Notes under the pieces: generated by a model
Seen by the model: the letters and a program-made list of their open reading frames with translations, nothing else
What the model was told of the DNA's origin: nothing
The model's database searches: none
Source: Pseudomonadota bacterium
Lineage (GTDB): Bacteria > Chloroflexota > UBA5177
Assembly (NCBI GenBank): GCA_021324655.1
Contig: JAJPIP010000035.1
Span: 86,121-150,120 of the forward strand
Reading direction: 5' to 3'
Length of the DNA: 64,000 bases
Shown: positions 1 through 64,000 of the stretch, piece by piece
Numbering within the stretch: the first letter of the stretch is position 1
Layout: the number at the start of each line of letters is the position of its first letter
Made by a program: the position numbers and the translations under genes

Positions 1-205
1 CCTTTCTCGCCGTTGCGGCGATCTCGTCTCAATTGATTTTTGCCTCTCTTTCGCGGGGCGCGTCAAGGTGTGACGCCGGCGTCAGAACGGACGTCGTGAC
101 GTCGGGCGCACTCCAGGGACGACGCTCTTGACCCCTGCAGAAAGCATGCCGCCATACGAATATATGGTAGAAGAATGTATAGCTCACGCTGGGTAGTATG
201 GGGAG

Positions 206-1318
206 ATGTCGGAGATGGAAGGGCTGCTGATACCGCTGCGCGGCGCGATCGTTCCGGAGACTCGCAAGATTGCGGTGCTGCGAGCCAACGGGCTGGGTGA
301 TCTGATGTTTTCCATGCCGGCGCTTTACTCCCTGCGCGCGGCGTATCCCGGCGCTGAGGTCGTGCTCCTCGGCAAGCGGTGGCATCGTGACTTCTTCTCC
401 GGACGTCCCGGGCCGGTGGACCGCGTCGAGGTTATTCCGCGGTGCCCGGGTGTGGGAGCAGAGGAGACCGACTCCCCCGATCTCCCGGCCCTGGAAGAGT
501 TCTTCGCGCGCATGCAGGCCGAGCACTTCGACATCGTCCTGCAGATGCACGGGGGCGGACGCAATTCGAACCCGTTCGTGCGGCGTCTCGGCGCCCGGGT
601 CACTGCCGGGTCGGCGACGGCCGATGCCGCGCCGCTCGATCGGATGGTGCCGTACATCTACTTCCAGAACGAGATCATGCGCTATCTGGAAATTGCCGGT
701 CTGGTCGGGGTGCAGCCCGTCATGCTGGAGCCATGCATCGAGCTAACCGAGCAGGATCAGGCCGAGGCGGCATCGGCGGTCCCGCCCGGCGCTCCTCTCG
801 CCGTGATTCATCCGGGCGTCAGCAGCATCGATCGGCTCTGGCCGGTTGAACGCTTTGCCGCCGTCGGCGATGTCCTGGCGCAGGCGGGAGCGCACGTGGT
901 GGTGACGGGATCGGACGAGGAAGTTCCGTTGGTGCGACGCATGGTCGATCTCATGGAGGAGACGGCGACCCCGCTGGCCGGCGTGCTGTCCCTGGGGGGC
1001 CTCGCCGCTCTCATCGCCCGCGCCCGCCTGCTGGTGTCCAACGACACCGGTCCGCTCCATCTGGCGCAAGCCGTCGGGACGCCGACCGTCGGCATCTACT
1101 GGTGTTTCAATCTCATCAACGGCGGATCACCCTTTCGCACCATCCACCGTCCGGTGGTGTCCTGGATGCTCGAGTGCCCGCTGTGCGGGCGGAGCCAGGT
1201 GTATGACCCCTGTGACCACAAGGTGAGCTACATGGGGGACGTCGCGGTGGAGGACGTCGTCGAGCAGGCGCTGGACCTCTACGGCGGCAGCACGGCCGCC
1301 GCTCAGTCGGCCTCCTGA
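206..1318 (+). CDS. Glycosyltransferase family 9 (ADP-heptose:LPS heptosyltransferase-like)
   Basis: 370 aa ORF with a GT9-like N-terminus (LRANGLGDLMFSMPAL) and a C-terminal nucleotide-sugar binding region (TGSDEE...SNDTGPLHLA). ATG at 206. Confidence 0.7.
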   Translation: MSEMEGLLIPLRGAIVPETRKIAVLRANGLGDLMFSMPALYSLRAAYPGAEVVLLGKRWHRDFFSGRPGPVDRVEVIPRCPGVGAEETDSPDLPALEEFFARMQAEHFDIVLQMHGGGRNSNPFVRRLGARVTAGSATADAAPLDRMVPYIYFQNEIMRYLEIAGLVGVQPVMLEPCIELTEQDQAEAASAVPPGAPLAVIHPGVSSIDRLWPVERFAAVGDVLAQAGAHVVVTGSDEEVPLVRRMVDLMEETATPLAGVLSLGGLAALIARARLLVSNDTGPLHLAQAVGTPTVGIYWCFNLINGGSPFRTIHRPVVSWMLECPLCGRSQVYDPCDHKVSYMGDVAVEDVVEQALDLYGGSTAAAQSAS

Positions 1319-2127
1319 CCCGACGCATGGCGGGCCGTCAGCCATGTGACGGCGAAATCGACCGCCGGCCGCTGACGGAAGAGACGCGCGTCGGCTGAGC
1401 CGACCTGTCCGATGCGGGTCTGCCCCGTTTGATCGAAGGCATTGCCGAGCGCCGGAAAGACATCAGCATTGAGATCGAGATCCGGATACTCACGCCAGAC
1501 ACGGCGGCCATTCTCGATCCAGGCTGCCCCATTCGTCGTTTCCCTCCGATGCGCCACCCGATATTCCGCCAGGTGCAACGACGTGTTGTTCCCGTGCCCC
1601 ACACCGAGGAGGAGCACCCAGCCATCGGCGTCGTAGAGCCGCGCCAGGGGTGATCCCTCGCCCAGGCTGTAGGCGAGTTCATGACGACCAACGATCGCCG
1701 GCGCCTCCCGGCCCCAGGCGGCGAACGAATCGGCGGGATGGGCGCTGCGCCGGACGCCGGGCCAGGAGCGAAAGGTATCCGCGATGCGACCCATGCCACG
1801 CGCCGGCGAGATGGCCGGATCATAGGCCGGCATCTCGGCACGGATGATCGGCCACCATCTCGCCGGCACCGGTGGATTGCGCCAGTGAGACGGCTCGGAA
1901 TTGTCGGACGAGTGGGTCGGCATCACCAGCGTCCCCTCCGGCGTCAGCACGTCCATCAGTGCCTGTACCACCGTCACCGGCCCACCAACCACCCACCCCA
2001 GAGCGCTGAGCGAGGAATGCACCAGCACCGTCATGCCGGCCTCCAATCCCAGCGACCGTAGATCGGCTACCAGACCCGGCCGGGTATGTGGCAGCTCGGT
2101 TTGAGCGACGACATCTCCCTCAGGCAT
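1303..2127 (-). CDS. Aminoglycoside N3-acetyltransferase family protein (AAC(3)-like)
   Basis: 274 aa. The N-terminus (LVADLRSLGLEAGMTVLVHSSLSALGWVVGGPVTVVQAL...GTLVMPTHS) matches the conserved AAC(3)/Antibiotic_NAT architecture. An AGGAGG-like RBS precedes the ATG at 2127. Confidence 0.7.
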   Translation of the reverse strand: MPEGDVVAQTELPHTRPGLVADLRSLGLEAGMTVLVHSSLSALGWVVGGPVTVVQALMDVLTPEGTLVMPTHSSDNSEPSHWRNPPVPARWWPIIRAEMPAYDPAISPARGMGRIADTFRSWPGVRRSAHPADSFAAWGREAPAIVGRHELAYSLGEGSPLARLYDADGWVLLLGVGHGNNTSLHLAEYRVAHRRETTNGAAWIENGRRVWREYPDLDLNADVFPALGNAFDQTGQTRIGQVGSADARLFRQRPAVDFAVTWLTARHASGQEAD

Positions 2128-2260
2128 CGAGTGTTCTCCTCCTACGCTGGGTCCGCCCCACGTATCCCGGCGTCCTGCCTACCCCTCACCGGCACACATT
2201 TTGCTGCAACTCAGTTGAATAACCATATCTTGCGAGCGGGATAGACAAAAGGAGATCAGC

Positions 2261-2923
2261 ATGGTGGATAACAACGACACGTATGGCGTCGCACCGAATT
2301 GGGGTGGCCCGAACTATAGCGCGGGGACCTTCGGCGGCAATGACATGCCGTACGGGACCGGCTGGAACAATTATGCCGCTAACGCTCCCTTCCCGGGGAC
2401 CGGGTATACGGGTGGGAACGTCGACGGTCGTGCTGGTGGCAGCCGGCCGCATCCCGGGTATGGGGGAGGACCGGCGGCGCACGACGGCAATCCTGGTCCC
2501 GGCGCCTACTGGAGTGGGGTGCCGGCCGGTGCCTACGGTTATGAGCCGTACGTCAGTGGAGCCGGGAATGCCGCTGCCCCGCCCGGCACATGGGGTAATG
2601 CCGCCGGCTCCTACGGAACGGGTGGCAGCAGCGGCTACTGGCCGGGGTGGGGATACGGCCAGCCCAACTTCCGGCAACCGCAGTACCACCTTAGCGACCA
2701 GCAGATCGAGCAGCAGATCTCCGACGCGCTGGACAGCCATCCCGTGACCGCCAACGCCGATATCGATGTCGCGGTGCAGGACCATGCCGTGACTTTGACC
2801 GGCCGGGTCAAGGGCCGCCAGGCCAAGATGCTTGCCGAGGACATCGCCTGGAACAGCCCGGGCGTCGACGATGTCCACAATCAGGTCCAGGTCACCGGCC
2901 GCCGCGCGGCGCAATCAGCGTAG
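2261..2923 (+). CDS. BON-domain protein with Gly/Tyr/Asn/Pro-rich disordered N-terminal region
   Basis: 220 aa. Low-complexity G/Y/N/P-rich N-terminus of ~140 aa, then one BON domain (DIDVAVQDHAVTLTGRVKGRQAKMLAEDIAWNSPGVDDVHNQVQV). No signal peptide. RBS AAAGGAGA upstream. Confidence 0.7.
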   Translation: MVDNNDTYGVAPNWGGPNYSAGTFGGNDMPYGTGWNNYAANAPFPGTGYTGGNVDGRAGGSRPHPGYGGGPAAHDGNPGPGAYWSGVPAGAYGYEPYVSGAGNAAAPPGTWGNAAGSYGTGGSSGYWPGWGYGQPNFRQPQYHLSDQQIEQQISDALDSHPVTANADIDVAVQDHAVTLTGRVKGRQAKMLAEDIAWNSPGVDDVHNQVQVTGRRAAQSA

Positions 2924-2935
2924 GGGGAGGGCAGC

Positions 2936-3649
2936 ATGGCACAGAACAGCGGACGGCGGAACGGGCCATGGAACCCGCCCGGTGCCGAACTGGGCGGATT
3001 CGGCGAGGGCTTCGGGACCGGGTTCAACCTATACGGACCGGCCGGGCGGCAGATGGGCCTGCCGGCGACTGCCGGCCACTACAGTGATGAGGAGATCCAG
3101 CGCATCGAGGCCAGTCTCCTGGACAACAACCCCTATACGGCCGAAGCGGATATCGAGGCCACCGTCCAGAACCGCGTGATTACCCTCGCCGGAACCGTCA
3201 AAAACGCGCGGACGAAACGGATGGCCGAACAGGATGCCTGGTCGATCCCCAGTGTCAAAGATGTGAAGAACGAGATCCGCACAGCGGCGCGGGAACCATC
3301 GAGGACAGCCTCCCAATCCCCACCGGGCGAGGCGGCGGAGGCGCCACCAGCGCCGGTCGTCCGCAGCGATGAGAATCTGCAGAGCAGCATCTACGACGCG
3401 CTCGACGATGATCCCGCCATCCCGGCCGACATCGATATCAGCGTCAACGTCAATGATGGTCGGGCGACGCTCCAGGGCCGGGTCCCCAACAAACAGGTCA
3501 AGCGAGCCGCCGGTCACGATGCGTGGAACACTCCTGGGATCCGCGATGTGTACAACGAGTTGAATGTGGAGGGCCGGGCTGATCGGGCCCGGTCCGCGGC
3601 GAACCGCGCGGGCGACCTGGAGGTCGAGCGGCGCGCTGCCAAGAAGTAG
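2936..3649 (+). CDS. Tandem BON-domain protein (OsmY-like, apparently cytoplasmic)
   Basis: 237 aa. Two BON repeats (DIEATVQNRVITLAGTVKNARTKRMAEQDAWSIPSVKDVKNEI and DIDISVNVNDGRATLQGRVPNKQVKRAAGHDAWNTPGIRDVYNEL). Gly-rich N-terminus. RBS GGGGGAGGG upstream. No signal peptide. Confidence 0.75.
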   Translation: MAQNSGRRNGPWNPPGAELGGFGEGFGTGFNLYGPAGRQMGLPATAGHYSDEEIQRIEASLLDNNPYTAEADIEATVQNRVITLAGTVKNARTKRMAEQDAWSIPSVKDVKNEIRTAAREPSRTASQSPPGEAAEAPPAPVVRSDENLQSSIYDALDDDPAIPADIDISVNVNDGRATLQGRVPNKQVKRAAGHDAWNTPGIRDVYNELNVEGRADRARSAANRAGDLEVERRAAKK

Positions 3650-3661
3650 AGTGCCGGAGCC

Positions 3662-3688
3662 GGGGGCATTCTCCGTCCCCGGCTCGCG
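3662..3688. terminator. Putative bidirectional hairpin terminator between convergent genes
   Basis: GCCGGGGG-cattctccgt-CCCCGGC stem-loop in the 43-bp gap between the + BON gene (ends 3649) and the - manA gene (ends 3693). Confidence 0.35.
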
Positions 3689-3692
3689 CCTC

Positions 3693-4747
3693 TCAGGATG
3701 CCGCCAGGCCCAGCCCGGCGGCCGGAGCGAATTGGGCCAGGTAGGTGTCGATCTCCCGGTCCGAGTAGCCCCATGCGGCCAACTCGCGGCGGGTCACCTC
3801 CGATGAAGCTGGAACATAGGCGGTTAAAACTCGCCCGTCGCCCTCGATTTGGTAGGTTCCACACGCGGCCGGAATGAGGGCAGAGGCGTATGCGGCGAGG
3901 GATGCCGACTGCCCGCCTGTCCGTATCTCGATGGGATGATCCAGCGTGCAGAGGGCGACCGGACTGTCATGCGTGGTAAACGCGCCACCGCGTGTGTCCA
4001 GCTCCAGGGTGAAGTATGGAGCACCGACCAACATGCTGCGCCGACCGTCCGGAGCGGCGAGGGGGCGAATCAGACCGCGGGTCTCACGGTGGTAATCGAG
4101 CACCTGGCTGGCCTTGTCCACGTGCAATTGCCGTGGCTTGCCCTGCGCATCGACCCGTCCCCAATCGTAGATACGGTACGTCGTATCGCTGGTCTGCTGC
4201 AGTTCGAAGAGAAGAATTCCGGCCCCGATGGCGTGAACGGTCCCGGCCGGGATATAGACGACATCGCCCGGCTTGACCGGGAGGGAGTGCAGGATAGTCT
4301 CGAGCGCGCCGCTCTGTACCAGCCGCTCGTACTCCTCCGGGCTATTGGCGCGTTCGAACCCATAGGTAAGGGCGGCGCCGGGTTCAGCGGCGATGATGTA
4401 CCAGCATTCCGTCTTCCCGTACGGTTCGTGCTCGAGGCGCTGCGCCAGCGCATTATCGGGATGCACCTGGACCGAGAGAGCCTCGCGCGCGTCTATGAGC
4501 TTGGTGAGCAGGGGGAAGACGCGGTCCGGAGGGATATGGCCCATCAGATCCGCTCCCAGCAGCGACTGCAGATCGCTAATCGTCTTCCCGGCATAGGGTC
4601 CGTTGCGCACGCGATTCTCAGCGTAGACCTCCCACGCCTCGCCGACGAGCGTGGTCGCCGGAGCACCGGTTCCCATGTCGGCCAGGCGATGCCCTCCCCA
4701 GATGCGCTCGTCGAAACGCGGTTCAATCAAGAGTGGGTAGAGATCCG

Positions 4748-4751
<4 letters not shown>
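3693..4751 (-). CDS. manA: Mannose-6-phosphate isomerase, class I
   Basis: Type I PMI signatures (ERIWGG, QVHPD, ECWYII). Start set at the internal ATG (MTDLYPLL), which has a GGAGG RBS and makes an ATGA overlap with the galK stop. Confidence 0.8.
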
Positions 4752-5869
<1,118 letters not shown>

Positions 5870-5871
5870 GG

Positions 5872-6948
5872 TCAGCTCACGACGGTAAAGGAGGTCTCCG
5901 TCTGAAGGGATGATCCATCCGGCAGGGTGGCCGCGACCTGAACGGACACCGTCGTGCCCGGCGGGATGGAGGACGGAACGAGGACCGTGCAGGACGCATG
6001 ACCGCTCGGGTCGGTTGATGTGGTGCAGACCGCCGGATGTCCCACGATGGCAAATGCCATCGTGATGGTCACTCCGCCCGCGTTCGGTCCGCTCAGAACC
6101 GCTGTGACCGTTTCCGTCGAGCCGGGCGTGACGGACGGCTCCTGTGGGGAGGCGGTGAGAGTGGGACCGGCGGCTGTCGCGGTTGCGGTCGGGGTCGGAA
6201 TCACCGTGGCCGGGATGGGCGTCGCGGTCGGGGCAGGGACAGTGGTCGCCGTCGGCAGGGGGCTGGTGGCAGTTGCCGTGGGCGACGGAAGGATGGTGGC
6301 GGTGGGAGTTGGTGCCGGCTGGTGGATTGCTCGGTGGAGACGCCGAGCAAGGTGGGCCAGCGCCGACGACTGCCGGTGGAAGTCGCGCATCAGGAGCGAG
6401 GAGACGCTGGCCGGTGCGGCACCGTCGTACTCGAGATAGGACTCAACGAGAACGTCGTGGTACGTGAAAAACAGGAAGACCAGCGTCTCCTGTGCCGCGC
6501 TCATCACATAGGCCCGCGCGTAGAGGTGGGTGACGCGCGTCCCGTGCGTGCGCAGTCGCACGTCATGCAGGGCGCGGCGCGCCGCGGCGTGCGATCGGAA
6601 GACGTGAATCCCGTAGGCAAAGACGGTGTGATGGATCTGGAGGTTCTCGCCCCGCCCCGTCGTGTACTGCCAGAGTCCGGCCTGGATCCAGCCGCTGCCG
6701 TCCACCCGGTGCAGTCGCTGGAAACTGGTGTGATGAACCGGACCAAAGTAGTGGTCCGCCTCCGCGTTGGTGGCGGGGAGCACGACGATGTGCGTGTGGT
6801 GCGGATAATCGGCTCTGGGAAGCGCCAGAGAGAGTGCGGCTGAAGATTGTTCCGGAATGGCTGCTCCGACCACGAGCAGGCAGGCAACCAGGGCAAAACG
6901 ACGAATAGGCTCTCCCTCCCCCGCCAGAATACGGCCTCGGCGAGTCAT
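5872..6948 (-). CDS. Secreted/membrane-anchored hypothetical protein with His-rich domain, Pro/Thr linker and Ig-like C-terminal domain
   Basis: Hydrophobic N-terminal signal/anchor (FALVACLLVVGAAIP), then a His-rich region. Central (PTATx)n low-complexity linker. Thr/Ser-rich beta-rich C-terminus. Confidence 0.5.
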   Translation of the reverse strand: MTRRGRILAGEGEPIRRFALVACLLVVGAAIPEQSSAALSLALPRADYPHHTHIVVLPATNAEADHYFGPVHHTSFQRLHRVDGSGWIQAGLWQYTTGRGENLQIHHTVFAYGIHVFRSHAAARRALHDVRLRTHGTRVTHLYARAYVMSAAQETLVFLFFTYHDVLVESYLEYDGAAPASVSSLLMRDFHRQSSALAHLARRLHRAIHQPAPTPTATILPSPTATATSPLPTATTVPAPTATPIPATVIPTPTATATAAGPTLTASPQEPSVTPGSTETVTAVLSGPNAGGVTITMAFAIVGHPAVCTTSTDPSGHASCTVLVPSSIPPGTTVSVQVAATLPDGSSLQTETSFTVVS

Positions 6949-7014
6949 CGTGCTATTTGTGGGGCATCAAGGGGGCGCGGTACCCTGAGTGCGCGACGGC
7001 GTGAGGAGGCTTCT

Positions 7015-7962
7015 CTGGATGCGATTGTGACCGGCGGCGCCGGTTTCATCGGCTCTCATTTGTGTGCGGCCCTGCTCGATGAGGGCCACCGTGTGATCTG
7101 TCTCGATGATCTCTCGACAGGAACCGAGGAGAATATCGCCTCTTTGCGAGAGAATCCACGATTCACCTTCCGGCAGCATGATGTGGTGCAGCCGCTCGCC
7201 GATCTGCGGGCCGATCTGATCTTTCATCTGGCCAGTCCGGCGTCGGTGCGCGATTACTTGAGCATGCCGATCGCCACCATCAAAGTGAATACCGTCGGCA
7301 CCATGAACATGCTGGAGCTGGCGCGTCGTCACGGTGCACGCTTCCTCTATACCTCGACATCGGAGATTTACGGGGATCCGTTGGTCCATCCGCAGCCGGA
7401 GACGTACTGGGGCAACGTGAATCCGATCGGACCGCGCGCCTGCTATGACGAGAGTAAGCGGGTGGGCGAGGCGACAACCTTCGAGTTCGTGCGCAGTTAT
7501 GGGGTAGATGCGCGCGTTGTGCGTATCTTCAACACCTACGGGCCGCATTCCCGCCCCGATGACGGCCGCATCGTGCCGAACTTCGTGATCCAGGCACTGA
7601 AGCGCGAACCGATCACCATCTACGGGGACGGCAGCCAGACCCGCTCATTTTGCTACGTCTCCGATATGGTCACCGGACTGATGGCGGCGATGTCACGCGG
7701 ACCGGCCGGTGAGGTCTTCAATCTCGGTAACCCGGACGAGTACACCGTCCTCGACTTCGCGCACGAGATTGCCCGGCAGCTGGGCTCAGACGCCGGCGTT
7801 GTCTATCATCCCCTGCCGGTCGATGATCCGGTCCAGCGCCGTCCCGACATTACTAAAGCTCGTCAGTGGCTCGGCTGGGAGCCGATGATGCCGCTCGCTG
7901 ATGGTGTGGAGCGTACCGCCCGCTGGTTCCGTCAGCTGTTGGGTCTCCCGGTGACGGCCTAG
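7015..7962 (+). CDS. UDP-glucuronate decarboxylase / UDP-xylose synthase (extended SDR, NAD-dependent epimerase/dehydratase)
   Basis: Rossmann motif VTGGAGFIGSHL. Catalytic YxxxK region (YDESKRVGE). Close architecture to UXS (RVVRIFNTYGP). The ORF as given runs into the divergent gene, so the true start is probably a non-ATG codon near 7015, after a GAGGAGG RBS at 7003. The exact start is uncertain. Confidence 0.75.
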   Translation: MDAIVTGGAGFIGSHLCAALLDEGHRVICLDDLSTGTEENIASLRENPRFTFRQHDVVQPLADLRADLIFHLASPASVRDYLSMPIATIKVNTVGTMNMLELARRHGARFLYTSTSEIYGDPLVHPQPETYWGNVNPIGPRACYDESKRVGEATTFEFVRSYGVDARVVRIFNTYGPHSRPDDGRIVPNFVIQALKREPITIYGDGSQTRSFCYVSDMVTGLMAAMSRGPAGEVFNLGNPDEYTVLDFAHEIARQLGSDAGVVYHPLPVDDPVQRRPDITKARQWLGWEPMMPLADGVERTARWFRQLLGLPVTA

Positions 7963-8570
7963 CCGGGCGTGACGTCCGCTTCGACCAGCGCCCCATAGAC
8001 GACACGGTGAGCGATGCTCCGAAAGCGTCCCCACTCATCCCAGCGCTCGCCGAGATCTTCTGCCTCGGTGGCGTGCAAGTGCTCGAGGTGGTCGGTGACG
8101 GCGAGCAGCTCGAAGGGGGCGACCTCCTGGAAGCCGGCGACCCGCTCGTCCGGGTCGAGCGCACCCAGGGTACCCCCCGTCTCCTCCAGGAGGAAAGCGT
8201 ACGTCCGGAACGCGTCGGGTTGATCCGTGCCCTCCGGACGGTACCCGATGGCCGCCAGGAAGCGAACGATTCCCACCTCGAGTCCAGTCTCCTCATGGAC
8301 CTCACGGAGCAGGGCCTCTTCGATGCTCTCTCCCTCCTCGATTCCGCCCGTGGGCAGCCGGTACGTCTGCTCCGGATAGAACTCTTTCCGCACCGTGATC
8401 AGGAGGCCGTTGGGGCGCCGGATTGCCATGCAGACCTCCTCGGTCCGCTCCCCGACGAAATACTCCTTGCCGTTCACGCCGGCTGAGATTCGCGCCGGCT
8501 CGCCAAAGCGCTGCGCCAGCGTCGCGATCTCGGCGTCCCGATCGTGCGGCATCTCCCTCTCCGCCACCAT
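7959..8570 (-). CDS. NUDIX hydrolase
   Basis: Nudix box GGIEEGESIEEALLREVHEETGL. The long Arg-rich N-terminal extension of the raw ORF is probably non-coding, so the start is placed at the internal ATG (MVAEREMPHD). Confidence 0.65.
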   Translation of the reverse strand: MVAEREMPHDRDAEIATLAQRFGEPARISAGVNGKEYFVGERTEEVCMAIRRPNGLLITVRKEFYPEQTYRLPTGGIEEGESIEEALLREVHEETGLEVGIVRFLAAIGYRPEGTDQPDAFRTYAFLLEETGGTLGALDPDERVAGFQEVAPFELLAVTDHLEHLHATEAEDLGERWDEWGRFRSIAHRVVYGALVEADVTPG

Positions 8571-8698
8571 TCTAGTGATCGGTTGTCCGGCACGATGACG
8601 TCTAACCGGCGGCCATCCAGGAAAGCCGCGGATTGCATGCACTTCTAACCGTGCCCTAATCCTCTCTCCGTACGATAAGACTGCAGGACAACTCACCT

Positions 8699-8935
8699 TT
8701 GCCCGGGAATGGAAGACTCTCCATTCCCGGGCCCTCCTCCCTTTCCCGTGTGATGCTGTACCGCCTTCTCGCCGCGCTCGTGGTTGCGCTCGCCGGTCTC
8801 GCCGCCTTGCTGCGCGGAGCCGACCTCGTGCATCGGACGCTGCACGCCGCGAACGAGAGCATCCTCGGCTGGACCTTGCTGGCGGCCGGGGTTCTGCTCC
8901 TGCTCGGATCATTCGGTCTGGCCGGCGCCGAGTAG
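8699..8935 (+). CDS. Small hypothetical membrane protein
   Basis: 78 aa with two hydrophobic helices (LLAALVVALAGLAALL, WTLLAAGVLLLLGSFGLAGA). No recognisable homology. Weak call. Confidence 0.3.
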   Translation: MPGNGRLSIPGPSSLSRVMLYRLLAALVVALAGLAALLRGADLVHRTLHAANESILGWTLLAAGVLLLLGSFGLAGAE

Positions 8936-9207
8936 CGGGGCGCTCCAACCTCGCTGTTGCGTCCGGACCTCCTCACCCGTTTTGAGGCGTAGATGGGTTG
9001 AATGTCAGCAGGAATGACGCTCTACACGTTCTCGGGCGCTAAGACCTCTGGACAGACGAAGGGCCAGAGTCTGGGCGGCGTCTGGTGCGTTGTTCTCCCC
9101 GAACGGCCGCATACTCCATAGAGCAGGGCGAGCGCCGCGGATCTGCCCTCCCCGGTGCTCGCCCCCTGTTATTGCGGCGCGAGCCCAACGGGCAAGCGAG
9201 GCGCTCG

Positions 9208-10077
9208 TTATTGGGCAGCGCCAGCCGGTGCGCTCGTGAGGCGCTCGATGCGAGCGTGCTCGGCGAGGGCGGCCTCGAGAGCGGCGATCCCGGCCCGCGA
9301 CTCGGCCAGCCCGGGCATGGCGACCGTGAGACGCTGGAAGAGGAGTCCGGGCCAGAGCAACGGGCGCAACCGGTTCTGTCCCCACATCACCATTTCGAAG
9401 GCGATGCAGAGGGCCGGGAGCGGCACGGCGACCGTGATGACATAGCCGGCATAACCGGAGATCACCGAGCCCAGGACCATGCCGGGCACCATGAGGAGCA
9501 TGGCCAGCATGGCCAGATTGGTGCCGCAACGCGGATGATACAGCGTGCGTTTCCGTGTGTTCTCAACGGTGAGTGGCATGCCCGCCTCGTAGGCGGCGAT
9601 CGCCTGGTGCTCACCCCCGTGGAAGCGCCAGATGCGTCCGAACCGGGGCAGGGCGCGCGTCACGCCGATGAGACTGAAAAAGAGAAGAAGCTGCAGAATG
9701 GACGAGCCGGCCGCGTGCCAGACAGCGGGCAGCGTGGCAAACACGCCGTTGGCCAGCGTGGACAGGATGCCGATACAAATGATGGCTGCCAGCAGTGGCA
9801 GCGGGATCCGCTTGCCCCGGCTGGGCTTCCAGCCGCGCACCACGAGGCCCATCTGACTGACGAGCTTGGGAACGATCCGGATAAAGGGGAGCCGCTCCAC
9901 GGGGTGAGACTTGCGGGGCGGCAGCGGGAACGATTCGATGGTGAGAGTGCCGTCGGCAGATTCGCGGGCAATGGCAGCAGCCAGTGGCGTGAGCATCATC
10001 ACGCCATCCGGGAGCGCGGAGCCACCGACACGGATCGGGGTGGGGGATGCCTGTGTCATGATGCCGTAAGTTACCAT
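9208..10077 (-). CDS. DUF1385 (YqhQ-like) membrane-associated protein
   Basis: N-terminal IRVGGSALPDGVMMLT and central WRFHGGEHQAIAAYE fit the DUF1385 family. Start at the internal ATG (MVTYGIM), which has a GGGAG RBS. Confidence 0.65.
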   Translation of the reverse strand: MVTYGIMTQASPTPIRVGGSALPDGVMMLTPLAAAIARESADGTLTIESFPLPPRKSHPVERLPFIRIVPKLVSQMGLVVRGWKPSRGKRIPLPLLAAIICIGILSTLANGVFATLPAVWHAAGSSILQLLLFFSLIGVTRALPRFGRIWRFHGGEHQAIAAYEAGMPLTVENTRKRTLYHPRCGTNLAMLAMLLMVPGMVLGSVISGYAGYVITVAVPLPALCIAFEMVMWGQNRLRPLLWPGLLFQRLTVAMPGLAESRAGIAALEAALAEHARIERLTSAPAGAAQ

Positions 10078-10195
10078 GCACCACTCCCTGTGTCCATGGT
10101 TCAAAAGGGGAAGAAATGGGGACCGATCAACGCGCGCCCGGTAGCCGTTTCCCTGTTCATTGGTAGATGATAGGGGCACACAGGAAGGGGCGAGG

Positions 10196-11113
10196 ATGAC
10201 CGACACACTGCCTGATGTGGCGATCCCTCATCTCCGTGACTATATCGAGGAACAGCGCCGGGGGAAGGGTGAAGAGGACGCGCCGCCCTATGCTCACCCC
10301 GTCGATCAGTGGATCTTGCGTACCCTCAACAGCTTACCGGTGCGCACCGTCCTCGACCGCGCCATCGACGCCTACATCAGTACCCAGATGGGCACTGAGC
10401 TCGCCTCCGGCATCCCGATCGACGGCAAATCCTTTCCCGACCTCTACCAGGTGCTGACCAAGTGCACCGAGACGCTCAACATCCCCATTCCGCACGTCTA
10501 TGCCATGAACAGTCCTTACCTGTTCAACGCGTTCACTGCCGGCACCGACGAGTACGCCTTTATCGGCATCACGGCCGGCCTCACCGAGTTTTTCGACCCG
10601 GGCGAAGCATGCTTTGTCATCGGCCACGAGTGCGGGCATATCGCCGCGCGGCACATGAAATACCACACCCTGGTCATGATCCTGGCGGGGACCCTGCCGC
10701 GGTTCCTCGGGCCGCTGGGCGCGCTCCTGAGCCGGACCGCGGAGGTGCCCCTGATGGCCTGGGAGCGACGCTCCGAGATCACCGCCGACCGTGCCGGCCT
10801 CCTTTGCTGTGGCGATCTGAAAACGGCGGAGCGCGCCCTGGTCCGCCTGGTCGCGGGATTCGCCGATGTCGACCGCGTCGATATCGATGACTATCTCGAG
10901 CGCGCCAAGGATCTCGAGTCGTATCACGGCCTCTCCGGCTGGCAGCAGCTCTTTCAGACGCACCCGCTCATCCCCAAGCGCATCGAGGCGATCCGCCTCT
11001 TTGCCCGCTCTGAGCTGTACTACGAGATCACGGGCCAGCCGCGTCCCACCGGGCTGGAACTCCTGACGCGCCCGGAGCTCGACAGGCGCATCAACGACAT
11101 TGTGAAGCCGTGA
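10196..11113 (+). CDS. M48-family zinc metallopeptidase (HtpX/Ste24-like, soluble form)
   Basis: HExxH motif (VIGHECGHIAARH) with the downstream glutamate ligand (EITADRAG). No obvious TM helices. RBS GAAGGGG before the ATG at 10196. The stop overlaps the GTG start of the next gene (GTGA). Confidence 0.75.
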   Translation: MTDTLPDVAIPHLRDYIEEQRRGKGEEDAPPYAHPVDQWILRTLNSLPVRTVLDRAIDAYISTQMGTELASGIPIDGKSFPDLYQVLTKCTETLNIPIPHVYAMNSPYLFNAFTAGTDEYAFIGITAGLTEFFDPGEACFVIGHECGHIAARHMKYHTLVMILAGTLPRFLGPLGALLSRTAEVPLMAWERRSEITADRAGLLCCGDLKTAERALVRLVAGFADVDRVDIDDYLERAKDLESYHGLSGWQQLFQTHPLIPKRIEAIRLFARSELYYEITGQPRPTGLELLTRPELDRRINDIVKP

Positions 11114-12837
11114 CGGACCAACCGCTCCCGGACATCGTCGAGCAGATCGCGGCGGTTGCAGCCGATCTGGACGACGAGCGGCTCGCCGGGTCGCTGGCCG
11201 TGCTGTCCGAGCAGCGGGCACGAGCCCAGGTGCAGATCCTCATCGCGGGGACGGCCGGGTCGGGACGCGCCGCCCTCGTCAACAGCCTGCTGGGCACCGA
11301 TCTCCTCCCCTCCTCGCCTATTCCCAAGGCGCCGGTTGGCCTGCAACTGCGCTACCACCCGGCGCTCACGGTCCAGCTGGTGGCTGCCGATGGCCGCCGG
11401 GCCATCCCGACAGCGGAGCTGCGAACCGCACTCGTCGATCCGCGCCTCCCTCAGCGCTACCAGTACGTCGAAATCGGCATGCCCGCCGAGATTCTTACCA
11501 TGGTCGACGTGCGGATCGAAGATCTACAGTCGTCCTATGCGCCCGAGGACTGGTCACATCTCGTGGCACGCAGCGACTTCGTCATCGTCGTCCTCAACGC
11601 CGGCGCCCTGCTCTCCCAGACGGAGCGTGACTTCTTGCGGGATCAGCTGGGGCCACGCGGGCTCCATCGTGCCGCCCTCGTCATCAATCAGATCGATCAA
11701 GTGCCGGAGGACGAGCGGGAGAGCATTCGTGCCGCGGTCCGCGCTTTCCTCGGACCCTTTGAGAGCCGGCCCGTCAGCATCGAAGCCGTCGCTCCCCAGC
11801 TTGCAACGGATACTCGTCACCCCCTGCGGATCCTCTTTGCCGACCTCGCCGCGAGCTCGCTCCGGCTGCGTGAGTCGGCCGTCCGAGACGCTGCAGCCGC
11901 CGCTCTGGACGAGATCGAGGCAGTCGCTGCCGGCTCGCTGGCTCTGGCGTCATTGGAGGTGGAGCAGGTGGAGCGGGCGCGCGCGGCCCTGGCGGAGCGA
12001 CAGGAATGGCTGCGAGGGCGGATCGAACGGGTGCAGCGGCGCGTTGACGCTCTCATCGGCACGGTTGTGCGGGAGCAGATGCACGAGGCGATTCGTGGGA
12101 GCGGTGAGGTCATCCGCCGTCTGCTACCGGAGGAAATCGCCGCCGTGGACGATCTGCAAGACGTGCGTCGCTATCTCCCCGGCTACCTCCAGAGTCTGTG
12201 GGAAGAGATCCTGGAGCGGCGCATGACGGCGATCAGGGCCTCCCTCGAGGACGAGGCGGGGCGCATCGAAGAGCTGATCGAAAGCGATCTGCGGGAGCTG
12301 GTGGAGGCCGTGGAGGGATCGCTTGGCGCGACCGCCGGCGCGTTCGGCGGACAGAACACCGCCCGCGTCTTCGTTATGCCCCGCCGCAGTCAAAGCCACG
12401 CGGAGAGTGTCGCGCGCGGCCTCAGCCTGCACGGCTTCGTCTGGCTCATCATTGCCACTTTTTTCCCCGTCAGCTTCATTCCCGGCCTCCTCACCCTCGG
12501 CGGCAGCCACCTCATCCGCCACTTCTATGCGCGAGACATCGAGGACGCCAACCGCAAGGCCCTCACCGAGGCCGCCCTGGCGGCGACACGCGACCTGGAG
12601 CGTGACATCCACACCGAGGTCGACCGGCAGTTCGGGGATCTCGCGGCCGACATGCACCGCGCCGTGGCGGACCGATATCAGGACGCGGTGCGTCGCCTGG
12701 AAGCGATGCTCGGTCAGGGGACGGCGGACCGCGCAGCGATGGAAGAGCGGCGGGAGAGGCTGACCCGACTCGTTGCAGAGACCATCCCTGCTCTGCGGCA
12801 GGAGATGGAAAGAGGGGAAAAGGCCGGAGCGGTATGA
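11110..12837 (+). CDS. Bacterial dynamin-like protein with degenerate GTPase motifs (DLP-1)
   Basis: 575 aa. DLP architecture: GTPase-like N-domain, long helical stalk, hydrophobic paddle near aa 430-460 (FVWLIIATFFPVSFIPGLLTLGG). G1 is GTAGSGRA (K to R, S/T to A) and there is no DxxG G3 motif. G4-like NQID is present. GTG start overlaps the M48 stop. Confidence 0.7.
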   Translation: MTDQPLPDIVEQIAAVAADLDDERLAGSLAVLSEQRARAQVQILIAGTAGSGRAALVNSLLGTDLLPSSPIPKAPVGLQLRYHPALTVQLVAADGRRAIPTAELRTALVDPRLPQRYQYVEIGMPAEILTMVDVRIEDLQSSYAPEDWSHLVARSDFVIVVLNAGALLSQTERDFLRDQLGPRGLHRAALVINQIDQVPEDERESIRAAVRAFLGPFESRPVSIEAVAPQLATDTRHPLRILFADLAASSLRLRESAVRDAAAAALDEIEAVAAGSLALASLEVEQVERARAALAERQEWLRGRIERVQRRVDALIGTVVREQMHEAIRGSGEVIRRLLPEEIAAVDDLQDVRRYLPGYLQSLWEEILERRMTAIRASLEDEAGRIEELIESDLRELVEAVEGSLGATAGAFGGQNTARVFVMPRRSQSHAESVARGLSLHGFVWLIIATFFPVSFIPGLLTLGGSHLIRHFYARDIEDANRKALTEAALAATRDLERDIHTEVDRQFGDLAADMHRAVADRYQDAVRRLEAMLGQGTADRAAMEERRERLTRLVAETIPALRQEMERGEKAGAV

Positions 12838-14873
12838 CGGAGGGATATGCCGGCGTCCGGCGCCGGACAGAAGAGATCGAGCGGATCCTGGAAAGCATGG
12901 CCGGCTTGATCGGGTCCGGCGAGGGCACTGCCCTCGGGACGCTAGGCCTGGCGGGGGACGCGGCGCACCTGCGTGCACGCGCCCGAGATCTGGAGCGCGG
13001 GCTCTTCACCATTGTCGTCGTCGGGGAGTTCAAAAGCGGGAAGAGCACGCTGCTAAACAGCATGCTGGGCAAGGGGACGCTGCCGGCGAAGGCGACCCCC
13101 TGCACCGCCATCATCACGGTGCTTGTCCACGGCACGAACGACCGCGTCGCCGTGTACGAGGTCGACCGGGAGGAGCCACGCTTTCTCGACTGGGAACAGT
13201 TCGTTCGCGAGTTCCAGCTCTCGCTGCAGGATCAGGAGACGCTGCAGGAAGGGCGGGCCCTTGACCGCTTCGCACGTGTCCAGTACGCCGAGATCGAAAG
13301 CACGCATCGCCTCTGCGACGATGGCGTGCGGCTGGTCGATTCGCCCGGCCTCGGCGAGCATCTCAGCCGCACGCGCGTGACGACCGGCTATCTCCGCCAG
13401 GCCCAGGCGGTGATCGTCGTCCTCAACGCCACCCGGATCCTGGGGCAGGCGGAGCGCGAATTCATCGAGAACGAGCTGGGACGAGGACGGCTCGAGAACG
13501 TCTTCTTCGTCGTCAACCGGATGGATCAGATCAATCTCGCCGACGCCGCCGGCATTCGGCACTGGGTCGAATCCAACCTGGCGTCGCATTTCATGGACGA
13601 TGACGGCCGGTTCGATCGTGACCTGTACGAGCGGCGGGTCTTTTTTGTCTCCGCCCGTCAGGCTCTGACGGCGCGGACCGATGCGGTCGATCAAGACCTG
13701 CTGGCGGCATCCGGCGTACCGGCCCTCGAAGAGGCACTCGAACGTTTTCTCACGAGCGGCGACAGGGCGACGGCGATGCTCCGCTCGGCCGTCGCGGTCG
13801 TCGAGCCGGTTCTGGCCCGGGCGGAGCATCATATTGAGCAGCGCAGGGCGGCCCTCGACCGCCCGATTGCAGAACTCGAGCAACGGCGGGGGGAGGCGGA
13901 GAGCCGGCTGGAAGGGCTGCAGCGACGCAAGACGGAGATCGAGCGCACCGTCTTCCTCTTCGGTGAGGTCGTGCAGCGCAAGATCTACAGTGACCTCCGT
14001 GCCTTCATCGAGGGAATGCGCGAGGCCTGGGACGAGGATTCGCGCCGGCTCATGGATCTGGACGACGCCGTCTCTTTCAAGAACTTGCTGGCCTCCTATA
14101 CACAAGCCGGGGCGAAGGAGCGGATGGCAGCGGCGATCGGCGAGCAAGTCCAGCACTACCTTCAGGCGAAGTTCGGGTGGTGGGTCGAGCGGGTGCCGGC
14201 GGTGGTAGAGGGCGACCTGCGCCTGATGATGGCGGAGGTCGAGGCACAGATCGAAGAGTTCGAATTGGCACTCGACGAGATAGCGGCGGCCTTCTCCGGG
14301 GCCGCGCCGCGCCGGCGCACGCCCACCGATCCCTCTGCCAATCTGGCCGACCTCGCCCTCACCATGCAAGATATCCACGGCATCACCGAGGGCATGCTGT
14401 TCCCCTCTGACTGGGCCGACGTGATCGGCACCATGGCCCAGCAGGCAATCGCTGTCTTCCTGGTCGGCACCTTCCTCACCGGCGGCAATTTCCTGATCGC
14501 GATTCTCGCTGTCGAGGCGTTCCATTTCGGCATGCACGAGCACGAGGCCAAGAAAAAGGTGCGCCAGGAACTGGGCGAGCGGCTGCAGCAGGGACTGCGC
14601 GATCAGGTCGAGGAGAAGCGTCCCTTTATTGAGGAGTTGATCGGACAGCGCTTCCGTGCTCTGGCCCTGGCGGTGACCGAAGCGATACAGCGCCAGATCG
14701 AGGAGGTCCGCGCCGAGCAAGAGCGCATCCTCCGGCAGAAACGTGATGAAAACTTCTCAGTCGGCGTGGAGCACAAGCGTCTCTGCACCATCGAGGACCG
14801 ACTGCACACGCTGAACGACGAGCTGTGCACCGCCGTCCAGGCGCCGCCGTCAGAGCATCGAGCCAGGTGGTGA
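12834..14873 (+). CDS. Bacterial dynamin-like GTPase (DLP-2, canonical motifs)
   Basis: 679 aa. G1 GEFKSGKST, G3 DSPGLGE, G4 VVNRMDQ. Helical stalk and paddle hairpin (AIAVFLVGTFLTGGNFLIAILAVEAF). ATGA overlap with DLP-1. Confidence 0.85.
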   Translation: MTEGYAGVRRRTEEIERILESMAGLIGSGEGTALGTLGLAGDAAHLRARARDLERGLFTIVVVGEFKSGKSTLLNSMLGKGTLPAKATPCTAIITVLVHGTNDRVAVYEVDREEPRFLDWEQFVREFQLSLQDQETLQEGRALDRFARVQYAEIESTHRLCDDGVRLVDSPGLGEHLSRTRVTTGYLRQAQAVIVVLNATRILGQAEREFIENELGRGRLENVFFVVNRMDQINLADAAGIRHWVESNLASHFMDDDGRFDRDLYERRVFFVSARQALTARTDAVDQDLLAASGVPALEEALERFLTSGDRATAMLRSAVAVVEPVLARAEHHIEQRRAALDRPIAELEQRRGEAESRLEGLQRRKTEIERTVFLFGEVVQRKIYSDLRAFIEGMREAWDEDSRRLMDLDDAVSFKNLLASYTQAGAKERMAAAIGEQVQHYLQAKFGWWVERVPAVVEGDLRLMMAEVEAQIEEFELALDEIAAAFSGAAPRRRTPTDPSANLADLALTMQDIHGITEGMLFPSDWADVIGTMAQQAIAVFLVGTFLTGGNFLIAILAVEAFHFGMHEHEAKKKVRQELGERLQQGLRDQVEEKRPFIEELIGQRFRALALAVTEAIQRQIEEVRAEQERILRQKRDENFSVGVEHKRLCTIEDRLHTLNDELCTAVQAPPSEHRARW

Positions 14874-14976
14874 CGGTGAACAAACGGCGCTCGGACACGG
14901 GGAAATATCCTGTCCTTCCGGAGTCCGCCACAGGCGGCTGGTCCGAGGCAAGCGCGATGGGTTGCAGCGTGCGTGC

Positions 14977-16422
14977 TCACGCATGCTCGACCTCGCGCAT
15001 CACGTCGTCTACGCGGCGCGTCAAATCGTCAGTCCACTCCTCGATCGCGCTCATGTCATGCATCCTTTGCCGAAGTTCATCGAGACGTGGCTGCCGGCGT
15101 GTCCAGCCGGCATAGTAGGCGTCGGCCTCCTGCAGGAGCGCATCCAACCGGTCAAAGTACTGCGCTGTCTCGAGATGCAGAGCATCCAGTAGGCGGCGTC
15201 CGGTGGCCTCCACGCGCCGCAGGAGGTCGGCTTCCACGTCCGTCTGGAAGACGTTGCGGGCGACCCAGCGGCCGAGCGTCGCGCCTCCCTCCGCCACTCG
15301 CTCATCCCCGAGAGCCTGCCCCACCATCTGACCGAGGGTCGAGCCGGTGTGGGCCGCCGGATGGGTGACGGCAATCTGGTCCGGGCGAATGATCCAGGTG
15401 GTGAGGTCGAAGGGAGGCAAAGTCACCGGCAGATCGGCCGCCATGTCGCGGACATCGTCGCTGACGGCCGCGCCGTATCGTTTGACCAGAACACCCCACG
15501 GAACCGCACCTCCTCCGGCGCGCAGTATCCGGTGCGCCTCCTCACGCGCGCTCGCCAGGAACGCATCGTCATGCGTCCGGAGGTCTGACGCCGGCCCACG
15601 TAGCCGCGTTCGTCCCGTTGCCAGTTGGGAACGCATCTGTGCGCGGTACTCCTCGATCCGTCCCGCCTCCTCCGCTTCCGCCTGAGCCACCTGGCGCCGC
15701 TCCTGCGTGATCTCACCTGCCAGCGCTTGCCGGGAGAGGGAGAGAGCGGAGTGGAGGCAGGCGAGCCGTGACAGAAGGGGGAGGCGATCGCTGCCGAGGA
15801 GTCCAAGCAGCCACGGCACGAACCAGCCCAGGTCCCCGTGGTCGGGCGCCGCCGACACGGCGAAAAGCCGGGGGCGCCCCACCAGCTCATTCCCCATCCC
15901 CTCCAGCGCCGCTCGCGCCCAGGTGAGGACCTCGTCGCGTTCACCCTCATCAATCATGTCTATCCGGTTGACCACGAAGATGAGATTGCCCCGCAGCATC
16001 TCATTCACCTGCCGTGCCATCTCGCGCTCCGCTCCCGAGAGGATCTGATCGGCACTCAACACCATGACCGCCAGGTCGGCACGGCCAATCTCCGCCAGGA
16101 CGCGTTCCGTGGCGGCCGGATCCTGAAAGAGCCCGGGCGTGTCGACGGCGATCCAGCCGGACCTTGGATCAAGCGGAACCGTCTCGACGGCAGGCGAAAA
16201 CCCCACGGCGCGCTCCGGCAGAACCGACGTGCCGATCAGCCGATTGATCAGAGATGACTTCCCGGTCTTGAAGTTTCCGAAGACCACCAGGCGCCGTTCG
16301 CGGCGATCAAGATTTTCCAGTTGATCGAGGACATCGCGCAGCGCCGCTCGATCCGCCATCCCGGCCGGCGGCTCCGGTTCGCGTAGGGCACGGGCACGAG
16401 ACCACATATCAGTGAGCGGCAT
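14977..16422 (-). CDS. Bacterial dynamin-like GTPase (DLP-3)
   Basis: G1 GNFKTGKSS, G3 VDTPGLF, G4 VVNRIDM. Start set at the internal ATG (MPLTDMW, 482 aa). Convergent with DLP-2. Confidence 0.8.
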   Translation of the reverse strand: MPLTDMWSRARALREPEPPAGMADRAALRDVLDQLENLDRRERRLVVFGNFKTGKSSLINRLIGTSVLPERAVGFSPAVETVPLDPRSGWIAVDTPGLFQDPAATERVLAEIGRADLAVMVLSADQILSGAEREMARQVNEMLRGNLIFVVNRIDMIDEGERDEVLTWARAALEGMGNELVGRPRLFAVSAAPDHGDLGWFVPWLLGLLGSDRLPLLSRLACLHSALSLSRQALAGEITQERRQVAQAEAEEAGRIEEYRAQMRSQLATGRTRLRGPASDLRTHDDAFLASAREEAHRILRAGGGAVPWGVLVKRYGAAVSDDVRDMAADLPVTLPPFDLTTWIIRPDQIAVTHPAAHTGSTLGQMVGQALGDERVAEGGATLGRWVARNVFQTDVEADLLRRVEATGRRLLDALHLETAQYFDRLDALLQEADAYYAGWTRRQPRLDELRQRMHDMSAIEEWTDDLTRRVDDVMREVEHA

Positions 16423-16507
16423 GAGAAGCGTCGACCGCTGTTTCCCCGAAAATATAGACTTCGGGGGTGCTGTCGAACATTCTTGACGGACGCTCCCGAT
16501 CCCAGCC

Positions 16508-17071
16508 GTGAGGCTCGTCCTTACCTGGCGATCGCCTCCCTCCGCATCATGCGCTAGGTGGAGTTCAACGCCCGAGACCTCCTCGGCGGAGGGACCGGCC
16601 AACGCCACGGTGGATCACTACGAGGCTGCCGTCGTCGGCCGGCCCGGAGACTCATCCTGGTACGCCTTCGATCGTGCCCGATATCGTCTCCTCCGGTACG
16701 ACATATTTCCGCGGCGGCTCATCCGGTATGCGCTCTGTCCTCCCGACACGCTGAGAGAGGGCGCGACGATCGTGCAAAGGATTGTGCTGGGACCGGTAAG
16801 TGTGGAGATGGCGGTCCGCGTCATCGACGTCTGGGATCGGGAGGAAGGGAACGTCCGTGAGGTAGGTTTCACGTATGCAACCCTTGTCGGTCATGCGGAG
16901 TGTGGCGTCGCGACCTTCAGGGTCCGGCGGGATCAAGATCAGGGTGTGAGGATCCTGATCGATGTGCGATCTCGGCCCGGCACTCGCCTGACCCATCTGG
17001 CACGCCCCGTGAGTCGGCTATTTCAGCGGGCTATCACACGTGCTGCGCTACGTCGCCTGGCTCGCTCCTGA
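16508..17071 (+). CDS. DUF1990-like protein
   Basis: GFTYATLVGHAECGVATFRV resembles the conserved DUF1990 core (GFAYGTLPGHPE-G-E). Start uncertain. Confidence 0.45.
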   Translation: MRLVLTWRSPPSASCARWSSTPETSSAEGPANATVDHYEAAVVGRPGDSSWYAFDRARYRLLRYDIFPRRLIRYALCPPDTLREGATIVQRIVLGPVSVEMAVRVIDVWDREEGNVREVGFTYATLVGHAECGVATFRVRRDQDQGVRILIDVRSRPGTRLTHLARPVSRLFQRAITRAALRRLARS

Positions 17072-17160
17072 GGGCCCCTGACCCTCTTTCTCGGGCGCCC
17101 TTCACTCGGGGAGTACGAGCGGAGCGAACGCACGACGCTCGTCGGGCTTGCAGCGGTCCC

Positions 17161-18525
17161 TTAGTCGCCGGGACGCAATTCCGCCGTGCTTCCGGATCCG
17201 AGCGTGCCCTCGTCACTTGAGTCGCGTAGTCCATGGACGATCGGAATGAGGTGTTTGTGACCCGGAGTATAGCGAAAGAGTGCGTGGCCAGAGTACACGA
17301 TGACCGCGCGGTCGTGGTCAACCCAGCCAAGCAAGGCGGGATAGGGATCAGCCATCCGGATGCCCTTCGACAGGTGACCTGATTTGAGGGTATAGAGGTA
17401 CAGAGACGGTTTCACGTCCTTGACCGGGGCGCCGCCGACATATGGCGTCAACATGACGAAGGCAGTGCTGGCGGAGTTCCACATCAACTCGTAACCCTGG
17501 TTCATGCAGGCGTCGCATTCCCCGGTGGGAGGCGAAGCGTACACCTTTCTGGATCTGTCGGTGTCCCTGTTCGTCAAAGTGAGGACGATTCGGCGTGAGG
17601 GGGTGAGAAACCTTGCTGTCACCCAGAGGCCGCTGGGAGACCAGGATTCTACCTGGTCGAGCCGTTCGAGACGAAGAGGCACAAGTTGGCGCCGAATGCC
17701 TCCGTGCGGGCCGATCAGCCAGCGATCATATGCATACCCGTGACGCAGAGCCAGCCATTCTTCGTCCGTGAGCCGGCCTTCCCGAATGTAGTGATCAAGA
17801 ACAGTCGGCTTACCTCCGGACGAGGAGATGATGTCCTCCTGCACAAAACATCCTGTGGCTCCGCATACCCACCAATGATTGAAACCGATGAAGAGATCAT
17901 CCGGAGACCAGGCTCCAGGAACACCTTTCCCGAGACGAGTGATGCGGCCGGATCGGATGTCCAGGATCTCGGCGACCGGATTGCCCTTCGTGTTAAACGT
18001 TGGCATCCCGGTTCCGGTGGCCACGGCGATCCGTGTGCTGTCGTAAGCCCAGGAACCGTACGGATAGTCGGGTGACAGCCCATGCAGTAGCAGACGCACG
18101 TGACGAGTGGCGCGGTCCCAGAGCCAGAGAGTAGCCGGGGCATCGATCTTGGCGTTCACTGAGAACGCGAAATAGCGACTGTTCGGCGACCAGCCAATCT
18201 CGTTGTAGCAGCACTGGGGCAATCGCTCCGCGAAGACAGTGTGACCCGTGTGCCCCTCCAAGACCGCCACGCCCATACCGCGTTTGCCATGGAAGGCAAT
18301 GGCATGGCCGTCAGGCGGCCAGGTGAGGTCGGAAATCGGCCATGGAGTGGTCAGGTGCCACGTTCTGTGCCCCTGCACCGAGCCGAGCCAGAGCTTGCCG
18401 TGAATAGTGTAGGCCAGATCGGGTAGTGAGGGCGGCGCGGCGAAATGACGGTTACCGCAGCCGGTCGCGGACATGCACAGTCCCAGGGCGGCCGCTGTCG
18501 TGATCGTGCGCAGTGTTGAGTACAT
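17161..18525 (-). CDS. Lipoprotein with TolB/PD40-like beta-propeller repeats
   Basis: Signal peptide with lipobox-like ...LCMSATGC. Repeated W/SPD motifs (WPPDGHAIAF, WSPNSRYFAF, AWSPDDLF, SWSPSGLW) typical of PD40/WD40-like propellers. Confidence 0.6.
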   Translation of the reverse strand: MYSTLRTITTAAALGLCMSATGCGNRHFAAPPSLPDLAYTIHGKLWLGSVQGHRTWHLTTPWPISDLTWPPDGHAIAFHGKRGMGVAVLEGHTGHTVFAERLPQCCYNEIGWSPNSRYFAFSVNAKIDAPATLWLWDRATRHVRLLLHGLSPDYPYGSWAYDSTRIAVATGTGMPTFNTKGNPVAEILDIRSGRITRLGKGVPGAWSPDDLFIGFNHWWVCGATGCFVQEDIISSSGGKPTVLDHYIREGRLTDEEWLALRHGYAYDRWLIGPHGGIRRQLVPLRLERLDQVESWSPSGLWVTARFLTPSRRIVLTLTNRDTDRSRKVYASPPTGECDACMNQGYELMWNSASTAFVMLTPYVGGAPVKDVKPSLYLYTLKSGHLSKGIRMADPYPALLGWVDHDRAVIVYSGHALFRYTPGHKHLIPIVHGLRDSSDEGTLGSGSTAELRPGD

Positions 18526-18678
18526 TTGTCGGCCGATTGGAGTCCAGTCTCCGCCATCGTGGAGTCAGTTGACGATCCGATGGACTTTGCGAGCATGTGA
18601 TGCGAGCAACCGATTGTGGCTTTCGCGGCATGTGCCTTGCACGCACGACAATAGGCCAAGCACGAAGGAGGATTAGAT

Positions 18679-18900
18679 ATGAAGAAGCTCTTTGGACCAG
18701 CCTGGTTGGGAGCCTGGCTTGCGGGCATCCTGCCGACGCCCCTCTTCAAGATTGGGAAGCAGACGCCGTGGTACCGCCGCAGTTGGCGGCAGCAGTCGCC
18801 GTGGATGGCGGCTGTCCTCGCCGTCCCGCTCGTCGTCTTCCTGGTGTGGAAGGGAATGGATCTGCTGCTGCCGAAAGTCCGTCAGCAGGAACAGGGGTAA
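18679..18900 (+). CDS. Small hypothetical membrane protein
   Basis: 73 aa. Strong AAGGAGG RBS 7 nt upstream. Two hydrophobic segments. Followed by a hairpin. Confidence 0.45.
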   Translation: MKKLFGPAWLGAWLAGILPTPLFKIGKQTPWYRRSWRQQSPWMAAVLAVPLVVFLVWKGMDLLLPKVRQQEQG

Positions 18901-18910
18901 CGATGAAGCT

Positions 18911-18930
18911 CGCCTCCTTCCGGGGAGGCG
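18911..18930. terminator. Putative bidirectional hairpin terminator
   Basis: Perfect 7-bp stem CGCCTCC / GGAGGCG with loop ttccgg, between the convergent small ORF (+) and the infA-like gene (-). Confidence 0.4.
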
Positions 18931-18936
18931 GGCCGA

Positions 18937-19158
18937 TTACTCTTTCAGGCGCTTCACGATGCGGCCGCGCGAGAGGTCGTAGGGAGAGAGTTCGATGACG
19001 ACGCGATCGCCCGGATTGAGCCGGACCGTCCGATTGGCGACCGGCCCTGCCACATGCCCGGTAATCCGCCGGCCATCGTCGAGGGCGACGGCAAACATGG
19101 CGTGTGGCAGCGCTTCGACGACCGTCCCCTCCAGTGCCGGCTCCCTGCGCCCCCGCAT
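18937..19158 (-). CDS. infA: Translation initiation factor IF-1 homolog (S1-like OB fold)
   Basis: 74 aa. EGTVVEALPHAMFAVALDDGRRITGHVAG...VRLNPGDRVVIELSPYDLSRGRIV aligns along IF-1 ([21 protein letters not shown]...[23 protein letters not shown]). RBS AAGGTGAGGTG. Not in a ribosomal-protein context. Confidence 0.7.
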   Translation of the reverse strand: MRGRREPALEGTVVEALPHAMFAVALDDGRRITGHVAGPVANRTVRLNPGDRVVIELSPYDLSRGRIVKRLKE

Positions 19159-19257
19159 CACCTCACCTTTCCGGCAGCATTGTACGCGTCCGCTGTGCGC
19201 CCCGTGAACGGGCCGTCGCGTGAGCGCGATTGGCTCGGCTACCGCTGGTCCGCCTGG

Positions 19258-19995
19258 ATGCCGCTGATGGCGGCCCATCCCCTTGCTCTGGCCCAGTTAC
19301 CGGACGCGCCGGGTATCTATCGTGTGCGGCGCTCTGGCGCCGGCGGCCTGCTCTGGGTCGGGCCGGCGGAAGGGGGAGTACGGGCAGCGGTAGAGCGTCT
19401 CTCCCGCCAGGTCCATCTGCCCGTGCCGCCCTACGATGACCCTGCTCACCCGGCGCGCCGGCTGTGGTCGCTCCGCCGCATGGGGGCAGCATTCGAGGTC
19501 TCCGGAGCAGATGTCCCGGACCCGATCGCGGCCGCCGCCCGAGCACGGCGCACTATGGTGGAAGGAGAGAGGCGAGTGAGTGAGGAGGATGTGGTGAGCG
19601 AGAGTAACGATCTGGATATCATCGGCCTGGAGCGCGCGCTCTGGGCCGCCATCGCCGGGCGGCAGGAGGAGCGGATCGCCGGCTTGCTGACAGACGACTT
19701 CCTCTACGTGTCGCCCGCGGGTATCCACGATAAGGGGCAAACGCTGCAGACGTTCAGCGAGACCGTCCTCTCCTGGCATACTCTCGATGGCTTCCGTGTG
19801 GTGCGTCCCACCGCGGACAGCGCCGTCGTGACGTACCACGTCATCGAAACGGTGCGGCCGGCCGATCGGCCCGACAACGCCGTGCAAAGTGGGGCGTTCG
19901 CTACCTCGGTCTGGGCGCAGCTCGAGGAGGGATGGCGCCTGGTCGTCCACAGCGAGGCCGCGGACGGCCAGCCCGCTAATCTCGGCCCCGCCTAA
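19258..19995 (+). CDS. Fusion protein: UvrC-like GIY-YIG domain + SnoaL/DUF4440-like (NTF2 fold) domain
   Basis: N-terminus PGIYRVRRSGAGGLLWVGPAEGGVRAAVERLS parallels UvrC [26 protein letters not shown]. The C-terminal ~120 aa is NTF2/SnoaL-like (LERALWAAIAGRQEERIAGLLTDDFLYVSPAG...WRLVVHSEA). The start could instead be the GTG at 19204. Confidence 0.5.
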   Translation: MPLMAAHPLALAQLPDAPGIYRVRRSGAGGLLWVGPAEGGVRAAVERLSRQVHLPVPPYDDPAHPARRLWSLRRMGAAFEVSGADVPDPIAAAARARRTMVEGERRVSEEDVVSESNDLDIIGLERALWAAIAGRQEERIAGLLTDDFLYVSPAGIHDKGQTLQTFSETVLSWHTLDGFRVVRPTADSAVVTYHVIETVRPADRPDNAVQSGAFATSVWAQLEEGWRLVVHSEAADGQPANLGPA

Positions 19996-20063
19996 CTCCG
20001 ACTTGCCCTTCCCGTCAAGGTGGGTTAGAATGACCGCAGGCATGTCATGTCAAGGGGGACGGT

Positions 20064-20396
20064 ATGACAGTGCAGGAAGAGCAGGGAGTCGCGTTTATCA
20101 CGCTATATGCGCGCATCCTGAACGAGTTGGCGAAGAACCCGCGAATGGCCCAGGAAGCGTTGGCGCGGCGCCTGAATGTCACCATGCGCACTGTCCAACG
20201 ACACCTGACTGATCTCGAGGGCGACGGCTACATTCACGTCCAGCGCGACCGCAAGCCGTTTACCTATGAGATCGCCTGGGAGCGCCCGCTGCCGCACTTC
20301 CAGCAGCTACAAGTCAAGACGTTCCGGCCCGATATGGTGGACGCCATCGCGAAGATGGAAGGCGTCGCCGACATCGTGGAGTCGGTAACGGGCTAG
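20064..20396 (+). CDS. Winged-helix transcriptional regulator (MarR/ArsR-like HTH)
   Basis: 110 aa. HTH segment MAQEALARRLNVTMRTVQRHLTDLEGDGYI. RBS AAGGGGGA. Confidence 0.55.
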   Translation: MTVQEEQGVAFITLYARILNELAKNPRMAQEALARRLNVTMRTVQRHLTDLEGDGYIHVQRDRKPFTYEIAWERPLPHFQQLQVKTFRPDMVDAIAKMEGVADIVESVTG

Positions 20397-20400
20397 GACC

Positions 20401-21210
20401 TTACGCGTCCGGAGACCGCGCGCCGGCGCTCGGCACGTGGGCGAAGGCCAATGCGTCGCGACTCACGACCTCGTACATGCGTGCCAGATCGCCGTGGAAC
20501 TCCTCAGGCAGGTCGTGGAGGGGCAGCGGCCCGAGCCGTTTCAGAATAGCTTGTGGCACGCCGGGCGGAGAGATCTGAATGCCGATCTCGTCCAGATCGT
20601 CGCCGGCCTCCCAGAAGTCCCCGATATGCTCCTCCAGCGGCTCTGACGCGACCTTGGGAGCACGTGCCGACGGAGGACGCTCCGGCCGCTGACCGCGCAG
20701 CGCTGCCATCAGTTGTTCGCGGGTCTTGCCACGCAGCTGGAACAGGAGGAAGGGGTCGCGGTCGAACTCCGAGCCGAGCACGTAATAGACCGCGGCCACG
20801 TGCTTGCACGGGCTTGCCCAGTCGGGGCAGGTGCACGACATGATCAACTCTTCCCCTGACTTGGGGAAGAGCGACACATCGGCTGCCGAGAAGATTTCCT
20901 CAATATCGCGCGGCATCTCACCCGAGAGGAGGCGCGCGGCGTAGATCGCCTTGCGCCGCAAGAGACCGATGACCTTGCTCCAGTCGGACCGGGCGATCGG
21001 CTTCAGGCCGATCTCCACTCGGTACGGCTGCTTCCGCGATCCCTGCACCTTGGCTCGTACCAGACCGGGCTGGATATCAATATCGATAACATTCCCATGC
21101 CGGGCGTAGGAGCGGCCGCGATTGAGGCGAGCGCTCCATCCGAAGCGTTCCAGCACACGAATCCAGCGCTGCGCCCACCAGGACTGCGCGAATTCCGTCT
21201 TGCGGCTCAT
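20401..21210 (-). CDS. SWIM zinc-finger protein
   Basis: SWIM CxCx(n)CxH signature (SCTCPDWASPCKHVAAV). Start at the internal ATG (MSRKTEF), which makes an ATGA overlap with the stop of the upstream SNF2 gene. Confidence 0.75.
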   Translation of the reverse strand: MSRKTEFAQSWWAQRWIRVLERFGWSARLNRGRSYARHGNVIDIDIQPGLVRAKVQGSRKQPYRVEIGLKPIARSDWSKVIGLLRRKAIYAARLLSGEMPRDIEEIFSAADVSLFPKSGEELIMSCTCPDWASPCKHVAAVYYVLGSEFDRDPFLLFQLRGKTREQLMAALRGQRPERPPSARAPKVASEPLEEHIGDFWEAGDDLDEIGIQISPPGVPQAILKRLGPLPLHDLPEEFHGDLARMYEVVSRDALAFAHVPSAGARSPDA

Positions 21211-24173
21211 TCCAGCATCACCGCCTCTCGCCGTAGCTCGAACAGGTTCTTCAACTCGTCGGCGGAGAGCTCGGTCAGCCAGGACTCCCCGGAGCCGACG
21301 ATCTGATTCGCCAGTGCCTTCTTGCTCTCGATCATCTCGTCGATGCGCTCCTCGAGCGTTCCCGAGCAGAGCATCTTGTGGACCTGCACGTTCCGCGTCT
21401 GCCCGATGCGGAAGGCGCGGTCGGTGGCCTGATCCTCGACGGCGGGATTCCACCAGCGGTCGAAATGGAACACGTGGCTGGCGCGCGTCAGGTTGAGCCC
21501 GGTGCCGCCGGCCTTGAGCGACAGGATGAAGATCGGCGGCCCGCGCCGGTCGTTCTGGAAGCGGCTGACCAGTCGGTCACGAATGTGGCGCGGCGTGCCG
21601 CCATGCAGATAGAGGACATCCTTGCCCAGGCGCTCGCGGAGGTAGCTCTGTAGCTCGCGCCCGAACTCGGCGTACTGAGTGAAGATGAGGGCGCGGTCGT
21701 CGGCGGCGATCACCTCCTCCAGCATCTCCTCGAGACGGGCCAGCTTGCCGGAGCGCCCGGAGAGTGGACTGTGATCGCTCAGGAAGTGCGCGGGATGGTT
21801 GCAGACCTGCTTGAGCTTGGTGAGGCTGGCCAGGACCAGTCCCTTGCGCTGCATGCCTTCGGAGGACTCGATCTGTTGCATCATGTCCCGAACCACCGCC
21901 TCGTAGAGGGAGGCTTGCTCCGGAGTGAGTGAGCAGTAGACCTTCATCTCCAGCTTTTCGGGGAGATCGGAGATGATGGTCGGATCGCTCTTGACGCGCC
22001 GCAAGATGAACGGCTGGACCAGGGTGCGCAGCTGCGCCTTGGTGCCGGCATCGTTGCCGCGCTCAATGGGGAGCGCGAAGTTCTTGCGGAAGCGATCGGC
22101 CGAGCCGAGATAGCCCGGGTTCAGGAACTCCATGATGGACCACAGCTCGGAGAGACGATTCTCCACCGGCGTCCCGGTCAGGGCGACTCGAAAATCGGCC
22201 TTGAAAGCGCGCACCGCTTGCGCCTGCTTCGTGCTGGCATTCTTGACGTTTTGCGCCTCGTCCAGCACCACGCCGGCCCACGGCATCGATTCCAGTAATT
22301 CCCGGTCGCGCGCCGCCAAAGCGTAGGTGCTGATGACCAGATCGTGCTTTTTGGCCTCGGTCACGAACCCCTCCCCGGTCAGACGTCCCGGACCGTGGTG
22401 CGTCATGACGGAGAGGGAGGGGGCGAAGCGCCGCAACTCGTGCTCCCAGTTGCCCACGACCGACATGGGACAGATGAGCAGAGTCGGTCCGCTCAGGCCC
22501 TTCTGGTCTTTCAAGCTGAGGAGCATGCTGATCAACTCGACCGTCTTGCCCAGACCCATGTCGTCGGCCAGGCACGGATTGAGCCCGCGCTCGAGCAGGA
22601 AGTACATCCAGGAGACGCCGCGCTCCTGATAGGGGCGAAGCTCGCCGACAAAGCCGGCAGGTTTCTCCAGATCGGGAATGTGCCCGTCTTTCTCAAAGAG
22701 AGCGTTGAGCCAGCCCTCCGTCTCCACCGATTCGACAGGGAGATCGGAATCCAGTTCGCTGGTGCCGGCCGCCAGCGACAGCGCCTTGGCCAGCGGCAGC
22801 GTGTCGCCTCCGTTCTTCTCCCAGAAATCCTGGGCTTTCTTGACGTCCTCCGGATTCAGCTCGACCCATTCCCCGCGCACCCGGACCAGCGGCGCCTTCA
22901 GCGAGGCGAGCTTGGCGAACTCCTCGGGAGAGACGCCCTTGCCGCCCAGGGAGAGCTGCCAGTCGTAGTGGACGAGCGAATCGAGACCTAGAACGCTGCT
23001 GCCGTTGCCGTTGGCGTTGCCCGGTGCCAGGCGAATGCGCGCCGCCAGCCCCCGGCGGCGATTGAGCCACCAGTGCGGGACGATGACGCCCATGCCGCTC
23101 TCCTCCAGAATCGGCGCTGCTTCACGGAGGAAGGTATGCGCCTGGTGGACGGACAGGTGCGCGATTTCGGGATGGGCCGTCTTGAGCGACTTCTCCAGGG
23201 GCGGAAAGATACGCATCGCCGTCCCGAGATCGGACAGCAGTTTTTCCTGGGCGCGCCCCTGCTTGGCTTTGACCAGGTTCCAGCCGTTCCCGCGCTGCTT
23301 CCAGACCTGTCCGACAGGGACGAGGAGGCTGGGATCCTCCACCGATTGGAGGAAGAAACGCAGAATCCAGGGAGCCCGCGGATTGGAGGGAGATTCCAGG
23401 CGGAAAGTGGTCCGGAACGCCTCGTTAGCAACGACCTGCAAGGGCTCCAGCCACTTGCGAACGGCACCACGCAGCCGCTGATCGATCTTGATCGTGGTCG
23501 GCGTCTCCTCGTCGCGCGGCCGGGCGAGACTGAGGAGCCAGATGTAGGCCTGAGCGCGATTGCCCTGGCTGATGCGCGGCGGGACGCTCGGCTCCCAGCG
23601 CGCCAATGACTGGCGGCAGAGCGCGTCGATGGTGGTGCGGACAAAGGAGTCGAGGATGGTTGTCCCCGAGGGCGGCGAGCCGTGGGGCATGAGGGCACGG
23701 CAAACCGGAGGCATGGCGCGCGCCAGCCGCGCGAAGCGCTGACGATCATCGCCGGTCAGAACCGGCTGCCAGAGAGCGACGTTATGGTCGTTGATGGCAG
23801 GCACGTACCGCTCGCGCGCCAGCATTTCCAGCGTGAAGCGCGCCGTGATCTGCCAGAAGCGAAGGTCGTCGCCCATATTCTCGTCGGGCGAGAGCGTCAG
23901 CAGATGGAACATGGCGTCGACCGCCGGCAATTTGAGTCCGCTGACCTCGAAAGGTGTCAGGATGGCGTCTTCCGATGAATCGGACGACGAGAGCGGCCGG
24001 CCGTCGACGGCCGGCATGAGGAGAGAGACACTGGCCGCTTCTCCTTGCAGAAGCGGGAATCTCTCGCGCAGTTCGTCCGCATTCAGGATGCGTTCGTTGT
24101 CGTCGTCCAGCCGTTCGGCCCACAGGAAGAGTGAGCCTCCGTTCGGCTCAGGACGCCAGAGACCGTGGAGCAC
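21207..24173 (-). CDS. SNF2-family DEAD/H helicase (Swi2/Snf2 ATPase) with large N-terminal domain
   Basis: Helicase motif I DDMGLGKT, motif II DEAQNVKN, HELICc region (LKAGGTGLNLTRASHVFHFDRWWNPAVEDQATDRAFRIGQ). 988 aa. Confidence 0.85.
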   Translation of the reverse strand: MLHGLWRPEPNGGSLFLWAERLDDDNERILNADELRERFPLLQGEAASVSLLMPAVDGRPLSSSDSSEDAILTPFEVSGLKLPAVDAMFHLLTLSPDENMGDDLRFWQITARFTLEMLARERYVPAINDHNVALWQPVLTGDDRQRFARLARAMPPVCRALMPHGSPPSGTTILDSFVRTTIDALCRQSLARWEPSVPPRISQGNRAQAYIWLLSLARPRDEETPTTIKIDQRLRGAVRKWLEPLQVVANEAFRTTFRLESPSNPRAPWILRFFLQSVEDPSLLVPVGQVWKQRGNGWNLVKAKQGRAQEKLLSDLGTAMRIFPPLEKSLKTAHPEIAHLSVHQAHTFLREAAPILEESGMGVIVPHWWLNRRRGLAARIRLAPGNANGNGSSVLGLDSLVHYDWQLSLGGKGVSPEEFAKLASLKAPLVRVRGEWVELNPEDVKKAQDFWEKNGGDTLPLAKALSLAAGTSELDSDLPVESVETEGWLNALFEKDGHIPDLEKPAGFVGELRPYQERGVSWMYFLLERGLNPCLADDMGLGKTVELISMLLSLKDQKGLSGPTLLICPMSVVGNWEHELRRFAPSLSVMTHHGPGRLTGEGFVTEAKKHDLVISTYALAARDRELLESMPWAGVVLDEAQNVKNASTKQAQAVRAFKADFRVALTGTPVENRLSELWSIMEFLNPGYLGSADRFRKNFALPIERGNDAGTKAQLRTLVQPFILRRVKSDPTIISDLPEKLEMKVYCSLTPEQASLYEAVVRDMMQQIESSEGMQRKGLVLASLTKLKQVCNHPAHFLSDHSPLSGRSGKLARLEEMLEEVIAADDRALIFTQYAEFGRELQSYLRERLGKDVLYLHGGTPRHIRDRLVSRFQNDRRGPPIFILSLKAGGTGLNLTRASHVFHFDRWWNPAVEDQATDRAFRIGQTRNVQVHKMLCSGTLEERIDEMIESKKALANQIVGSGESWLTELSADELKNLFELRREAVMLE

Positions 24174-24477
24174 GTCTAATGGGTTCCCTTATAGGGTGGT
24201 TTGTCGTTGCAGTGTGGTAGATAGGTGTGAACCCTTTGCTATCACCCTTCTATCTGCGCATGCCTGGGACATACATGCGCCCGGTCACGGTTGTTCCCGG
24301 CTCGCTTGCCGGGCCGTGCACCGACGGCCGATGAGACCGTTTCCCGATGCAGCCCTCTGCCCCCGTGAGTCGCTATAGCTGCATTCCGCCAATTATATCA
24401 ACTTTTCGATCTTTTGTGTCGCTCCCTGACGGCACGAAGGATGCGGTGTGGTATCCGACACCTGGAAGGAGGGGCTG

Positions 24478-24720
24478 ATGAAAGTAACACAGGAACTGGC
24501 CCGCGAGCTGTGGGATCAGGCGCCGCACAACTGGAACGACTTCCGGCAGACTCTGCAGTCTGACCATCGTCGTCTGGGCAATCTCGATACGGAGACACGC
24601 GAGCGGTTGGAGCGCCTGGCTCAGACCATGGAACTGGAAGGGAACGGCTTTCCCCATTCGTCGGACGATCTCTACCACCTGCTGGCCAATAGATTGGGTG
24701 TCTCCGAGCCGATCAGCTGA
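24478..24720 (+). CDS. Hypothetical small protein
   Basis: 80 aa. Strong GGAAGGAGGGG RBS before the ATG at 24478. No recognisable motifs. Confidence 0.4.
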   Translation: MKVTQELARELWDQAPHNWNDFRQTLQSDHRRLGNLDTETRERLERLAQTMELEGNGFPHSSDDLYHLLANRLGVSEPIS

Positions 24721-24869
24721 CCAATCACGCCGCCTCGCGGCGCCTGATGGGAAGCTGCTCCTCATGCCGCCGGCTTGCCGATCGCATGGTCCGGCCTCGT
24801 GTTCCTGGTGAGCGTAGCACATGAGAGGGCGGCCAGGACCGATCGTCACATGGCATGGAAGGGAATCTC

Positions 24870-25880
24870 ATGCGTCTACTGATTCTGGGCGGAACTGTGT
24901 TTCTGGGACGTCACCTTGTGCTGGCGGCCCAGGCACGCGGACACGAGATCACGCTCTTCACGCGCGGGAGGCACAATCCCGATCTCTTCCCGGACGTCGA
25001 GCACCGGAGGGGCGATCGGGACGGCAATCTCGGCGCGCTGGAGGCCGGCTCGTGGGATGCCGTCATCGACACCTCCGGCTACGTGCCACGCGTGGTGGGT
25101 GACTCGGCGCGTCTCCTGGCATCGCGGGCCGACCTCTACGCCTTTATCTCCACCATCTCGGTCTATGCGGATAACCGAGCGCCAGCCAATGAAGAGAGCC
25201 CGGTGGGCACACTCGAGGATGAAACCGTGGAGGAGATCACCGGCGAGACCTACGGTCCTCTCAAGGCGCTTTCCGAGGCCGCCGTCGAGGCAGCCTTTCC
25301 CGACCGAGCGTTGATCATCCGGCCCGGGCTCATCGTTGGCCCGGACGATCCGACCGATCGCTTCACTTACTGGCCGCGCCACCTGGCCCGCGGTGGCGAG
25401 GTGCTGGCGCCCGGGACCGGAGAGCCTCCGGTCCAGATTATCGACGTGCGCGATCTCGCCGAGTGGACCATCCGCATGGTGGAGGAGGGGCGAACCGGGG
25501 TGTACAACGCCACCGGGCCGGAGCGGACGTTACCTCTACGAGAGGTGCTGGAAACGAGCCGTGCTGTCGCCGGCAGTGATGCCTCCATCACCTGGGTTCC
25601 GGAAGACTTCCTGCTGGAGCGGGGCGTCGAGCCGTGGAGTGAGCTTCCTCTCTGGGTGCCCGACACCGAGGAGCATTACGGCTTCCACCGCACCAATATC
25701 GACCGCGCGCTCGATGCCGGTCTGACCTTCCGGCCGCTGGAAGACACCATCCGTGACACCCTGACCTGGGACGCGACCCGTCCGCCCGACCACGACATGC
25801 GTGCCGGCCTGACACCGGACCGGGAGACAGAGTTATTGCGCGAGTGGCACGAGACATCACCTGCCGGACATTCTCAGTAG
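24870..25880 (+). CDS. NAD(P)-binding atypical SDR (nucleoside-diphosphate-sugar epimerase-like)
   Basis: N-terminal Rossmann motif LILGGTVFLGRHLV. NAD-dependent epimerase/dehydratase family layout. RBS GGAAGGG. Confidence 0.7.
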   Translation: MRLLILGGTVFLGRHLVLAAQARGHEITLFTRGRHNPDLFPDVEHRRGDRDGNLGALEAGSWDAVIDTSGYVPRVVGDSARLLASRADLYAFISTISVYADNRAPANEESPVGTLEDETVEEITGETYGPLKALSEAAVEAAFPDRALIIRPGLIVGPDDPTDRFTYWPRHLARGGEVLAPGTGEPPVQIIDVRDLAEWTIRMVEEGRTGVYNATGPERTLPLREVLETSRAVAGSDASITWVPEDFLLERGVEPWSELPLWVPDTEEHYGFHRTNIDRALDAGLTFRPLEDTIRDTLTWDATRPPDHDMRAGLTPDRETELLREWHETSPAGHSQ

Positions 25881-26658
25881 TGGCAGAGCCCTGCTCATCT
25901 GCATCAAGTAAATCATCGGTCATGACGACGATGGTGCAGGGGAGCGTGGAGCACGCCGGCCGCGCCAGCGCGGATCAATCGGGCGGCGGGGAAGAGACGT
26001 CGATGGCGGTGGCCGGCGTGAGGGGGAGACGTCCCTGGCCCGTGGGGTACCGAGCCGGCCGCGAGATCACCAGGTCGGGCGGCACCGGGCAGAGCATCTC
26101 CGGCGGGATGACCGGCCCACGATTCTGCGTACGACGACTGAGCCAGCTGAACTGAGCGAACCGCCCCTGCTCACCGAAGACCACCACCGGGTCGAGCCAG
26201 TCAGGAGAGGGACACCTCGCAGATGTCGCCCTGGGCGCTGCTAGGGTGGGGATATCGTCCAGGAGCAGGCACTCCCGGGGGGGAGATCGGCCTCACCCTA
26301 CTCTCCCCAGGCGCCCCCTGTCGCGACATAGGTTTTTCTGGCAGCAGATGGGCTTGTCCCGGCCAGTCGCGGCATGGTCATCGTCGGGGCCGGCTCCGCC
26401 GCGCCCGCCTTCTCCCTCGCACCGCATCGTCTGGGATTGCCACGCCCTCTATCCGCGCCCGCACGCCAGATCGGACATTGCGGCGCGAGAGGCCGGGGAG
26501 GGCACGGCAGGAGCCGGCCCCTACGCCACGATGGTGACGACACGCAGGGACAAGCCCTGCGCCTACAATGATCGCGGCCTCCGCCCTGGGTCCGGCGCGA
26601 ACAGGGACCTCTTGCGTCTTCCGTGTCAGGGCGCTACTGTTGGGCAGGATCGAGCCCT

Positions 26659-27102
26659 GTGCTGCCCCTCTCTCTCACCCGCGGCATCCTCGCTGCGCTC
26701 ACCGCCGGTGCCCTTCTCGTCGCGACGTCCAAGACAGACATCGCGGGGGCGTGCGCCCTCAGCACGGCTCCATCAGCCGCCAGGCCCGTGCTTCGGCTGC
26801 ATTGCGGGATCCCGAACAGGCAGGAGATCGTGACCTGCCTCCTGTCCGGCCGTGGCTTCCACCCGCACGAGCGCGTCCACATCACTTACCGCCTCACCTT
26901 CACGGCCCTCCCTCGTGTCCACGGCCACCTTCCAGGCAAAGTTTATTCACGCGCCGCCGTCACCAATCGCAAGGGGGCCTTCCAGCGGCCGCCGCTACGC
27001 TTTACGGTGGTCAAATACCAGGAGTCGTTCCGCCTGGTGGTCGCGGCCGTCGGCGCCGCGGGTGACCGGGCGACGATCGGACTCGAATCGATCGCCCAGT
27101 AG
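26659..27102 (+). CDS. Possible secreted hypothetical protein
   Basis: Only ORF with protein-like composition in a 1.5-kb gene-poor stretch. Signal-peptide-like N-terminus (ILAALTAGALLVATS). GTG start assumed. Weak. Confidence 0.25.
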   Translation: MLPLSLTRGILAALTAGALLVATSKTDIAGACALSTAPSAARPVLRLHCGIPNRQEIVTCLLSGRGFHPHERVHITYRLTFTALPRVHGHLPGKVYSRAAVTNRKGAFQRPPLRFTVVKYQESFRLVVAAVGAAGDRATIGLESIAQ

Positions 27103-27377
27103 AGGCTAAGGGTGGTCGGGAGCCGGTGTCGGCCCTGCCGGACCCGGCCCCGATGGTTGCGGTGTCGCCGGTCCCGGAGGTACTGTCCAGCCGTATCGAC
27201 CGGACGTGTCGCCGGCTTGCACGCATCCAGGATGCGTGAGGCAAAGCCGATCTTGCCGTCCCGGTTGCGGTGATCGGCGAGCAGGGAACGATAGAGGGGG
27301 CCGGAGGCGACACGAGAAAGAAGACACCAACCGCGTCGAGTCCGTTGGGTAGGTGACGGAATGCGGCGTCGAAAGCG

Positions 27378-27824
27378 TCACTCCAGAGGAACAGGCAGCC
27401 CCACAAATGGGTTCGCAATACGTACACCCTCGACGGTTTGACCATCCTGAAGATCCTCGGAGAGCAGGTAATTCACCCCCGCCCGGCGAGCCGCTGTCAC
27501 GATAAGCGCGTCCCAGAACGACAGTTGACGGCGCTCGCCGATCTCACTCGCCTCGACGATCGTGGCCACGTCGATCGATTGGACCGGCCAGCTGTGATAG
27601 GCGGCGATCACCCGGCGGGCCACGGGTGGATCAAGTGGAGCCGGCACCTTGCGCGTGACCGTGACATAGAACTCCTGCAGAACCTGCGTGCTCAACGTCC
27701 CCTGGCGCTTCTCCCACAAGTGTGCGAGAAGATCGCGGGCGATCTCGTGCTTTTTGCCTGCGTCGACATCGTAGGCGTAGACGAGGATATTGGTATCCAC
27801 AAAGACCAGTGACTCAGCGCTCAT
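27378..27824 (-). CDS. vapC: PIN-domain ribonuclease toxin (VapC)
   Basis: N-terminal FVDTNILVYA with conserved acidic residues (D...E...D). Start at the internal ATG (MSAESLVFVDTN). Overlaps the antitoxin by 11 nt. Confidence 0.8.
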   Translation of the reverse strand: MSAESLVFVDTNILVYAYDVDAGKKHEIARDLLAHLWEKRQGTLSTQVLQEFYVTVTRKVPAPLDPPVARRVIAAYHSWPVQSIDVATIVEASEIGERRQLSFWDALIVTAARRAGVNYLLSEDLQDGQTVEGVRIANPFVGLPVPLE

Positions 27825-28053
27825 GCAACTCGTCACGCCGTGGGAGGACACCACCACCTAGATGGAAGCCGGTCTCCAGATCGACGAGAGCCCGGCGGCG
27901 GGCCGCTTGGTATCGCTCCTGGTCACCCACCAGCCGTTCCAGCTCGCGGGCGACCAGCCCACTGATTGAGAGATCCTGCTCGACCGCCAATATCCGTGCC
28001 TTACGAATAATCTCAGCGTCGAGCTGGATAGTGAGATTGCGTTTGCCCGCCAT
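27814..28053 (-). CDS. vapB: Ribbon-helix-helix antitoxin (VapB-like)
   Basis: 79 aa (MAGKRNLTIQLDAEIIRKARILAVEQDLSISGLVARELERL), typical of an RHH/CopG antitoxin. Sits immediately upstream of and overlapping vapC. Confidence 0.6.
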   Translation of the reverse strand: MAGKRNLTIQLDAEIIRKARILAVEQDLSISGLVARELERLVGDQERYQAARRRALVDLETGFHLGGGVLPRRDELHER

Positions 28054-28067
28054 AGCGATAGTCCTTC

Positions 28068-28100
28068 CACGTAGAATACGTATACCACGCATTATACGTG
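28068..28100. promoter_or_regulatory. Putative vapBC operator: inverted repeat CACGTA-N21-TACGTG with central palindromic TACGTA
   Basis: Seen directly in an AT-richer stretch 15-47 bp upstream of the vapB start codon. RHH antitoxins usually autoregulate through such repeats. Confidence 0.35.
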
Positions 28101-28168
28101 GACAGAGCTTCCTTCTATTGTAGGGTGTTTCCGGCCGCGGCTGATCCTGGCGGCACGGCCTCAGATGG

Positions 28169-29275
28169 CTACGCCGGCGCTATCAACTCCTGGCAGTCCC
28201 AGTCTCGGTAGGCGCTCGTCAGGCACTGCATCTTGGGCCACCAATAGTCCCGGCCGGATCCATCGAGGGCATCCCAGACGGGGTAGAAGATCATGTAGAT
28301 GAGCGCCAGGCGGTAGTCGTACTGGAGCATATCCCAGTCATAATCGGTTACCCCTGCCGACCTCAGCTCGGCGAGATACCTCTCCAGCATCCGGCGCTCT
28401 CGGTGGTCCTCGTGGCGCTGCTCCGGCGTCCAGAAGGTGGCGAAGAGGTGTGTCAGGTCGATCGTGGGAAGATCGGCCCGCGCCCCCTGCCAATCAACGA
28501 CATAGGTCGCGCCGCCAGGATCGCGCGGGCAGAGGAACTGCGAGAAGTAGCAGTCTCCGTGCACGATTGTCAATGCTCTGCCGGACCCCATCCGTCCCTG
28601 GAAGCACCGCTCCCAGAGGGCCGGCATGCCATCGATCGCCTGTTGATAGAGGGACCGGATTTCGGCGGGAAGGTCCGCGCCCGGGCCGGCCTGGAAGGCG
28701 TCCCAGTCTTGCCTCCGCGACTCGACCCCCGCATCGAACCATTGGCGCGTGCCGTACCACCGAGAGACCTCCCACACCGCGGGCGGCGGCGACGGATGCT
28801 CGAACCAGTAGGCGTGGAACCGGGCGATGGCCTCGACGCACGCGACCAGGAGATCCTGCGTGGGGACACCGTGCAGGGAGATGATGTCGTCGCGCGTCAC
28901 CGGCGGCCGGTGCGATGCCGAAATGTCGAGCAGGAGGAGATGAGAATCTCCTGTCGCCGGGTCGTAGGCGGCATCGTAGCAGCGCACGATCATTGGCAGG
29001 TCATCTCTCCGCGCGCGTGCCACCTGGTAGAAATCCACCTCCGATTTGCCGGACGCATAGCCCCACTCGCTGTCGACGTTGCGCTTGAGGAGCAGCCGGG
29101 TGGGCGCACCCGAGGATGATCCCGGCGCGTAGGTGACGTGGAGATGGGAGATCGCGGAGTTGAAGGCGGGGTTGCCCTCGGTGGCGATTGCGGTGACGTG
29201 CCCTTGTCCGAGAACACCCTCCCGGCGAAGGATGCCGGTGAGCCAGTCCGTTGTGAGGTTATCGGTGACGATCAT
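28169..29275 (-). CDS. Phosphotransferase-family protein (APH/choline-kinase-like kinase fold)
   Basis: Catalytic loop HGDCYFSQ (HGDxxxxN-like), then a D-W-Q metal-binding region (YVVDWQGA). 368 aa. Confidence 0.6.
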   Translation of the reverse strand: MIVTDNLTTDWLTGILRREGVLGQGHVTAIATEGNPAFNSAISHLHVTYAPGSSSGAPTRLLLKRNVDSEWGYASGKSEVDFYQVARARRDDLPMIVRCYDAAYDPATGDSHLLLLDISASHRPPVTRDDIISLHGVPTQDLLVACVEAIARFHAYWFEHPSPPPAVWEVSRWYGTRQWFDAGVESRRQDWDAFQAGPGADLPAEIRSLYQQAIDGMPALWERCFQGRMGSGRALTIVHGDCYFSQFLCPRDPGGATYVVDWQGARADLPTIDLTHLFATFWTPEQRHEDHRERRMLERYLAELRSAGVTDYDWDMLQYDYRLALIYMIFYPVWDALDGSGRDYWWPKMQCLTSAYRDWDCQELIAPA

Positions 29276-29332
29276 GACGTGACAGTAGCACGCTTCCCGG
29301 GATGGGGATTGAGGTGCGCCGGCGGTTTCCCC

Positions 29333-31111
29333 CTAGCTCAGATACTCATCGAGAAAGGCGGCGATGGCGGGGTAGGCGACGAGCTTGTTCTTGAGCTTGA
29401 TCACGCCGTGCCCTTCGTCAGGGAAGTGAAGGAACTGGACGGGGCGGCCGCGGCGCTCCAGCGCCTCGACGATCTGCTCCGCCTCCGAGAGGGGGACGCG
29501 CGGGTCGTTGTCGCCGTGGATGACCAGGAGGGGTGCCTCGATGCGGTCCACGTGGTGGATGGGAGAAATCTCGCGGAAGAGATCGGCGTTCGCGTCGGGA
29601 TCGCCGTATTCGGGAATCCGCCAATGACGGCGGTAGGCGCTGGTGTTGCGCAGGAAGGTCTCCAGATTGGCGATGCCCACGATGTCGACGCCGGCCGCCC
29701 AGAGATCCGGATAAGTGGTGAGCGCGGCCAGCACCATGAAACCGCCATAGCTCCCGCCGTAGACGGCGATCTTCTCGCCGTCCACGCGTCCCGAGGCCCG
29801 CAGCCACTCGACGGCGGCCTGGAGGTCCGCGACGGAGTCCATGCGCTTTTCCACGTCGTCCAGGTGGGTGTAGGTCCGGCCGTACCCCAGGCTGCCGCGC
29901 ACGTTGGGAGTGAGGACGGCGAAGCCGCGGTGGACGAAGTACTGGGTGATGGGATTGAACATCGGCGTGCTCTGCCCCTCCGGTCCGCCGTGCACCACCA
30001 TCACCACCGGTGGGTTCTCGCGCCCCGGCGGCATATAGAGGAACGCCGGGATGACGAGACCGTCGAACGAGCGGTAGGAGATCGGCTCGGGGGCGGCGAA
30101 GGAGTCGCGCGGCAGACCGCCGCGCGTGGCGAAGGTTACCTGGCGGCAGGCATGCTGTCCGAGATCCCAGACCCAGATATTGGGGTTGTCGGCGGGGCCG
30201 GTGAAGGTGAAGGCCAGCTTACTGCCGTCACGAGACCAGGCGGGCTGCACCACCACGCCATCGGGCAGATCGGGGACGCGGATCTCCTCGCCCGAGGTGA
30301 GGGAGCGGACGGTGAGGAGACTGTAGCCGTCCACGTTACGGACCAGCGCCAGGGAAGAGCCGTCCGGCGCGAGGACGACGGCGTCCACGTCGCGATCGTC
30401 CGGCGTCAGGAACTCAATCTGCCCGGTGGACAGATCGAGGCAGGCGGCGCGCAGGAATTCACTTCCCTGGTCGGTGCGCAGGTAGAGCGCCGTGCCGTCG
30501 GGTGTGAACTGGGCGGCGGCGTAGATCGCCATCCCCTCGTGCGGCGTGAGATGGCGGGCCTTGCCGGTCTCCGTATCGAGCAGGTACAGATCGCTGTCCA
30601 GCGAACCGGTCTGGCGGAAGATCGCCAGGTAGCGGCCATCACGTGACCAATCGGAGACGAAGTTGCTGCCGTCCTGCTCGTACACGCAGCGCTCCTCTCC
30701 GCCGTCGAGATCGCGCACATAGACGTCGAAGTAGGCGGGGTTACGGCGATTGCCGGAGTAGGCGACCTGCCTGTCATCCCAGGAGATGGCGCCGAAGCGG
30801 TGCATGACGGCGGGATCGACCGCCACATCGCGGACCTCGGCCCCCGCCAGCAGATAGAGCTGCTCGCGCTCATTGCCGCCGCTGTCCATGCCGTAGACGA
30901 TGAACGGGGTCCGGTGACCGAACCAGCCGCCGGTGACACGGTCGGCCGTGAAGGTCAGCTCATCCGGCCAGCCGCCCTCCACCGGCACCTGCCACAGTTG
31001 AGGGACGCCGGTGATGTCGCTGACGAAGCAGAGGGAACGGCCGTCGGGGGCGAAGGACGGCGCCGAGGCGCTGCGCACATTGAGGTAGCGCTGGAAGGGG
31101 AAGTCGGTCAT
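29333..31111 (-). CDS. S9 family serine peptidase (prolyl oligopeptidase/acylaminoacyl-peptidase-like)
   Basis: N-terminal beta-propeller repeats (FAPDGRSL, WSRDGRYLA, FTPDGTAL, WSRDGSKLAF). C-terminal alpha/beta hydrolase domain with GGSYGG nucleophile elbow, and D and H downstream (IHGDNDPRV, DEGHG). Confidence 0.85.
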   Translation of the reverse strand: MTDFPFQRYLNVRSASAPSFAPDGRSLCFVSDITGVPQLWQVPVEGGWPDELTFTADRVTGGWFGHRTPFIVYGMDSGGNEREQLYLLAGAEVRDVAVDPAVMHRFGAISWDDRQVAYSGNRRNPAYFDVYVRDLDGGEERCVYEQDGSNFVSDWSRDGRYLAIFRQTGSLDSDLYLLDTETGKARHLTPHEGMAIYAAAQFTPDGTALYLRTDQGSEFLRAACLDLSTGQIEFLTPDDRDVDAVVLAPDGSSLALVRNVDGYSLLTVRSLTSGEEIRVPDLPDGVVVQPAWSRDGSKLAFTFTGPADNPNIWVWDLGQHACRQVTFATRGGLPRDSFAAPEPISYRSFDGLVIPAFLYMPPGRENPPVVMVVHGGPEGQSTPMFNPITQYFVHRGFAVLTPNVRGSLGYGRTYTHLDDVEKRMDSVADLQAAVEWLRASGRVDGEKIAVYGGSYGGFMVLAALTTYPDLWAAGVDIVGIANLETFLRNTSAYRRHWRIPEYGDPDANADLFREISPIHHVDRIEAPLLVIHGDNDPRVPLSEAEQIVEALERRGRPVQFLHFPDEGHGVIKLKNKLVAYPAIAAFLDEYLS

Positions 31112-31124
31112 GCAGGTCTCCGCG

Positions 31125-32003
31125 TTAGCGTGGGGTCAGGGCAGCCAGAGCGCCGCTTTCCACTATCGCACGCGCTGCCTCGAACCCTCTGTCCAGACAG
31201 AACTGTGCCCCAACCCAGGAATTGGGACTGAGCGTCCCCAGATCGGGCCAGATCGTGATGTCCCCCTCATCGGGCAGGGGCGGATCATAGCTGGCGGCGA
31301 TCATGCGGCAGGCGAAGCGGATCTGGTCGTGGAGACGGGGGCCCGGCAGCCGCTGCTGGCGTCCGGCACGCTGGAGGACGTGGCGTAGCCAGGGACGCCG
31401 TTTGAAAAAGGGAGGCGCGTGATAGTTGTAGCCGAGGCAGACGGCAATCACTTTCTCGGCGCCCAGAGAGCGCGCCACCCGCACCGGCGCCGTATCGAAG
31501 AGGCCGCCGTCCAGGTAGTAGCGGTCGCCGAGGCGGACGGGCCGGGCGATGAGCGGTAGCGCGATGCTGGCTTGCACGGCGTCCAGCACCGGGCCGGTAT
31601 TGATCATCACCGGTTGTCCCGTATGCATGTCGGTCGCCGTCACGGCGAACGGCACGGCCATGTCGGCGAAGGTCTTACCCTCGCCGGCCTCGAGCATCAT
31701 GCGGGCAATCGGGTTGCTCCTCCCGGCACGTAAACGTCCGGCATAGAAGCGGGCAATATCGGAGGGTTGCGACCGACGCACGACGTCGACGATGTGATGG
31801 GGAGAGAGCCCGGCGGCGAGCCCCAGGCCGAAGAGGGCGCCGACGCTCGCACCCACCACCAGATCGAACCGCACGCCCGCGTCCGTCAGGACGGCCATAA
31901 CCCCGGGGTGAGAGCAGCCGCGAATGCCCCCGGCGCCCAGGACCAGGCCGATACCGGGCCGGCTGGGGAGGTCGGGCGTGGTCGTGGCGGCCTTCGGTTG
32001 CAT
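31125..32003 (-). CDS. Patatin-like phospholipase
   Basis: GxGxxG (VLGAGGIRG) and GxSxG (GASVGA) patatin motifs. Start at the internal ATG (MQPKAATT), since the upstream ORF extension is Ser/Arg-rich junk. Confidence 0.7.
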   Translation of the reverse strand: MQPKAATTTPDLPSRPGIGLVLGAGGIRGCSHPGVMAVLTDAGVRFDLVVGASVGALFGLGLAAGLSPHHIVDVVRRSQPSDIARFYAGRLRAGRSNPIARMMLEAGEGKTFADMAVPFAVTATDMHTGQPVMINTGPVLDAVQASIALPLIARPVRLGDRYYLDGGLFDTAPVRVARSLGAEKVIAVCLGYNYHAPPFFKRRPWLRHVLQRAGRQQRLPGPRLHDQIRFACRMIAASYDPPLPDEGDITIWPDLGTLSPNSWVGAQFCLDRGFEAARAIVESGALAALTPR

Positions 32004-32013
32004 CGGCAGCGAA

Positions 32014-32874
32014 TCAGATGTTGTAGACGGGCAGCAGGCGCTTCTCGATCTCCCCTTCGATCCGTGCCTCAACCTGGACGTACGGCGCGATGCTCGAGGA
32101 AGCAATCTTGGGACGCAGCAGCTCGTCGAGCTGGAAGAGGCCGGCCGAGTTGTTGAGGATGACCTCGATGTTGATGGGAACGGTCTCGCCACGCTCGATG
32201 ATGACGCGCTCCACGGCAGCGGCCGAGAGGGAGTGAATGTTGACGGCGCCGGCCTCGAACGGGATGCGGGAGCGCCCCTGCGTCATGTCGAGCGCGTCGC
32301 CCACCTTCACCGAACTCGCTTCGATGGTGTAGGTGCGCTCGTCGGAGCGGTGGGCGATAACGGCGTGGAGGGTCTCGCTGGTCATGATCGTGAGCAGCGG
32401 CTCCTCGTAGAGGCCGGCGAGGAGGCGGCGCGCAATGGGCGCGCCCAGGATCAAGCTGTACGTCTCATGCTCGTGGCGGTGGATGGACATTCCGATGTCG
32501 TGCAGGGCGGCGCCCAGAACCACGACGACCTCGGCGTCCTGCGGCGTGAGTCCGTAATCACGGACGATGGAGGGTTCAACGCCGCCCATCATGAGGAGAC
32601 GCAGGAGCTTGAGCGAGATATTGGCAACGATCTGGACGTGCGTCGGGCCGTGGTCGCTGATGCCGGCGCGATCCACCGCGTTCACATTGGCGCAGCGCCA
32701 GAGCTGGTGCAACTCGGTCATAGCGTCGATACGGGCGACCAACTCCTGCAACCGCGGGTTGTGGCGCGCCGGCACGTGAAAGATCGCACGTTCCGGAGTG
32801 GCTTCCTGCGGCGAGACATGGTCGCCCTCCGCCACGATCGGTGCGCCGTCGGTGACCCGATCTTCCGTCGTCAT
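32014..32874 (-). CDS. HD-domain phosphohydrolase
   Basis: HD motif LHDIGMSIHRHEHE. 286 aa. Confidence 0.65.
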   Translation of the reverse strand: MTTEDRVTDGAPIVAEGDHVSPQEATPERAIFHVPARHNPRLQELVARIDAMTELHQLWRCANVNAVDRAGISDHGPTHVQIVANISLKLLRLLMMGGVEPSIVRDYGLTPQDAEVVVVLGAALHDIGMSIHRHEHETYSLILGAPIARRLLAGLYEEPLLTIMTSETLHAVIAHRSDERTYTIEASSVKVGDALDMTQGRSRIPFEAGAVNIHSLSAAAVERVIIERGETVPINIEVILNNSAGLFQLDELLRPKIASSSIAPYVQVEARIEGEIEKRLLPVYNI

Positions 32875-32882
32875 ATCTCACT

Positions 32883-33878
32883 CTAGCGAGCGATGAAGTG
32901 CACCAGGAAGTACAGAACACCGGCGACGACGGCCGCGGCGGGGATTGTCAGAATCCAGGCAGTCACGATGTTGATGCCGACGCCCCACCGCACCGCGGAA
33001 GGGTTGTCGGTCGTGCCGGCACCGAGGACCGCCCCGGTGACGACATGGGTCGTGCTGACCGGCAGGCCGAACTGGGCGGCACCCTGGATGATGATGGCAG
33101 CCACCAGCTGGGCGTCGAACCCTTCGGCCGGAGAGATCTTGTACAGGCGGGTACCCATAGTGCGGATGATGCGCCAGCCACCGGCGTAGGTGCCGAATGC
33201 CATGGCACAGGCGGCGGCGGCGATGACCCAAACGGGTACGGCGAATCGGCTCAGATAGCCCTGCGTGACGAGGGCCAGGGTGATGATGCCCATCGTCTTC
33301 TGAGAGTCGTTGGTGCCGTGACTGAAGGAGACAAAGGCAGCTGAAAAGATCTGAGCGAAGCGGAAACCGCCGTTGACGGCACGCGGCCGCGTCCCGCGGA
33401 ATAGCCAGTAGATGAGCAGCATCCCGATATACGACACGATAAAGCCCAGGATGGGCGAGATCACCAGCGGAACGACGATCTTCCCAATAACACTGGCCCA
33501 CTTCACACCGCCAAACCCGATGGCCACGATCCCGACACCGATCAGACCGCCCACAAGGGCATGCGTGGAACTGCTGGGAAGCCCCTGATACCAGGTAATG
33601 AGATTCCAGGTGATCGCCCCCATGACGGCGGCCAGCACCATGATGAGGGTGGTCTGGGCCGCGGGAATCACACCCCCCCCGATGGTGGCGGCGACCTTGG
33701 TGGTCACGAAAGCTCCCACGAAGTTCATGGCGGCGGAGAGAATCACGGCGGCACGCGGCGAGAGCGCATGCGTTGAAACGGAGGTCGCGATGGCATTCGC
33801 CGTATCGTGAAAACCGTTCGTGAAGTCGAAGAAGAGGGCCACCGCGATGACGAGGATCGTCAGGGCGAGGTTATGCAT
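32883..33878 (-). CDS. pitA: Inorganic phosphate transporter, PiT family
   Basis: PiT signature FDFTNGFHDTANAIATS. Multiple TM helices. Start at the internal ATG (MHNLALTIL), overlapping the DUF47 gene by 8 nt. Confidence 0.85.
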   Translation of the reverse strand: MHNLALTILVIAVALFFDFTNGFHDTANAIATSVSTHALSPRAAVILSAAMNFVGAFVTTKVAATIGGGVIPAAQTTLIMVLAAVMGAITWNLITWYQGLPSSSTHALVGGLIGVGIVAIGFGGVKWASVIGKIVVPLVISPILGFIVSYIGMLLIYWLFRGTRPRAVNGGFRFAQIFSAAFVSFSHGTNDSQKTMGIITLALVTQGYLSRFAVPVWVIAAAACAMAFGTYAGGWRIIRTMGTRLYKISPAEGFDAQLVAAIIIQGAAQFGLPVSTTHVVTGAVLGAGTTDNPSAVRWGVGINIVTAWILTIPAAAVVAGVLYFLVHFIAR

Positions 33879-34491
33879 TCTTGATCGAGATCGTCTCGAG
33901 GATCTTGGCGATATCCTCTGCACGGTCCACGGTCTTCTCCAGAAGGGCGTACACGTCCTTCCACTTGATGACGTAGATCGGGTCGTATCCGTTCTGAAAG
34001 AGCGCGCCGATTGCGGAGCGCGTCACGGCGTCCGCCTCGTTCTCTAACTCATGGATGCGAACCCAGTACTCATGAAGGTCGGTTTGCTTCTCGAGCTTGT
34101 CGATGGCCTCGGCTACCTCGTGTCCAATGGACAGCAGTATCTTTCCCATCTTCTGCGCTTCGGGGGTGATCTCGTGGATCCCGTCCAGCACGATGGTGTC
34201 CGCCGTCTCCTCCGACAGATCGACGACATCGTCGATGGCGGAGGCCAGGGCATAGATATCCTCGCGGTCGAAGGGGGTGATGAAGGTGCGGTTGAGCTCG
34301 TTGTTGACTTTGTGGGTTGTCTCGTCCGCTTTGTGCTCCAGGTCGCGCAGGCGCCGGGCCTCGTCGGCGTAGTCGCCGGTCGTGTTCGCCAAGAGGGAAT
34401 CGAGCACCTGGAGGCTCTCGACCATGGTGGCCGCGTTGTCTCGAAATAGGACAAAGAACTGGCGCTCGCGCGGAACCAGAGAAAACGGCAT
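33871..34491 (-). CDS. DUF47 (PhoU-like) Pit accessory protein
   Basis: 206 aa helical protein (EHKADETTHKV...FITPFDREDIYALA). This is the classic partner directly upstream of pitA. Confidence 0.8.
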   Translation of the reverse strand: MPFSLVPRERQFFVLFRDNAATMVESLQVLDSLLANTTGDYADEARRLRDLEHKADETTHKVNNELNRTFITPFDREDIYALASAIDDVVDLSEETADTIVLDGIHEITPEAQKMGKILLSIGHEVAEAIDKLEKQTDLHEYWVRIHELENEADAVTRSAIGALFQNGYDPIYVIKWKDVYALLEKTVDRAEDIAKILETISIKNA

Positions 34492-34658
34492 TATGCGCCC
34501 TCCTCGGCGTCGTCCTGACTGCTCCTGATACAGAGTACCCGCCGCACTGTTGCAGGAATGTTACGGGCGACCTGGTCAAGCTCCCCGCCTCTGTGGCCAC
34601 ACTGGCAGGAGACGCTGCTGGGTCCTGATACCCAGCGAGACGGTGCCCTGCACCATCA

Positions 34659-36905
34659 TTACGCTTCCACACTCAAGGCTTCCACCGTGGTAAGGGCTGC
34701 CATGCGGACGATATCGCGCAGGTCACTACCGTGCTGGAGAACCTGGGCAGGATGGGCGGCGCCCAGCAAAATCGGGCCGATCACCGCCATCTCACCGAGT
34801 TGGGAGAGCACTTTGAGGGACGAGTTGGCGGCATCGAGGTTGGGGAAGATGAGGACATTCGCCCCGGCGACGCGGCTGAAGGGATAGTACTCCTCGGCAA
34901 TGGCCGCGTCGAGGGCGGTATCTGCCTGCATCTCGCCGTCTACCTCGAGATCGGGCCGGCGTTCGCGGACGATCTGCACCGCCTGCGCCACCTTCTCCGA
35001 TTCCGGCGTCCGCAGCGAGCCGAAGTTGGAGAAGGAGATCAGGGCAACGCGCGGCTGGATATCGAGCTGTCGAGCAAAATCGGCGGTGAGGATGGCGATC
35101 TCGGCCAGATCGACCGCATTGGGATTGATGTTGATGAGGCCGTCGGCGAAGAAGTAGGCTCTCCCTCGCGCCAGGACGAGATAGGCGCCGGCCATGGTTC
35201 CGACACCGGGACGCGTTCGAATCAACTCCAGGATGGGACGTACCACGCGGGGATACTCGTAGCTGAGGCCGGAGAGGAAGCCGTCGGCGCGGCCGGTCCG
35301 CAGCATCATGAGGCCGAAGATGTTCGGATCGCGCGCCATCTCCTCGGCGCGGTGCATGGTGACACCGCGGCGCTGCCGGAGGCGGAAAATCTCCTCGGCG
35401 AACTCGGGCAGCCATGGGGAGGCGTCGGGGTCGATGACCTGCGGTGTCGCACGGGAGCCCAGCTCCTCCAGCTGCCGGGTGATAGCGGCGGGCCGGCCCA
35501 GCAGAATCGGCCGGCCGAGCCCCTGGCGCTCGATCTGCCCGGCCGCGCGCAGGATTTTCGGATTTTCCCCTTCGGCGAAGACCAGGCGCTTGGGCTCGGC
35601 CTCCGCTTTCTCCATGATGGCGTGGATGATCTGCCAGCCGCGCTGGTAGCCGATCCGGAGGCGCTCGCGATAGTCCCGGATGTCGATAACGCGCCGCGCG
35701 ACTCCACTGCGGATGGCCGCCTCCGCCACGGCCGGCGCGACCCAATCCAGCACCCGGTAATCGTTCGGCTTGGGAATGATGTAGTCCTTGCCGAAGCGCA
35801 GGTGCTGCAGACCGTAGGCGCGCAGTACCGTTTCCGGCACGGGCTCCTTGGCCAGAGACGCGAGCGCTTCCGCCGCTGCCAGCATCATCGCCTCGTCGAT
35901 GGCGCTCGCCTGGACGTCAAGCGCGCCACGGAAGATGTATGGAAAGACCAGGACGTTGTTGACCTGGTTGGGATGGTCGGAGCGGCCGGTGGCGACGACG
36001 GCATCGGGCCGGCTCGCCACCGCCAGGTCGTAGGCAATCTCCGGCTCCGGATTGGCGAGCAGGAAGAGGATAGGGCGCGGCGCCATGGCCTGCAGCATGT
36101 CAGGAGTCACGATGTTGGCAGCGGCGACACCCAGCAGAACGTCGGCGCTCTGCAATGCCTCGCCGAGTGACCGCGCTGGTCCCGGCTGAGCGAAGCGCTC
36201 CTTCCAGGGATCCATTTCCTCGGCTCGCCCCGCCACGACCTCACCGACCCGGTCAAACATAGTGATGTGCTCGCGCGGGACTCCAAGATGCAAGAACATT
36301 CTGGCCGTCGCGACTCCGGCGGCACCCGCTCCCACCACGACGATCTTGATCGCGTGGAGATCCTTGCCGGTCAGTTCCAGCGCATTGAGAAGAGCGGCCG
36401 CCACGACGATGGCGGTGCCGTGCTGATCGTCGTGGAAGACGGGAATGGAGAGCGTCGCTTTGAGCTGCTCTTCCACTTCGAACGCTGCCGGCGCCGCGAT
36501 ATCTTCCAGATTGATGCCGCCGAAGCCGGGGGCAATGGTCCGGACGGCGGTGATGACGTCCTGCGCCGTCGGGGCATCGAGCTCAATATCGAAGACATCC
36601 ACGTCGGCCAGGCGCTTGAAGAGAACGGCCTTCCCTTCCATCACCGGTTTGGCGGCCAGGGGTCCCTGATTCCCCAGACCCAGCACCGCCGTCCCGTTGG
36701 TGACCACCGCGACGAGGTTTCCCTTCGCCGTGTAGTCGTACGCCAGCAGTGGATTCCGGCGGATGGCATCGACGGCATAGGCGACACCGGGAGTGTAGGC
36801 CAGCGACAGATCACGCTGGGTGAGGAGCGGCTTGGTGGGGGTGATCTGCAGTTTCCCCGGCCGTTCTCCCCCGTGGTACTCGAGGACGTCGTCTTCACTG
36901 ATCAT
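34659..36905 (-). CDS. maeB: NADP-dependent malic enzyme (malic enzyme + phosphotransacetylase-like domain)
   Basis: Malic enzyme N-domain (LSLAYTPGVA, NGTAVLGLGN) and NAD(P) site (VVVGAGAAGVA), plus a C-terminal PTA-like domain. Start at the internal ATG (MISEDDV). Confidence 0.85.
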   Translation of the reverse strand: MISEDDVLEYHGGERPGKLQITPTKPLLTQRDLSLAYTPGVAYAVDAIRRNPLLAYDYTAKGNLVAVVTNGTAVLGLGNQGPLAAKPVMEGKAVLFKRLADVDVFDIELDAPTAQDVITAVRTIAPGFGGINLEDIAAPAAFEVEEQLKATLSIPVFHDDQHGTAIVVAAALLNALELTGKDLHAIKIVVVGAGAAGVATARMFLHLGVPREHITMFDRVGEVVAGRAEEMDPWKERFAQPGPARSLGEALQSADVLLGVAAANIVTPDMLQAMAPRPILFLLANPEPEIAYDLAVASRPDAVVATGRSDHPNQVNNVLVFPYIFRGALDVQASAIDEAMMLAAAEALASLAKEPVPETVLRAYGLQHLRFGKDYIIPKPNDYRVLDWVAPAVAEAAIRSGVARRVIDIRDYRERLRIGYQRGWQIIHAIMEKAEAEPKRLVFAEGENPKILRAAGQIERQGLGRPILLGRPAAITRQLEELGSRATPQVIDPDASPWLPEFAEEIFRLRQRRGVTMHRAEEMARDPNIFGLMMLRTGRADGFLSGLSYEYPRVVRPILELIRTRPGVGTMAGAYLVLARGRAYFFADGLININPNAVDLAEIAILTADFARQLDIQPRVALISFSNFGSLRTPESEKVAQAVQIVRERRPDLEVDGEMQADTALDAAIAEEYYPFSRVAGANVLIFPNLDAANSSLKVLSQLGEMAVIGPILLGAAHPAQVLQHGSDLRDIVRMAALTTVEALSVEA

Positions 36906-36946
36906 GGATTCATCTCGATGGTAGTCAAGGCCTGTACCATAAGCCC

Positions 36947-38317
36947 GTGCGAACACTGATCACGGACGGGATTGTGGTCACGGCGGCCGATACCGTCCCG
37001 GCCGATATCCTCGTCGAGGATGAGGTCATCGTCGCGGTTGGCCGGAACCTGGGGCCGGCTGATCGGACGATCGACGCCGCCGGCCGCTATGTCTTTCCCG
37101 GCGGCGTGGACGAGCATACTCACTTTGGGTTGCCGGTCTCGGGGACGGTCTCGCAACCGTGGGAGACGGAGAGCGTCGCGGCCGCACTGGGGGGGACGAC
37201 GACGGTCGTCGATTTTGCCATGCAGCAGCGGGGCGGATCGTTGCTGGCGGGTATCCGCGCCTGGCAGGAGAAAGCGGCAGGTGCGAGTGCCGTCGACTAC
37301 GGCTTCCATATCACCGTCACCGATCTGCATCCCGAGGCAATCCGGGAGATTCCGCGGGTCGTGGAGGAGGGGGTGGTCACCCTCAAGTGCCTCATGGCCT
37401 ACAAGGGCTCCGTGATGGTGGATGACGACACCCTCTTCCGTGCCCTGCAGGAAGGGCACAGGCACGGCGCGCTCGTCATGATCCACTGCGAGAACGGGGA
37501 TGTCGTGGCCGCCTTGCAGGGGCAGTTGGTTGCCGCGGGCAAGACAGAGCCACGCTATCACGCGGCGAGCCGTCCGCCGGCGGTCGAAGCCGAAGCTACC
37601 AACCGCGCCATCGTGCTGGCGGAACTGGCCGGAGCGCCGCTTCTGATCGTCCACGTGACGAGTGCGGACGCGCTGGACCATATCCGTGCCGCCCAGGGGC
37701 GCGGGCATCCCGTCTATGCCGAAACCTGTCCGCAGTACGTCACGCTGACGGCCGACGATCTGGCTCGCCCCGATTTTGCGGGCGCCCGCTACGTCCTCTC
37801 GCCGGCGCTCCGTTCCGCTGCTCACCACGAGGCCCTTTGGTCCGGCCTGTCCTCCGGTTCCCTGCAGACGGCCGGCTCCGATCACTGCGCCTTCACACTC
37901 GAGCAGAAGGCGCTGGGCCGCGATGATTTCCGCCGGATTCCCAACGGCATCCCCGCCGCCGAGGAGCGTCTTCCGCTGCTCTACTCGGAGGGCGTGGCTT
38001 CCGGCCGTCTATCTCTCAACCGGTTCGTCGACGCCGTCGCCACCGCGCCGGCTCGCCTCATGGGCCTCTATCCCCGCAAGGGCACAATCGCACCCGGCAC
38101 TGACGCCGATCTTGTCATTTTCAATCCCGAGGCGGAGTGGATCATGGGGGTGGCAACCCAGCACAGCGGGAGCGACTACTCGCCATGGGAGGGGAAGCCG
38201 GTCCGGGGTGCCGTCGAAACGGTGCTACTGCGCGGCGAGGTCATCGTGGAGGACGGCCGGTACGTGGGACAGCTGGGGCAGGGACAATACATCGCGCGTC
38301 GGCCGTTCGCGGGATAA
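36947..38317 (+). CDS. Cyclic amidohydrolase (dihydropyrimidinase / D-hydantoinase family)
   Basis: Metal-binding HxH near the N-terminus (GGVDEHTHF), carbamylated-Lys region (VTLKCLMAYKG), and downstream HCE and D motifs. 456 aa. Confidence 0.75.
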   Translation: MRTLITDGIVVTAADTVPADILVEDEVIVAVGRNLGPADRTIDAAGRYVFPGGVDEHTHFGLPVSGTVSQPWETESVAAALGGTTTVVDFAMQQRGGSLLAGIRAWQEKAAGASAVDYGFHITVTDLHPEAIREIPRVVEEGVVTLKCLMAYKGSVMVDDDTLFRALQEGHRHGALVMIHCENGDVVAALQGQLVAAGKTEPRYHAASRPPAVEAEATNRAIVLAELAGAPLLIVHVTSADALDHIRAAQGRGHPVYAETCPQYVTLTADDLARPDFAGARYVLSPALRSAAHHEALWSGLSSGSLQTAGSDHCAFTLEQKALGRDDFRRIPNGIPAAEERLPLLYSEGVASGRLSLNRFVDAVATAPARLMGLYPRKGTIAPGTDADLVIFNPEAEWIMGVATQHSGSDYSPWEGKPVRGAVETVLLRGEVIVEDGRYVGQLGQGQYIARRPFAG

Positions 38318-38509
38318 GTCCTGTCCCGTGTCCATAATGGAGTGCATAACGCTGCCTGGCATGGACCCGCTCGTCGTGGCCTGCCCGAGTGCCGGCCTTG
38401 GTTTCGAACGGCAAACGATGCAGGGAGGCCGGTCGCCATTCGAGGCGGCCAAGACGGAGTCAAGAACCCGCGCGGGACGTGCCGACCGTCCAAAGAAGGA
38501 GGCCTCCCC

Positions 38510-38770
38510 ATGTCCGAGGAGCAGAACCGCGAAGATGTCGAGATCCGGCAGGGTGCCGAGACGCCGTTTCCGACGGGCGCGGAAGTGGCCGGACCGGGAA
38601 CGGTACGCCAGGGAACCGGCTACTCCGGCACCACCAGCGGCGGCGTGGAGGTAGGTGCGGGACACGATCCGGATCCCTACGATCCGCCCACCGAGGGGTA
38701 TATGGGTGATACCACGTCAGCCGATCAGCCGCAGGAAGAGATCATCGTCATCAACCCGGACGAAGAGTGA
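38510..38770 (+). CDS. Small acidic hypothetical protein
   Basis: 86 aa. Strong AAGGAGG RBS. Acidic, Gly/Thr-rich. Its stop overlaps the next start (GTGA). Confidence 0.4.
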   Translation: MSEEQNREDVEIRQGAETPFPTGAEVAGPGTVRQGTGYSGTTSGGVEVGAGHDPDPYDPPTEGYMGDTTSADQPQEEIIVINPDEE

Positions 38771-39069
38771 ATCCTCCGTACCGCTCTCTCGACGACGCGA
38801 TCGAGGAGCTGCGGCGCGTCTTCGACGACGAAGAGATTGACGGCCTCCTGCGCCAGCTGACGATTCGCCAGGCAGAAGGCGCCGGTGCCGATCGCGACTA
38901 TCTCCTCCGCCGGGTGCGTGAGCTACAAGGGACAGAGTGGGGAGAAGCAGAGCCGATCGTGGCGGAATTGCTCCGCGTGCTGGCGCACCTGGTGGCGTCG
39001 GTCGAAGTGCTCTGGTCCACGGTCGCCCGACTGGAGCAGCGTCTGGAAGCGCTGGAAGAGGAGGAGTGA
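38767..39069 (+). CDS. Small hypothetical helical protein
   Basis: 100 aa. GTG start overlapping the previous stop. Predicted helical, acidic, with an EALEEEE tail. Its stop overlaps the GTG start of the lactonase-like gene. Confidence 0.4.
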   Translation: MNPPYRSLDDAIEELRRVFDDEEIDGLLRQLTIRQAEGAGADRDYLLRRVRELQGTEWGEAEPIVAELLRVLAHLVASVEVLWSTVARLEQRLEALEEEE

Positions 39070-39815
39070 AGGTCTATCTCCTCTCCGGTGGCAGCGTCGA
39101 CGTCGATCGCGCCGTCATCCATCCCGGCGATGATTCACGCCGGCGTGTCTTGCTCCCCGTGATGCAGGTGCTGCTGGAGCATGCGGGGCAGCACGTCCTG
39201 GTGGATACCGGGATGCCGCCGGCCGCCACCGATCCGGAGGGACTCGAGCGGGAGTACGGGATGGAGACGGCCTGGATCCGGCCGGTGATGGCGGAGGACC
39301 AGCGCATCGACCGGCAGCTTGCCGCCCTGGGACTCGGCGCGCGCGACCTCGATCTCGTTATCAATACCCACCTGCACTTCGACCATGCCGGGGGCAACAC
39401 CTTCTTTGCCGGCGTTCCCGTTGCCGTGCAGAGCGCCGAGTTGGAGGTGGCCAATAGTGATGCGTATCTTCCGGTGTGGGACACCCCCGGCCTGCAGTTT
39501 CGGGTGGAGAACGGCGATTGGAGTCCGCTACCCGGTGTCCAGATGCTCCACACGCCCGGTCACACGCCCGGCCACCAGTCGATGCTGATCCGGCTGCCGA
39601 GCGGCCCCCTCCTCTTCACATGGGATGCCGTGTACACGGAGGAGCACTGGCGCACCGGAAAGCTGGGAGCGGTCAGCGATGTGGCGGCGGCCCGCGAGAG
39701 CATCGAGCGCCTGCAGGATCTGGCACGGGGCGCGCGCGTGATCTTCGGGCATGACCGGGCACAGTGGGAGGCGCTGGGCATGAGCGACCGTCCGACGCTG
39801 ATCGCATCGGACTGA
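39066..39815 (+). CDS. Metallo-beta-lactamase-fold hydrolase (N-acyl homoserine lactonase-like)
   Basis: HxHxDH zinc motif (NTHLHFDHAGGN) and downstream His/Asp ligands (HTPGHTPGH, D in FTWDAV). GTG start at 39066 behind a GGAGGAG RBS. The raw ORF's N-terminal extension was rejected. Confidence 0.7.
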   Translation: MKVYLLSGGSVDVDRAVIHPGDDSRRRVLLPVMQVLLEHAGQHVLVDTGMPPAATDPEGLEREYGMETAWIRPVMAEDQRIDRQLAALGLGARDLDLVINTHLHFDHAGGNTFFAGVPVAVQSAELEVANSDAYLPVWDTPGLQFRVENGDWSPLPGVQMLHTPGHTPGHQSMLIRLPSGPLLFTWDAVYTEEHWRTGKLGAVSDVAAARESIERLQDLARGARVIFGHDRAQWEALGMSDRPTLIASD

Positions 39816-39843
39816 GCGAAGACAACCCGCGCTACCCTGGGGG

Positions 39844-40818
39844 GTGATCACAACCCTACCGGAGATCCTCGCCCGCATCCCGGAGGCGCGCCAGGCGATC
39901 GAGGGCGCCGTCTACCGCACGCCGCTGGAGCCGTCGCCCTGGCTTTCGGAGATCAGCGGGGCCACAGTGTTTCTTAAAGAGGAATACTGGCAGCCGACGG
40001 GCAGCTTCAAGGTACGCGGTGCCACCGCAGCGGTGGCGCACCTGACAGCAGAGCAGCGGGAGCGCGGCGTCGTGACCGCCTCCGCCGGCAATCACGGCCT
40101 CGGCCTCGCCTATGCCGCGTCGCGTCTTGGCGTGCAGGCCACCATCGTGACGCCGGACAATGCCAGCCCGGCCAAGATCTCCGCCCTGCAGCGGTTCCCG
40201 GTGCGCCTCCTGACGGGTGGCCCGTCCTATGACGATGCCGAGCGGCGGGCACTGCAGCTCGCGGATGAGAGCGGCGCCGTCTTCGTCTCTCCCTACAACG
40301 ATCCCTGGGTCGTGGCAGGTCAGGGAACAATCGGCGTCGAGTTGCTGGAGGATGTGCCGGATCTGACGACAGTGCTGGTGCCGGTGGGAGGCGGCGGACT
40401 GATCAGCGGGATCGGCACCTGGCTGAAGGCAGTCAGGCCCTCAATTCGCGTCGTCGGCGTCCAGTCCTCGGCGTCGCCCGCCATGGAGCAAGCACTGGCC
40501 GCCGGCCGGCTGGTCGAGATTCCCATCCTGCCCACCATCGCCGATGGGCTTGCCGCTAACATCCAGCCCGGATCGATCACCTTCCCGCTGGCTCAGAAAG
40601 CCGTGGATGAGATGGTGTTGGTCTCGGAGGAGGAGATTGCGGAGACCATTGCGGCAACGTTCCAGGAGATACACGTGGCACTGGAGGGGTCGGCGGTCGT
40701 CGGCATCGCCGCCCTGCGCACCGGCAAGCTACCGGATAAAGAGGGGAAGATCGCTGTCGTCGTGACGGGCCGGAATATCGCCGCGGAGCGGCTGTGCGGC
40801 ATCCTGGCCAGGGGGTAA
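39844..40818 (+). CDS. Threonine/serine dehydratase (PLP-dependent, fold type II)
   Basis: PLP-lysine motif TGSFKVRGA. Glycine-rich loop VPVGGGGLISG. 324 aa. Confidence 0.8.
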   Translation: MITTLPEILARIPEARQAIEGAVYRTPLEPSPWLSEISGATVFLKEEYWQPTGSFKVRGATAAVAHLTAEQRERGVVTASAGNHGLGLAYAASRLGVQATIVTPDNASPAKISALQRFPVRLLTGGPSYDDAERRALQLADESGAVFVSPYNDPWVVAGQGTIGVELLEDVPDLTTVLVPVGGGGLISGIGTWLKAVRPSIRVVGVQSSASPAMEQALAAGRLVEIPILPTIADGLAANIQPGSITFPLAQKAVDEMVLVSEEEIAETIAATFQEIHVALEGSAVVGIAALRTGKLPDKEGKIAVVVTGRNIAAERLCGILARG

Positions 40819-40843
40819 CGCCTCGAGCCGGTCTGAACAGCTG

Positions 40844-41281
40844 TTACCTCGACCGCCGCTCCACCAACTCGATGGTCAGACCGTCGGGATCGGAGACATA
40901 GACGCAGCGAGCGCCGGCCCAATGTGCCGGCTCCGATAGCTCGATCGGCTCGGAGCGAGGGATGATGCCCGCCCCCCGAAGACGTGCCAGCATCGCCGTG
41001 AGGTCGGTGACCAGGATGCCGACGTGGATGCGGGGGGCGTCCTGACCATTGTCGATGCCATCCGCCTGGTCGACGTACTGCAGGAGCTCGAGGATGCGGC
41101 CGCCGAGGTCGAGGTCGGCGTAGCGGAGGCGGCGGCCGTCGCCGGTCATCGCCATCGCGTCGGCGCCGATGTCCTCCCCCCTCCCCAGGAGCGGAATGCC
41201 GAGCAGGTCGTGATAGAAGGCCAGCGAGCGATCAAGGTCGTGGACGACCATGCCGACGTGATCGAGGCGGGAGGTGATCAC
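40844..41281 (-). CDS. VOC family protein (glyoxalase/bleomycin-resistance/dioxygenase fold)
   Basis: N-terminus LDHVGMVVHDLDRSLAFYHDLLG and C-terminus DPDGLTIELVE, typical of the VOC fold. Confidence 0.7.
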   Translation of the reverse strand: MITSRLDHVGMVVHDLDRSLAFYHDLLGIPLLGRGEDIGADAMAMTGDGRRLRYADLDLGGRILELLQYVDQADGIDNGQDAPRIHVGILVTDLTAMLARLRGAGIIPRSEPIELSEPAHWAGARCVYVSDPDGLTIELVERRSR

Positions 41282-42681
41282 GGGAGCGAATCCAGGCGCG
41301 GGGGAATGACGTCACGGCTGAAGACGTCGTCCAGCGTCTCCCGGCGCTTGATCGTCTCGGCGCGCTCACCCGAGACCAGGACGGTGGCCGGCCGGGGCAG
41401 GGCATTGAAGTTATTGGCACTCGCATCCTGATACGCCCCGGTGTCGAGAAAGGCCAGGATATCGCCGGGCGTGAGCGCCGGGACGGAGGCCTGGCCGACG
41501 ATGACGTCGAAGCCGCAGGACAGGCCGACGATATCCGCCTGCTGGGTCGGTGGTGCATCGGCAGCCCCGGCCGGAACGACGATCCAGCGATTACCTTCCA
41601 GCACCGTATCGAGGAGAAAGACATCAGAGGTGTCGGTCTCCACCCAGCGCCAGGAGAAAGGCCGGCTCTGCTCTTTGATGTTGCGCACCGCCGCCAGGTG
41701 AACGCCGGTGTTGCCGTACATGGCCCGCCCCGGCTCGACTTCGAGGGCGATTCCGATCGGCGAGAGGCCGCGGTCGAGCAAGCCCTGGCGGAGGCCGGAG
41801 GCCATCGCCTCGGCATACTCCGGAATGGCCGGAGCCGGTGGTGCGTTCTCACGACCGTGGGCGCGGCCGAAGGGATCGCGCGGAACGGCGAATCCCCCGC
41901 CCAGATCGATTTCTTGCGGCATCCAGCCGTCCCAAGCCTCCTGGAGGATTGCCACGACGTCGGCGATGCTCGCAGCCATCCGCCTCCACACCGCGAGATC
42001 CGCACTGTGCCGGCCAAGGTGGGCCATCACGCCGCGGATCTGGAGCTCAGGGGCGTGCAACGCCTCGCGGCCTGCCGGGATGAGATCCTCCAGCGGAATG
42101 CCGGGCTTGTACCGCGCGGCAGCCTGCGCGACGGTCAGCGAGCCGGCATAGAACTCCGATGGCTGATCGAGGCCCTGATAGTCCGGGCGCAGGCGGACGC
42201 GGACGACGGCCTGCATACCCAGATCGCGCGCGACCTTCCGAACCAGGTCGATCTCCACCGCGCTGTCGAGCGTGATCTTCGCCCCCTTCGAGACGGCGCG
42301 CTCGATCAGACCGCGGTCCTTGGCCGTCCCGTTGACCGAGATGAGCTCCGGGGGAACGCCGGATCTGAGCGCGGCATGCAGCTCGCCGGCCCCGAAAGTG
42401 TCACAGCCCAATTCCTCGTCGGTCAGGATACGGCGCAAGGCAAGCGAGAAGTTGGCTTTGATCGACGGCAGGATGCGCACCGGTCCTTCCGTCCAGGCGG
42501 CCGCGAATGCCGCCCGAAAGGCACGCGCGTTGCGCCGGAGTTGCCCTTCCGACACGACATAGAGAGGTGTCCCGAACCGGGCTGCCAGATCGACCAGCGA
42601 GACGTCCTCCAGATGGAGCACCCCCTGCCGGATCGACAGGCAGGAATCGAGCGCGGCCGCCATGGGATCGGTGATGCTCAT
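41278..42681 (-). CDS. PLP-dependent decarboxylase, Orn/DAP/Arg decarboxylase family 2 (LysA-like)
   Basis: PLP-lysine region (ILPSIKANFS). Gly-rich GGGF motif. C-terminal beta-domain. 467 aa. ATGA overlap with the VOC gene. Confidence 0.8.
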   Translation of the reverse strand: MSITDPMAAALDSCLSIRQGVLHLEDVSLVDLAARFGTPLYVVSEGQLRRNARAFRAAFAAAWTEGPVRILPSIKANFSLALRRILTDEELGCDTFGAGELHAALRSGVPPELISVNGTAKDRGLIERAVSKGAKITLDSAVEIDLVRKVARDLGMQAVVRVRLRPDYQGLDQPSEFYAGSLTVAQAAARYKPGIPLEDLIPAGREALHAPELQIRGVMAHLGRHSADLAVWRRMAASIADVVAILQEAWDGWMPQEIDLGGGFAVPRDPFGRAHGRENAPPAPAIPEYAEAMASGLRQGLLDRGLSPIGIALEVEPGRAMYGNTGVHLAAVRNIKEQSRPFSWRWVETDTSDVFLLDTVLEGNRWIVVPAGAADAPPTQQADIVGLSCGFDVIVGQASVPALTPGDILAFLDTGAYQDASANNFNALPRPATVLVSGERAETIKRRETLDDVFSRDVIPPRLDSLP

Positions 42682-42800
42682 GCCCGGTATCGTACTCGAC
42701 GGGACGGGATTCCGGAGGCTGGGGAGCGAAGGGCACCGGCGCCCAGGGGTGGTAGGTCAAAATGGATCGTGTCCTCGGCAAGGCGCGCGGGAGGTGCGGG

Positions 42801-44159
42801 GTGGACGATGCGACTCGATACGACGCGATTGTCATAGGTGTGGGGACGGCCGGGGGTAGTGTGATCTGGCCGCTCCACCAGGCAGGACTGCGGGTTGCCG
42901 CCATCGAGAGGGAACTCGTGGGCGGCCTCTGTGCGTACTGGGGCTGCATCCCCAGCAAGACGCTGCTCCGCCCGGGAACGATCAGGTGGGAGGCGCGGCA
43001 CGGGTTCGGGGTCGGCGAGCCCGGCCTGACCTGGCCGGAAGTCGCGCACTACCGCAACTACATGGTCCGAGACTGGAACGACAGCGCGCCGGTCGAGGAG
43101 CTCAAAGCGGCCGGCATTGATTTCTTCCGTGGTGAGGCAACGATCACGGGGCCCGGAGAAGTGCGGGTCAACGGCCGCGTGCTGCCGACACAGCGGATCG
43201 TGGTAGCGACGGGTTCTCTCGCCACCATTCCCCCCATCGAGGGTCTGAAAGAGATCAACTACTGGACCAATCGGGAGGCGACCGCATTCCAGACCGTGCC
43301 GAAGAGCGTCCTCATCATTGGAGGCGGCGCCATCGGTTGTGAGCTGGGTCAGGCGCTACACGGCTACGGGGCACAGGTCTCTATCGTGGAGGCAGCGCCT
43401 CAGCTGCTGGGGAGTGAAAGTCCCGCGGCGGCCACGCATCTAGCGAAGCGGTTCGAGGCCATTGGGATCAGACTGCACCTGGGGCGGAAGGCCGTGCGAT
43501 TCGAGGAGACGGCGCAGGGCAAGACCGCCACTCTGGATAACGGGGAGACGCTCACCGCCCAGGAAGTGCTGGTGGCAACCGGACGTCATGCCGACACGGA
43601 GGGATTGGGCCTGGAGCACGTCGGCGTCACGGCAACCAAGAAAGGCGTCAAGATCGACGATCACTGCCGCGCCGGCGAGAACGTCTGGGCGGTCGGGGAC
43701 GTGACCGGCGTGGCCGGGTTCACCCATGTCGCCGACTATCAAGGGTATGTCACCGTGCAGGATATCCTGGGCCGACCGCGTCCGGCCGACTATCGTGCGA
43801 TTCCCCGGGTCACGTATACCGATCCGGAGGTCGCCTCGGTCGGCATGACCGAGCAGCAGCAAGCACCGCAGGGCATGGATCTGGTCGAAGCCCACGTGCC
43901 ACTGAGCGCCGCCTCCCGCGCCGAGACCTACGGCAAGGGATACCAGGGAGGGCTCAGTCTCGTCGCCGACCGCCAGGAGAAGGTGCTGGTGGGAGCGTGG
44001 GCGGTTGGCCCGCTCGCCGGGGAGTGGGTCCAATTTGCCACGCTTGCCATTCGTGCTCGGGTCCCGATTCAGGTGCTGGATGATACGATCCTGGCCTTCC
44101 CTACATTCACGCGGCTCTATCTGGAACCTATACGACAGCTCCAGCAGAAGCTCAGCTGA
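42801..44159 (+). CDS. FAD-dependent pyridine nucleotide-disulfide oxidoreductase (class I, lipoamide dehydrogenase/mercuric reductase-like)
   Basis: FAD motif DAIVIGVGTAGG. Redox-active disulfide GGLCAYWGCIPSK. NAD(P) motif IIGGGAIGCE. C-terminal dimerisation domain. GTG start with a GGGAGGTG RBS. Confidence 0.75.
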   Translation: MDDATRYDAIVIGVGTAGGSVIWPLHQAGLRVAAIERELVGGLCAYWGCIPSKTLLRPGTIRWEARHGFGVGEPGLTWPEVAHYRNYMVRDWNDSAPVEELKAAGIDFFRGEATITGPGEVRVNGRVLPTQRIVVATGSLATIPPIEGLKEINYWTNREATAFQTVPKSVLIIGGGAIGCELGQALHGYGAQVSIVEAAPQLLGSESPAAATHLAKRFEAIGIRLHLGRKAVRFEETAQGKTATLDNGETLTAQEVLVATGRHADTEGLGLEHVGVTATKKGVKIDDHCRAGENVWAVGDVTGVAGFTHVADYQGYVTVQDILGRPRPADYRAIPRVTYTDPEVASVGMTEQQQAPQGMDLVEAHVPLSAASRAETYGKGYQGGLSLVADRQEKVLVGAWAVGPLAGEWVQFATLAIRARVPIQVLDDTILAFPTFTRLYLEPIRQLQQKLS

Positions 44160-44319
44160 CCGAGTAGACCTCTCCGCGATCTCGCCGGGCTTGACGCAGA
44201 CCACCTTCCGGCCCCCCGCTTACAGGACCTCCGGCCCTGTCCCGGTGGCCGGCTCCGTGATTGAATGCCGCTTAGCGGTCGAGCGAGCGACCGCAGGCAT
44301 GTGATTCGGAGGATCGAAG

Positions 44320-44541
44320 ATGCGCAAGAATGTCATGACAGGCGTGATTGTCGGCCTTTTGGCCCTCTCGGGGGTGGTCGCCCGCTCCCCGCTCACGCAT
44401 GCGTCCACGCTTCCTCCCACCTATCTGCCCGCCTACTCCTGCACCTTGATGGTTCACGGTCAAAAAGTGACTCTGTGGACCACATCGAGCGCCGTCGAGG
44501 CGTATCTCGTCGCGCACGGAGCCGCCTGCACGATGAGTTGA
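44320..44541 (+). CDS. Small secreted hypothetical protein
   Basis: 73 aa. GGAGGA RBS. N-terminal signal peptide (VIVGLLALSGVVARSPLTHAST). Confidence 0.45.
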   Translation: MRKNVMTGVIVGLLALSGVVARSPLTHASTLPPTYLPAYSCTLMVHGQKVTLWTTSSAVEAYLVAHGAACTMS

Positions 44542-44864
44542 GCCGGCAGGGCGCCAGGTGACCATTGCACGGCCCTTACCCGACGGCTAGCCGGGTAGGG
44601 GCTGTGTGGCGTTCCGGGAGATGTGCCGGCCCTAGTCGCTCCCGCGGTCGGCAGCGCTGGTCGGCGATTCCGCTCCCTGGCTCTCACTCACGTGATCGGG
44701 ACCGGCATGCGCCGCACTGTTCCCCAATGCGGCGCGCTGCTCGTCGGGCTCGGCCGCTCGCGGCCCGCCCTCCGGGCCACCGGTGTGCTTATTGGTTCCG
44801 CGATCCTGATCTTCTGCAGTCATGTCCAGACCTGAGCATGATTCAGACCGGGTGACACCTGCGG

Positions 44865-46193
44865 CTACGAACAGAACCGGGTGACAATGTCGTAGAGCAC
44901 GTTGATGCCCCAGATGTAGCCCTCGATGGGCACGCGCTCGTTATGGCCGTGGACCAGACTGTCGGAGGGAAAGCCGGGCGGGACGCGTAACGGCCCGAAA
45001 CCGAGGCAGGTCGTGCCGAGACGGCCGACGTGCTTGGCGTCGGTGGCACCGGCCAGCATGGTCGGAAGGAGGGTGGCGCGCGGCGCGTGCCGGCGCATGA
45101 CGTCGACGATCGTCTCGTACAGCAGACCACCGGGTGGATCTTCCAGGGGACGCGTCACATCGATCGGTTCGAGAACCGCTCCCGTGCCGACCACGGCGCG
45201 CACCTCCTCGACAAAGCCTTCCGGCGTCTGACCCGGCAGGTAGCGTCCATCAACCAGCACCTCGGCCTCTCCCGGAATGACGTTGATCTTACGGCCGGCC
45301 CGTAGCCCCGTGGGCACGGCGGTGTCGTGGGTGATGGCATGGAGGAAGTGCTGGAGATCGGCGGGCAGCCGGCCCATCACACGCTCCAGATTCTTCTCGC
45401 TCAGCACTCTCTCTCCCTCCGGCAGTCCGAGGGCTCGCGTTGTCTCCCGGAAGAAGGCGGCCGCGGTGGCCGTGGTCCGAAAGGGGAGCGGGGTCGTGGC
45501 CAGAGCGGTGGCGGCGCGGGCGGCCCGTTCGACGGCCGTGTCGGGGCGCGGGATGGCGGCGTGCGCGGGAGTTCCCGCGGTGCGCAGCGCGAATCGGTAG
45601 GTCCCCTTCTCGGCGGTTCGGATGTCGTAGAACTCCTTCCCGCCGATGTACATCGTGGTCCCGCCCCCCTCGCTCAGCGCGTACTCGGCGCGAACCAGAT
45701 CGGGGTGCTCGTCCACCAGGAATCCGATGCCGACGTCGCCGCCCACTTCCTCATCGGCGGTCGCCGCGAAGATGACGTCGCGGCGGAGGCGCACCCCGTT
45801 GCGCTGGAGGAGAAGCATGACCATTAGCTCCTGCGCCACCATGCTCTTCATATCGAGAGCGCCGCGTCCCCAGACGCACCCGTCGGCGATCTCTCCCGAG
45901 AACGGCCCGCGATTCCAGCTCGCCTCGTCGGCAGGAACCACATCCACGTGTCCGTACAGGAGAAAGGGCGGCAGTTCTCCGGTTCCGGGGTAGCGCGCGA
46001 CGACATTCCCGCGTCCCGGGACCGCGGCGAGCACGGCGGGGTCATAGCCCGCGGCGTGCAGGATACCCGCCAGATAGTCCGCTGCCGCCGTCTCGTTACC
46101 GGGAGGGTTGCTGGTGTCGATCTGCAAGAGACCTTGCAAATGGCGAACGGCTTCGTCGGTCAGCGGATCAGCGACAGGCGCGGTCTCGGTCAT
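44865..46193 (-). CDS. M20 family metallopeptidase (ArgE/DapE/ACY1/CPG2-like)
   Basis: Metal-binding motifs (LLYGHVDVVPA, GRGALDMKS, ADEEVGG) and a C-terminal His (HGHNE). 442 aa. Confidence 0.8.
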   Translation of the reverse strand: MTETAPVADPLTDEAVRHLQGLLQIDTSNPPGNETAAADYLAGILHAAGYDPAVLAAVPGRGNVVARYPGTGELPPFLLYGHVDVVPADEASWNRGPFSGEIADGCVWGRGALDMKSMVAQELMVMLLLQRNGVRLRRDVIFAATADEEVGGDVGIGFLVDEHPDLVRAEYALSEGGGTTMYIGGKEFYDIRTAEKGTYRFALRTAGTPAHAAIPRPDTAVERAARAATALATTPLPFRTTATAAAFFRETTRALGLPEGERVLSEKNLERVMGRLPADLQHFLHAITHDTAVPTGLRAGRKINVIPGEAEVLVDGRYLPGQTPEGFVEEVRAVVGTGAVLEPIDVTRPLEDPPGGLLYETIVDVMRRHAPRATLLPTMLAGATDAKHVGRLGTTCLGFGPLRVPPGFPSDSLVHGHNERVPIEGYIWGINVLYDIVTRFCS

Positions 46194-46240
46194 GTCTCCC
46201 TCCCCAGGGGTGTCGCCTCAGCTTAGACCGGACCCGCCGA

Positions 46241-46633
46241 TCAGGCCGTCGCTTGATCGATCTGATGGAGCATGTCGTCAATGTCGAAGGGTTTGGCCAG
46301 GACATGCGCTGCTCCCAATTCCGCGCCCCGGGCCGCCGCGTCGTGCATGGCGGTCATGACGATGATCGGGATATCGGCAGTCTGACGCTCCCCATGCAAG
46401 AGGCGTGCGACCTGGAAACCATCGACGACCGGCATCATGAGATCGAGCAGGACAACATCGGGACGAAACTCGAGGGCCGACTCCATGGCCGTTTCTCCCA
46501 CCGCCAGCCGTGTCTCGTAGCCCTCCAGATCGAGAACGCCGGAGATGAGCGTGGCGACATCTTGCTCGTCCTCGACGATCAGGACTCGTTTCGACACGAT
46601 CCCTCCCCGGAGGGGATACCTCCGTTTGCTCAT
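46241..46633 (-). CDS. Single-domain response regulator (CheY-like receiver)
   Basis: RVLIVEDEQD, then VVLLDLMMP with the phospho-acceptor Asp, and a conserved Thr/Lys region (IIVMTAM...LAKPF). The exact start within the ORF is uncertain. Confidence 0.7.
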   Translation of the reverse strand: MSKRRYPLRGGIVSKRVLIVEDEQDVATLISGVLDLEGYETRLAVGETAMESALEFRPDVVLLDLMMPVVDGFQVARLLHGERQTADIPIIVMTAMHDAAARGAELGAAHVLAKPFDIDDMLHQIDQATA

Positions 46634-46796
46634 CAGCCGGCAGCCCGGCCATCAAGACAGCCGAGCGCGGACCACACCATCCCCCGCTGCGCACTCCCCC
46701 TGAGCGCCGCCGCCATCATTATGGCACTCTCTATCCAACACCAAAATATACGCATGCGTTGTGCGTTAGTGTCATCCAGTAACCGATAATGCCTGC

Positions 46797-49112
46797 ATGA
46801 CCACTGGTCCCCTTACCGACACGGCGCTCGCTCTCTTTCGGACCGTTTTCGAACAGTCGCCGACCAGCCTGCAAGTTTTTGCCCCGGACGGGTCCACGCT
46901 GGCCGTGAACGCGGCCTGGGAATGCCTTTGGGGGACATCTCGTGACGCCATCCAGGACTACAACATCCTGGCCGACGAGCAGCTGGTCGAGAAGGGCCTT
47001 ATGCCCCTCATCCGGCGCGCCTTCGCCGGTGAGACCGTCGATCTGCCGGCGATCCGCTACCAGCCGGACGACACTCTCCCCGGCATCGCCGGCATTCCGT
47101 ATCGCTGGGTAAGCGCGCGGGCTTTTCCGCTCCGGGACGGCGACGGAGAGGTGATCGGGGTGGTGCTCAGCCACCAGGAGATCGCCGACACGATGAGTGA
47201 GGACAGACGTCAGGGCCGGGAGCGGTTTCGCCTGACGTTCGAGGAGGCGCCGCTGGGGATCGCTCTCCTCGAGCTTCACGGCGAGGGCGACGTCGTCGAG
47301 AGGGCAGACATTCTGCAAAGCAACCGCGCCTTTCGCTCCTTTCTGGGCTACAGCGAGGAGGAACTGCGATCGCTACCATCTGCCGCCTATACGCACCCTC
47401 TCGACCAGGAGACTCAGTCGGCGCTCCACGCCGATTTGCTCTCCGGTCGCCGTGGAGCAGGGCAAATCGAAAAGCGCTATATCCGGAAGGATGGCAGCGT
47501 CGTCTGGGGCCGACTCAATGTGACGGCAGTTCGCCGCTCCCGGCGCTCCGTCGTGGCCATTGTGATGGTCGAGGACATCACGGACCGGCGCCGTGTCGAG
47601 GAAGCGCTGCAGGGAAGTGAGGAGCGTCTCCGCACCATCTTTGAGCAAGCGCCGATCGGGATCGCCCTGATCGATCGCGACGGCCGGTACCTCGCCGTGA
47701 ATCCGGCACGACGTCGCATGCTGGGCTACGAGGCCGACGATTTAATCGGCCGGCACTACCTGGAGGTCACGCACCCGGATGACGTCGAGCTTGACCAGGA
47801 AATCAACCGCCAGGCAGCGGATGCCGGACAGGGCGGCTTCCAGGTGGAGAAGCGCTTTCTGCGCAAGGACGGCAGCGTCGTCTGGTCGCACGTCACGGTA
47901 CGGACTCTGCGGGACGAGAGCGGCGACATCCGCTACTCGATCTCCATCACCGAGGACGTGACGGCCCGCAAGGAGGCGGAAGCGCAGCGTGCGCGCCTCT
48001 TTGAGGCCGAGCAGTCGGCACGCCGGCACATGGAACGGTTAGTGGCGGAGCGCGAGGCAGTCCTGGGCCAGATCGCGGAAGGGGTCATCATCGCCGATCC
48101 GGACGGACGGCTGGTGTTTGTCAACGAGGAAGCATGCCGTATCTATGGCGTGGCCGAACTGGGTGTCGGCCCGGAAGAGTACAGCCGCGCGTACCACGTG
48201 TTTACCCTCGACGGCGAGCCGTACCCGTCGCTCGATCTGCCGATGTCGCGCGCCATTCGGAAGGGTGAGATCACGACCAATGTCCCCCTGCGGGTCAAGC
48301 GGCCGGATGGGACGGAAGTGATCATCCGGGCCGGCGCCAAACCGGTGCGGACCGACGACGGTGTGCTGGTCGGCGCCGTGCTGACGGTGCGAGACGTCAC
48401 CGCCGAGTACGACGTGGAGCGGCAAAAGGATGACTTCCTCTCGGCCGCCGCGCACGACCTCCGGACTCCACTCACCAGCGTCAAGGGACGACTGCAACTC
48501 CTGCGGCGCCGCGCCCTCCGGGGAATGCTCGACCCGCCGCAACTGGCCGAGGATCTCGACCGGATCGAGAGCGGCCTGAATCGCATGACCTCGCTCATCG
48601 GCGAATTGCTGGACGTTGCCAACATTCAGATCGGACGTCCCTTGGCGCTTCATCCCACCGCGACCGACCTCGTCCAGTTGGCGCGGAACGCCGCTGCCGA
48701 TCAACAGAACGTCTCGGACCGGCACCATATCAGGGTTGATGCCAGGGAACCGGTCGAGGGGATGTGGGATGTCTCTCGTCTGGAGCGGGCACTCGCCAAT
48801 CTGCTCTCCAACGCCATCAAGTACAGTCCGTCGGGCGGGGAGATCACCGTGAAAGTCCGAGCAGACGGAGACACGGCAATTCTCAGCGTGGCGGATCGCG
48901 GCGTGGGTATCCCGGCCGGCGATCTGCCGCACGTCTTCGATCGCTTCCGACGTGGCGGGAACGTTGCCGGCAAGATACCGGGGACCGGGATTGGGCTCGC
49001 CGCCGTGCGCGACATCGTGGACCGCCACGGCGGATCGATCGAGGCGCGTAACCGGCCGGGCGGGGGAGCGATCTTCACGATCCGCCTCCCCCGGCACCCA
49101 GACGGCTCTTAG
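46797..49112 (+). CDS. Multi-PAS sensor histidine kinase
   Basis: About four PAS/PAC repeats (recurring KDGSVVW...V motifs). HisKA H-box (AAAHDLRTPLTS). HATPase_c N and G boxes (LLSNAIKYS, DRGVGI, GTGIGLA). Confidence 0.85.
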   Translation: MTTGPLTDTALALFRTVFEQSPTSLQVFAPDGSTLAVNAAWECLWGTSRDAIQDYNILADEQLVEKGLMPLIRRAFAGETVDLPAIRYQPDDTLPGIAGIPYRWVSARAFPLRDGDGEVIGVVLSHQEIADTMSEDRRQGRERFRLTFEEAPLGIALLELHGEGDVVERADILQSNRAFRSFLGYSEEELRSLPSAAYTHPLDQETQSALHADLLSGRRGAGQIEKRYIRKDGSVVWGRLNVTAVRRSRRSVVAIVMVEDITDRRRVEEALQGSEERLRTIFEQAPIGIALIDRDGRYLAVNPARRRMLGYEADDLIGRHYLEVTHPDDVELDQEINRQAADAGQGGFQVEKRFLRKDGSVVWSHVTVRTLRDESGDIRYSISITEDVTARKEAEAQRARLFEAEQSARRHMERLVAEREAVLGQIAEGVIIADPDGRLVFVNEEACRIYGVAELGVGPEEYSRAYHVFTLDGEPYPSLDLPMSRAIRKGEITTNVPLRVKRPDGTEVIIRAGAKPVRTDDGVLVGAVLTVRDVTAEYDVERQKDDFLSAAAHDLRTPLTSVKGRLQLLRRRALRGMLDPPQLAEDLDRIESGLNRMTSLIGELLDVANIQIGRPLALHPTATDLVQLARNAAADQQNVSDRHHIRVDAREPVEGMWDVSRLERALANLLSNAIKYSPSGGEITVKVRADGDTAILSVADRGVGIPAGDLPHVFDRFRRGGNVAGKIPGTGIGLAAVRDIVDRHGGSIEARNRPGGGAIFTIRLPRHPDGS

Positions 49113-49124
49113 ATCCTCTCGATC

Positions 49125-49457
49125 CTAGTGATGGTGGCCGTGGCCACCGCCGCAGCCGCACCCACCACCGTTGGCGGTCTGGATGCGGAAATTGGGGCCC
49201 ACCAGCTCGTCGGAGCAGTCTACCTGGGCATCCTCGAGGAACGGCGCCGAATCGGGATCGATGACGAGGGTCACGCCCCCCAGATCGACCTGTGTATCAT
49301 CCGGCTGCGCCTCATCGAAGCCCATCTGGAAGTGCGCGGAGCCGCAGCCGCACTGTGATGCGACGAGGATACGAATGTCTTGCGGCACGTCCGCGGGGCG
49401 AGCGTCCCTGGCCTTCTTCAGTTCCTCGGTTGCTCGCGGGGTGACGGTGATGTTCAC
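49125..49457 (-). CDS. HesB/IscA-family iron-sulfur cluster insertion protein (His-tailed)
   Basis: N-terminal MNITVTPRATEEL..., first cysteine in QCGCGS, C-terminal CGCGGG. Ends in GHGHHH. Confidence 0.55.
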   Translation of the reverse strand: MNITVTPRATEELKKARDARPADVPQDIRILVASQCGCGSAHFQMGFDEAQPDDTQVDLGGVTLVIDPDSAPFLEDAQVDCSDELVGPNFRIQTANGGGCGCGGGHGHHH

Positions 49458-49599
49458 GAAAGTCGCCTCCTTTTAGTCACCTGAGCATACCGCACGCAGC
49501 CGGGGGAAGGATTGTCTCGGCGTGGTCCTGGCCGCGCCTCGCGCCGCGGCATCCGCGAAACACAGCGAGTACTGTCCCCTCGTCCGGCTCGTGCGAGTC

Positions 49600-49842
49600 C
49601 TATGACGACTGGCTACCTGCCCCTTCCGGAATGGTGAAGCCGGCTTGCGTCAGTTCGTCGGCGACGCGATCAAGGAACTGCTCCAGACGATCCACATCGG
49701 CATCGGAGAAGGTATCCGGGTAGGAGAACGCCACCGGGTGCCAGTGCTTCTCCTCGTCGTGCCAGACGAACCCCAGCATGAGGTCGGATTCCTGCTCGAC
49801 CTCACTCTCGTCGGTTTCGGTCCAGCTGTTGTCGTTGTCCAT
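49600..49842 (-). CDS. Small acidic hypothetical protein
   Basis: 81 aa from the internal ATG with a perfect AGGAGG RBS. Highly acidic (DNDNSWTETDESEVEQESD). Confidence 0.4.
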   Translation of the reverse strand: MDNDNSWTETDESEVEQESDLMLGFVWHDEEKHWHPVAFSYPDTFSDADVDRLEQFLDRVADELTQAGFTIPEGAGSQSS

Positions 49843-49962
49843 GGCCGTTACCTCCTGACTTTCGTCCCCTGCAAGAATCGACCCTGTGCTTGCCACCAGT
49901 CTACGCGCGTAGTAGCATGCGCCTACAAAGCACTCAACGCCGCGGTATCAAAGGGGTACTAG

Positions 49963-50619
49963 ATGCAACTCACCGGAACCCGCAAGATGGACCTCGCCGA
50001 CCTGATGGATGCAGCGGGAAAGCTGTATGTCGAGAATCTGGGTCTCTTCATCGGCGTCTACGCCGTCGCCATGATCATCGCCGCCATCCTCACGTATGTC
50101 GGACACGGCGCCGGCTTCCTGGCAAGCTTGGCGAGCCTGGCCGGCTCCGCGGCGCTCATCAACGCCATCGCCGCCCGCGCCGAGGGGCGGCCAATGGGTA
50201 TCGCCGACGCCTATACCTCCCTGACGCCGAGCACGTACCTGCGGTTCATCGTCGCGTCGATCCTCTACTTCCTGGCCGTCGTGGTCGGCCTTATTCTGTT
50301 GATCGTCCCGGGTATCTACCTGATGGTGAAGTGGGTGTTCGTCCCCGAAGCGGTCATCATCGACCACGCGGGGATCGGACAGTCGTTCACGCAGAGCAGC
50401 CGCCTCACCGAGGGAAACTGGTGGCGGATCCTCGTCTATGGCCTGGTGCTCTTTATCCTCTTCGCCGTCCTGAGCGCGGTGGGAGCTGCCTTCGGCGGAG
50501 CGGGCGGAGTCGTCGCCAGCCTCATCGAGCTGTTCGCGGTTCCGTTCCTCTACGCGATCCTGGTCGACCTGTACTTCAACCTGCGTGAGGTCAAGGGCGC
50601 GCAGCTGGTCAATCCCTAG
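49963..50619 (+). CDS. Integral membrane protein (4-5 TM, DUF975-like)
   Basis: 218 aa with multiple hydrophobic helices. Gly/Ala-rich. Confidence 0.5.
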   Translation: MQLTGTRKMDLADLMDAAGKLYVENLGLFIGVYAVAMIIAAILTYVGHGAGFLASLASLAGSAALINAIAARAEGRPMGIADAYTSLTPSTYLRFIVASILYFLAVVVGLILLIVPGIYLMVKWVFVPEAVIIDHAGIGQSFTQSSRLTEGNWWRILVYGLVLFILFAVLSAVGAAFGGAGGVVASLIELFAVPFLYAILVDLYFNLREVKGAQLVNP

Positions 50620-50639
50620 GGAAAGCACGGCGATTCAAT

Positions 50640-50668
50640 CGGCGGGGCCCGGTTAGGGGGCTCCGCCG
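50640..50668. terminator. Putative hairpin terminator with T-run, between convergent genes
   Basis: CGGCGG...CCGCCG stem followed by GTTTCTTA. Lies between the + membrane-protein gene and the - MMPL gene. Confidence 0.35.
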
Positions 50669-50672
50669 TTTC

Positions 50673-52907
50673 TTATGCGCGCGCCGGAAGCGGCTCCGGC
50701 TCCTCCGCCATCAACGGAACGGGCCGTCCGCCGAAGCGGCGCAGGACCGGCGGCAGCCACCAGTTCCACTCGCCCATGATCGCCATGATGGAAGGCACCA
50801 GCACGATGCGGATCAGGCTGGCATCGAGGGCCACGCTCGCCACCATGCCCAGCCCGAACTCTTTGAGCTGGATCTCGTGTCCCATGATCAGGCCGCTGAA
50901 GGCCAGCACCATGATGACGGCGGCCGAGGTGATGAGCCGCCCCGTCCGTTCCAGCCCGTAGGCGACACTGGCGTTGTTCTGCCCCGTCGCCAACCAGCGC
51001 TCGCGGATCCGGCTCAGCAGGAAGACCTCGTAGTCCATGGAGAGGCCGAAGAGGAAGGCAAAGAGGAAGATCGGCACCCAGGAGGCCACGCCACTCTCCG
51101 GAGAGAAGCCGAGGACCTGGTGACCGACGCCTCGCTGGAAAACGAGCTGTAAGACGCCGTACGACGCGCTCACCGACAGCAGATTGAGGAGGACCGCCTT
51201 GAGCGGAAGGAAAACAGAGCGGAAGGCGAGGAAGAGGAACAGGTAGCTCAGGGCCAGGACCAGCACGATGATGAGCGGGAACTTGTCGTACATGGCGATG
51301 TTGAACGACGTGTAGGTGGCCTGGGCGCCTCCTACATAGACGGCGTCACCCGGCAGGAGGTGCCGCTGTCCCGGCTTCAACTGGGAGGCCAGGCGTTCCA
51401 CCAGCTGCTCGGCCTGCCGCGTACCGACCTCGTGGCGCGGGATCACGGTGACGATCGCCGTGCGCAGGTCGGGGCTGATCACGCGCCCGGTGACGAGGTG
51501 AAGGGCGACGGGATTCCCGAGAAATTCGGCCGGACCGCTAACGCTCTTCACTTCCGGATCACGCCGCAATTGCCCTTCCAGGCGCGCAAAGTCGGCGCGC
51601 TGGGTCACGAGCGTCCCCGGTGCCCGGCGCTGAATCACAAGGAGCGTCGGATCGGACGTGGTATTGAAGTGGCTCTGGACATACTCGAGGCCGGTGACGG
51701 ACGCCACCTGAGGCGCATTCTTGAGAGTGCCGAAGGAGAAGGCCAGCTGGGTAGCGGGATAGGCGAGGGCCAGCATCAGAACCAGGACGGCACCGCCGCT
51801 GAGGAGCGGCCGGTGCATGATGGCCGTGGCCAGACGATGCCACGGGCCCTCCGATCCGGGACGGAGGAAGCGCACCGGCAGGACCCGCAAGCGATTGACG
51901 CGCGGACCGAGGATCGACAGGACAGCCGGCAGGAGGGTCAACGTGACCAACAGAGAGGTAATCGGCACCAGGATGCCGCCGATCCCCATGGATTGCATGA
52001 AGGACAGGCCGGTGAGGATGAGCGAGGCCAGGCCGGTGGCCACGGTGAGGCCGGAGAAGAAGACGGCGCGTCCGGTGGTGGCCATGGTGCGCACCAGCGC
52101 CGCCTCGACGTCGTTTTCCGCCAGATGCAATTCTTCTCGGAAGCGGTAGACCAGAAAGAGCGAGTAGTCGATCGCGATTCCCAATCCCAGAAAGGTGACC
52201 ACGTTGGTGACGTAGATGGAGGTGCTGAGCGAGTGCGCCACGACATAGACGCCGGCCAGCGCCAGGGGAATCGAGAAGCCGGCCACCAGCAGCGGCAGGG
52301 CAGCAGCCGCGACCGTCCCAAAAACCAGCAGCAGAATGATGATCAGGAGGGGGACGGCCAGCGTCTCGGCATTGGAGAGGTCCTGCTTGCTGGCGACGGC
52401 GTAGTCATGGTTGACGGCCGGAGTGCCGATGACATAGGTCGTGATGCCGGAGAGCCGGAGCAGCGAGCGCAGGTGATCGATCTGCCCTTCGATCTGCGGC
52501 TCGGACAGGCGACTCATCGCCGTGATGATGGCGGCGTGGCGATCGCGGCTGATGATCTGCGGATCGTGCGCGAGGAGAGGGTTCTCGATGGCGGTGACGT
52601 GCAAGGCACGATCGCCGGCAATGCGGTGCATCTCGGCGCCGATGACACGCGCAAAGGCGGGCGTGCCTGCTGTCGCGGCCGGATCACGCACGACGACCAC
52701 CACCGTCTGCTGATCGTTCTGGTGGAAGGTCCTGGCCAGAATCGCGGAGGCGGTGGCGGCGTCGCTTCCCTTCTTGCTGAAGTCACCTGGCCCCAGGACT
52801 TTGTTGACCTGCGACGCGCCGGCCAGGCCGACGGCGAGCAGGACGAGCCAGAGGCCGACAACGTACCAGCGGCGGCGATAGGCGAGGTGGGCGAGGGAGG
52901 CAAACAT
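50673..52907 (-). CDS. MMPL/RND-superfamily transporter
   Basis: 744 aa, 12-TM two-lobe topology with two large extracytoplasmic domains. N-terminus RRWYVVGLWLVLLAVGLAGA. MMPL-like internal repeat. Confidence 0.85.
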   Translation of the reverse strand: MFASLAHLAYRRRWYVVGLWLVLLAVGLAGASQVNKVLGPGDFSKKGSDAATASAILARTFHQNDQQTVVVVVRDPAATAGTPAFARVIGAEMHRIAGDRALHVTAIENPLLAHDPQIISRDRHAAIITAMSRLSEPQIEGQIDHLRSLLRLSGITTYVIGTPAVNHDYAVASKQDLSNAETLAVPLLIIILLLVFGTVAAAALPLLVAGFSIPLALAGVYVVAHSLSTSIYVTNVVTFLGLGIAIDYSLFLVYRFREELHLAENDVEAALVRTMATTGRAVFFSGLTVATGLASLILTGLSFMQSMGIGGILVPITSLLVTLTLLPAVLSILGPRVNRLRVLPVRFLRPGSEGPWHRLATAIMHRPLLSGGAVLVLMLALAYPATQLAFSFGTLKNAPQVASVTGLEYVQSHFNTTSDPTLLVIQRRAPGTLVTQRADFARLEGQLRRDPEVKSVSGPAEFLGNPVALHLVTGRVISPDLRTAIVTVIPRHEVGTRQAEQLVERLASQLKPGQRHLLPGDAVYVGGAQATYTSFNIAMYDKFPLIIVLVLALSYLFLFLAFRSVFLPLKAVLLNLLSVSASYGVLQLVFQRGVGHQVLGFSPESGVASWVPIFLFAFLFGLSMDYEVFLLSRIRERWLATGQNNASVAYGLERTGRLITSAAVIMVLAFSGLIMGHEIQLKEFGLGMVASVALDASLIRIVLVPSIMAIMGEWNWWLPPVLRRFGGRPVPLMAEEPEPLPARA

Positions 52908-52919
52908 GGAGGATCTCCG

Positions 52920-53468
52920 TCAGGATGGGGTATCGGGAAGCGGGCCGAGGCAGAGATGCTCCCAGGCATCGGCGTGGGCCATCGCCGGTAGGTCGAGCGC
53001 GGCGGCAACATTGAGGAACATGCCGAGGGCGAAGAAGGCGAGAACCTGCTCCTCGCCGGCTCCGGAGAGCTCTTCGACCAGGCGATACAGTCCGGCATAG
53101 CGGGCGCGAACCGCCGCCTGGATCTCCGGGTCGCCGGCGGCGGCGTAGGCATGCAATTGCAGCATCAGCTCGTCACGATGCTGCAGCAAGTCTTTGTAGG
53201 CGTTCCCCATGTTTTCGAAGGGATTGCCCGGGCGGCCGGCAGCGGCCGTAAAGGTGGCCTCCACTCGATCGAAGCCGCTATTGACCGTGGCGATGAAGAG
53301 GTCACGCTTGGTCCCGAACAAGCGGAAGAGATAGGGCTGCGAGACACCGGCACGGGCCGCGATCGCCTCGGTGGAGGTGCCGTGAAAGCCGCCCCGCGCA
53401 AACTCCACCACCGCCGCGCGGAGAATGTCCTCCCGCCGCTCCTCGGCCGACATGCGTACTGCTCTCAT
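52920..53468 (-). CDS. TetR-family transcriptional regulator
   Basis: N-terminal HTH (FHGTSTEAIAARAGVSQPYLFRLFGTKRDLF). Start at the internal ATG (MRAVRM). Directly upstream of and co-oriented with the MMPL gene. Confidence 0.8.
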   Translation of the reverse strand: MRAVRMSAEERREDILRAAVVEFARGGFHGTSTEAIAARAGVSQPYLFRLFGTKRDLFIATVNSGFDRVEATFTAAAGRPGNPFENMGNAYKDLLQHRDELMLQLHAYAAAGDPEIQAAVRARYAGLYRLVEELSGAGEEQVLAFFALGMFLNVAAALDLPAMAHADAWEHLCLGPLPDTPS

Positions 53469-53472
53469 GGTT

Positions 53473-53490
53473 GTTAGTGTACACTCACTA
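53473..53490. promoter_or_regulatory. Candidate TetR operator: perfect 10-bp palindrome AGTGTACACT inside TTAGTGTACACTCACTAA
   Basis: Seen directly 5-22 bp upstream of the TetR start codon, in the only AT-richer patch of this intergenic region. Confidence 0.4.
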
Positions 53491-53657
53491 ATACAGGGAT
53501 GCAAGCGGTAATCGTCGTCCGCAATGACAAACGGCAGCGTGGCGCGCTCCCAGGGCGTTTGCTTTCTGGAGGAGGACACGCATCGGGACGCGGCCCTTGT
53601 CCGCGTCCCGACGGAGAATGGGTTGGTCAGGCCGGTACTCCCGTCGTGCCCTCCCGG

Positions 53658-55628
53658 TTAGACGTGTCTCAGGACATGGAGGAGATACTCCTTGCGGTTC
53701 AGGGGGTTGTAATCGGTGCGCGGGCGGGTCGGAATGGGCTCGGAGGCGGGCTGGTAGCCGGCGAATTCAACCTCCAGCACGCCCTCGCCCCGGGTGGCGG
53801 CCGGCAGACGGCGCTGCAGCTCGTGCACCCGGGCCGCCCTGATGTCCCCGTCCAGGAGGTACGTCGCGCCCTGGGCCCCGGATGACTGGAGGCCGGCCTC
53901 GAGCCGCGCCAGGAGTGGGGCCACGGCGCCGAAGGTGTCGTCCGGAATCTCGAGGCGAAAGTGGTGGATCGGCTCGCAGACGATGGTGCCCGCCTCCTGT
54001 AGGGCGGCCATCAGAACGAGCGGGGTCAGAAGCCGGAAGTCTCGTGCCGAGCTCCCCGGTGACACGTAGTCCGACTCGATCAGGGTGACGCGGCAATCGG
54101 TCACCTGCCAGCCGCCGAGGCCCTGTTGCAGGTCGCTCCGAATGATCTCTGCCATGACGCGCTCGAACTCCTCCACCGAGCCGAAGACAAAGAAGGGGAC
54201 CGTCCCGACCTCAACGGCAAACCGGACGTCGATGCCGCTGCCGGGTGCGGCCGGCTCGACCCGGACGCCGATGGTGGCCAGAAAGGGGTTATCGCCCTTG
54301 CCCAGCCGCTCGACGGCCTCACCCGTGCCGTCCGGCCGTTCGACGCAGATGACCGATGTCTCACGGAAGGACACGTCGATGCCGAACTCTTCTGCCAGGG
54401 TCGCTCCGATGACCTCCTTCTGCACCTCGCCGTAGAGGGAGACGTACATCTCCCCGCGCCGGTCGTCCTGCCGCAGATTGATGGGCGGATCCTGCTCGGC
54501 GAGGCGGCTGAGAGCGACGTGCAGCGAGGCCTTATCGTCGGGACGCACCGGAACGACGGCCGTCTCCAGGGTCGGTGGGGCGAAGTAGTGGTCCTGGGAG
54601 CTTGCCGACGCCGCGCCGATCGTGTCGCCGATCCGGACCTCGTCGAGCCCCCAGAGCCTGGCGATCCGGCCGGCACTGACCGCTCCGCTGCGCACGCTCG
54701 CACCATGCTCGAAGACGGTGAGGGCGGTGACCTTCCCCGCCTGGCTGCAGCCGTAGCGCAGCCGGTCCCGGGTGTGAATTGTCCCGGAGAACAGGCGGAC
54801 GTAGGCAATCTTCTCACCCACCGGCCCCCGCTCGACCTTGAAGACGGTTCCCTGCAGCGGTCCATCGGCGTCACCGGCGCATGCCGGCAGCAACTCGGTG
54901 ATCCCCGCGGTGAGGTCCGGCACACCGGCACCGGTGATGGCGGAGCCGAAGAACACGGGATGCAGGAGGGCCTGACCGGACAGCCTTGCCAGCTCACCGC
55001 GGAGCTGCGAGTAGAGAAGCGCCGTCTCGCCGGCCAGATAGCGTCCCAGAAACTCATCGTCATGGTCGGCGATGACCTCGGCGAGCCGGGACGTGAAGTC
55101 CACATCGTCGGCGGCGAACGGCGCGTACCGCGCGTCGCGACTACCCGCCTCGATGGCCGATCCCAGCGGGATGATCGCCGGCGTCAGCCTCCGGCACATG
55201 CTCTCCAGCGTTCGCTCCGGATCCGCGCCGCCACGGTCGATCTTGTTTACGAACAACAGGGTGGGAATGTGCAGGCGCTGCAGGGTCCGCATCAGGATCC
55301 GGGTCTGGGGCTGCACGCCCTCGACGGCGGAGATGACCAGCACGGCACCGTCAAGGACGTTCAGCACGCGCTCTACCTCGGCAATGAAGTCGGGGTGCCC
55401 GGGCGTATCGATCAGGTTGATGGTGTCGTCGCCGATGGCGAAGGCGACGACGGCTGATTTGATGGTGATGCCGCGCCGGCGCTCCAGCGGCAGGAAATCG
55501 GTCTGCGTGCTGCCGTCGTCGACGCTGCCGATCTCGTCGATGACGCCGGCCTGGTAGAGAAGCCGCTCGGTCAGCGTCGTCTTCCCGGCGTCGACGTGGG
55601 CCAGGATACCCAGGTTCAAGTACCTCAT
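53658..55628 (-). CDS. Ribosomal protection-type GTPase (Tet(M)/Tet(O)/Otr(A)-like EF-G paralog)
   Basis: N-terminus [30 protein letters not shown]...RGITIKSAV...[42 protein letters not shown]...FVNKIDRGG parallels Tet(M) [30 protein letters not shown]...IDTPGHMDFLAEV...FINKIDQ. 656 aa, Tet(M)-sized, with EF-G domains II-V. ATGA overlap with the upstream ABC gene. Confidence 0.8.
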
Positions 55629-57436
55629 CGCGCGCCATCCCCCTCCGATACCGCCGCCGGACGCTCGCTCGCTTCCGTCTTCGCCTCGGCGGCCCAGAGA
55701 CGGCGCATCTCCTCGGAGGTCACCAGGAGTTCGGCGAGGGTGCCCTGCGCGGCAATCGCGCCGTCCTGCAGGACGATGACATGGTCGGCACGAGCCAGCG
55801 CCGCCCGGCGATGGGAGACGGCCAGGATGGTCCGGCCGCGTCGGCCGAGGAGCCGCTCCCAGAGGAGACTCTCGGTCTCGACGTCGAGGGCGCTCGACAG
55901 ATCGTCCAGCACCAGGAGCTGCGGGTCACGGACGACGGCGCGCGCCGCCGCCGTGCGCTGGATCTGCCCCCCCGACAGGCGCACGCCGCGCGGTCCGACG
56001 ACGGTCTCCGGCCCGGCGCTCAGTGCCGGCACGTCCTCGTCCAGGACGGCGAGCCGGATGGCGTCATCCAGGTCGGTGTCGGAGACATCCCGGCCCATCA
56101 GGATGTTGTCGCGGAGCGACTCGCTGAAGAGCCGCGGCACCTGGGGCAGGTAGGCGCTGCGCGGCGGCTGAAAGAAGCGCGCCGGATCGGTCACCGGCCG
56201 GCCGTTCCAGCAGATCTCTCCCTCCCGCACCGGCAGGAGCCCGAGGAGAGCGCGCAGGAGCGTCGTCTTGCCCGCCCCCACCCGGCCCGTCACGACGGTG
56301 AGCGTTCCGGCGCGGAGACAGGTCGTGATGCCGTGGACACCGCTCCCACCTTCGTGGGTGCAGGTGAGGTCGCGTACGGCGAGAGTCTCCAGCGGGTCTG
56401 CCGTCAGGGCCGGCTGCGGCGGGCGGGGCGAGGGGTGGACCGGGTGAAACTCGACCAGATCCCGCGGCGCCTGGGGCCGGATCAGCTCCTCCATGCGCCG
56501 CAGCGAGATCGACTGCGCGGCGTAGTCGCCCAGGAAGTTGCCCAGACCGGCCGCGGCCTGCGTGTTGAACTGCAGGAAGTACACGAAGAGGGCGAAGTCG
56601 CCCACGGTGAAGGTGTGCTGCGCCATCGCCCGGGCCGCCAGCAGCAGGACAAGGCCGATGCCGAGGTTGACCGCCGTTGCGGTCACGCCATCCGCCACCT
56701 GCTCCGTCACCTGCACGCCCACGGCGTGGGTCTGCCGCTCACGGTTGAGGGCGGCGAAGTGACCGACCATGCCGTCAACGGCACCCGCCAGTTTGACGGC
56801 CTGGACCGCGCCGAAGACCTCGGCCAGAAAGCCGGTGACCTGGTCGGTGGCACGGTTCGCCTCCCGGTAGTACTCACGGAGACGGTTCCAGGCCACCCAG
56901 GCGATCGGGGCGACGGCGAGGAGCGGCAGGAAGACGACAAGCGTGATCGTCAGGTCGATGCGGGCCATGATGACGATGGCGACGGCCGGCCCTATCACGT
57001 ACGAGGCCACCTCGGGAAACCAGGTGGGGAAGTCGGAGGTCTCGTCGACATCGCCGCGGAAGCGATTGACGGCAGATCCGGAGGGGACCGGCAACGGCAC
57101 CGCGCCGGGGCGGCGCAGGATGGCCGCCAGCATGTTGCGGCGCAGCAGGGCACCGGTCGTGCGTCGGAAGGTGACGCCGGTCCAGACCTGGGCGAACGAC
57201 GAGGCGAAGCGGGCGGTCTCGATGGCGATGAAGAGGGCGATCAGCGCCGGGAGACCCAGGCCAACCGCGCCGTGCCCGGTCAGACGGTCGAAGACCGCCT
57301 TGACGATCACCCCAGGGATCAGCTGGCCGGCCAGGGCGAAGAAGGCGGCCAGGAAGTACACGGCGTAGGAGGCGGGAGCGTACCGGATCAGCCGGAGGTT
57401 GAACGGCAGGGTGGCCAGCGGCTCTTGCTCACTCAT
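55625..57436 (-). CDS. ABC exporter, fused permease-ATPase (half transporter, subunit B)
   Basis: N-terminal 6-TM domain. NBD with Walker [11 protein letters not shown], signature LSGGQIQR, Walker [13 protein letters not shown]. Confidence 0.85.
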
Positions 57437-59178
57437 GCCAGCACCTCCTCCAGACCGGCCCGCAGCAGGGCACTGAAGCGCGAACGGGGATCCTGGACGA
57501 GATCCACCCGCCGGCCCTCCTCGGCGACCTGTCCGTCCTCGAGGATCATGATGCGGTCGACCCGTCCCACCGTGCGCAGGCGGTGGGCGACGATGATCCC
57601 GGTCCGTCCGGTCAGCAGCCGGGTGACGGCATGCTCGACGTAGCGCTCGGTGGCGGGATCAAGTCGGGCCGTCGCTTCGTCGAGGATGACCAGCCCCGGA
57701 TCACGCAGGAAGATGCGCGCGAAGGCCAGCAACTGTGCCTCGCCCGCCGACAGTCCCGCACCGCCGGCGCCGAGTAGCGTGTCCAGCCCGGCCGGCAGGC
57801 TCTCGTACCATTCCTCGAGGTCGAGATGACGCAAGACGTCGCGGATATCGGCATCGGCGACACCGGGACGGAAGAACGTCAGGTTGTCGCGCACCGTGCC
57901 GCGGAAGATTTGTACATCCTGGGTGACGACGCCGACGCGTTGCCGGAGCGTCTCGATCGAGAGGTCACGCAGGTCGACGCCGTCGAGACAGACCCTGCCG
58001 GCGGTCGGGTCGTAGAGGCGCGCCAGGAGGCGGGTGACGGTGGTCTTGCCGCTCCCGGTGCGGCCCAGCAGCCCGAGCGTCTCGCCGGGCGCCAGCCCAA
58101 ACGAGAGGTTGGAGAGGACGTCCTCGCCGTCCTCGTAGCGGAACGTGACGCCGGCATAGCAGACGGCGAGCGGACCGACAGGAAGAGATCGCCGGCCGGC
58201 GGGTGGGAGCGTGCTCTCGGTGTGAAGCAGGGAGTCGATGCGGCCGATCCCGGCGGAGGCCTGCTGGAGATCCTGCACCTGCAGCCGGATGGTGTCGAGC
58301 GGGGCCGCCAGCATCCCGATGTAGAAGACGACGAGGTAGGCGGTGCCCAGCGTGATCTGGTGCTGCAGGAAGAGGAAGGCTCCCATCCCCAGACCGATGG
58401 CGTAGGCCAGAACGTAGAGGACGTTGGTGGCGAAGAACGAGGCGTTCCCCGCCAGCCGGGCGCTGCGGTCGGTACGGAGCCGCATCTGCATGACGCCGAG
58501 GAGCTTCCAGAGGACGTAGGGCTCGGCGCCCACGCCCCGGATATCCTCGACGCCGGACAGCCGCTCCTCGATGGCCCCGTACTGCTCGGCGCCGGCCTGC
58601 CGATCGATCGCGTAGCGACGCACGGCGCGCCGCTGCAACGCCCGCAGCGCCAGGAACGTCGCCACGGAATATGCGGTCAGTCCCAGCCCCAGCCAGGGAT
58701 TGGTGACGGCGAGGATGACGAGGATCCCGGCCACGAGGAGGCCGTTGCCCAGGATGACGATCGTGAACTGCGAGAAGAAGTTGGCGAGCAGCGTGACATC
58801 GCCGTCGATGCGCTCGATCAGGGCGCCGGGCGTGTGCGACTTGTGGAAGGGAAGGTCGAGCCGCAGACAGTGCGCCATGAGGTCGGCGCGCAACCGGTTG
58901 GTGGCCTCCCAGCCCACGGTCTCTCCCACATACGTGGCCCCGACGTACACGATCTGCTGCGCGATCGCGATGGTGAGAAAGGCGACGGCGGCGGCGGTCA
59001 GCGTGCCGAGCGGACCGCCTCGCTGCGCGGTGTCGATGAAGTAGCGGACGACCTGCGGGTTGACGAGCTGCAGGCCGATGCTGGACAGGAGCAGGGCGGC
59101 CAGCAGCACCACACGGGAACGCTGCGGGCCTAGGTAGGCGACCAGCAGGTCGCCGTGCCGCCGAACAGACGGAAGCAT
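57433..59178 (-). CDS. ABC exporter, fused permease-ATPase (half transporter, subunit A)
   Basis: 6-TM domain. Walker [10 protein letters not shown], signature LSAGEAQL, Walker [13 protein letters not shown]. 4-nt overlap with the downstream ABC gene. Confidence 0.85.
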
Positions 59179-59593
59179 GCAGGGATCCTTTCGGATGGAA
59201 CGGTCGAGAGATCAGAAAGTGGGGTACGGGCCGTACGCGGGAAACGTGTCATGGAATAGTCCTCCGACTAGGTAGATGACGTGGGCGGATGGCCCGCGGC
59301 CCTAGCGGGGGAGAACGTTTCGCGCGTCAGCGCGTCTTCTCGGCCGGATCGTCCCGAAAGGACGGAGAGCTGTTAGCGGGCGCACCCATAGATGGTCGAA
59401 TCACACCGCGCATCGAACATCGATGCGAGCTCGGTTGCTGTGATCCTCATGGGTGCGCCTCCTTTGCTGTGTGCTCGTGGACACGGTACCACGCGAAGCC
59501 GGTTTTGGCAATGGCGGGGCGGTACTTGACAGTTCAACAAAAGTCTGGCATGATAGTTGCAGACACAACAACTAGGTCTTGAAGGAGGGTGCA

Positions 59594-60163
59594 ATGACAA
59601 CCGAAACACAGACACAGACGACGACCTGGCAGTTTGACACCGCGCACACGCTGATTGAGTTCGCGGTCAAGCACATGATGGTGTCCACGGTGAAGGGCCG
59701 CTTCACCGACTTCACCGGCACCATCACCGGGGATGTCAACGATCCGACCAACGCTCAGGTGGACGTCACGATCCAGGCGGGCAGCATCGACACGCGCAAC
59801 GAGCAGCGCGACGCGCACCTCAAGAGCGCGGACTTCCTCGACGTTGAGACCTATCCGACGATCACGTTCCAGAGCAAGAAGATCGCCGAGCGGCAGAAGA
59901 ACGTCTATACCGTCACCGGTGATCTGACGATCCGCGGCGTGACCCGGGAGATCGAGCTTGAGGCCTCCGTCAACGGCGTCGGCAAGAGCCCCTGGGGCCA
60001 GGAAGTGATCGGCCTTACCGTGACCGGCATCCTCTCGCGCCAGGAGTGGGGCCTGACCTGGAACGTCGCCCTGGAGACCGGTGGCGTCCTGGTGGGTGAT
60101 ACCGCTCGCATCAACATCGAGGTCGAGGCCACGAAGACCGCCCCGGCCGGAGCGCAGCAGTAA
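59594..60163 (+). CDS. YceI-family (polyisoprenoid-binding) protein
   Basis: WQFDTAHTLIEFAVKHMMVSTVKGRFTDF...TRNEQRDAHLKSADFLDVETYP is characteristic of YceI. GAAGGAGGG RBS. Confidence 0.8.
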   Translation: MTTETQTQTTTWQFDTAHTLIEFAVKHMMVSTVKGRFTDFTGTITGDVNDPTNAQVDVTIQAGSIDTRNEQRDAHLKSADFLDVETYPTITFQSKKIAERQKNVYTVTGDLTIRGVTREIELEASVNGVGKSPWGQEVIGLTVTGILSRQEWGLTWNVALETGGVLVGDTARINIEVEATKTAPAGAQQ

Positions 60164-60804
60164 TGGCGGGCGGACGAGAGCGGGTCCAGTTCTACTTCGA
60201 CCCGCTCTGCCCCTGGGCCTGGATGACCTCCCTGTGGATTCGGGAGGCACGCAAGGTGCGGCCGATCGACGTCGAGTGGAAGTTCTTCTCGCTGGCCGGC
60301 GTCAACGACCGTGCCGATCAGTGGCACGGCCCGCTGCGCATCGCCGCCCTGGCTCGCCGCGAGGGCGGCAACGAGGCGGTCGATCGCGCCTATCTCGCCA
60401 TGGGCCGCCTCTTCCACGAGAACAAGGATTCCTTCGACAAGATCGAAGAGCTGGCGGAGGTCGTGAAGCCGTATCTGGCCGATGTCGGTCTGCCGCCCGA
60501 TCTCGGGGAGCGCGCCCTGGAGGACGAGAGCACCCTGGAGGATGTGCTGCGCGAGCACACCGAGGCGGTCGAGAAGATGAGCGCCTTCGGCGTTCCCTGG
60601 CTCGTCACGGAGGGGGACGAGGCGGGCTTCTTCGGTCCGGTGATCGGGGAGCTGCTGACCGGCGATGCGGCCGGCGAGCTGTGGGACCACTTCCGCTGGC
60701 TGAGCGGTCAGCCACAGCTCTACGAATTGAAGCGTGGCGGCCGCAAAGCCATGCAGCCGCTCCCGGGTCTCTCCGAGCGGTTCTCGCCGGCAACGGCGCG
60801 GTAG
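60163..60804 (+). CDS. DsbA-like thioredoxin-fold protein (HCCA isomerase / DsbA family)
   Basis: N-terminus VQFYFDPLCPWAW, a single-Cys CPW motif. Start overlaps the YceI stop (TAATG). Confidence 0.6.
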   Translation: MAGGRERVQFYFDPLCPWAWMTSLWIREARKVRPIDVEWKFFSLAGVNDRADQWHGPLRIAALARREGGNEAVDRAYLAMGRLFHENKDSFDKIEELAEVVKPYLADVGLPPDLGERALEDESTLEDVLREHTEAVEKMSAFGVPWLVTEGDEAGFFGPVIGELLTGDAAGELWDHFRWLSGQPQLYELKRGGRKAMQPLPGLSERFSPATAR

Positions 60805-60919
60805 ACATTCGCCGGAGCGATCGGTGCCGTAGGGGACGGCCCGAGCCGTCCCGCCTTGGATTCGCAATCTCTCGATATCCAGCGCCAGGGCGGGCTGCCA
60901 CTCGGGGCAGCCCCTACGT

Positions 60920-61218
60920 CCAACCGCTGCGGCGGTGACCCGTACGGCCAACCGCCGCGGCGGTAGCCCCACCGGTTAACCACCGCAACCGCCCCTGCGT
61001 CCAACCTCTGCGGCGGTGTACCCACCGCCAACCGCTGCGGCGGAGGCCCCACCGGCCGCCACCGCGGTGGCCCCACCTGGCCAATCACCGCGGCCGCCCC
61101 TACGGCCAACTACCGCAGCCGCTACCCGTACGGCCAACTACCGCGACCGCTACCTGTACGGCCTACCACGGCCTCCGTCCCCCACGGCCTACCGCGGCCG
61201 CCGTCCCTACGACCGGCT
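60920..61218. repeat. Tandem array of ~11 degenerate 25-29 bp GC-rich repeats (consensus ~CCAACYRCYGCGGCGGNNNCCCNACGG), each with a short CCGC-N-GCGG hairpin
   Basis: Seen directly: head-to-tail units at 60920, 60948, 60976, 61001, 61028, 61056, 61081, 61106, 61134, 61162 and 61188. No unique spacers between units. Fills the convergent intergenic region between the DsbA-like gene and the homocysteine methyltransferase gene. Confidence 0.7.
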
Positions 61219-62157
61219 CATCTCCGTCGATCGGGCCCATGCCGCGAGTTCCTCGATCTGACCGGGTGTCGTGCGGCAGCAGCCGCCGATACCCTGGGCG
61301 CCGGCGGCGTGCCAGGCGGCAGCGGGACCGGCAAGATCGGCCGTTCCCCTGCCGATCCAGGCGTTGCGTTTCGCATCATAGCCTTCACCGGAGTTGGGGT
61401 AGGCCAGGATGGGCTTATCGGTGGCGGCACGGAGCGCCCTGACAAGCTCGGCGATGTAGCGCGGCGCCGTGCAGTTGACGCCGATCGCCGCGACCTGCCG
61501 ATACCGATTCAGCTCGGCCGCCACCTCACCAATCGGCTCCCCATGCGCCGTCTGTGCCCCGTCGCGCCCGCTCAGGCTGATCCAGCCCGGAACGCCATAT
61601 TCCTCGAGGAGACGGGCCAGGGCGCGGGCCTCGCGTCGCGAGGGGATGGTCTCGGCGGCGATGAGATCGGCGCCGCTCCCGGCCAGCAGGGCCAGGCGAG
61701 GCCGGTGGAAGGCGATGAGATCCTCTTCGCTCAGGTCGTAGTCGCCGGTGTACTCGGCGCCGTTGGCAAGGTAGGCGCCGTAGGGACCGACGGACGCCGC
61801 CACCAACGGGCGCGGACGGCCGGAACGGTGGGCGGGATCGGCCCAGAACTCGTTGCGCGCCTCCTGAGCTACACGCACCGCGCGCCGCAGGAGGTCCGCC
61901 GCCTCATCTTCCCGGAGGCCCCGGGCAGCGAAGCCGGGAAATGTCGCTTGATAGGTCGCCGTGGTCGCGACATCGGCCCCAGCACGGAAGTAATCGGCAT
62001 GGACCTGCCGGATGAGGTCGGGCGCGTCGATCAGCACCCGGGCCGACCAGAGAGGATCGTTCAGGTCGCAGCCGCGGCGCTCCAGCTCGGTGGCGAGAGC
62101 ACCATCCAGAACGATCAGCGGAAAGTCCCGGAGAATTGTTTCAATGGGGTTCACCAC
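61207..62157 (-). CDS. mmuM: Homocysteine S-methyltransferase
   Basis: Aligns along the whole length of E. coli MmuM (LDGALATELERRGCDLNDPLWSARVL, VGPYGAYLANGAEYTGDY, AIGVNCTAP, YPNSGE, GIGGCCRTTP). GTG start assumed at VVNPIETI. The upstream extension of the ORF was rejected. Confidence 0.8.
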   Translation of the reverse strand: MVNPIETILRDFPLIVLDGALATELERRGCDLNDPLWSARVLIDAPDLIRQVHADYFRAGADVATTATYQATFPGFAARGLREDEAADLLRRAVRVAQEARNEFWADPAHRSGRPRPLVAASVGPYGAYLANGAEYTGDYDLSEEDLIAFHRPRLALLAGSGADLIAAETIPSRREARALARLLEEYGVPGWISLSGRDGAQTAHGEPIGEVAAELNRYRQVAAIGVNCTAPRYIAELVRALRAATDKPILAYPNSGEGYDAKRNAWIGRGTADLAGPAAAWHAAGAQGIGGCCRTTPGQIEELAAWARSTEMSRS

Positions 62158-62213
62158 CCATTGTCGCCCGACGATGGCCGAATCCTTGCTGCACGAAGAA
62201 GCGACGTCCTCGC

Positions 62214-62921
62214 ATGATGAACCGGCATGACACATCCCCTCTCACGGCCGAGGAACAGCATCCTCACCGTGGGGAGTGGCTGCGCGATATCGTCTTCGGC
62301 CTCAACGACGGCCTGGTGACCACGCTCGTCTTCATCATGGTGGTCAACGGCGTGGCGGCGGGACGCGTGGTCCTCGTGGCGCTGGGCGAGGTCATTGCCG
62401 GCGGCCTCTCCATGGCCCTGGGCGCCTACCTCTCCGCCGAGACCGCGTCCGATATCCGCGACTACCGCATCGCTATGGAGCGTCACGAGATTCGGAACGA
62501 GCCGGACGAGGAGCGTGCCGAGCTACGCGACCTGTATCGGCGCAAGGGATTCCGCGGCGGCATGCTGGACGGCATCGTGGACCATCTGACGGCCGACGAG
62601 GAGCGCTGGCTGCAGGCAATGATGCGTGATGAGCACGGCATGGTGGAGGAGAATCACCGGCACCCGATCACCGACGGTCTGCTGGTCGGCCTCGCCTTCG
62701 TAGCGGGCGGCATCATTCCCGTGCTTCCCTACCTGCTGCCGGTCCCCTATCACCCGGTGTGGTCGTATGTGCTGACCGCCCTCACTGCGCTCGTCTTCGG
62801 CGCCCTCAAATCGCGTTACACGCTGCGCAGTCCCCAGCGGTCCGCCCTCCAGTTCCTTATCGTGGTCACCATTGGAACCGTGGTGGGAGCCGGACTCGGT
62901 CTGGCGTTGCACGCCGTGTGA
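62214..62921 (+). CDS. VIT1/CCC1-family iron/manganese transporter
   Basis: FGLNDGLVTTLVFIMVV and C-terminal TM helices typical of the VIT family. Start at the internal ATG pair (MMNRHD). Confidence 0.75.
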   Translation: MMNRHDTSPLTAEEQHPHRGEWLRDIVFGLNDGLVTTLVFIMVVNGVAAGRVVLVALGEVIAGGLSMALGAYLSAETASDIRDYRIAMERHEIRNEPDEERAELRDLYRRKGFRGGMLDGIVDHLTADEERWLQAMMRDEHGMVEENHRHPITDGLLVGLAFVAGGIIPVLPYLLPVPYHPVWSYVLTALTALVFGALKSRYTLRSPQRSALQFLIVVTIGTVVGAGLGLALHAV

Positions 62922-62969
62922 GCGTGCTCATGGTAGGGTGACGGGCAGCACTCATATCTGGAGGAGACC

Positions 62970-63230
62970 ATGCCCGTATCCCTGTCATCCGTGACTCCGA
63001 TTCCCGGCGATGCATCGGAGGAGATCAAGCTCTGGATCATGCAGCTGGCCGATGAGGTCAGCGCCGAGCTGGAGAACGCGGACCGGGAAATCATCACCTC
63101 AATCAAGGTGGGAGAAGAGCGCGATCTGGGTGACGTCCGTCTCAAGCTGACGCTGAGCATCAGCGCGGGAGCGGCCGGCGCCGAGGAACCGGCGCCGCGG
63201 CGGCGACGCCGCTCAGGGGACGAGTTCTGA
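62970..63230 (+). CDS. Small hypothetical protein
   Basis: 86 aa. Strong GGAGGAG RBS. Arg-rich C-terminus. Confidence 0.4.
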   Translation: MPVSLSSVTPIPGDASEEIKLWIMQLADEVSAELENADREIITSIKVGEERDLGDVRLKLTLSISAGAAGAEEPAPRRRRRSGDEF

Positions 63231-63244
63231 GCACGGAGGGAACC

Positions 63245-63790
63245 ATGCCCGACCATCACGGTCACGACGAGACGCAGGAGCTGACACAGTTCCGGGCCGC
63301 CAAGGACGCCTTCATGAAGGAGGACGAGCAGTCGCCCCTTCCCTCAGAGGAGCGGGAGAACTTCCCGGGTCTCTCCTACTATCCCTACAACCCGGATCTT
63401 CATCTGCAGCTGCCGCTCGATCGCGATGTGCCGGCAGAGCCCATCACCATGGAGACAAGCACGGGCAGCCGGCGGGAGTACCGGCGGGTCGGCAAGATCC
63501 GGTTCGAGGTGGACGGGACACCGGCCGAGCTGATGATCTACCAGGGCTCGGACGGCTCCCTCTTCCTGCCCCTGCGCGACGCGACATCCGGAAAGGAGAC
63601 CTACGGGGCGGGCCGCTACGTCGAGCCCGAGATGGTCGGCGACGACCAGGTCGACGCCGACCTCAACTACCTCTACAACCCGTACTGCGCGTACAACGAG
63701 GCGTACAGCTGCCCCCTGCCGCCGATTGAAAACTGGCTACGGGTGCCGATCGAGGCCGGGGAGAAAGTGTACCGCAAGGCGGATAGCTAG
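63245..63790 (+). CDS. DUF1684-family protein
   Basis: FRAAKDAFMKEDEQSPL...GAGRYVEPE...NPYCAYNEAYSCPLPPIENWLRVPIEAGEKVY matches the conserved DUF1684 pattern. RBS GGAGGGAA. Confidence 0.75.
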   Translation: MPDHHGHDETQELTQFRAAKDAFMKEDEQSPLPSEERENFPGLSYYPYNPDLHLQLPLDRDVPAEPITMETSTGSRREYRRVGKIRFEVDGTPAELMIYQGSDGSLFLPLRDATSGKETYGAGRYVEPEMVGDDQVDADLNYLYNPYCAYNEAYSCPLPPIENWLRVPIEAGEKVYRKADS

Positions 63791-64000
63791 CGCGGCTGGG
63801 AAGTCCGCTCCCGGCGCCGCTCCGGCGATCGCCCACGCCGGCTCCCCCTGGGATTCGCCGGCCGAGGCGTCCCTGGTCCCGTTCGGCGGCCTCGAGCCGG
63901 CCCTCCACCTGTCGGGGTCGCGGTTTTGTCACGCTTCCCGGCCAGGTAGCGCTCGATGTTCCGGACATCGTCCTCGTCATCCGCCGTGACGAAGGTGACG

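Follow-up and report, generated by a model that had tools for sequence, protein, structure and literature searches.

Why would a zinc metallopeptidase share an operon with dynamin-like proteins (DLPs)? The question is raised by a gene cluster in a 64,000-nucleotide stretch of DNA (here, the window), in which an M48 peptidase gene directly precedes two DLP genes and a third lies beyond them on the opposite strand. An earlier note, made from the letters alone, proposed a membrane-remodelling or defence module and did not recognise it as a described system. In agreement with this, our literature search for the pairing of an M48 peptidase with a bacterial dynamin found no paper describing such a protease-coupled version. 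The comparative analysis below suggests that the region holds one copy of a bacterial dynamin module, consisting of M48 plus DLPs, that is widespread and has hitherto gone unremarked.

Organization of the locus

The sequence bears out the gene cluster and coordinates as first described (Table 1). The same description counted four translationally coupled genes; the GTGA and ATGA overlaps are real, but they form two junctions among only three genes, and DLP3 is convergent, with a gap of 103 nt to the end of DLP2. DLP3 also has 481 aa rather than 482, and an alternative start, the ATG at 16359 used in the JGI call, would yield 460 aa.

Table 1. Features of the M48-DLP locus, in window positions
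Feature	Positions	Strand	Remarks
Divergent intergenic region, DUF1385 (-) / M48 (+)	10078..10195		
M48 zinc metallopeptidase gene, 305 aa	10196..11113	+	First gene of the operon; Pfam PF01435
GTGA overlap of DLP1 start and M48 stop codons	11110..11113	+	Direct sequence reading
DLP1 gene, 575 aa	11110..12837	+	Dynamin-like, degenerate GTPase motifs
DLP1 degenerate P-loop, residues 47-54	11248..11271	+	GTAGSGRA vs GxxxxGK[ST]; motif alignment across loci
DLP1 G3-equivalent, residues 137-140	11518..11529	+	EDLQ where DxxG is expected; motif alignment
DLP1 hydrophobic paddle segment, residues 443-461	12436..12492	+	Kyte-Doolittle 19-residue mean 2.12
ATGA overlap of DLP2 start and DLP1 stop codons	12834..12837	+	Direct sequence reading
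DLP2 gene, 679 aa	12834..14873	+	Canonical BDLP1-type dynamin-like GTPase
DLP3 gene, 481 aa	14977..16422	-	Canonical dynamin-like GTPase without paddle

The operon promoter presumably lies in the divergent intergenic region, where a search for the sigma-70 consensus gave no match; a ribosome-binding-like run, GGAAGGGG, stands 5' of the M48 ATG at 10196. Genes for DUF1385 (Pfam, 6e-28) and DUF1990 (1e-27) are present in the flanks, as previously reported. A third flanking gene had been said to encode a TolB-like lipoprotein; its 454-aa product has a lipoprotein-like N-terminus and a sub-threshold WD40-type match (E 0.006), with no significant match in Pfam and none in NCBIfam. None of these three genes is a constant neighbour of the module in related loci.

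Two canonical dynamin-like GTPases and a putative pseudo-GTPase

All three DLPs were placed in the dynamin superfamily by Pfam, PDB sequence searches and a fold search with a model of DLP1. In Pfam, DLP2 matches Dynamin_N (9.4e-24) and PF21808, the helical domain of bacterial dynamins (1.3e-20); its motifs are GEFKSGKS (residues 64 to 71), DSPG (169 to 172) and NRMD (228 to 231). In PDB sequence searches it aligns with Nostoc BDLP 2J68 over its full length (E 1.1e-47, residues 29 to 655 against 42 to 672) and with IniA over the GTPase domain only (2.8e-6). DLP3 matches Dynamin_N (1.5e-10) and MMR_HSR1 (2e-9) in Pfam, and its motifs (GNFKTGKS/DTPG/NRID) are likewise canonical. With G1, G3 and G4 intact in both, the canonical GTPase status given to these two proteins from the start holds, as does the assignment of a hydrophobic paddle to both long proteins: hydropathy places it at residues 539 to 557 of DLP2 and at the DLP1 segment in Table 1. 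No hydrophobic segment that could form a paddle was found by hydropathy in DLP3.

The Dynamin_N match of DLP1 is borderline (27.8 bits, cutoff 27). Its G1 motif has Lys changed to Arg and Ser/Thr to Ala, its G3-equivalent is degenerate and its G4 reads NQID, so that the changes in G1 and G3 earlier called inactivating are real; the motif loss is also conserved in orthologues. The P-loop pattern GxxG[SAN]GRx is common to 16 Chloroflexota, cyanobacterial and related orthologues. The G3-equivalent is ExxD/G/E/N in orthologues from Chloroflexota and Cyanobacteria and ExxQ in the window's DLP1, whose E137 is invariant in the six closest homologues; in Clostridia orthologues the GTPase motifs are fully eroded. 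Orthologue lengths range from 547 to 588 aa, and several helical-domain residues (e.g., Y359, W364 and D393) are retained. An AF2 model of moderate confidence, built on 6 sequences (pLDDT 72, pTM 0.45), has a GTPase alpha/beta domain (41 to 226) followed by long helices, with the paddle in a low-confidence loop (405 to 472) at the tip of the helical trunk. Foldseek matched this model to IniA (1e-15), BDLP (2e-14) and the Campylobacter jejuni DLP pair (1e-12). Taken together, motifs and predicted fold suggest that DLP1 is a maintained pseudo-GTPase that has kept the fold and the paddle.

The M48-DLP linkage is conserved across phyla

One possibility is that the M48 gene lies beside the dynamin cluster by chance, a reading for which only the prior speaks that neighbouring genes may be unrelated. 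Using the M48 protein alone as the means of retrieval, we collected 80 loci, of which the 73 whose sequence extends 1.5 kb or more downstream were informative. In 72 of these 73, a DLP gene on the same strand begins no more than 2.5 kb downstream of M48; the linked loci come from Chloroflexota, Cyanobacteria, Clostridia, Gastranaerophilaceae, Symbiobacteriaceae and Myxococcota/Bradymonadales, and a downstream DLP is absent from one locus (L041). Across 25 related loci M48 always comes first, with a spacing to DLP1 of -4 to +45 nt. The flanking genes vary by lineage, and the module therefore appears as a conserved unit. In addition, one metagenomic contig carries a single 906-aa ORF (P0191) in which Peptidase_M48 (79 to 263) is followed by Dynamin_N (351 to 512) with the junction in frame, a fusion that could be a sequencing error. 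Adjacency across phyla, overlapping junctions and the fusion protein all argue against chance juxtaposition, and the neighbourhood analysis, which the earlier note had itself proposed as its refuting test, leaves that reading with a practically negligible probability. The normalised similarity of M48 pairs also correlates with that of their DLP partners (Spearman 0.74), much of which could stem from shared phylogeny.

The DLP complement differs among loci. In Myxococcota and Chloroflexia M48 is followed by a single canonical DLP, in three loci (L028, L042 and L043) by two canonical DLPs, and in window-type loci by a pseudo-GTPase plus a canonical DLP, with the third DLP present or absent; these three arrangements may be read as an evolutionary series. 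Microcoleus has a 1142-aa double-dynamin in the DLP2 position. DLP3 orthologues are co-directional in most related loci, lying on the same strand after DLP2 in Ktedonobacterales, Microcoleus and Clostridia; those of L004, L009 and L014 are convergent.

The M48 peptidase lacks a membrane anchor

The peptidase matches its Pfam family with 90 bits (E 2.3e-25, cutoff 20.3). Its H144-E145-x-x-H148 motif and E194 are intact, and these catalytic residues (HExxH plus downstream Glu) are invariant among 22 homologues, which suggests a catalytically intact protease. The AF2 model (pLDDT 81, pTM 0.85) has M48 peptidases as its best fold matches, with weak E-values. M48 is the best-conserved component of the module, with 54 to 62% identity across Chloroflexota relatives and 52 to 58% between Chloroflexota and Cyanobacteria. 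It had been called soluble: hydropathy found no N-terminal transmembrane helices, in keeping with that description, but did find a sole, moderately hydrophobic segment at residues 160 to 178.

The closest named relatives of M48 are HtpX models (NCBIfam, best 60 bits against a cutoff of 369) and, in the PDB, the HtpX fragment 3CQB. This raises the question as to whether M48 is an HtpX-like quality-control protease that merely shares a stress operon with repair dynamins, without any interaction. Both HtpX and bacterial dynamins are tied to membrane stress, and M48 has in common with HtpX the HExxH...E catalytic core and, beyond HExxH, a hydrophobic stretch. Moreover, the M48 clade includes members without DLPs, which are joined to a protein kinase, DnaJ or a zinc ribbon or stand in some other context; L041 has no downstream DLP either. 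However, M48 misses the HtpX equivalog cutoffs (245 to 422) about six-fold, lacks the two N-terminal transmembrane helices of HtpX and has a distinct, conserved N-terminal region of 80 residues with a YAHPxDxWI motif. The tight, often overlapping junctions with M48 always first, the linkage kept in several phyla as other neighbours change, and P0191 further argue against co-regulation alone, which we regard as unlikely.

Evidence bearing on an anti-phage role

We also considered an Eleos-like anti-phage dynamin pair with a protease effector, in which the DLPs would sense phage membrane perturbation and M48 would degrade host or phage proteins, as in abortive infection or lysis delay. The DynA protein of Bacillus subtilis is reported to give phage resistance. 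The PADLOC LeoA and LeoBC models match DLP2 (1.4e-17 and 3.8e-17) and DLP3 (7.3e-19), and the pair could therefore be annotated as Eleos by an automated pipeline; Eleos is an antiphage system of two dynamin-like genes (bioRxiv 10.1101/2022.12.12.520048). In addition, the patchy occurrence of the module in distant phyla, given the M48 identity between Chloroflexota and Cyanobacteria, suggests horizontal transfer as a unit; such a distribution fits an accessory or a defence role.

Against this, neither M48 nor DLP1 has a meaningful match in PADLOC (DLP1 reaches only E 6e-4 with LeoA), and the NCBIfam LeoA/HP0731 family scores 34 bits against a cutoff of 325. LeoA was not returned in PDB sequence searches by DLP2 or DLP3 (E <= 0.01) or by DLP1 (E <= 1). 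The Eleos likeness first proposed from protein sizes thus comes down to a size coincidence and generic dynamin similarity. Among 96 flank ORFs from 24 loci, the sole recurrent PADLOC match was a generic Ser/Thr-kinase similarity, and the flank genes identified by Pfam in these loci include housekeeping ones, such as GyrA, DnaA, Hsp70, DHDPS and SpoVT; PADLOC found no matches in the immediate flanks in the window. No relatives were found in IMG/VR viral contigs, plasmid relatives are distant only (30 to 35% identity; two inspected are not DLP-linked), and the Myxococcota pair occupies a conserved syntenic neighbourhood. The flank evidence leans against a defence role, which we consider rather unlikely.

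Comparison with known dynamin systems

Bacterial DLPs that occur in tandem are believed to form heterodimers (PMC4159319; PMC5827413). Like Nostoc punctiforme BDLP1/BDLP2 (2J68, 2J69, 2W6D), DLP2 has the GTPase, neck/trunk and paddle plan, and its gene lies in tandem with that of another, divergent DLP, the arrangement seen in the Tandem A/B classes (PMC5827413). No protease partner is reported for BDLP1/BDLP2; the module also has a pseudo-GTPase upstream partner and a third DLP. Nostoc foliaceum has an M48-linked DLP2 that is no closer to BDLP1 (E 2.6e-44) than the one in the window; M48-linked DLP2s therefore seem to form a branch of their own instead of being BDLP1 orthologues.

The co-operonic C. 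jejuni DLP1/DLP2 (5OWV, 5OXF) are likewise different DLPs in one membrane-tethering assembly, and both chains are among the top sequence or fold matches for DLP1, DLP2 and DLP3; that system lacks an M48 gene and a third DLP, and we know of no inactive partner in the pair. B. subtilis DynA joins two dynamin units in one machine, comparable to the Microcoleus double-dynamin, but has no protease partner, and its NCBIfam model matches DLP1 and DLP2 weakly (29 to 39 bits, cutoff 1600). The reported roles of DynA, membrane repair and phage resistance, match the role proposed below for the module.

Mycobacterial IniA/IniC (iniBAC) are also tandem DLPs, the second shorter, and IniA is the top fold match of DLP1; the module has no iniB and an M48 gene instead. 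The IniC likeness once suggested for DLP3 was one of size only, as DLP3 does not match IniA at E <= 0.01 in the PDB sequence search. Eleos (LeoA plus LeoBC) and ETEC LeoABC resemble the module in their adjacent dynamin-like genes and in the moderate PADLOC matches of DLP2 and DLP3; Eleos has two genes and no protease, and the module has no defence-island context. LeoA (4AUR) is a distant fold match of the DLP1 model (rank 39), and GTP binding by LeoA was not seen in vitro (PMC4159319), a conceptual parallel to an inactive partner.

The nearest parallel is mitochondrial: OMA1, an M48 metallopeptidase with HtpX as a distant bacterial homologue, cleaves OPA1, a case in which such a peptidase works in a functional pair with a dynamin-superfamily GTPase that remodels membranes (PMC2806285). 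OMA1 is membrane-embedded, unlike the module's M48. Because OPA1 is not of the BDLP/mitofusin type or close to BDLP-type dynamins, and because M48 scores best against HtpX, far below cutoffs, the parallel is one of analogy, not homology of the pair.

A proposed protease-coupled membrane dynamin assembly

Starting from the observed gene content, motif states, folds, linkage conservation and single fusion, we infer how a complex may form, what the protease may cut and what the module may do. The explanation we favour, and to which we give an even chance, is that of a dynamin assembly that remodels membranes, has a dedicated protease and includes DLP1 as its non-hydrolysing partner. As is believed of other tandem bacterial dynamins, DLP1 and DLP2 would assemble heterotypically on the cytoplasmic face of the membrane via their paddles; only DLP2 and DLP3 would hydrolyse GTP, with DLP1 as a scaffold or adaptor. 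Since M48 has no membrane anchor though it appears catalytically intact, we propose that the DLPs recruit it as their dedicated partner. Once located at the membrane, it might cleave the DLPs and so switch their assembly state, as OMA1 does with OPA1, or it might cleave membrane-protein substrates at DLP-marked sites, as with HtpX. The operon linkage shows functional association and does not in itself make the DLPs the substrate.

A more specialized reading would be a developmental remodelling machine acting in division, sporulation, septum or thylakoid dynamics of multicellular or differentiating bacteria, in parallel to Streptomyces DynA/DynB, which acts in sporulation septation. The carriers found are mostly from filamentous, sporulating or developmental lineages, including Ktedonobacterales, Chloroflexia, Microcoleus, Fischerella, Nostoc, Okeania, Myxococcota/Bradymonadales and spore-forming Clostridia, and some flanks hold a SpoVT-like gene and an FHA-domain protein. 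This apparent carrier bias may reflect large genomes, and no gene of division or sporulation recurs consistently beside the module; we think a developmental machine quite improbable as a separate explanation, although it overlaps with the protease-coupled assembly and does not exclude it. For that assembly, the likely physiological role would be to survey, repair or remodel the cytoplasmic membrane during envelope stress.

M48 peptidase and dynamin-like genes in a coupled operon

The window has a G+C content of about 66%. A soil-type metagenome contig from JGI has the identical sequence and includes DLP1 as the database protein P0121 (100% identity). The window's proteins have their closest homologues in Chloroflexota MAGs. 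The earlier note described four translationally coupled genes. Both overlaps, GTGA at 11110 and ATGA at 12834, are real; as they are the only ones and DLP3 is convergent, three genes are coupled rather than four. The 103 nt between the DLP2 stop and convergent DLP3 contain no significant RNA structure (z = 0.27), and the scanned region yielded no meaningful terminator. The sole sigma-70-like match in 9800-16800 (TCGACA-16-TATTTT, just 5' of the DLP3 ATG at 16422) is no better than chance, with 1 found against 0.6 expected; its position is consistent with the 481-aa start of DLP3.

Coordinates of features in the window and in related loci
Feature	Sequence	Position	Strand	Length or note
358-aa protein	window	5872..6948	-	358 aa
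M48 peptidase	window	10196..11113	+	305 aa (ORF listing, translation)
DLP1	window	11110..12837	+	575 aa (ORF listing, translation)
RYLPGY...W motif of DLP1	window	12169..12201		residues 354-364
DLP2	window	12834..14873	+	679 aa (ORF listing, translation)
DLP3	window	14977..16422	-	481 aa; 460 aa in the JGI call
Sigma-70-like match	window	16476..16449	-	TCGACA-16-TATTTT
DUF1990 ORF	window	16508..17071	+	Pfam 1.2e-27
Gene downstream of the SNF2 helicase gene	window	20401..21453	-
SNF2-family helicase	window	21207..24173	-	988 aa
Double dynamin	L081 (Microcoleus)	12695-16123		1142 aa
M48-DLP fusion P0191	L086 (metagenomic contig)	6001-8721		906 aa
Protein between DLP2 and DLP3	L024 (Clostridia)	13540-14073		about 170 aa
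FHA and coiled-coil protein	L061 (Myxococcota)	3432-5210
Ser/Thr protein kinase	L083 (Ktedonobacterales)	8455-9882
Ser/Thr protein kinase	L083 (Ktedonobacterales)	16636-17778

Pfam bears out the assignment of the flanking genes to DUF1385 (divergent, upstream of M48) and DUF1990 (downstream). The JGI annotation of this contig lacks the DUF1990 ORF and calls a 114-aa ORF on the opposite strand in its place. The 454-aa protein previously called TolB-like has no significant family match in Pfam or NCBIfam. Because no related locus has a counterpart of DUF1385, DUF1990 or the lipoprotein, we ruled these out as components of the module. Farther upstream lies a gene for a 358-aa protein; its hydrophobic N-terminus and long linker rich in Pro, Thr and Ala (PTPTATILPSPTATATSPLPTATT...) suggest that it is secreted or displayed on the cell surface.

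The M48-DLP linkage is conserved across phyla

Related loci were collected from one genome per GTDB species by scanning with the M48 alignment alone. The best 80 of 159 relatives were kept, and their ORFs were searched with the window's DLPs using phmmer and jackhmmer. The adjacency of M48 and DLP genes, which the earlier note allowed might be a chance juxtaposition, is conserved: among the best 80 of 159 relatives, 73 loci were informative (at least 1.5 kb of downstream sequence), and in 72 of these a same-strand DLP starts within 2.5 kb. Locus L041 is the sole informative locus without one. That M48 and the DLPs form a conserved module is, in our view, close to certain.

The arrangement M48-DLP1-DLP2, usually with DLP3 next, occurs in Chloroflexota, Cyanobacteria, Clostridia, Gastranaerophilaceae and Symbiobacteriaceae. 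Myxococcota/Bradymonadales and some Chloroflexia have M48 with a single canonical DLP, and loci L028, L042 and L043 have two canonical DLPs. The same architectures emerge from independent gene calls for which Pfam annotation had been precomputed. The order in Ktedonobacterales is M48, then proteins of 584, 707 and 555 aa; in Microcoleus, it is M48, a 582-aa protein with no Pfam match, a 1142-aa double dynamin and a 574-aa DLP. The Microcoleus double dynamin carries two Dynamin_N domains at the DLP2 position, resembling DynA, and is followed by DLP3 and then an unannotated 203-aa protein. DLP3 is co-directional in both of these groups; the convergent orientation is restricted to the window and the loci most closely related to it (L004, L009 and L014).

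Spacing between M48 and DLP1 ranges from -4 to +45 nt. In P0191, known from one metagenomic contig, M48 is fused in frame to a canonical DLP within a single ORF (junction ...IKITGLF|MSLEQ...). Similarity between M48 pairs also tracks similarity between their DLP partners (Spearman 0.74), a correlation much of which shared phylogeny alone could yield. The cross-phylum patchiness of the module is compatible with horizontal transfer.

In L024 and 12 other clostridial loci, a conserved protein sits between DLP2 and DLP3; it has no Pfam match and contains a hydrophobic segment rich in Gly and Ala. In L061 and 14 other myxococcal loci, an FHA and long coiled-coil protein lies about 2.8 kb upstream of M48-DLP. 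Two more proteins encoded upstream of the pair are conserved: a predicted membrane protein (about 319 aa) and a small protein (about 149 aa) whose N-terminus is hydrophobic. In L083, Ser/Thr protein kinase genes lie on either side of the module. Kinases make up 4 of the 96 flank ORFs, and two M48 relatives, P0267 and P0184, are kinase-M48 fusions; such neighbors and fusions may hint at regulation by phosphorylation.

DLP1 is a predicted pseudo-GTPase beside two canonical dynamin-like GTPases

All three proteins fall in the dynamin superfamily, each scoring above the PF00350 (Dynamin_N) cutoff of 27 bits. DLP2 scores 84.8 bits (9.4e-24), and DLP3, which also matches MMR_HSR1, scores 41.8 bits (1.5e-10). 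The DLP1 match is borderline (27.8 bits, spanning only the first 45 model positions) and its PDB sequence matches are only marginal, but a fold search backs the placement. Because a word-indexed protein search gave only 6 DLP1 homologues, the structure model was built on a 6-sequence alignment; repeating the search with a 32-sequence profile added none. In the resulting AlphaFold model (pLDDT 72), residues 41-226 form a GTPase alpha/beta domain, long helices span 238-344, 349-409 and 466-574, and the loop at 405-472 is of low confidence. Foldseek matched the model to IniA (1e-15), BDLP (2e-14) and the Campylobacter jejuni DLP pair (1e-12). A helical neck and trunk are thus predicted for DLP1 by this model and for DLP2 by the bacterial dynamin helical domain (PF21808, 1.3e-20). 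Both long proteins also carry the hydrophobic paddle that had been proposed for them, at residues 443-461 in DLP1 (KD 2.12) and 539-557 in DLP2 (KD 2.06), and hydropathy revealed no paddle-like segment in DLP3.

We aligned the DLPs of the window and the 80 related loci and compared them with the canonical GTPase motifs (G1 GxxxxGK[ST], G3 DxxG, G4 [NT][KR]xD). DLP2 (GEFKSGKS, DSPG, NRMD) and DLP3 (GNFKTGKS, DTPG, NRID) have all three. DLP1 has none of them in canonical form: G4 reads NQID, and G1 (GTAGSGRA) and G3 (EDLQ) are degenerate, as the earlier note had read them. DLP1 is therefore, by sequence, a dynamin-fold pseudo-GTPase. GxxG[SAN]GRx and ExxD/G/E/N occupy the same columns in 16 orthologues from Chloroflexota, Cyanobacteria and Symbiobacteriaceae; clostridial orthologues have no recognizable G motif. 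Since the motif state recurs and the orthologues retain length (547-588 aa), operon position and several helical-domain residues, the alignment indicates a maintained pseudo-GTPase and not a local accident. As judged by identity to Chloroflexota relatives, DLP1 (32-39%) is evolving faster than DLP2 (41-55%) and M48 (54-62%). A RYLPGY...W motif in the DLP1 helical domain is kept across these fast-evolving orthologues, with Y359 and W364 at least 90% conserved in 32 sequences; it could form an interface with M48 or DLP2.

Over its full length, DLP2 matches BDLP1 of Nostoc punctiforme (2J68; E = 1.1e-47). The C. jejuni DLP pair, mitofusins, Fzo1 and IniA are weaker PDB matches. In Nostoc foliaceum, the M48-linked DLP2 is no nearer to BDLP1 (E = 2.6e-44) than the window's DLP2 is, and so does not look like a BDLP1 orthologue.

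The peptidase has an intact predicted active site and no membrane anchor

The M48 protein belongs to peptidase family M48 (PF01435, 90 bits against a cutoff of 20.3; 2.3e-25). H144, E145 and H148 of the HExxH motif, together with E194 and D198, are invariant among 22 homologues, as is an N-terminal YAHPxDxWI region outside the Pfam domain. Its structure model (pLDDT 81, pTM 0.85) has M48 peptidases as its top fold matches (3C37, ZMPSTE24, HtpX, BlaR1 and BepA), all with weak E-values. HtpX is the nearest named family in NCBIfam, but the best score, 59.9 bits, falls far below the cutoff of 369 (equivalog cutoffs 245-422). HtpX proteins have two N-terminal transmembrane helices, whereas hydropathy of the window M48 shows no transmembrane helix or hydrophobic segment at the N-terminus and a single moderately hydrophobic stretch, after the HExxH motif. 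An M48 profile run against 1.84 billion cluster representatives recovered 228 proteins at E <= 1e-30 and 2657 at E <= 1e-10.

Comparison with known dynamin systems

Tandem bacterial DLPs are well known and include BDLP1/2, C. jejuni DLP1/2, DynA, IniA/C and LeoABC/Eleos. The IniC label proposed for the 482-aa protein, DLP3, proved to be a coincidence of size and was rejected. As no chain named IniC was among the PDB matches, DLP3 was compared with IniA only, and it has no IniA match at E <= 0.01. DLP2 matches IniA in the GTPase domain only (2.8e-6). In iniBAC, iniB lies upstream, whereas the window has the M48 peptidase in that position; neither sequence matches nor an iniB gene place the locus with IniA/IniC.

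The LeoA/LeoBC labels likewise rested on size, and the LeoA label was set aside as a probable coincidence. A wider reading, that the module is an anti-phage defence system built on Eleos-like dynamins, is a live rival, although we judge it unlikely. PADLOC matches DLP3 to LeoA (7.3e-19), DLP2 to LeoBC (3.8e-17) and LeoA (1.4e-17), and DLP1 to LeoA (6e-4), all E-values quoted without PADLOC's own thresholds; M48 has no PADLOC match. However, the NCBIfam LeoA/HP0731 model (NF041922) reaches only 34 bits against a cutoff of 325, and LeoA (4AUR) is not among the PDB sequence matches of any of the three DLPs. The surroundings also speak against it. No window gene within about 4 kb on either side matches a defence model, and among 96 flank ORFs of 24 related loci, Ser/Thr-kinase similarity is the only recurrent PADLOC match; Pfam finds housekeeping and regulatory families in these flanks (GyrA, DnaA, Hsp70, DHDPS, SpoVT and response regulators). 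In Myxococcota, the pair lies within a conserved syntenic neighborhood that includes the FHA and coiled-coil protein. Scanning IMG/VR viral contigs gave no M48-family relative. Plasmid relatives are only distant (30-35% identity), and the two inspected had no DLP link; in one plasmid candidate, the 706-aa neighbor of the M48 relative has no dynamin domain. The window flanks, the 24 related loci and IMG/VR thus provide no defence-island or mobile-element context, and this evidence leans against a defence-island system.

About 5 kb downstream of the module is an SNF2-family helicase (DUF3670 and SNF2 in the JGI Pfam annotation), with a further gene downstream of it. Its PADLOC matches to ZorD (3e-129) and DpdE (3e-123) probably reflect generic SNF2 similarity.

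A cyanobacterial survey sorts DLPs by genomic environment into the classes KGK, HSR1, chaperone and tandem, with no mention of a protease (PMC5827413). The DLP2 and DLP3 arrangement may be what it calls HSR1, since DLP3 matches MMR_HSR1. The suggestion that a protease-coupled version is undescribed agrees with a full-text literature search that covered a minority of subscription journals and found no paper tying M48/HtpX peptidases to bacterial dynamins. Only one bacterial paper names HtpX together with a dynamin, and its subject, DgcE turnover, is unrelated. We class the module as a bacterial dynamin operon to which two conserved components have been added: a pseudo-GTPase subunit and a dedicated M48 peptidase.

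In mitochondria, the dynamin-like OPA1 is not a BDLP-type dynamin. It is cleaved by the M48 metallopeptidase OMA1, of which HtpX is a distant bacterial homologue (PMC2806285). This pair is the nearest functional precedent, as an analogy: OMA1 cleaves its dynamin partner, whereas the window's module is likened to it through gene linkage and one fusion only, and the window M48 is not set closer to OMA1 than to HtpX.

A proposed mechanism and its implications

Taken together, the observations in the earlier note stood with minor corrections, and its interpretation of a membrane-remodelling or defence module is supported in part. The sequences reveal a conserved operon in which an unanchored M48 peptidase, catalytically intact by its residues, precedes a paddle-bearing subunit whose GTPase is dead by its motifs, a canonical BDLP1-type partner with a paddle, and a third canonical GTPase without one. 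We propose that DLP1 and DLP2 would form a heterotypic membrane-bound assembly, as has been proposed for tandem bacterial DLPs generally (PMC4159319; PMC5827413), with DLP1 serving as scaffold or adaptor. The DLPs would bring M48 to the membrane, where it could cleave either the DLPs or membrane-protein substrates. Our confidence in this mechanism as a whole is moderate. More speculatively, and with considerable doubt, the module might represent an ancient, dedicated bacterial protease-dynamin partnership, in which a cytoplasmic M48 recruited by DLPs proteolytically switches a heterotypic assembly centred on the pseudo-GTPase. It would then be a prokaryotic counterpart of OMA1-OPA1, with the peptidase as the first regulatory partner identified for bacterial dynamins.

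What bacterial dynamin-like proteins do in the cell, and how they are regulated, is poorly understood, even for those of known structure. The module offers two handles on these questions: a conserved dynamin subunit that is catalytically dead by its motifs and a conserved protease partner, which stands first in the operon, is kept across at least 4 phyla and is fused to a dynamin in one case. Should the protease act on the dynamins, gating of dynamin remodelling by a protease could no longer be counted a mitochondrial invention; should the module instead serve in defence, it would add a protease effector to the Eleos-like dynamin defences. Whether its role is remodelling or defence, the module is informative either way.

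Follow-up and report, generated by a model that had tools for sequence, protein, structure and literature searches.

Bacterial dynamin genes mostly come in pairs. To our knowledge, the only such pair to have been dissected is Cj-DLP1/Cj-DLP2 of Campylobacter jejuni, which needs both of its active sites. This pair (PDB 5OWV/5OXF) assembles heterotypically and tethers membranes (PMC6104087). DynA of Bacillus subtilis is a single polypeptide made of two fused halves (D1-D2), of which D1 can bind membranes and tether them without hydrolysing GTP (PMC12998192). The gene for the DLP LeoA of ETEC has other DLP genes beside it, and LeoA gave no sign of binding or hydrolysing nucleotide (PMC4159319).

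The window analyzed here is a stretch of 64,000 nucleotides that carries genes for an M48-family protease and three dynamin-like proteins (DLP-1, DLP-2, and DLP-3). Like the Campylobacter genes, those for DLP-1 and DLP-2 are adjacent, lie in one operon with an accessory enzyme gene, and encode proteins of the bacterial dynamin-like protein (BDLP) fold. Unlike Cj-DLP1/2, whose two P-loops are canonical and jointly required for GTP turnover, DLP-1 appears to be naturally dead; furthermore, the accessory gene in C. jejuni encodes an HcpA-like beta-lactamase, whereas here it is the M48 protease, usually accompanied by a third DLP. The order of the DynA halves matches that of DLP-1 and DLP-2, but DynA has a Lys in both P-loops and is not known to be linked to a protease gene. 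The best whole-length structural matches of DLP-1 (G domain, neck, trunk, and paddle) are Nostoc punctiforme BDLP1 (PDB 2J68/2J69) and Mycobacterium IniA (6J72); unlike DLP-1, these are active GTPases whose G1-G4 motifs are canonical, and their identity to DLP-1 is only 15 to 17%.

Pairs with one inactive member are familiar in eukaryotes, where IRGM (GMS) proteins regulate GKS IRGs, and where the SEPT6-group septins and long and short Mgm1-OPA1 provide further examples. In such pairs, the non-hydrolysing paralog regulates or scaffolds the active one via G or stalk interfaces. Proteins of the IRGM, septin, and OPA1 type retain other active-site elements, in some cases with constitutive GTP binding. 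Their likeness to DLP-1 is functional only and implies no homology of the arrangement. Mgm1 is discussed alongside LeoA, which, unlike DLP-1, keeps most of its hydrolysis residues, so that the lack of a partner, and not motif loss, may account for its inactivity (PMC4159319). Mmc1 of fungal mitochondria is a DRP/BDLP-like pseudoenzyme for which a role as a self-assembling membrane scaffold has been proposed (bioRxiv 10.1101/2023.10.03.560745). Like DLP-1, it combines a dynamin/BDLP-like fold with a lack of GTP-binding and hydrolysis motifs; unlike DLP-1, it is eukaryotic, is anchored by transmembrane helices, has no operon with an active dynamin, and has lost all of the motifs, whereas DLP-1 keeps G-x4-G-R and NxxD. 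The literature searched, outside which most subscription journals lie, describes no bacterial dynamin pseudo-GTPase and no M48-dynamin operon.

G motifs and fold of DLP-1

The DLP-1 gene (11110-12837, + strand) encodes a bacterial dynamin-like protein of 575 amino acids in which the G1, G2, and G3 motifs are degenerate. The open reading frame is intact (orthologs have 570 to 597 residues), was predicted identically by JGI and NCBI, and encodes a protein that was recovered from independent assemblies; proteins of this type are annotated as hypothetical by NCBI. The initial annotation considered DLP-1 a probable pseudo-GTPase on the grounds that its P-loop reads GTAGSGRA, with Arg for Lys and Ala for Ser/Thr, and that it has no DxxG at G3. 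Direct reading of the DNA confirmed the P-loop as G47-T-A-G-S-G52-R53-A54 (11248-11271, + strand; codons GGG ACG GCC GGG TCG GGA CGC GCC). The Arg53 codon, CGC, differs from the Lys codons AAA and AAG at all three bases, which excludes a single-base sequencing error.

The loss goes deeper than the two P-loop substitutions. In the switch I equivalent, P72-K73-A74-P75 (11323-11334, + strand), Ala74 (in "PKAPV") occupies the column of the invariant DLP-2 Thr (in "PCTAI"); hence, G2 also is gone. The switch II equivalent, R135-I-E137-D-L (11512-11526, + strand), is a shortened loop and, as the initial annotation had it, contains no DxxG: MAFFT aligned "VDVRIEDLQS" of DLP-1 with "VRLVDSPGLGE" of DLP-2 and "VDTPGL" of DLP-3, and hhalign (probability, 99.7%) placed a longer gap at this position than MAFFT did, so that the loop is 3 to 9 residues shorter, depending on the aligner. 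Thus, all of the elements that contact Mg2+ and the gamma-phosphate (the P-loop Lys and Ser/Thr, the switch I Thr, and the Asp-x-x-Gly of switch II) have been replaced, from which we infer that DLP-1 is unable to hydrolyse GTP by the canonical mechanism. The G4 motif, N193-Q-I-D196 (11686-11697, + strand), is retained, as judged from its conservation in homologs. Given G-x4-G-R and NxxD, nucleotide binding by DLP-1 is possible. A DxxG-like string in DLP-1, DQLG at residues 178 to 181, is misplaced with respect to G3 and is not kept in orthologs.

An AF2 model of DLP-1 (pLDDT, 84.6; pTM, 0.70) was compared with known structures using Foldseek, and the top matches were BDLP (2j69; E value, 1.6e-16), IniA (6j72; 8.8e-16), Cj-DLP2 (5owv_C), and mitofusins. 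Likewise, hhalign related DLP-1 to the DLP-2 family over 530 columns (probability, 99.7%). The best PDB sequence match was Cj-DLP2 (E value, 0.019), and Pfam Dynamin_N (PF00350) gave 27.8 bits (gathering cutoff, 27), covering residues 43 to 87 only, with no single stretch passing. Most DLP-1 orthologs have no entry in the precomputed Pfam field. NCBIfam has no model for DLP-1; on its DynA model, DLP-1 falls on the D1 half and DLP-2 on the D2 half, with 29 bits against an equivalog cutoff of 1,600. A hydrophobic paddle, GFVWLIIATFFPVSFIPGLLTLGG (residues ~436 to 469; 12415-12516, + strand; Kyte-Doolittle maximum, 2.12), lies at the trunk tip, where the model has a low-pLDDT loop between trunk helices. 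A hydrophobic segment of varying length is found in all DLP-1 orthologs, and by hydropathy a paddle is present in DLP-1 and DLP-2 and absent from DLP-3. The retention of G4 (NQID), stalk, and paddle that was claimed initially is therefore borne out by alignment, hydropathy, and the model, and DLP-1 retains the full BDLP architecture of a G domain, neck/trunk helices, and a membrane paddle.

The other two dynamin-like proteins have canonical motifs. DLP-2 (12834-14873, + strand; 679 amino acids) matches Pfam Dynamin_N (9.4e-24) and Dynamin-like_hel_bact (1.3e-20). Its motifs were initially described as perfect, and they are indeed canonical for BDLPs: the P-loop GEFKSGKS (13023-13046, + strand), the switch I threonine T91, DSPG (13338-13349, + strand), and NRMD (13515-13526, + strand). 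Its paddle comprises residues 529 to 566. The gene had been placed 4 nt downstream of DLP-1; this is incorrect, as the DLP-2 ATG overlaps the DLP-1 stop codon by 4 nt (ATGA, 12834-12837). DLP-3 is a shorter canonical dynamin-like GTPase without a paddle, encoded convergently with DLP-2 (14977-16608, - strand; maximal open reading frame, 543 amino acids). Its start is placed at 16359 by JGI and at about 16422 by NCBI, and it has the P-loop GNFKTGKS (16290-16267, - strand), DTPG, and NRID.

Conservation and history of the degenerate motifs

The size of the DLP-1 family is visible only by exhaustive HMM search; a word-indexed protein search returned 6 proteins with DLP-1 as the query and 5 with a 34-sequence profile. 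Motifs were counted in 42 homologs that cover the P-loop, with identities down to 21%, using MAFFT and hmmalign. G47, G52, and R53 were invariant (42/42), giving the pattern G-x4-G-R, and position 54 was variable (15 Ala, 11 Phe, 10 Ser, and others). The K73 column held Lys in 35 and Arg in 5; position 74 was Ala in 24 and Thr in only 2 of the 42. R135 was found in 30/41 and E137 in 36/40, and DxxG was absent from every family member that covers the P-loop. At G4, D196 was invariant (37/37), and the N193 column held Asn in 30, Thr in 5, and Ser in 2. The replacements themselves are therefore conserved (G-x4-G-R, PK(A)P, and R-I-E), with basic residues kept at each former G-motif position. Only seven columns were invariant among 34 full-length sequences, and three of these, R53 included, lie in the P-loop. 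Orthologs of DLP-1 are 21 to 44% identical, with synonymous sites saturated. Mean pairwise identity was 46% in the G domain versus 34% in the stalk for DLP-1, and 57% versus 35% for DLP-2. Judged by its sequence, DLP-1 is a pseudoGTPase: the G-domain fold is kept, the catalytic motifs are lost, and the loss is conserved in orthologs.

A canonical GxxxxGK[ST] in orthologs would have pointed to a sequencing error or a strain-specific mutation. Instead, GxxxxGR was present in all 42 family members, from Chloroflexota and cyanobacteria, so the degenerate P-loop is beyond chance and is neither an error nor a strain quirk. Sequencing error, strain mutation, and a decaying pseudogene were rejected given the conservation of R53 across phyla, the intact open reading frame, and the independent assemblies. 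With a codon three substitutions away from Lys and a G domain more conserved than the stalk, and with nothing but the unusual motif itself in its favor, this explanation is scarcely credible.

The same conservation bears on the notion that DLP-1 is an active NTPase, either using non-canonical residues (Arg53, Lys73, and Arg135 in place of the Lys/Mg2+ chemistry) or acting on another nucleotide. Invariance of the P-loop glycines, Arg53, and the G4 Asp would fit such an enzyme, as would the basic residues conserved at every former G-motif position and the better conservation of the G domain relative to the stalk. However, no Mg2+ ligand is left: the Ser/Thr position is occupied by A/F/S/C/H and others, the G2 Thr is missing, and there is no DxxG. 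Lys-to-Arg substitutions in Walker A motifs typically preserve binding and abolish hydrolysis. In addition, a sister clade in the same genomic slot lacks any P-loop, and we consider an active DLP-1 very unlikely.

This sister clade forms part of a series of proteins in slot 1, the place of DLP-1 in its gene cluster. In more distant modules, from Armatimonadota and many metagenome contigs, slot 1 holds a canonical GKS protein (e.g., P0063 in locus L019 and P0070 in the Armatimonadota locus L020), which suggests that the ancestral state was canonical. In the sister clade, from Clostridia (L017, L021, and L022), the P-loop is wholly eroded. A neighbor-joining tree, which carries no support values, grouped the GR clade with the eroded one and put both within the canonical proteins. 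Taken together, the canonical distant proteins and the P-loop-less Clostridia clade indicate that the protease-dynamin module already existed when its slot-1 protein lost catalysis. The Clostridia proteins further indicate that the slot-1 function needs no catalysis, and their eroded P-loop argues that nucleotide binding may be dispensable for it as well.

The M48 protease and the gene module

Upstream of DLP-1 lies a gene for an M48-family zinc metallopeptidase (10196-11113, + strand; 305 amino acids as called by JGI; Pfam Peptidase_M48 E value, 2.6e-25), whose longest open reading frame starts at 10160. The HExxH zinc motif, HECGH (10625-10639, + strand), and the downstream E194 were invariant in 35 orthologs. 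The protein has no sequence relative in the PDB; its AF2 model (pLDDT, 81) matched the folds of Ste24, HtpX, and BepA, all weakly. A scan of 9800-17000 for promoters and terminators revealed nothing above shuffled sequence.

The module with GR-type DLP-1 was found in Chloroflexota, from which the window derives, in Ktedonobacterales, and in cyanobacteria. The order M48, DLP-1, DLP-2 was observed in the window, in the loci of four homologs, and in all but one of 9 genome loci; the exception, the cyanobacterial L011, reads DLP-1-DLP-2-DLP-3, starts 396 nt upstream of DLP-1, and has no M48 match. Every GR-type DLP-1 gene with enough flanking DNA has a canonical DLP directly downstream. A DLP-3 ortholog adjoins DLP-2 in L005, L011, L012, L016, L026, L029, L032, and L033; none was found in the flanks of the cyanobacterial loci of Okeania and Nostoc foliaceum, so DLP-3 is not an obligatory partner everywhere. 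The initial proposal of an obligate heterotypic pair with a dead partner thus holds insofar as a canonical DLP is a constant neighbor. The pair is really part of a three- to four-gene module with the M48 protease and a third DLP, and that the pairing is obligate we only infer.

These neighborhoods raise the question of whether DLP-1 works mainly with the M48 protease and not with DLP-2. Slot-1 dynamins would then serve the protease as membrane-bound adaptors, substrates, or regulators, and their catalysis would have become dispensable once DLP-2 and DLP-3 supplied the GTPase. The adjacency is general: among 57 metagenome loci that contain an M48 relative, at least 51 have a DLP directly downstream, and many have one DLP only in 8 kb. 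In all 14 metagenome loci with a close M48 ortholog, a GR-type DLP comes next, then DLP-2, and DLP-3 where the DNA allows. Moreover, the M48 stop codon overlaps the DLP-1 start (GTGA, 11110-11113), and M48 is the best-conserved gene of the module (mean identity, 53%). The mitochondrial M48-family protease OMA1 cleaves the dynamin OPA1. On the other hand, the first His of HExxH is lost from the M48 of Okeania (CECGH) and Nostoc foliaceum (RECGH), with DLP-1 and DLP-2 retained; no M48 lies directly upstream in L011 or in the Clostridia-type L018; and we know of no cleavage site or interaction between M48 proteases and DLPs. A primary M48 partnership, which overlaps our preferred explanation, is therefore a tentative alternative that we do not favor. 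The general link between M48 protease and dynamin genes in bacteria is apparently undescribed and recalls OMA1-OPA1.

We also considered whether the module could be a defense system of the anti-phage "Dynamins" (LeoA/LeoBC) type, with DLP-1 as a sensor or regulatory subunit. DLP-2 and DLP-3 match the PADLOC LeoA/LeoBC models with E values of 1e-17 to 1e-18, but these matches are weak, at about 60 to 65 bits over models of ~560 to 600 positions. DLP-1 reaches only 17 bits against LeoA (E value, 6e-4), M48 has no PADLOC match, and the DLPs have no PHROG match. DynA protects B. subtilis against phage (PMC12998192), and defense-like neighbors occur in a few loci (an NB-ARC/SLFN protein in L020 and a PIN protein in L005). 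However, neighbors vary from locus to locus, and the neighborhood in the window (epimerase, NUDIX, DUF1385, IF-1, and MarR) is no defense island. A role in defense is unlikely.

A proposed role for DLP-1

On balance, DLP-1 is probably an anciently fixed pseudo-GTPase of the BDLP family that serves as the non-catalytic subunit of a membrane-remodelling module comprising M48, DLP-1, DLP-2, and usually DLP-3. DLP-1 would be co-produced with M48 and DLP-2, the 4-nt overlaps suggesting translational coupling, and its paddle would insert into the cytoplasmic membrane. There it would form a complex with DLP-2, assembling in the manner of the Cj-DLP1/2 pair or of the fused D1-D2 of DynA and acting as a scaffold, a tether, or a regulatory G-interface partner. 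GTP turnover would be supplied by DLP-2 and the soluble DLP-3. The G domain of DLP-1 is still under selection, so the former active site probably keeps a role, which may be Mg2+-independent binding of a guanine nucleotide or partner docking. More speculatively, M48 may process or turn over a component of the module.

Two observations stand against parts of this scheme. In Cj-DLP1/2, a Lys-to-Ala substitution in the P-loop of either partner abolishes GTP turnover (PMC6104087), and on this precedent one dead site might leave the whole pair inactive, unless DLP-2 self-dimerises or pairs with DLP-3. Also, the invariant G-x4-G-R and G4 Asp could mean that some nucleotide-dependent activity survives in DLP-1.

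A more far-reaching version, which we regard as improbable, is that M48 and the slot-1 dynamin form an old bacterial unit at the stressed membrane, the counterpart of mitochondrial OMA1-OPA1, and that in the Chloroflexota/cyanobacteria clade the slot-1 protein became a non-hydrolysing nucleotide sensor or lock. The basic pocket of this protein (R53, K73, and R135, with the G4 Asp) would hold a guanine nucleotide independently of Mg2+, and an asymmetric G-dimer would gate turnover by DLP-2 and DLP-3. If true, this would also account for the invariance of the G4 Asp in the DLP-1 family, given that most DLP-2 orthologs have Asn in its place.

The family represents a natural experiment in which a partner that is long dead has been retained under selection and is always co-encoded with an active dynamin. 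It makes testable both the need for heterotypic G-domain dimerisation and the contribution of a non-hydrolysing subunit. Annotated as they are, DLP-1-type proteins are missed by motif-based dynamin surveys. Cultured hosts are available in Nostoc foliaceum FACHB-393, Fischerella muscicola PCC 73103, and Clostridium sp. DL1XJH146.

Nucleotide-binding motifs and fold of DLP-1

DLP-1 (11110-12837, + strand) occupies the first dynamin position, slot 1, of a module comprising an M48 zinc metallopeptidase gene, DLP-1, DLP-2 and usually DLP-3. Its ORF is intact (575 amino acids) and was also called on independent assemblies; the NCBI entry is "hypothetical protein VFB58_03730" (HZU11926.1), from a Chloroflexota MAG. 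The initial annotation had described a P-loop, GTAGSGRA, in which Lys is replaced by Arg and Ser/Thr by Ala. Direct reading of the DNA bore this out: codons 11248-11271 (GGG ACG GCC GGG TCG GGA CGC GCC) encode G47-T-A-G-S-G52-R53-A54. A base-calling slip at R53 was excluded, since CGC differs from both AAA and AAG at all three positions.

The G domains of DLP-1, DLP-2 and DLP-3 were aligned with their orthologs on four other contigs. At G1, DLP-1 proteins read GxxxxGR[A/F/S], DLP-2 proteins GEFK[S/N]GKST and DLP-3 proteins GxFKTGKS[S/T]. In switch I, the Ala of DLP-1 (P-K-A-P) lies opposite the invariant Thr of DLP-2 (P-x-T-A), a loss of the G2 Thr that goes beyond what had been noted before. 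The reported absence of DxxG at G3 was likewise upheld: "R-I-E-x-L," in a shorter loop, stands opposite the "VDSPGL" or "VDTPGL" of DLP-2 and DLP-3, the deletion measuring 3 to 9 residues depending on the aligner. G4 (N-Q/R-x-D) is retained, as claimed. Profile-profile comparison of the DLP-1 and DLP-2 families (probability, 99.7%; 530 columns) gave the same motif correspondences. Residues 178-181 spell DQLG, a stray string that lies off the G3 position and is not conserved. By the G-motif criteria of the BDLP family, DLP-1 lacks three of four motifs. The description of DLP-2 as canonical was correct (GEFK[S/N]GKST, P-x-T-A and "VDSPGL," with NRMD as G4 in the window).

Pfam Dynamin_N barely detected DLP-1 (score, 27.8 bits; cutoff, 27), and NCBIfam lacks a model for it. 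AlphaFold2 prediction from 34 homologs gave a confident model (pLDDT, 84.6; pTM, 0.70); its best full-length PDB matches were Nostoc BDLP (E value, 1.6e-16), Mycobacterium IniA and Campylobacter Cj-DLP2, with mitofusins, Mx, EHD and OPA1 ranking next. The hydrophobic paddle, which had also been reported as kept, maps to residues 436-469 of DLP-1 and 529-566 of DLP-2; DLP-3 has none. The predicted structure marks DLP-1 as a genuine member of the dynamin-like proteins, and within the BDLP fold it is best classified as a pseudo-GTPase. The original observation is thus confirmed, and its interpretation as a pseudo-GTPase is supported and extended. The cyanobacterial "slr1306 family" model (NCBIfam NF049994) gave weak partial matches, far below cutoff, to DLP-1 (E value, 4.8e-6) and DLP-3 (2.2e-6).

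Conservation and origin of the degenerate pocket

A word-indexed search with DLP-1 found only six proteins. When 1.84 billion representatives were searched exhaustively with an HMM, 3819 matches were obtained, 74 of them below 1e-30. When the best 150 of the 3819 were aligned to the DLP-1 profile, the full-length sequences comprised 34 with GxxxxGR, 36 without a recognizable P-loop and 37 canonical proteins. Among the 42 GR-type (GxxxxGR) sequences covering the P-loop site, G47, G52 and R53 were conserved in 100%, and position 73 was basic (K35/R5); Thr occupied the G2 position in only 2/42, E137 was conserved in 36/40, and G4 read N30/T5/S2 at N193 and Asp in 37/37 at D196. Of the R/A substitutions, whose conservation in orthologs was to be checked, the Arg is invariant and the Ala position variable (A15/F11/S10/others). 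Orthologs with a canonical GxxxxGK[ST] were looked for, and the result was negative. The 34 full-length members are 21 to 44% identical to DLP-1 of the window, and only seven columns are invariant among them, including G47, G52, R53 and the G4 Asp. Across nine genomes, identity was 46% in the G domain versus 34% in the stalk for DLP-1, and 57% versus 35% for DLP-2. The conservation of the GR-type positions, and of the G domain over the stalk, indicates that purifying selection maintains the altered pocket, which is conserved rather than decayed.

Nucleotide may still be bound by DLP-1, as the invariant G-x4-G-R, the NxxD and a conserved basic cluster (R53, K73 and R135) would allow; an eroded sister clade, whose members have no recognizable P-loop, speaks against nucleotide binding being necessary in slot 1. 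Proteins of this clade (L017, L018, L021, L022 and L042/L043) are about 550 to 590 amino acids long, carry sequences such as GQPFSGLFDIL or GQPQQNLFGIL, are annotated as hypothetical and lie in the arrangement M48 - x - DLP-2 - DLP-3. In L017, M48 is upstream and a canonical DLP-2 downstream; Clostridium sp. DL1XJH146 (L021), in which the P-loop position resembles "SQPFNGL," and an Oscillospiraceae MAG (L022) have M48, eroded DLP, DLP-2 and DLP-3.

Two canonical relatives, P0063 (GQFSSGKS) and P0070 (GEFGVGKS/DTPG/NQID; Armatimonadota), score above DLP-2 and DLP-3 on the DLP-1 profile and also occupy the M48 - slot 1 position; in L020, the longer of the canonical slot-1 loci, a DLP-2-like gene follows. 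A neighbor-joining tree, without support values, joined the GR clade and the eroded clade as sisters within the canonical slot-1 proteins, with DLP-2 and DLP-3 outside this group. The most economical reading of these sequences is that the M48-DLP unit ancestrally possessed a working GTPase, that slot-1 catalysis was lost in a lineage also carrying DLP-2 and DLP-3, and that the pocket was thereafter either frozen as G-x4-G-R or wholly lost.

Proposed role of DLP-1

DLP-1 would be unable to hydrolyze GTP by the canonical route: it lacks the P-loop Lys, the ligands of Mg2+ (the S/T of the P-loop and the Thr of G2) and, at G3, both Asp and Gly. The fold, motif replacements and their conservation, synteny and paddles are established; we propose that DLP-1 works like a BDLP scaffold and, by analogy with Cj-DLP1/2 and DynA, would coassemble with DLP-2. 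The N-terminal half of the NCBIfam DynA model maps to DLP-1 and the C-terminal half to DLP-2, and the D1 half of DynA binds and tethers membranes without hydrolysis (PMC12998192). Since a P-loop mutation in either partner abolishes turnover by Cj-DLP1/2 (PMC6104087), turnover in the module would have to come from DLP-2 homodimers, DLP-2/DLP-3 G-dimers or an asymmetric DLP-1/DLP-2 dimer in which a single site works.

The nearest described protein is Mmc1 of fungal mitochondria, a BDLP-like pseudoenzyme. For LeoA, nucleotide binding was not detected, yet, unlike DLP-1, it keeps its motifs. A survey of cyanobacterial BDLPs relied on the conserved dynamin-like GTPase domain, with GxxxxGK[S/T] in nearly all proteins (PMC5827413), and so probably missed the DLP-1 type. 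Our literature search, of incomplete coverage such that an earlier description is possible, turned up neither a pseudo-GTPase among bacterial dynamins nor an operon joining M48 to a dynamin. DLP-1 offers a natural handle on the reason for pairing among bacterial dynamins, and its study reveals a general protease-dynamin gene linkage.

The M48-dynamin module

In the window and four homologous loci, an M48 gene lies directly upstream of DLP-1 and a canonical DLP of about 700 amino acids directly downstream. The M48 gene of the window (10196-11113, +) overlaps the DLP-1 start by 4 nt (GTGA), and DLP-2 (12834-14873, +), which had been placed 4 nt downstream of DLP-1, in fact overlaps its stop by 4 nt (ATGA). 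These overlaps suggest that the three genes are translationally coupled. DLP-3 (14977-16608, -; GNFKTGKS, DTPG and NRID) lies 103 nt from the DLP-2 stop, in convergent orientation; its start codon, placed differently by the gene calls (460, 481 or 543 amino acids), is uncertain. A DUF1385 membrane protein gene (9208-10206, -), divergent from M48, is not a conserved neighbor of the module among the other loci inspected.

A genome scan found the DLP-1 family in Chloroflexota, two Ktedonobacterales, a "proteobacterium" MAG and five cyanobacteria, including Nostoc foliaceum FACHB-393 and Fischerella muscicola PCC 73103. Module order was constant as far as the contigs reach, except in L011, which has all three DLPs and no M48 within its 396 nt of upstream sequence. 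The shorter, canonical DLP-3 directly follows DLP-2 in L005, L011, L012 and L016 and lies nearby on the opposite strand in the window, L002 and L009; none was found in the available flank of L004 (Okeania sp. SIO3I5) or L014 (N. foliaceum). The M48 protein is the best-conserved component (53% mean identity), in a family of at least 784 relatives at E values of ≤1e-10.

Eighty metagenome loci were retrieved by M48 similarity, and the downstream gene was classified. Where a locus had a close M48 and sufficient DNA, a GR-type DLP-1 was present (14/14), followed by DLP-2 and, where DNA allows, DLP-3. Next to distant M48 relatives (33 to 40% identity; 43 loci), the following gene was a canonical GEFNHGKS-type DLP in 35 and eroded in 2; the remaining 6 had no DLP within 900 nt, although 3 have one slightly further away. 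A dynamin-like gene, mostly canonical GEFNHGKS, thus lies directly downstream of M48 in at least 51 of 57 loci, and M48-DLP adjacency is general. It recalls a mitochondrial pair, the M48 protease OMA1 and the dynamin OPA1; from this analogy and the conserved adjacency, we speculate that M48 might have a role with the dynamins.

Individual loci showed further variation. In the M48 proteins of L004 (7054-7959) and L014 (5995-6897), HExxH lacks its first His (CECGH and RECGH, respectively, for HECGH) and a nearby conserved His is also gone; these proteases may be inactive. G4 is NRxN, with Asn in place of the guanine-specifying Asp, in 7/10 DLP-2 orthologs (L004, L007, L009, L011, L012, L014 and L016); DLP-2 of the window keeps the Asp (NRMD, 13515-13526), and the G4 Asp of DLP-1 is invariant. 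This Asp-to-Asn change alters base specificity in classical GTPases. L010 has two separate DLP-2-like segments (2556-4496, +), which could reflect duplication, frameshifting or faulty assembly. In some distant M48-DLP modules (L072, L073, L075 and L092), the second gene is a much larger dynamin-like ORF of about 900 to 1000 amino acids with GEFNTGKS and an architecture unlike that of DLP-2. L036 carries a DLP-3-like ORF of about 940 amino acids (12811-15639, +) in which a regex search finds no P-loop.

Follow-up and report, generated by a model that had tools for sequence, protein, structure and literature searches.

Two adjacent putative drug-defence units in a soil Chloroflexota chromosome: a heterodimeric ABC exporter and an Otr(A)-group GTPase behind a conserved leader RNA, beside a TetR-MMPL pair

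Introduction

Five resistance-type genes lie in a row on one strand of a soil Chloroflexota chromosome, which raises the question whether they form a single resistance operon and which type of threat they would answer. The window, the whole 64-kb stretch of DNA analysed here, stems from a genome of 65% GC and carries the block at positions 50673-59178 of its minus strand (Table 1). Taking all parts of the explanation together, we consider it fairly probable that the block consists of two drug-defence units that lie side by side but are separate. The first, unit 1 (53658 to about 59511), would be one transcript that comprises a leader, ABC-A, ABC-B and the GTPase gene, and unit 2 (50673 to about 53504) would encode a TetR repressor and an MMPL exporter. 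The gene types are familiar; the shared leader and the ABC-ABC-GTPase arrangement appear to be undescribed.

Table 1. Features of the locus, in window coordinates
Feature	Position	Strand	Description
Operon promoter-like site	59483..59511	-	-35 TTGCCA (59511-59506), 17-nt spacer, TGn-extended -10 TACCGT (59488-59483)
Long hairpin enclosing uORF1	59347..59471	-	base includes start codon and last codons; MFE -56.1 kcal/mol, z -4.9
uORF1	59373..59450	-	25 codons + TAA (MRITATELASMFDARCDSTIYGCAR); AGGAGG 7 nt upstream
GAGAA box	59341-59337	-	upstream alternative partner of the anti-SD box
SD-sequestering hairpin	59250..59321	-	MFE -26.9 kcal/mol, z -2.8
Anti-SD box	59316-59310	-	GUUCUCC, pairs with second SD
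Second SD (SD2)	59265-59261	-	GGAGG
uORF2 (putative)	59130..59252	-	40 codons, after SD2; overlaps ABC-A start codon out of frame
ABC-A	57433-59178	-	581 aa; Pfam ABC_membrane + ABC_tran; half-transporter (TMD+NBD)
ABC-B	55625-57436	-	603 aa; half-transporter (Pfam)
GTPase, Otr(A)-group ribosomal-protection-type translational	53658-55628	-	656 aa; five EF-G-like domains (Pfam)
GC-rich hairpin	53581..53613	-	13 bp; 45 nt after GTPase stop; candidate terminator/operon boundary; no U tract
TetR-family regulator	52920-53579	-	longest ORF, 219 aa; probable start ATG 53468, 182 aa
tetR promoter-like site and palindrome	53474..53504	-	TTGCAT-17-TACACT; overlapped by perfect palindrome TTAGTG-N6-CACTAA (53474-53491)
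MMPL-family (RND-type) transporter	50673-52907	-	744 aa; Pfam MMPL 273 bits, two stretches
Terminator-like hairpin	50640..50668	.	between convergent MMPL gene and gene 49963-50619; 11-bp stem, 10 GC pairs, then TTTCTT

Gene content and organization

All five open reading frames of the original prediction were found on the minus strand, and Pfam confirmed the family that had been named for each of them. Their third-codon GC of 0.77-0.89 matches the expectation for real genes at 65% GC. Identical proteins are present in NCBI (HZU11966-HZU11970, from a Chloroflexota MAG); the long form of TetR is absent from the protein collection, in which the other four proteins of the block are present. ABC-B overlaps both of its neighbours, ABC-A and the GTPase gene, by 4 nt, and both junctions are true ATGA overlaps as predicted (GCA-TGA/ATG-AGT and CGA-TGA/ATG-AGG). 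The GTPase stop is separated from the GTG start of the longest tetR frame by 78 nt, or by 189 nt if TetR starts at ATG 53468, and the 12 nt between the tetR stop and the MMPL start contain a GGAG. Gene content, order and overlaps of the proposed five-gene block therefore hold, but its reading as a single unit does not, as the TetR-MMPL pair comes with a promoter-like site and a palindrome of its own and the 3' genes vary in related loci.

The ribosomal protection-type GTPase

The placement of the GTPase on the ribosomal-protection side, rather than with EF-G or EF-G2, is borne out by several comparisons. In the PDB it scores 380 bits against TetO and 362 against TetM, compared to 244 against EF-G, and the respective NCBIfam scores are 720 for Otr(A), 689 for tet_protect and about 290 for EF-G. 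The alignment with TetO and TetM runs over the full length, and it confirms the Tet(M)/Tet(O)-like N-terminus that lacks the EF-G N-terminal extension. Identity is highest to an Otr(A)-like protein from Streptomyces chartreusis (57.5%, or 62.5% over the trimmed alignment), followed by TetB(P) (39%), TetO (36%), TetM (34%) and EF-G (26-29%). A tree that included proven ribosomal protection proteins (RPPs), EF-G and other paralogues, an analysis that had been suggested with the prediction, places the protein in the Otr(A) group with 100% bootstrap; its clade and the proven RPPs form sister groups, again with 100% bootstrap, apart from EF-G and the other paralogues.

Further signs are found in domain IV and at the C-terminus. 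Loop III of domain IV reads DYVSPGS, compared to LYYSPVS in Tet proteins and SYHDVDS in EF-G, and thus departs from Tet(M) in two residues (Y507V and V510G); domain IV also carries a 7-residue insertion. A C-terminal stretch of 12 residues matches TetB(P) (PLNKKEYLLHKL), an extension that EF-G does not possess. Both loop III and the C-terminal extension matter for Tet(M) activity (PMC4750697). The end-to-end Tet alignment, the Tet-type loop III, the C-terminal extension and the bootstrap together rule out that the protein is EF-G.

The GTPase remains below the NCBIfam curated cut-offs, as does its whole environmental clade (650-762 bits against a tet_protect cut-off of 775, with TetB(P) at 968). 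An "otr(A) group" of predicted RPPs has been described by Berglund et al. 2020, and homologues of this group that were expressed in E. coli gave a weak or no tetracycline phenotype (PMC7725328). In soil Actinomycetota and Chloroflexota, the clade occurs very widely as a single gene on the chromosome, and most of its members stand alone. We regard the protein as an Otr(A)-group RPP that would act in ribosome protection, and a tetracycline-class compound is only the best guess for the drug.

The ABC exporter pair

The two predicted ABC exporters turned out to be the halves of a pair. In ABC-A the catalytic site follows the consensus, with LVILDE as Walker B motif, whereas the signature deviates (LSAGE). 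In ABC-B the Walker B motif LLVLDD has Asp where the catalytic Glu would stand, which marks a degenerate site, and the signature is the canonical LSGGQ. The TM287/288 heterodimer supplies the best prokaryotic PDB match of ABC-A (TM_0288), and a half-transporter chain annotated as "multidrug resistance ABC transporter" (5mkk_A, 6raf_A) comes next. To judge from these translated motifs, ABC-A and ABC-B form one type IV ABC exporter, a heterodimer in which one ATP site is catalytic and the other degenerate, and which would export a drug. Tetracycline-linked ABC pairs include Tet(46)AB and TrexAB (PMC12256430); the present pair scores 158-205 bits against the Tet(46)AB models, whose cut-offs are 1250, and is no closer to them than to MsbA-like or other exporters.

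The leader RNA and its conservation

ABC-A is preceded by a leader of about 300 nt with a promoter-like site, a 25-codon uORF (uORF1) in a hairpin of -56 kcal/mol and an anti-SD helix over a second SD. The promoter-like site is too weak for an E. coli-consensus scan, which missed it; that it is the operon promoter is suggested by conservation, as TTGNCN-17-TA(C/T)NNT preceded by TG occurs at equal distance from uORF1 in three related loci (L085, L166 and L167). A small CGUCC/GGACG hairpin follows the uORF1 stop, and the GAGAA:UUCUC pairing of the alternative anti-SD partner is part of the RNAalifold consensus. A terminator scan found no canonical (T-run) terminator in the leader, and as SD masking is visible instead, the leader would act on translation and not on transcription.

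The leader precedes the ABC pair in 7/7 loci checked. A covariance model of it (R1), which scores 127 bits on the window leader, also detects it ahead of two GTPase genes that stand alone and were not used for training (94 bits, E 1e-21, and 74 bits, E 1e-16), with no further match in about 2.3 Mb of loci; Rfam gave no match for the leader. In 9/9 leaders an SD-preceded ORF of 24-26 codons keeps its start and in-frame stop, with the SD spacing fixed at 7 nt. It has exactly 25 codons in the seven ABC-pair loci, in all of which its frame is open, whereas the other two frames contain stops in 7/7 and 6/7, and variation within the paired columns of these seven loci is concentrated at codon position 3. 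The uORF1 hairpin, too, is part of the RNAalifold consensus. Across loci, 94-95% of its cells are paired, compared to 26-51% in slid controls; compensatory change is seen in only 3 pairs, which 30/500 to 48/500 shuffles also reach.

The pairing of SD2 (GGAG) with CUCC of the anti-SD box is found in the MFE structure of 6/6 leaders that have a GGAG SD2, and the stem beside it varies by locus (GCUAGG/CCUAGU, CUGCGG/CCGCAG, CUCUG/CAGAG, UUCG/CGAA). uORF2, which we assume to be translated, is present in the window and in L085, L166, L172 and L083; L167 and L173 have a degenerate version of uORF2/SD2. The uORF2 stop of L083 overlaps the GTPase start as ATGA, and in L082 the same SD2 directly drives the GTPase gene.

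The TetR-MMPL unit

Pfam TetR_N matches residues 52-97 of the 219-aa long ORF. As the HTH begins only at residue 52 and the promoter-like site and palindrome lie inside the long ORF, the real start is probably ATG 53468, and its position 7 nt past the -10 suggests a leaderless tetR mRNA. The site and palindrome are the putative tetR promoter and its control element. TTAGTG-N6-CACTAA has no second copy in the 64-kb window, also when 2 mismatches are allowed (13/100 shuffles give at least one match), and a search of the ABC promoter region did not find it. The MMPL protein scores 296 bits against the NCBIfam MmpL3 model, whose cut-off is 1400, and is therefore not MmpL3. The 101-nt region at the hairpin behind the GTPase gene folds with -49.2 kcal/mol (z -3.5; 0/200 shuffles as stable). 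The T-run terminator scan did not report this hairpin, and as it has no U tract, read-through into tetR-MMPL is possible.

Proposed function

The best reading of the locus, which we hold to be reasonably probable, is intrinsic export and ribosome protection that translation stress induces. If it works like Tet(M) and Tet(O), the GTPase would bind the ribosome in the EF-G site, where loop III of domain IV would reach the 30S decoding-site pocket and a bound inhibitor would be displaced in a GTP-dependent manner. It is reasonable that pump and ribosome protection work together, and the ATGA overlaps would couple translation of ABC-A, ABC-B and the GTPase. Expression of unit 1 would probably be set by the leader, whose anti-SD box would mask SD2 at rest, so that uORF2 and the coupled ABC-A start would be poorly translated. 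A ribosome that slows or stalls on uORF1 may then change the downstream pairing, so that the anti-SD box pairs with the GAGAA box and SD2 is freed; the step from uORF1 translation to this switch, and with it the switching mechanism, is what we infer. The operon would thus be induced by translation inhibition, like those behind the ermC and bmrBCD leaders. Unit 2 would be an autoregulated TetR and MMPL exporter that answers to its own ligand.

Alternative explanations

The ABC-ABC-GTPase order recurs in related Chloroflexota, with overlapping or abutting junctions in L085, L172, L100 and the P0002 locus, and what follows the GTPase gene bears on the original model of one five-gene operon or island, in which TetR controls the ABC-GTPase genes and the MMPL pump. 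Co-orientation, short gaps and the possible read-through are in line with it, as is the case of one other clade member (L165), where an MMPL gene lies some 2 kb behind the GTPase gene. However, an APH-family kinase follows in L085, nothing in L172 and a methyltransferase in the P0002 locus, the ABC operon has its own conserved leader and tetR its own promoter-like site, and the palindrome occurs only there; we judge this model improbable. The architecture had also been called typical, which does not agree with an ABC pair directly upstream in only about 1-2 of the 42 environmental clade members whose upstream sequence is long enough. It is very improbable that the operon guards its host against its own ribosome-targeting product from a nearby cluster, although this is the role of otr(A) in S. 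rimosus, where it acts alongside efflux pumps (PMC6283892). On one side the window extends only 4.8 kb past the operon, but no PKS, NRPS, terpene, RiPP or aminoglycoside-type core genes occur in these 4.8 kb or in the roughly 50 kb on the other side. The related loci, too, carry no biosynthetic core genes and lie in unrelated, non-biosynthetic neighbourhoods, and a leader that senses translation stress would suit defence against exogenous drugs. As biosynthetic genes are absent from the 64-kb window, the suggested producer self-resistance is unsupported.

That the GTPase is instead a stress or housekeeping factor of the EF-G family, for instance in the rescue or remodelling of stalled ribosomes, and is linked to the ABC genes only by co-regulation under translation stress, is unlikely in our view. 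The wide occurrence as a single chromosomal gene, the scores below the RPP cut-offs and the weak or absent phenotypes of relatives in E. coli would fit such a factor, but not the sister position to proven RPPs, the retained RPP-specific loop III motif, length and C-terminal extension, or the repeated fusion to a drug-exporter-type ABC pair. Rather unlikely, too, is a leader that binds a metabolite or protein, or is merely a structured 5' UTR, with uORF1 a by-product of the hairpin and no stalling sensor. As the hairpin arms encode much of the conserved "peptide", constraints on the RNA could explain its conservation; the covariation statistics are weak, and the uORF1-to-anti-SD step is our conjecture. 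Against this stand the strong SD at fixed spacing, the frame kept open at near-constant length between stops in other frames, the excess of third-position variation in paired columns, and the drug-type exporter and ribosome-binding GTPase downstream, which fit the sensing of translation stress that we prefer.

Comparison with known systems

TetR-regulated MMPL/RND exporters are known from Actinobacteria, for example the mycobacterial TetR-MmpL5 systems. As in these, the TetR gene of unit 2 lies immediately upstream of the MMPL gene with a palindrome over its own promoter, but the genes are co-directional rather than divergent, an MmpS partner is missing, the MMPL protein is short (744 aa) and the host is a Chloroflexota. 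Like the GTPase, the RPPs Otr(A) of Streptomyces rimosus, TetB(P), Tet(O) and Tet(M) have five EF-G-like domains and no EF-G N-terminal extension. Loop III has the form Y-x-S-P-x-S and equal length in Tet(M)/Tet(O) and in the GTPase, whereas the Streptomyces Otr(A)-like sequences compared carry a long insertion in this loop, and at the C-terminal extension the GTPase and TetB(P) are nearly identical. Unlike these, the present gene is chromosomal in a Chloroflexota host and neither mobile nor in a biosynthetic cluster.

The ABC pair resembles the heterodimeric type IV exporters of the TM287/288 type in its adjacent half-transporter genes, the Asp for the catalytic Glu in one NBD and the deviant signature in the partner. 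Efflux and RPP genes also share one operon in tetA(P)-tetB(P) of Clostridium perfringens, where overlapping frames are likewise observed and two mechanisms are co-expressed, but there a single MFS pump takes the place of the heterodimeric ABC exporter, and pump and leader share no homology with those described here. A parallel in control is bmrBCD of Bacillus subtilis, a heterodimeric ABC exporter that is induced by ribosome-targeting drugs via a translated leader ORF (PMC4191407). It likewise combines a heterodimer with a degenerate ATP site and a short ORF in alternative stem-loops upstream. No sequence or Rfam relationship was found between the leader described here and those of bmrBCD or of ermC/cat leader-peptide attenuation. 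The present leader also differs in that it has two uORFs, no intrinsic terminator that could be found and SD masking as the visible device, and it also serves a ribosome-protection gene.

Organization of the gene block

The five open reading frames of the block are found on the minus strand with exactly the coordinates that the original prediction had given (see the table), and because their third-position GC content is 0.77-0.89, in sequence of 65% GC, they can be regarded as real genes. The junctions ABC-A/ABC-B and ABC-B/GTPase both consist of a 4-nt ATGA overlap. NCBI records of a Chloroflexota MAG contain four of the five encoded proteins (HZU11966, 11968, 11969 and 11970), and the NCBI product name for the window GTPase is only "translation factor GTPase family protein". 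An exact look-up of this GTPase returned no recorded contig.

Features of the block, its leader and other genes in the window
Feature	Position	Strand	Annotation
ABC-A	57433-59178	-	Pfam ABC_membrane and ABC_tran
ABC-B	55625-57436	-	Pfam ABC_membrane and ABC_tran
GTPase	53658-55628	-	Pfam full EF-G-type domain set
TetR, longest ORF	52920-53579	-	Pfam TetR_N
MMPL gene	50673-52907	-	Pfam MMPL
uORF1	59450-59373	-	25 codons, MRITATELASMFDARCDSTIYGCAR; AGGAGG 7 nt before
Mini-hairpin with the ABC-A SD	59185-59196	-	AUCC-GAAA-GGAU
Palindrome at tetR	53474-53491		TTAGTG-N6-CACTAA
Terminator-like hairpin	50640-50668		3' of MMPL gene
YceI-like and Rv2466c-like genes	59579-60804	+	Mycothiol-dependent nitroreductase / DsbA-fold (Rv2466c-like)
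Promoter-like site of the YceI-like pair	59526-59554		
Aminoglycoside 3-N-acetyltransferase family gene	1303-2127	-	Pfam Antibiotic_NAT, 317 bits
APH/EcKL-type kinase	28169-29275	-	Resistance-like
Metallo-beta-lactamase-fold protein	38937-39815	+	Resistance-like
Glyoxalase/bleomycin-resistance-fold protein	40844-41281	-	Resistance-like
Dynamin-family GTPase gene	11110-12837	+	
Dynamin-family GTPase gene	12834-14873	+	
Dynamin-family GTPase gene	14977-16608	-	
Receiver-domain protein, stand-alone	46241-46633	-	
Histidine kinase	46797-49112	+	PAS-rich

Family placement of the GTPase

The window GTPase comprises the Pfam domains GTP_EFTU, EF-G_D2, EFG_III, EFG_IV and EFG_C, with intact G1, G3 and G4 motifs (NKID present). 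The original prediction had taken it for a ribosomal protection protein (RPP). Its N-terminus is Tet-like, aligning with TetM/TetO from residue 1 and without the EF-G N-terminal extension. Against solved structures it aligns end-to-end with Tet(O) and Tet(M), at 380 and 362 bits, respectively, compared with 244 bits in two pieces for EF-G, and the NCBIfam models rank in the order Otr(A) (720 bits), tet_protect (689), TetM/W/O/S (433) and EF-G (about 290). In tblastn searches against plasmids, the identity is 57.5% to an Otr(A)-like gene of Streptomyces chartreusis, 39% to TetB(P), 36% to Tet(O), 34.5% to Tet(M), 33.5% to Tet(S) and 28.6% to EF-G. A neighbor-joining tree of 61 sequences with 100 bootstraps, in which annotated Tet(M), Tet(O), Tet(S), TetB(P), EF-G and other paralogues served as references, places the GTPase within an actinobacterial/Chloroflexota Otr(A)-type clade (100/100); this clade is joined with Tet(M/O/S/B(P)), again in 100/100 bootstraps, and EF-G and the further EF-G-like paralogues fall outside it with 100% support. 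The phylogeny that had been suggested as a check thus groups the protein with Otr(A)/Tet and not with EF-G/EF-G2. As the EF-G2 placement is not borne out by the tree, the RPP assignment stands at family level, with putative resistance activity and drug specificity.

The scores of 689 and 720 bits are below the NCBI curated cut-offs of 775 (NF012153, tet_protect) and 900 (NF000120, Otr(A)), and the GTPase is therefore not a curated RPP member. Seven relatives from the environmental clade are likewise under both cut-offs, with 650-746 bits on tet_protect and 692-762 bits on Otr(A), and the TetB(P) reference scores 968 bits on tet_protect. The GTPases linked to ABC genes form one group in the best tree, three of them (P0028, P0041 and P0035) being only putatively ABC-linked, through contigs of identical length, and as the bootstrap value is only 24%, we do not claim their monophyly. 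An AlphaFold2 prediction from an 18-sequence alignment was too poor for a fold search (mean pLDDT 46, pTM 0.34), and we therefore make no structural claim.

Loop III of domain IV, the length of this loop and the C-terminal extension have been reported to be important for Tet(M) function (loop III being Tet(M) L505-Y-Y-S508-P509-V; PMC4750697). The window GTPase has DYVSPGS at this site, which aligns without gaps to LYYSPVS of Tet(M) and differs from it at two positions (Y507V and V510G), EF-G having SYHDVDS. Its C-terminal extension aligns with those of TetB(P) (PLNKKEYLLHKL) and Tet(M) (NSRIDKVRYMFNKIT) in a region that EF-G sequences do not reach. Members of an "otr(A) group", mostly from Actinobacteria, have already been described as predicted RPPs, and the few genes of this group that were tried in E. 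coli conferred resistance only weakly or not at all (PMC7725328). In Otr(A)-like proteins of Streptomyces and Actinomycetota (from the comparison loci L174, positions 6001-8043, L005 and L002), loop III of domain IV is lengthened by an insertion of about 20 residues (SGYSPRQSHAHQGFDKSMSSTGYDFR). The window GTPase and its Chloroflexota relatives have retained the short loop of Tet(M) length, so that within the Otr(A) group there is marked variation in the loop that contacts the drug site.

The ABC pair and the conserved unit

ABC-A has a normal Walker B motif with the catalytic glutamate (LVILDE) and a deviant signature (LSAGE), and ABC-B has an aspartate in place of the glutamate (LLVLDD) and the canonical signature LSGGQ. 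This is the motif pattern of a heterodimeric exporter with one degenerate ATP site, for which drug export is a putative function, and among prokaryotic structures ABC-A is matched best by TM_0288, from the TM287/288 heterodimer. The pair does not reach any NCBIfam equivalog, MsbA, CydC/D, Tet(46) and SmdAB all scoring far under their cut-offs, and it is no nearer to Tet(46)AB than to the MsbA-like or CydCD models.

The order ABC-ABC-GTPase recurs in the locus of the nearest GTPase relative (P0002, 71% identity), with 4-nt overlaps and followed by a methyltransferase gene, in L085 (GTPase P0010), where an APH-family kinase gene follows, in L172, with nothing further 3', and in the more distant metagenomic locus L100 (59% identity). 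The locus L128 was rejected as a case of the same operon, as its upstream ABC gene is distant and apparently fused (26-36% identity). Among about 42 clade members of an unbiased soil-metagenome sample for which 1.5 kb or more of upstream sequence was available, only one or two have an ABC pair there; this arrangement is kept in a sub-lineage only. The GTPase occurs without the ABC pair in Microtetraspora and in the loci L082 and L083, and the closest homologues of ABC-A (82%, 77%, 72% and 70% identity) belong to ABC pairs without a GTPase; pump and GTPase are therefore modules in their own right, which some Chloroflexota have fused. The operon 3' end seems to be a variable slot for further modification-type genes, which are an APH-family phosphotransferase in L085 (9992-10945), with a start overlapping the GTPase stop, and a class I methyltransferase in the P0002 locus (11997-12701).

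Limits of the unit and the question of a producer locus

The original prediction had read all five genes as one unit of producer-type or intrinsic resistance, of which the RPP-type GTPase at family level has been retained, and the single five-gene unit and producer self-resistance have not. TetR-MMPL lies outside the conserved unit. A 13-bp GC hairpin is found 45 nt past the GTPase stop, in a region that folds at -49 kcal/mol (z -3.5), and the longest TetR ORF contains a promoter-like TTGCAT-17 nt-TACACT, whose -10-like hexamer TACACT is overlapped by a perfect palindrome, with an ATG 7 nt on (53468). These elements, together with the other 3' genes in the relatives, speak against one unit. 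With a TetR start at 53468, the HTH is as far from the N-terminus as is usual, and such a start also accounts for the lack of the 219-aa form in the protein collection. The palindrome is unique within the window, yet 13 of 100 shuffles yield such a match, and no second copy was found in the ABC promoter region with two mismatches allowed. The MMPL gene follows tetR after 12 nt and a terminator-like hairpin closes the pair, which from these signals can be read as an autoregulated exporter unit with a putative operator, with read-through from the operon being possible. In the comparison locus L165 (1923-6989), an MMPL-family gene lies about 2 kb 3' of the GTPase, from which it is separated by two small ORFs of unknown family, and proximity of GTPase and MMPL genes may thus recur, with one case seen. 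The histidine kinase, which is divergent from the receiver-domain gene, forms with it a pair a few kb from the MMPL unit.

Producer self-resistance finds no support, as Pfam scans of 45 ORFs across the window gave no biosynthetic core genes; they instead gave sugar-nucleotide enzymes, dynamin-like GTPases, a SNF2 helicase, phosphate transport, the PAS histidine kinase and the like, and the related operons sit in unrelated neighbourhoods. The block should accordingly be annotated neither as a producer self-resistance locus nor as a single five-gene operon; the resistance genes that it contains are nothing unusual in a soil bacterium. Resistance-like genes are also scattered elsewhere in the window (see the table). 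The three consecutive dynamin-family genes, the first two with a 4-nt overlap, look like a bacterial dynamin-like protein cluster.

Layout of the leader

The 400 nt that separate ABC-A from the divergent yceI-like gene have a conserved leader architecture, which precedes ABC-A in each of the seven loci for which DNA was available (the window, L085, L166, L167, L171, L172 and L173). A promoter-like pattern TTGNCN-17-TGnTA(C/T)NNT could be read in four of these (the window, L085, L166 and L167). On the other side, the YceI-like and Rv2466c-like genes are abutting or overlap by 1 nt, and as this pair is divergent from the ABC operon, its promoter-like site and that of the operon stand back to back in a stretch of about 50 nt. 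L172 likewise has an Rv2466c-like gene, at a distance of about 5 kb on the upstream side of its ABC operon.

The leader contains a small ORF, uORF1, which has 24-26 codons and is preceded in 9/9 leaders by AGGAGG 7 nt upstream. A single long hairpin encloses the whole of uORF1 from the start codon to the last codons (-56.1 kcal/mol, z -4.9), with 94-95% of cells paired, compared with 26-51% for slid partners. The uORF1 frame is open in every locus and the other two frames carry stops, and within the paired columns the variation is concentrated at third codon positions, both of which speak for a coding uORF1. As only three pairs show compensatory change, covariation support for the hairpin is weak. 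An alternative pairing of the hairpin 3' arm with a downstream copy of its 5' arm (GGGCGCACCC) was rejected, since in L167 and L173 the arm sequence is changed without a matching change downstream.

Past the uORF1 stop, the leader contains in this order a CUCUCC box, a small hairpin, a GAGAA box, a stem-loop and an anti-SD-like GUUCUCC box, followed by a variable hairpin and a second strong Shine-Dalgarno sequence, SD2 (GGAGG/GAAGGAG), after which a second small ORF, uORF2, runs across the ABC-A start codon. In minimum free energy folds of the stretch that is bounded by the anti-SD box and the start codon, the GGAG of SD2 is paired with the CUCC of the box in all six leaders with a GGAG-type SD2 (-26.9 kcal/mol and z -2.8 in the window), and the adjoining stem varies by locus (GCUAGG/CCUAGU, CUGCGG/CCGCAG, CUCUG/CAGAG, UUCG/CGAA). 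In the RNAalifold consensus, the partner of the anti-SD box is instead the upstream GAGAA box, a pairing that would give the leader an obvious alternative state. No terminator was found in the leader, and the window from 49000 to 61000 and the leaders of L082, L083 and L166 gave no Rfam 15 match at E<=1. ABC-A itself has a weak SD (GAAAGGA) within a 4-bp mini-hairpin with a GAAA loop, the stem of which varies between loci (GUUC/GGAC, GUCU/GGAC); with such a hairpin, initiation at ABC-A may be dependent on the translation of uORF2.

Re-use of the leader and a proposed switch

A covariance model of the uORF1 hairpin (R1), trained on the seven ABC-pair leaders only, was searched over about 2.3 Mb of loci, matches in L168-L170 not being counted as new because these are copies of the L167 locus. 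Exactly two new sites were found, L082 9738-9857 (94 bits, E 1e-21) and L083 177-300 (74 bits, E 1e-16), both immediately upstream of stand-alone RPP-like GTPase genes. These leaders likewise carry uORF1 (24 and 26 codons, respectively), the boxes and SD2; in L082 the GTPase start codon is served directly by SD2, and in L083 the end of uORF2 and the GTPase start share an ATGA overlap. One cis-element is thus found ahead of the pump or the GTPase by itself and also ahead of the two together. Nothing speaks more strongly than this shared leader for a common signal to which pump and GTPase respond, and this signal plausibly relates to translation.

The leader elements are directly seen in the loci, and from them we infer a switching path that leads from uORF1 occupancy to a shift of the anti-SD box. 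In the resting state, SD2 would be masked by the anti-SD box, which would result in poor translation of uORF2 and of the coupled ABC-A start, and the ATGA couplings would pass this effect on to ABC-B and the GTPase. Ribosomes that slow or stall on uORF1, the stop of which lies 2 nt from the CUCUCC box, would shift the downstream pairing, so that the anti-SD box could be captured by GAGAA and SD2 would open. We tentatively propose, as a possibility that falls somewhat short of being probable, that the leader is an undescribed ribosome-stalling sensor and that it defines, within a lineage of Chloroflexota, a small regulon for translation stress, in which it fronts an exporter, a GTPase, or a translationally coupled fusion of both.

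Significance and comparison with known systems

Otr(A)-group ribosomal protection genes are abundant in soil metagenomes, where they are counted as "tetracycline resistance genes". To our knowledge, almost nothing has been established about the regulation and native role of these genes, and cis-regulatory RNAs have been little studied in Chloroflexota, to which a leader-peptide/SD-masking element would be added. One conserved leader ahead of a GTPase, a multidrug-type ABC exporter, or both, provides a testable handle on the native function, as the antibiotics that induce it would show what Otr(A)-group proteins defend against in nature. If the proposal is true, soil Otr(A)-group GTPases would be inducible, intrinsic ribosome guardians, and in nature they might be directed against a 30S inhibitor from soil that is not one of the clinical tetracyclines.

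In the literature searched, we found no description of an ABC heterodimer translationally fused to an RPP, of this two-uORF/anti-SD leader, or of the re-use of this leader across pump and RPP genes in Chloroflexota. Each component of the system has a precedent. Otr(A) works together with efflux in S. rimosus (PMC6283892), and TrexAB is a heterodimeric ABC exporter that is able to confer tetracycline resistance (PMC12256430). Leader-peptide control of a heterodimeric ABC exporter is known from the bmrB leader of the Bacillus subtilis exporter bmrCD, which is induced by ribosome-targeting antibiotics (PMC4191407); the proposed switch would follow the same logic, as it would that of ermC-type translational attenuation. 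The fusion of ABC pump and RPP, in turn, is analogous to tetA(P)/tetB(P), in which the efflux gene overlaps the RPP gene.
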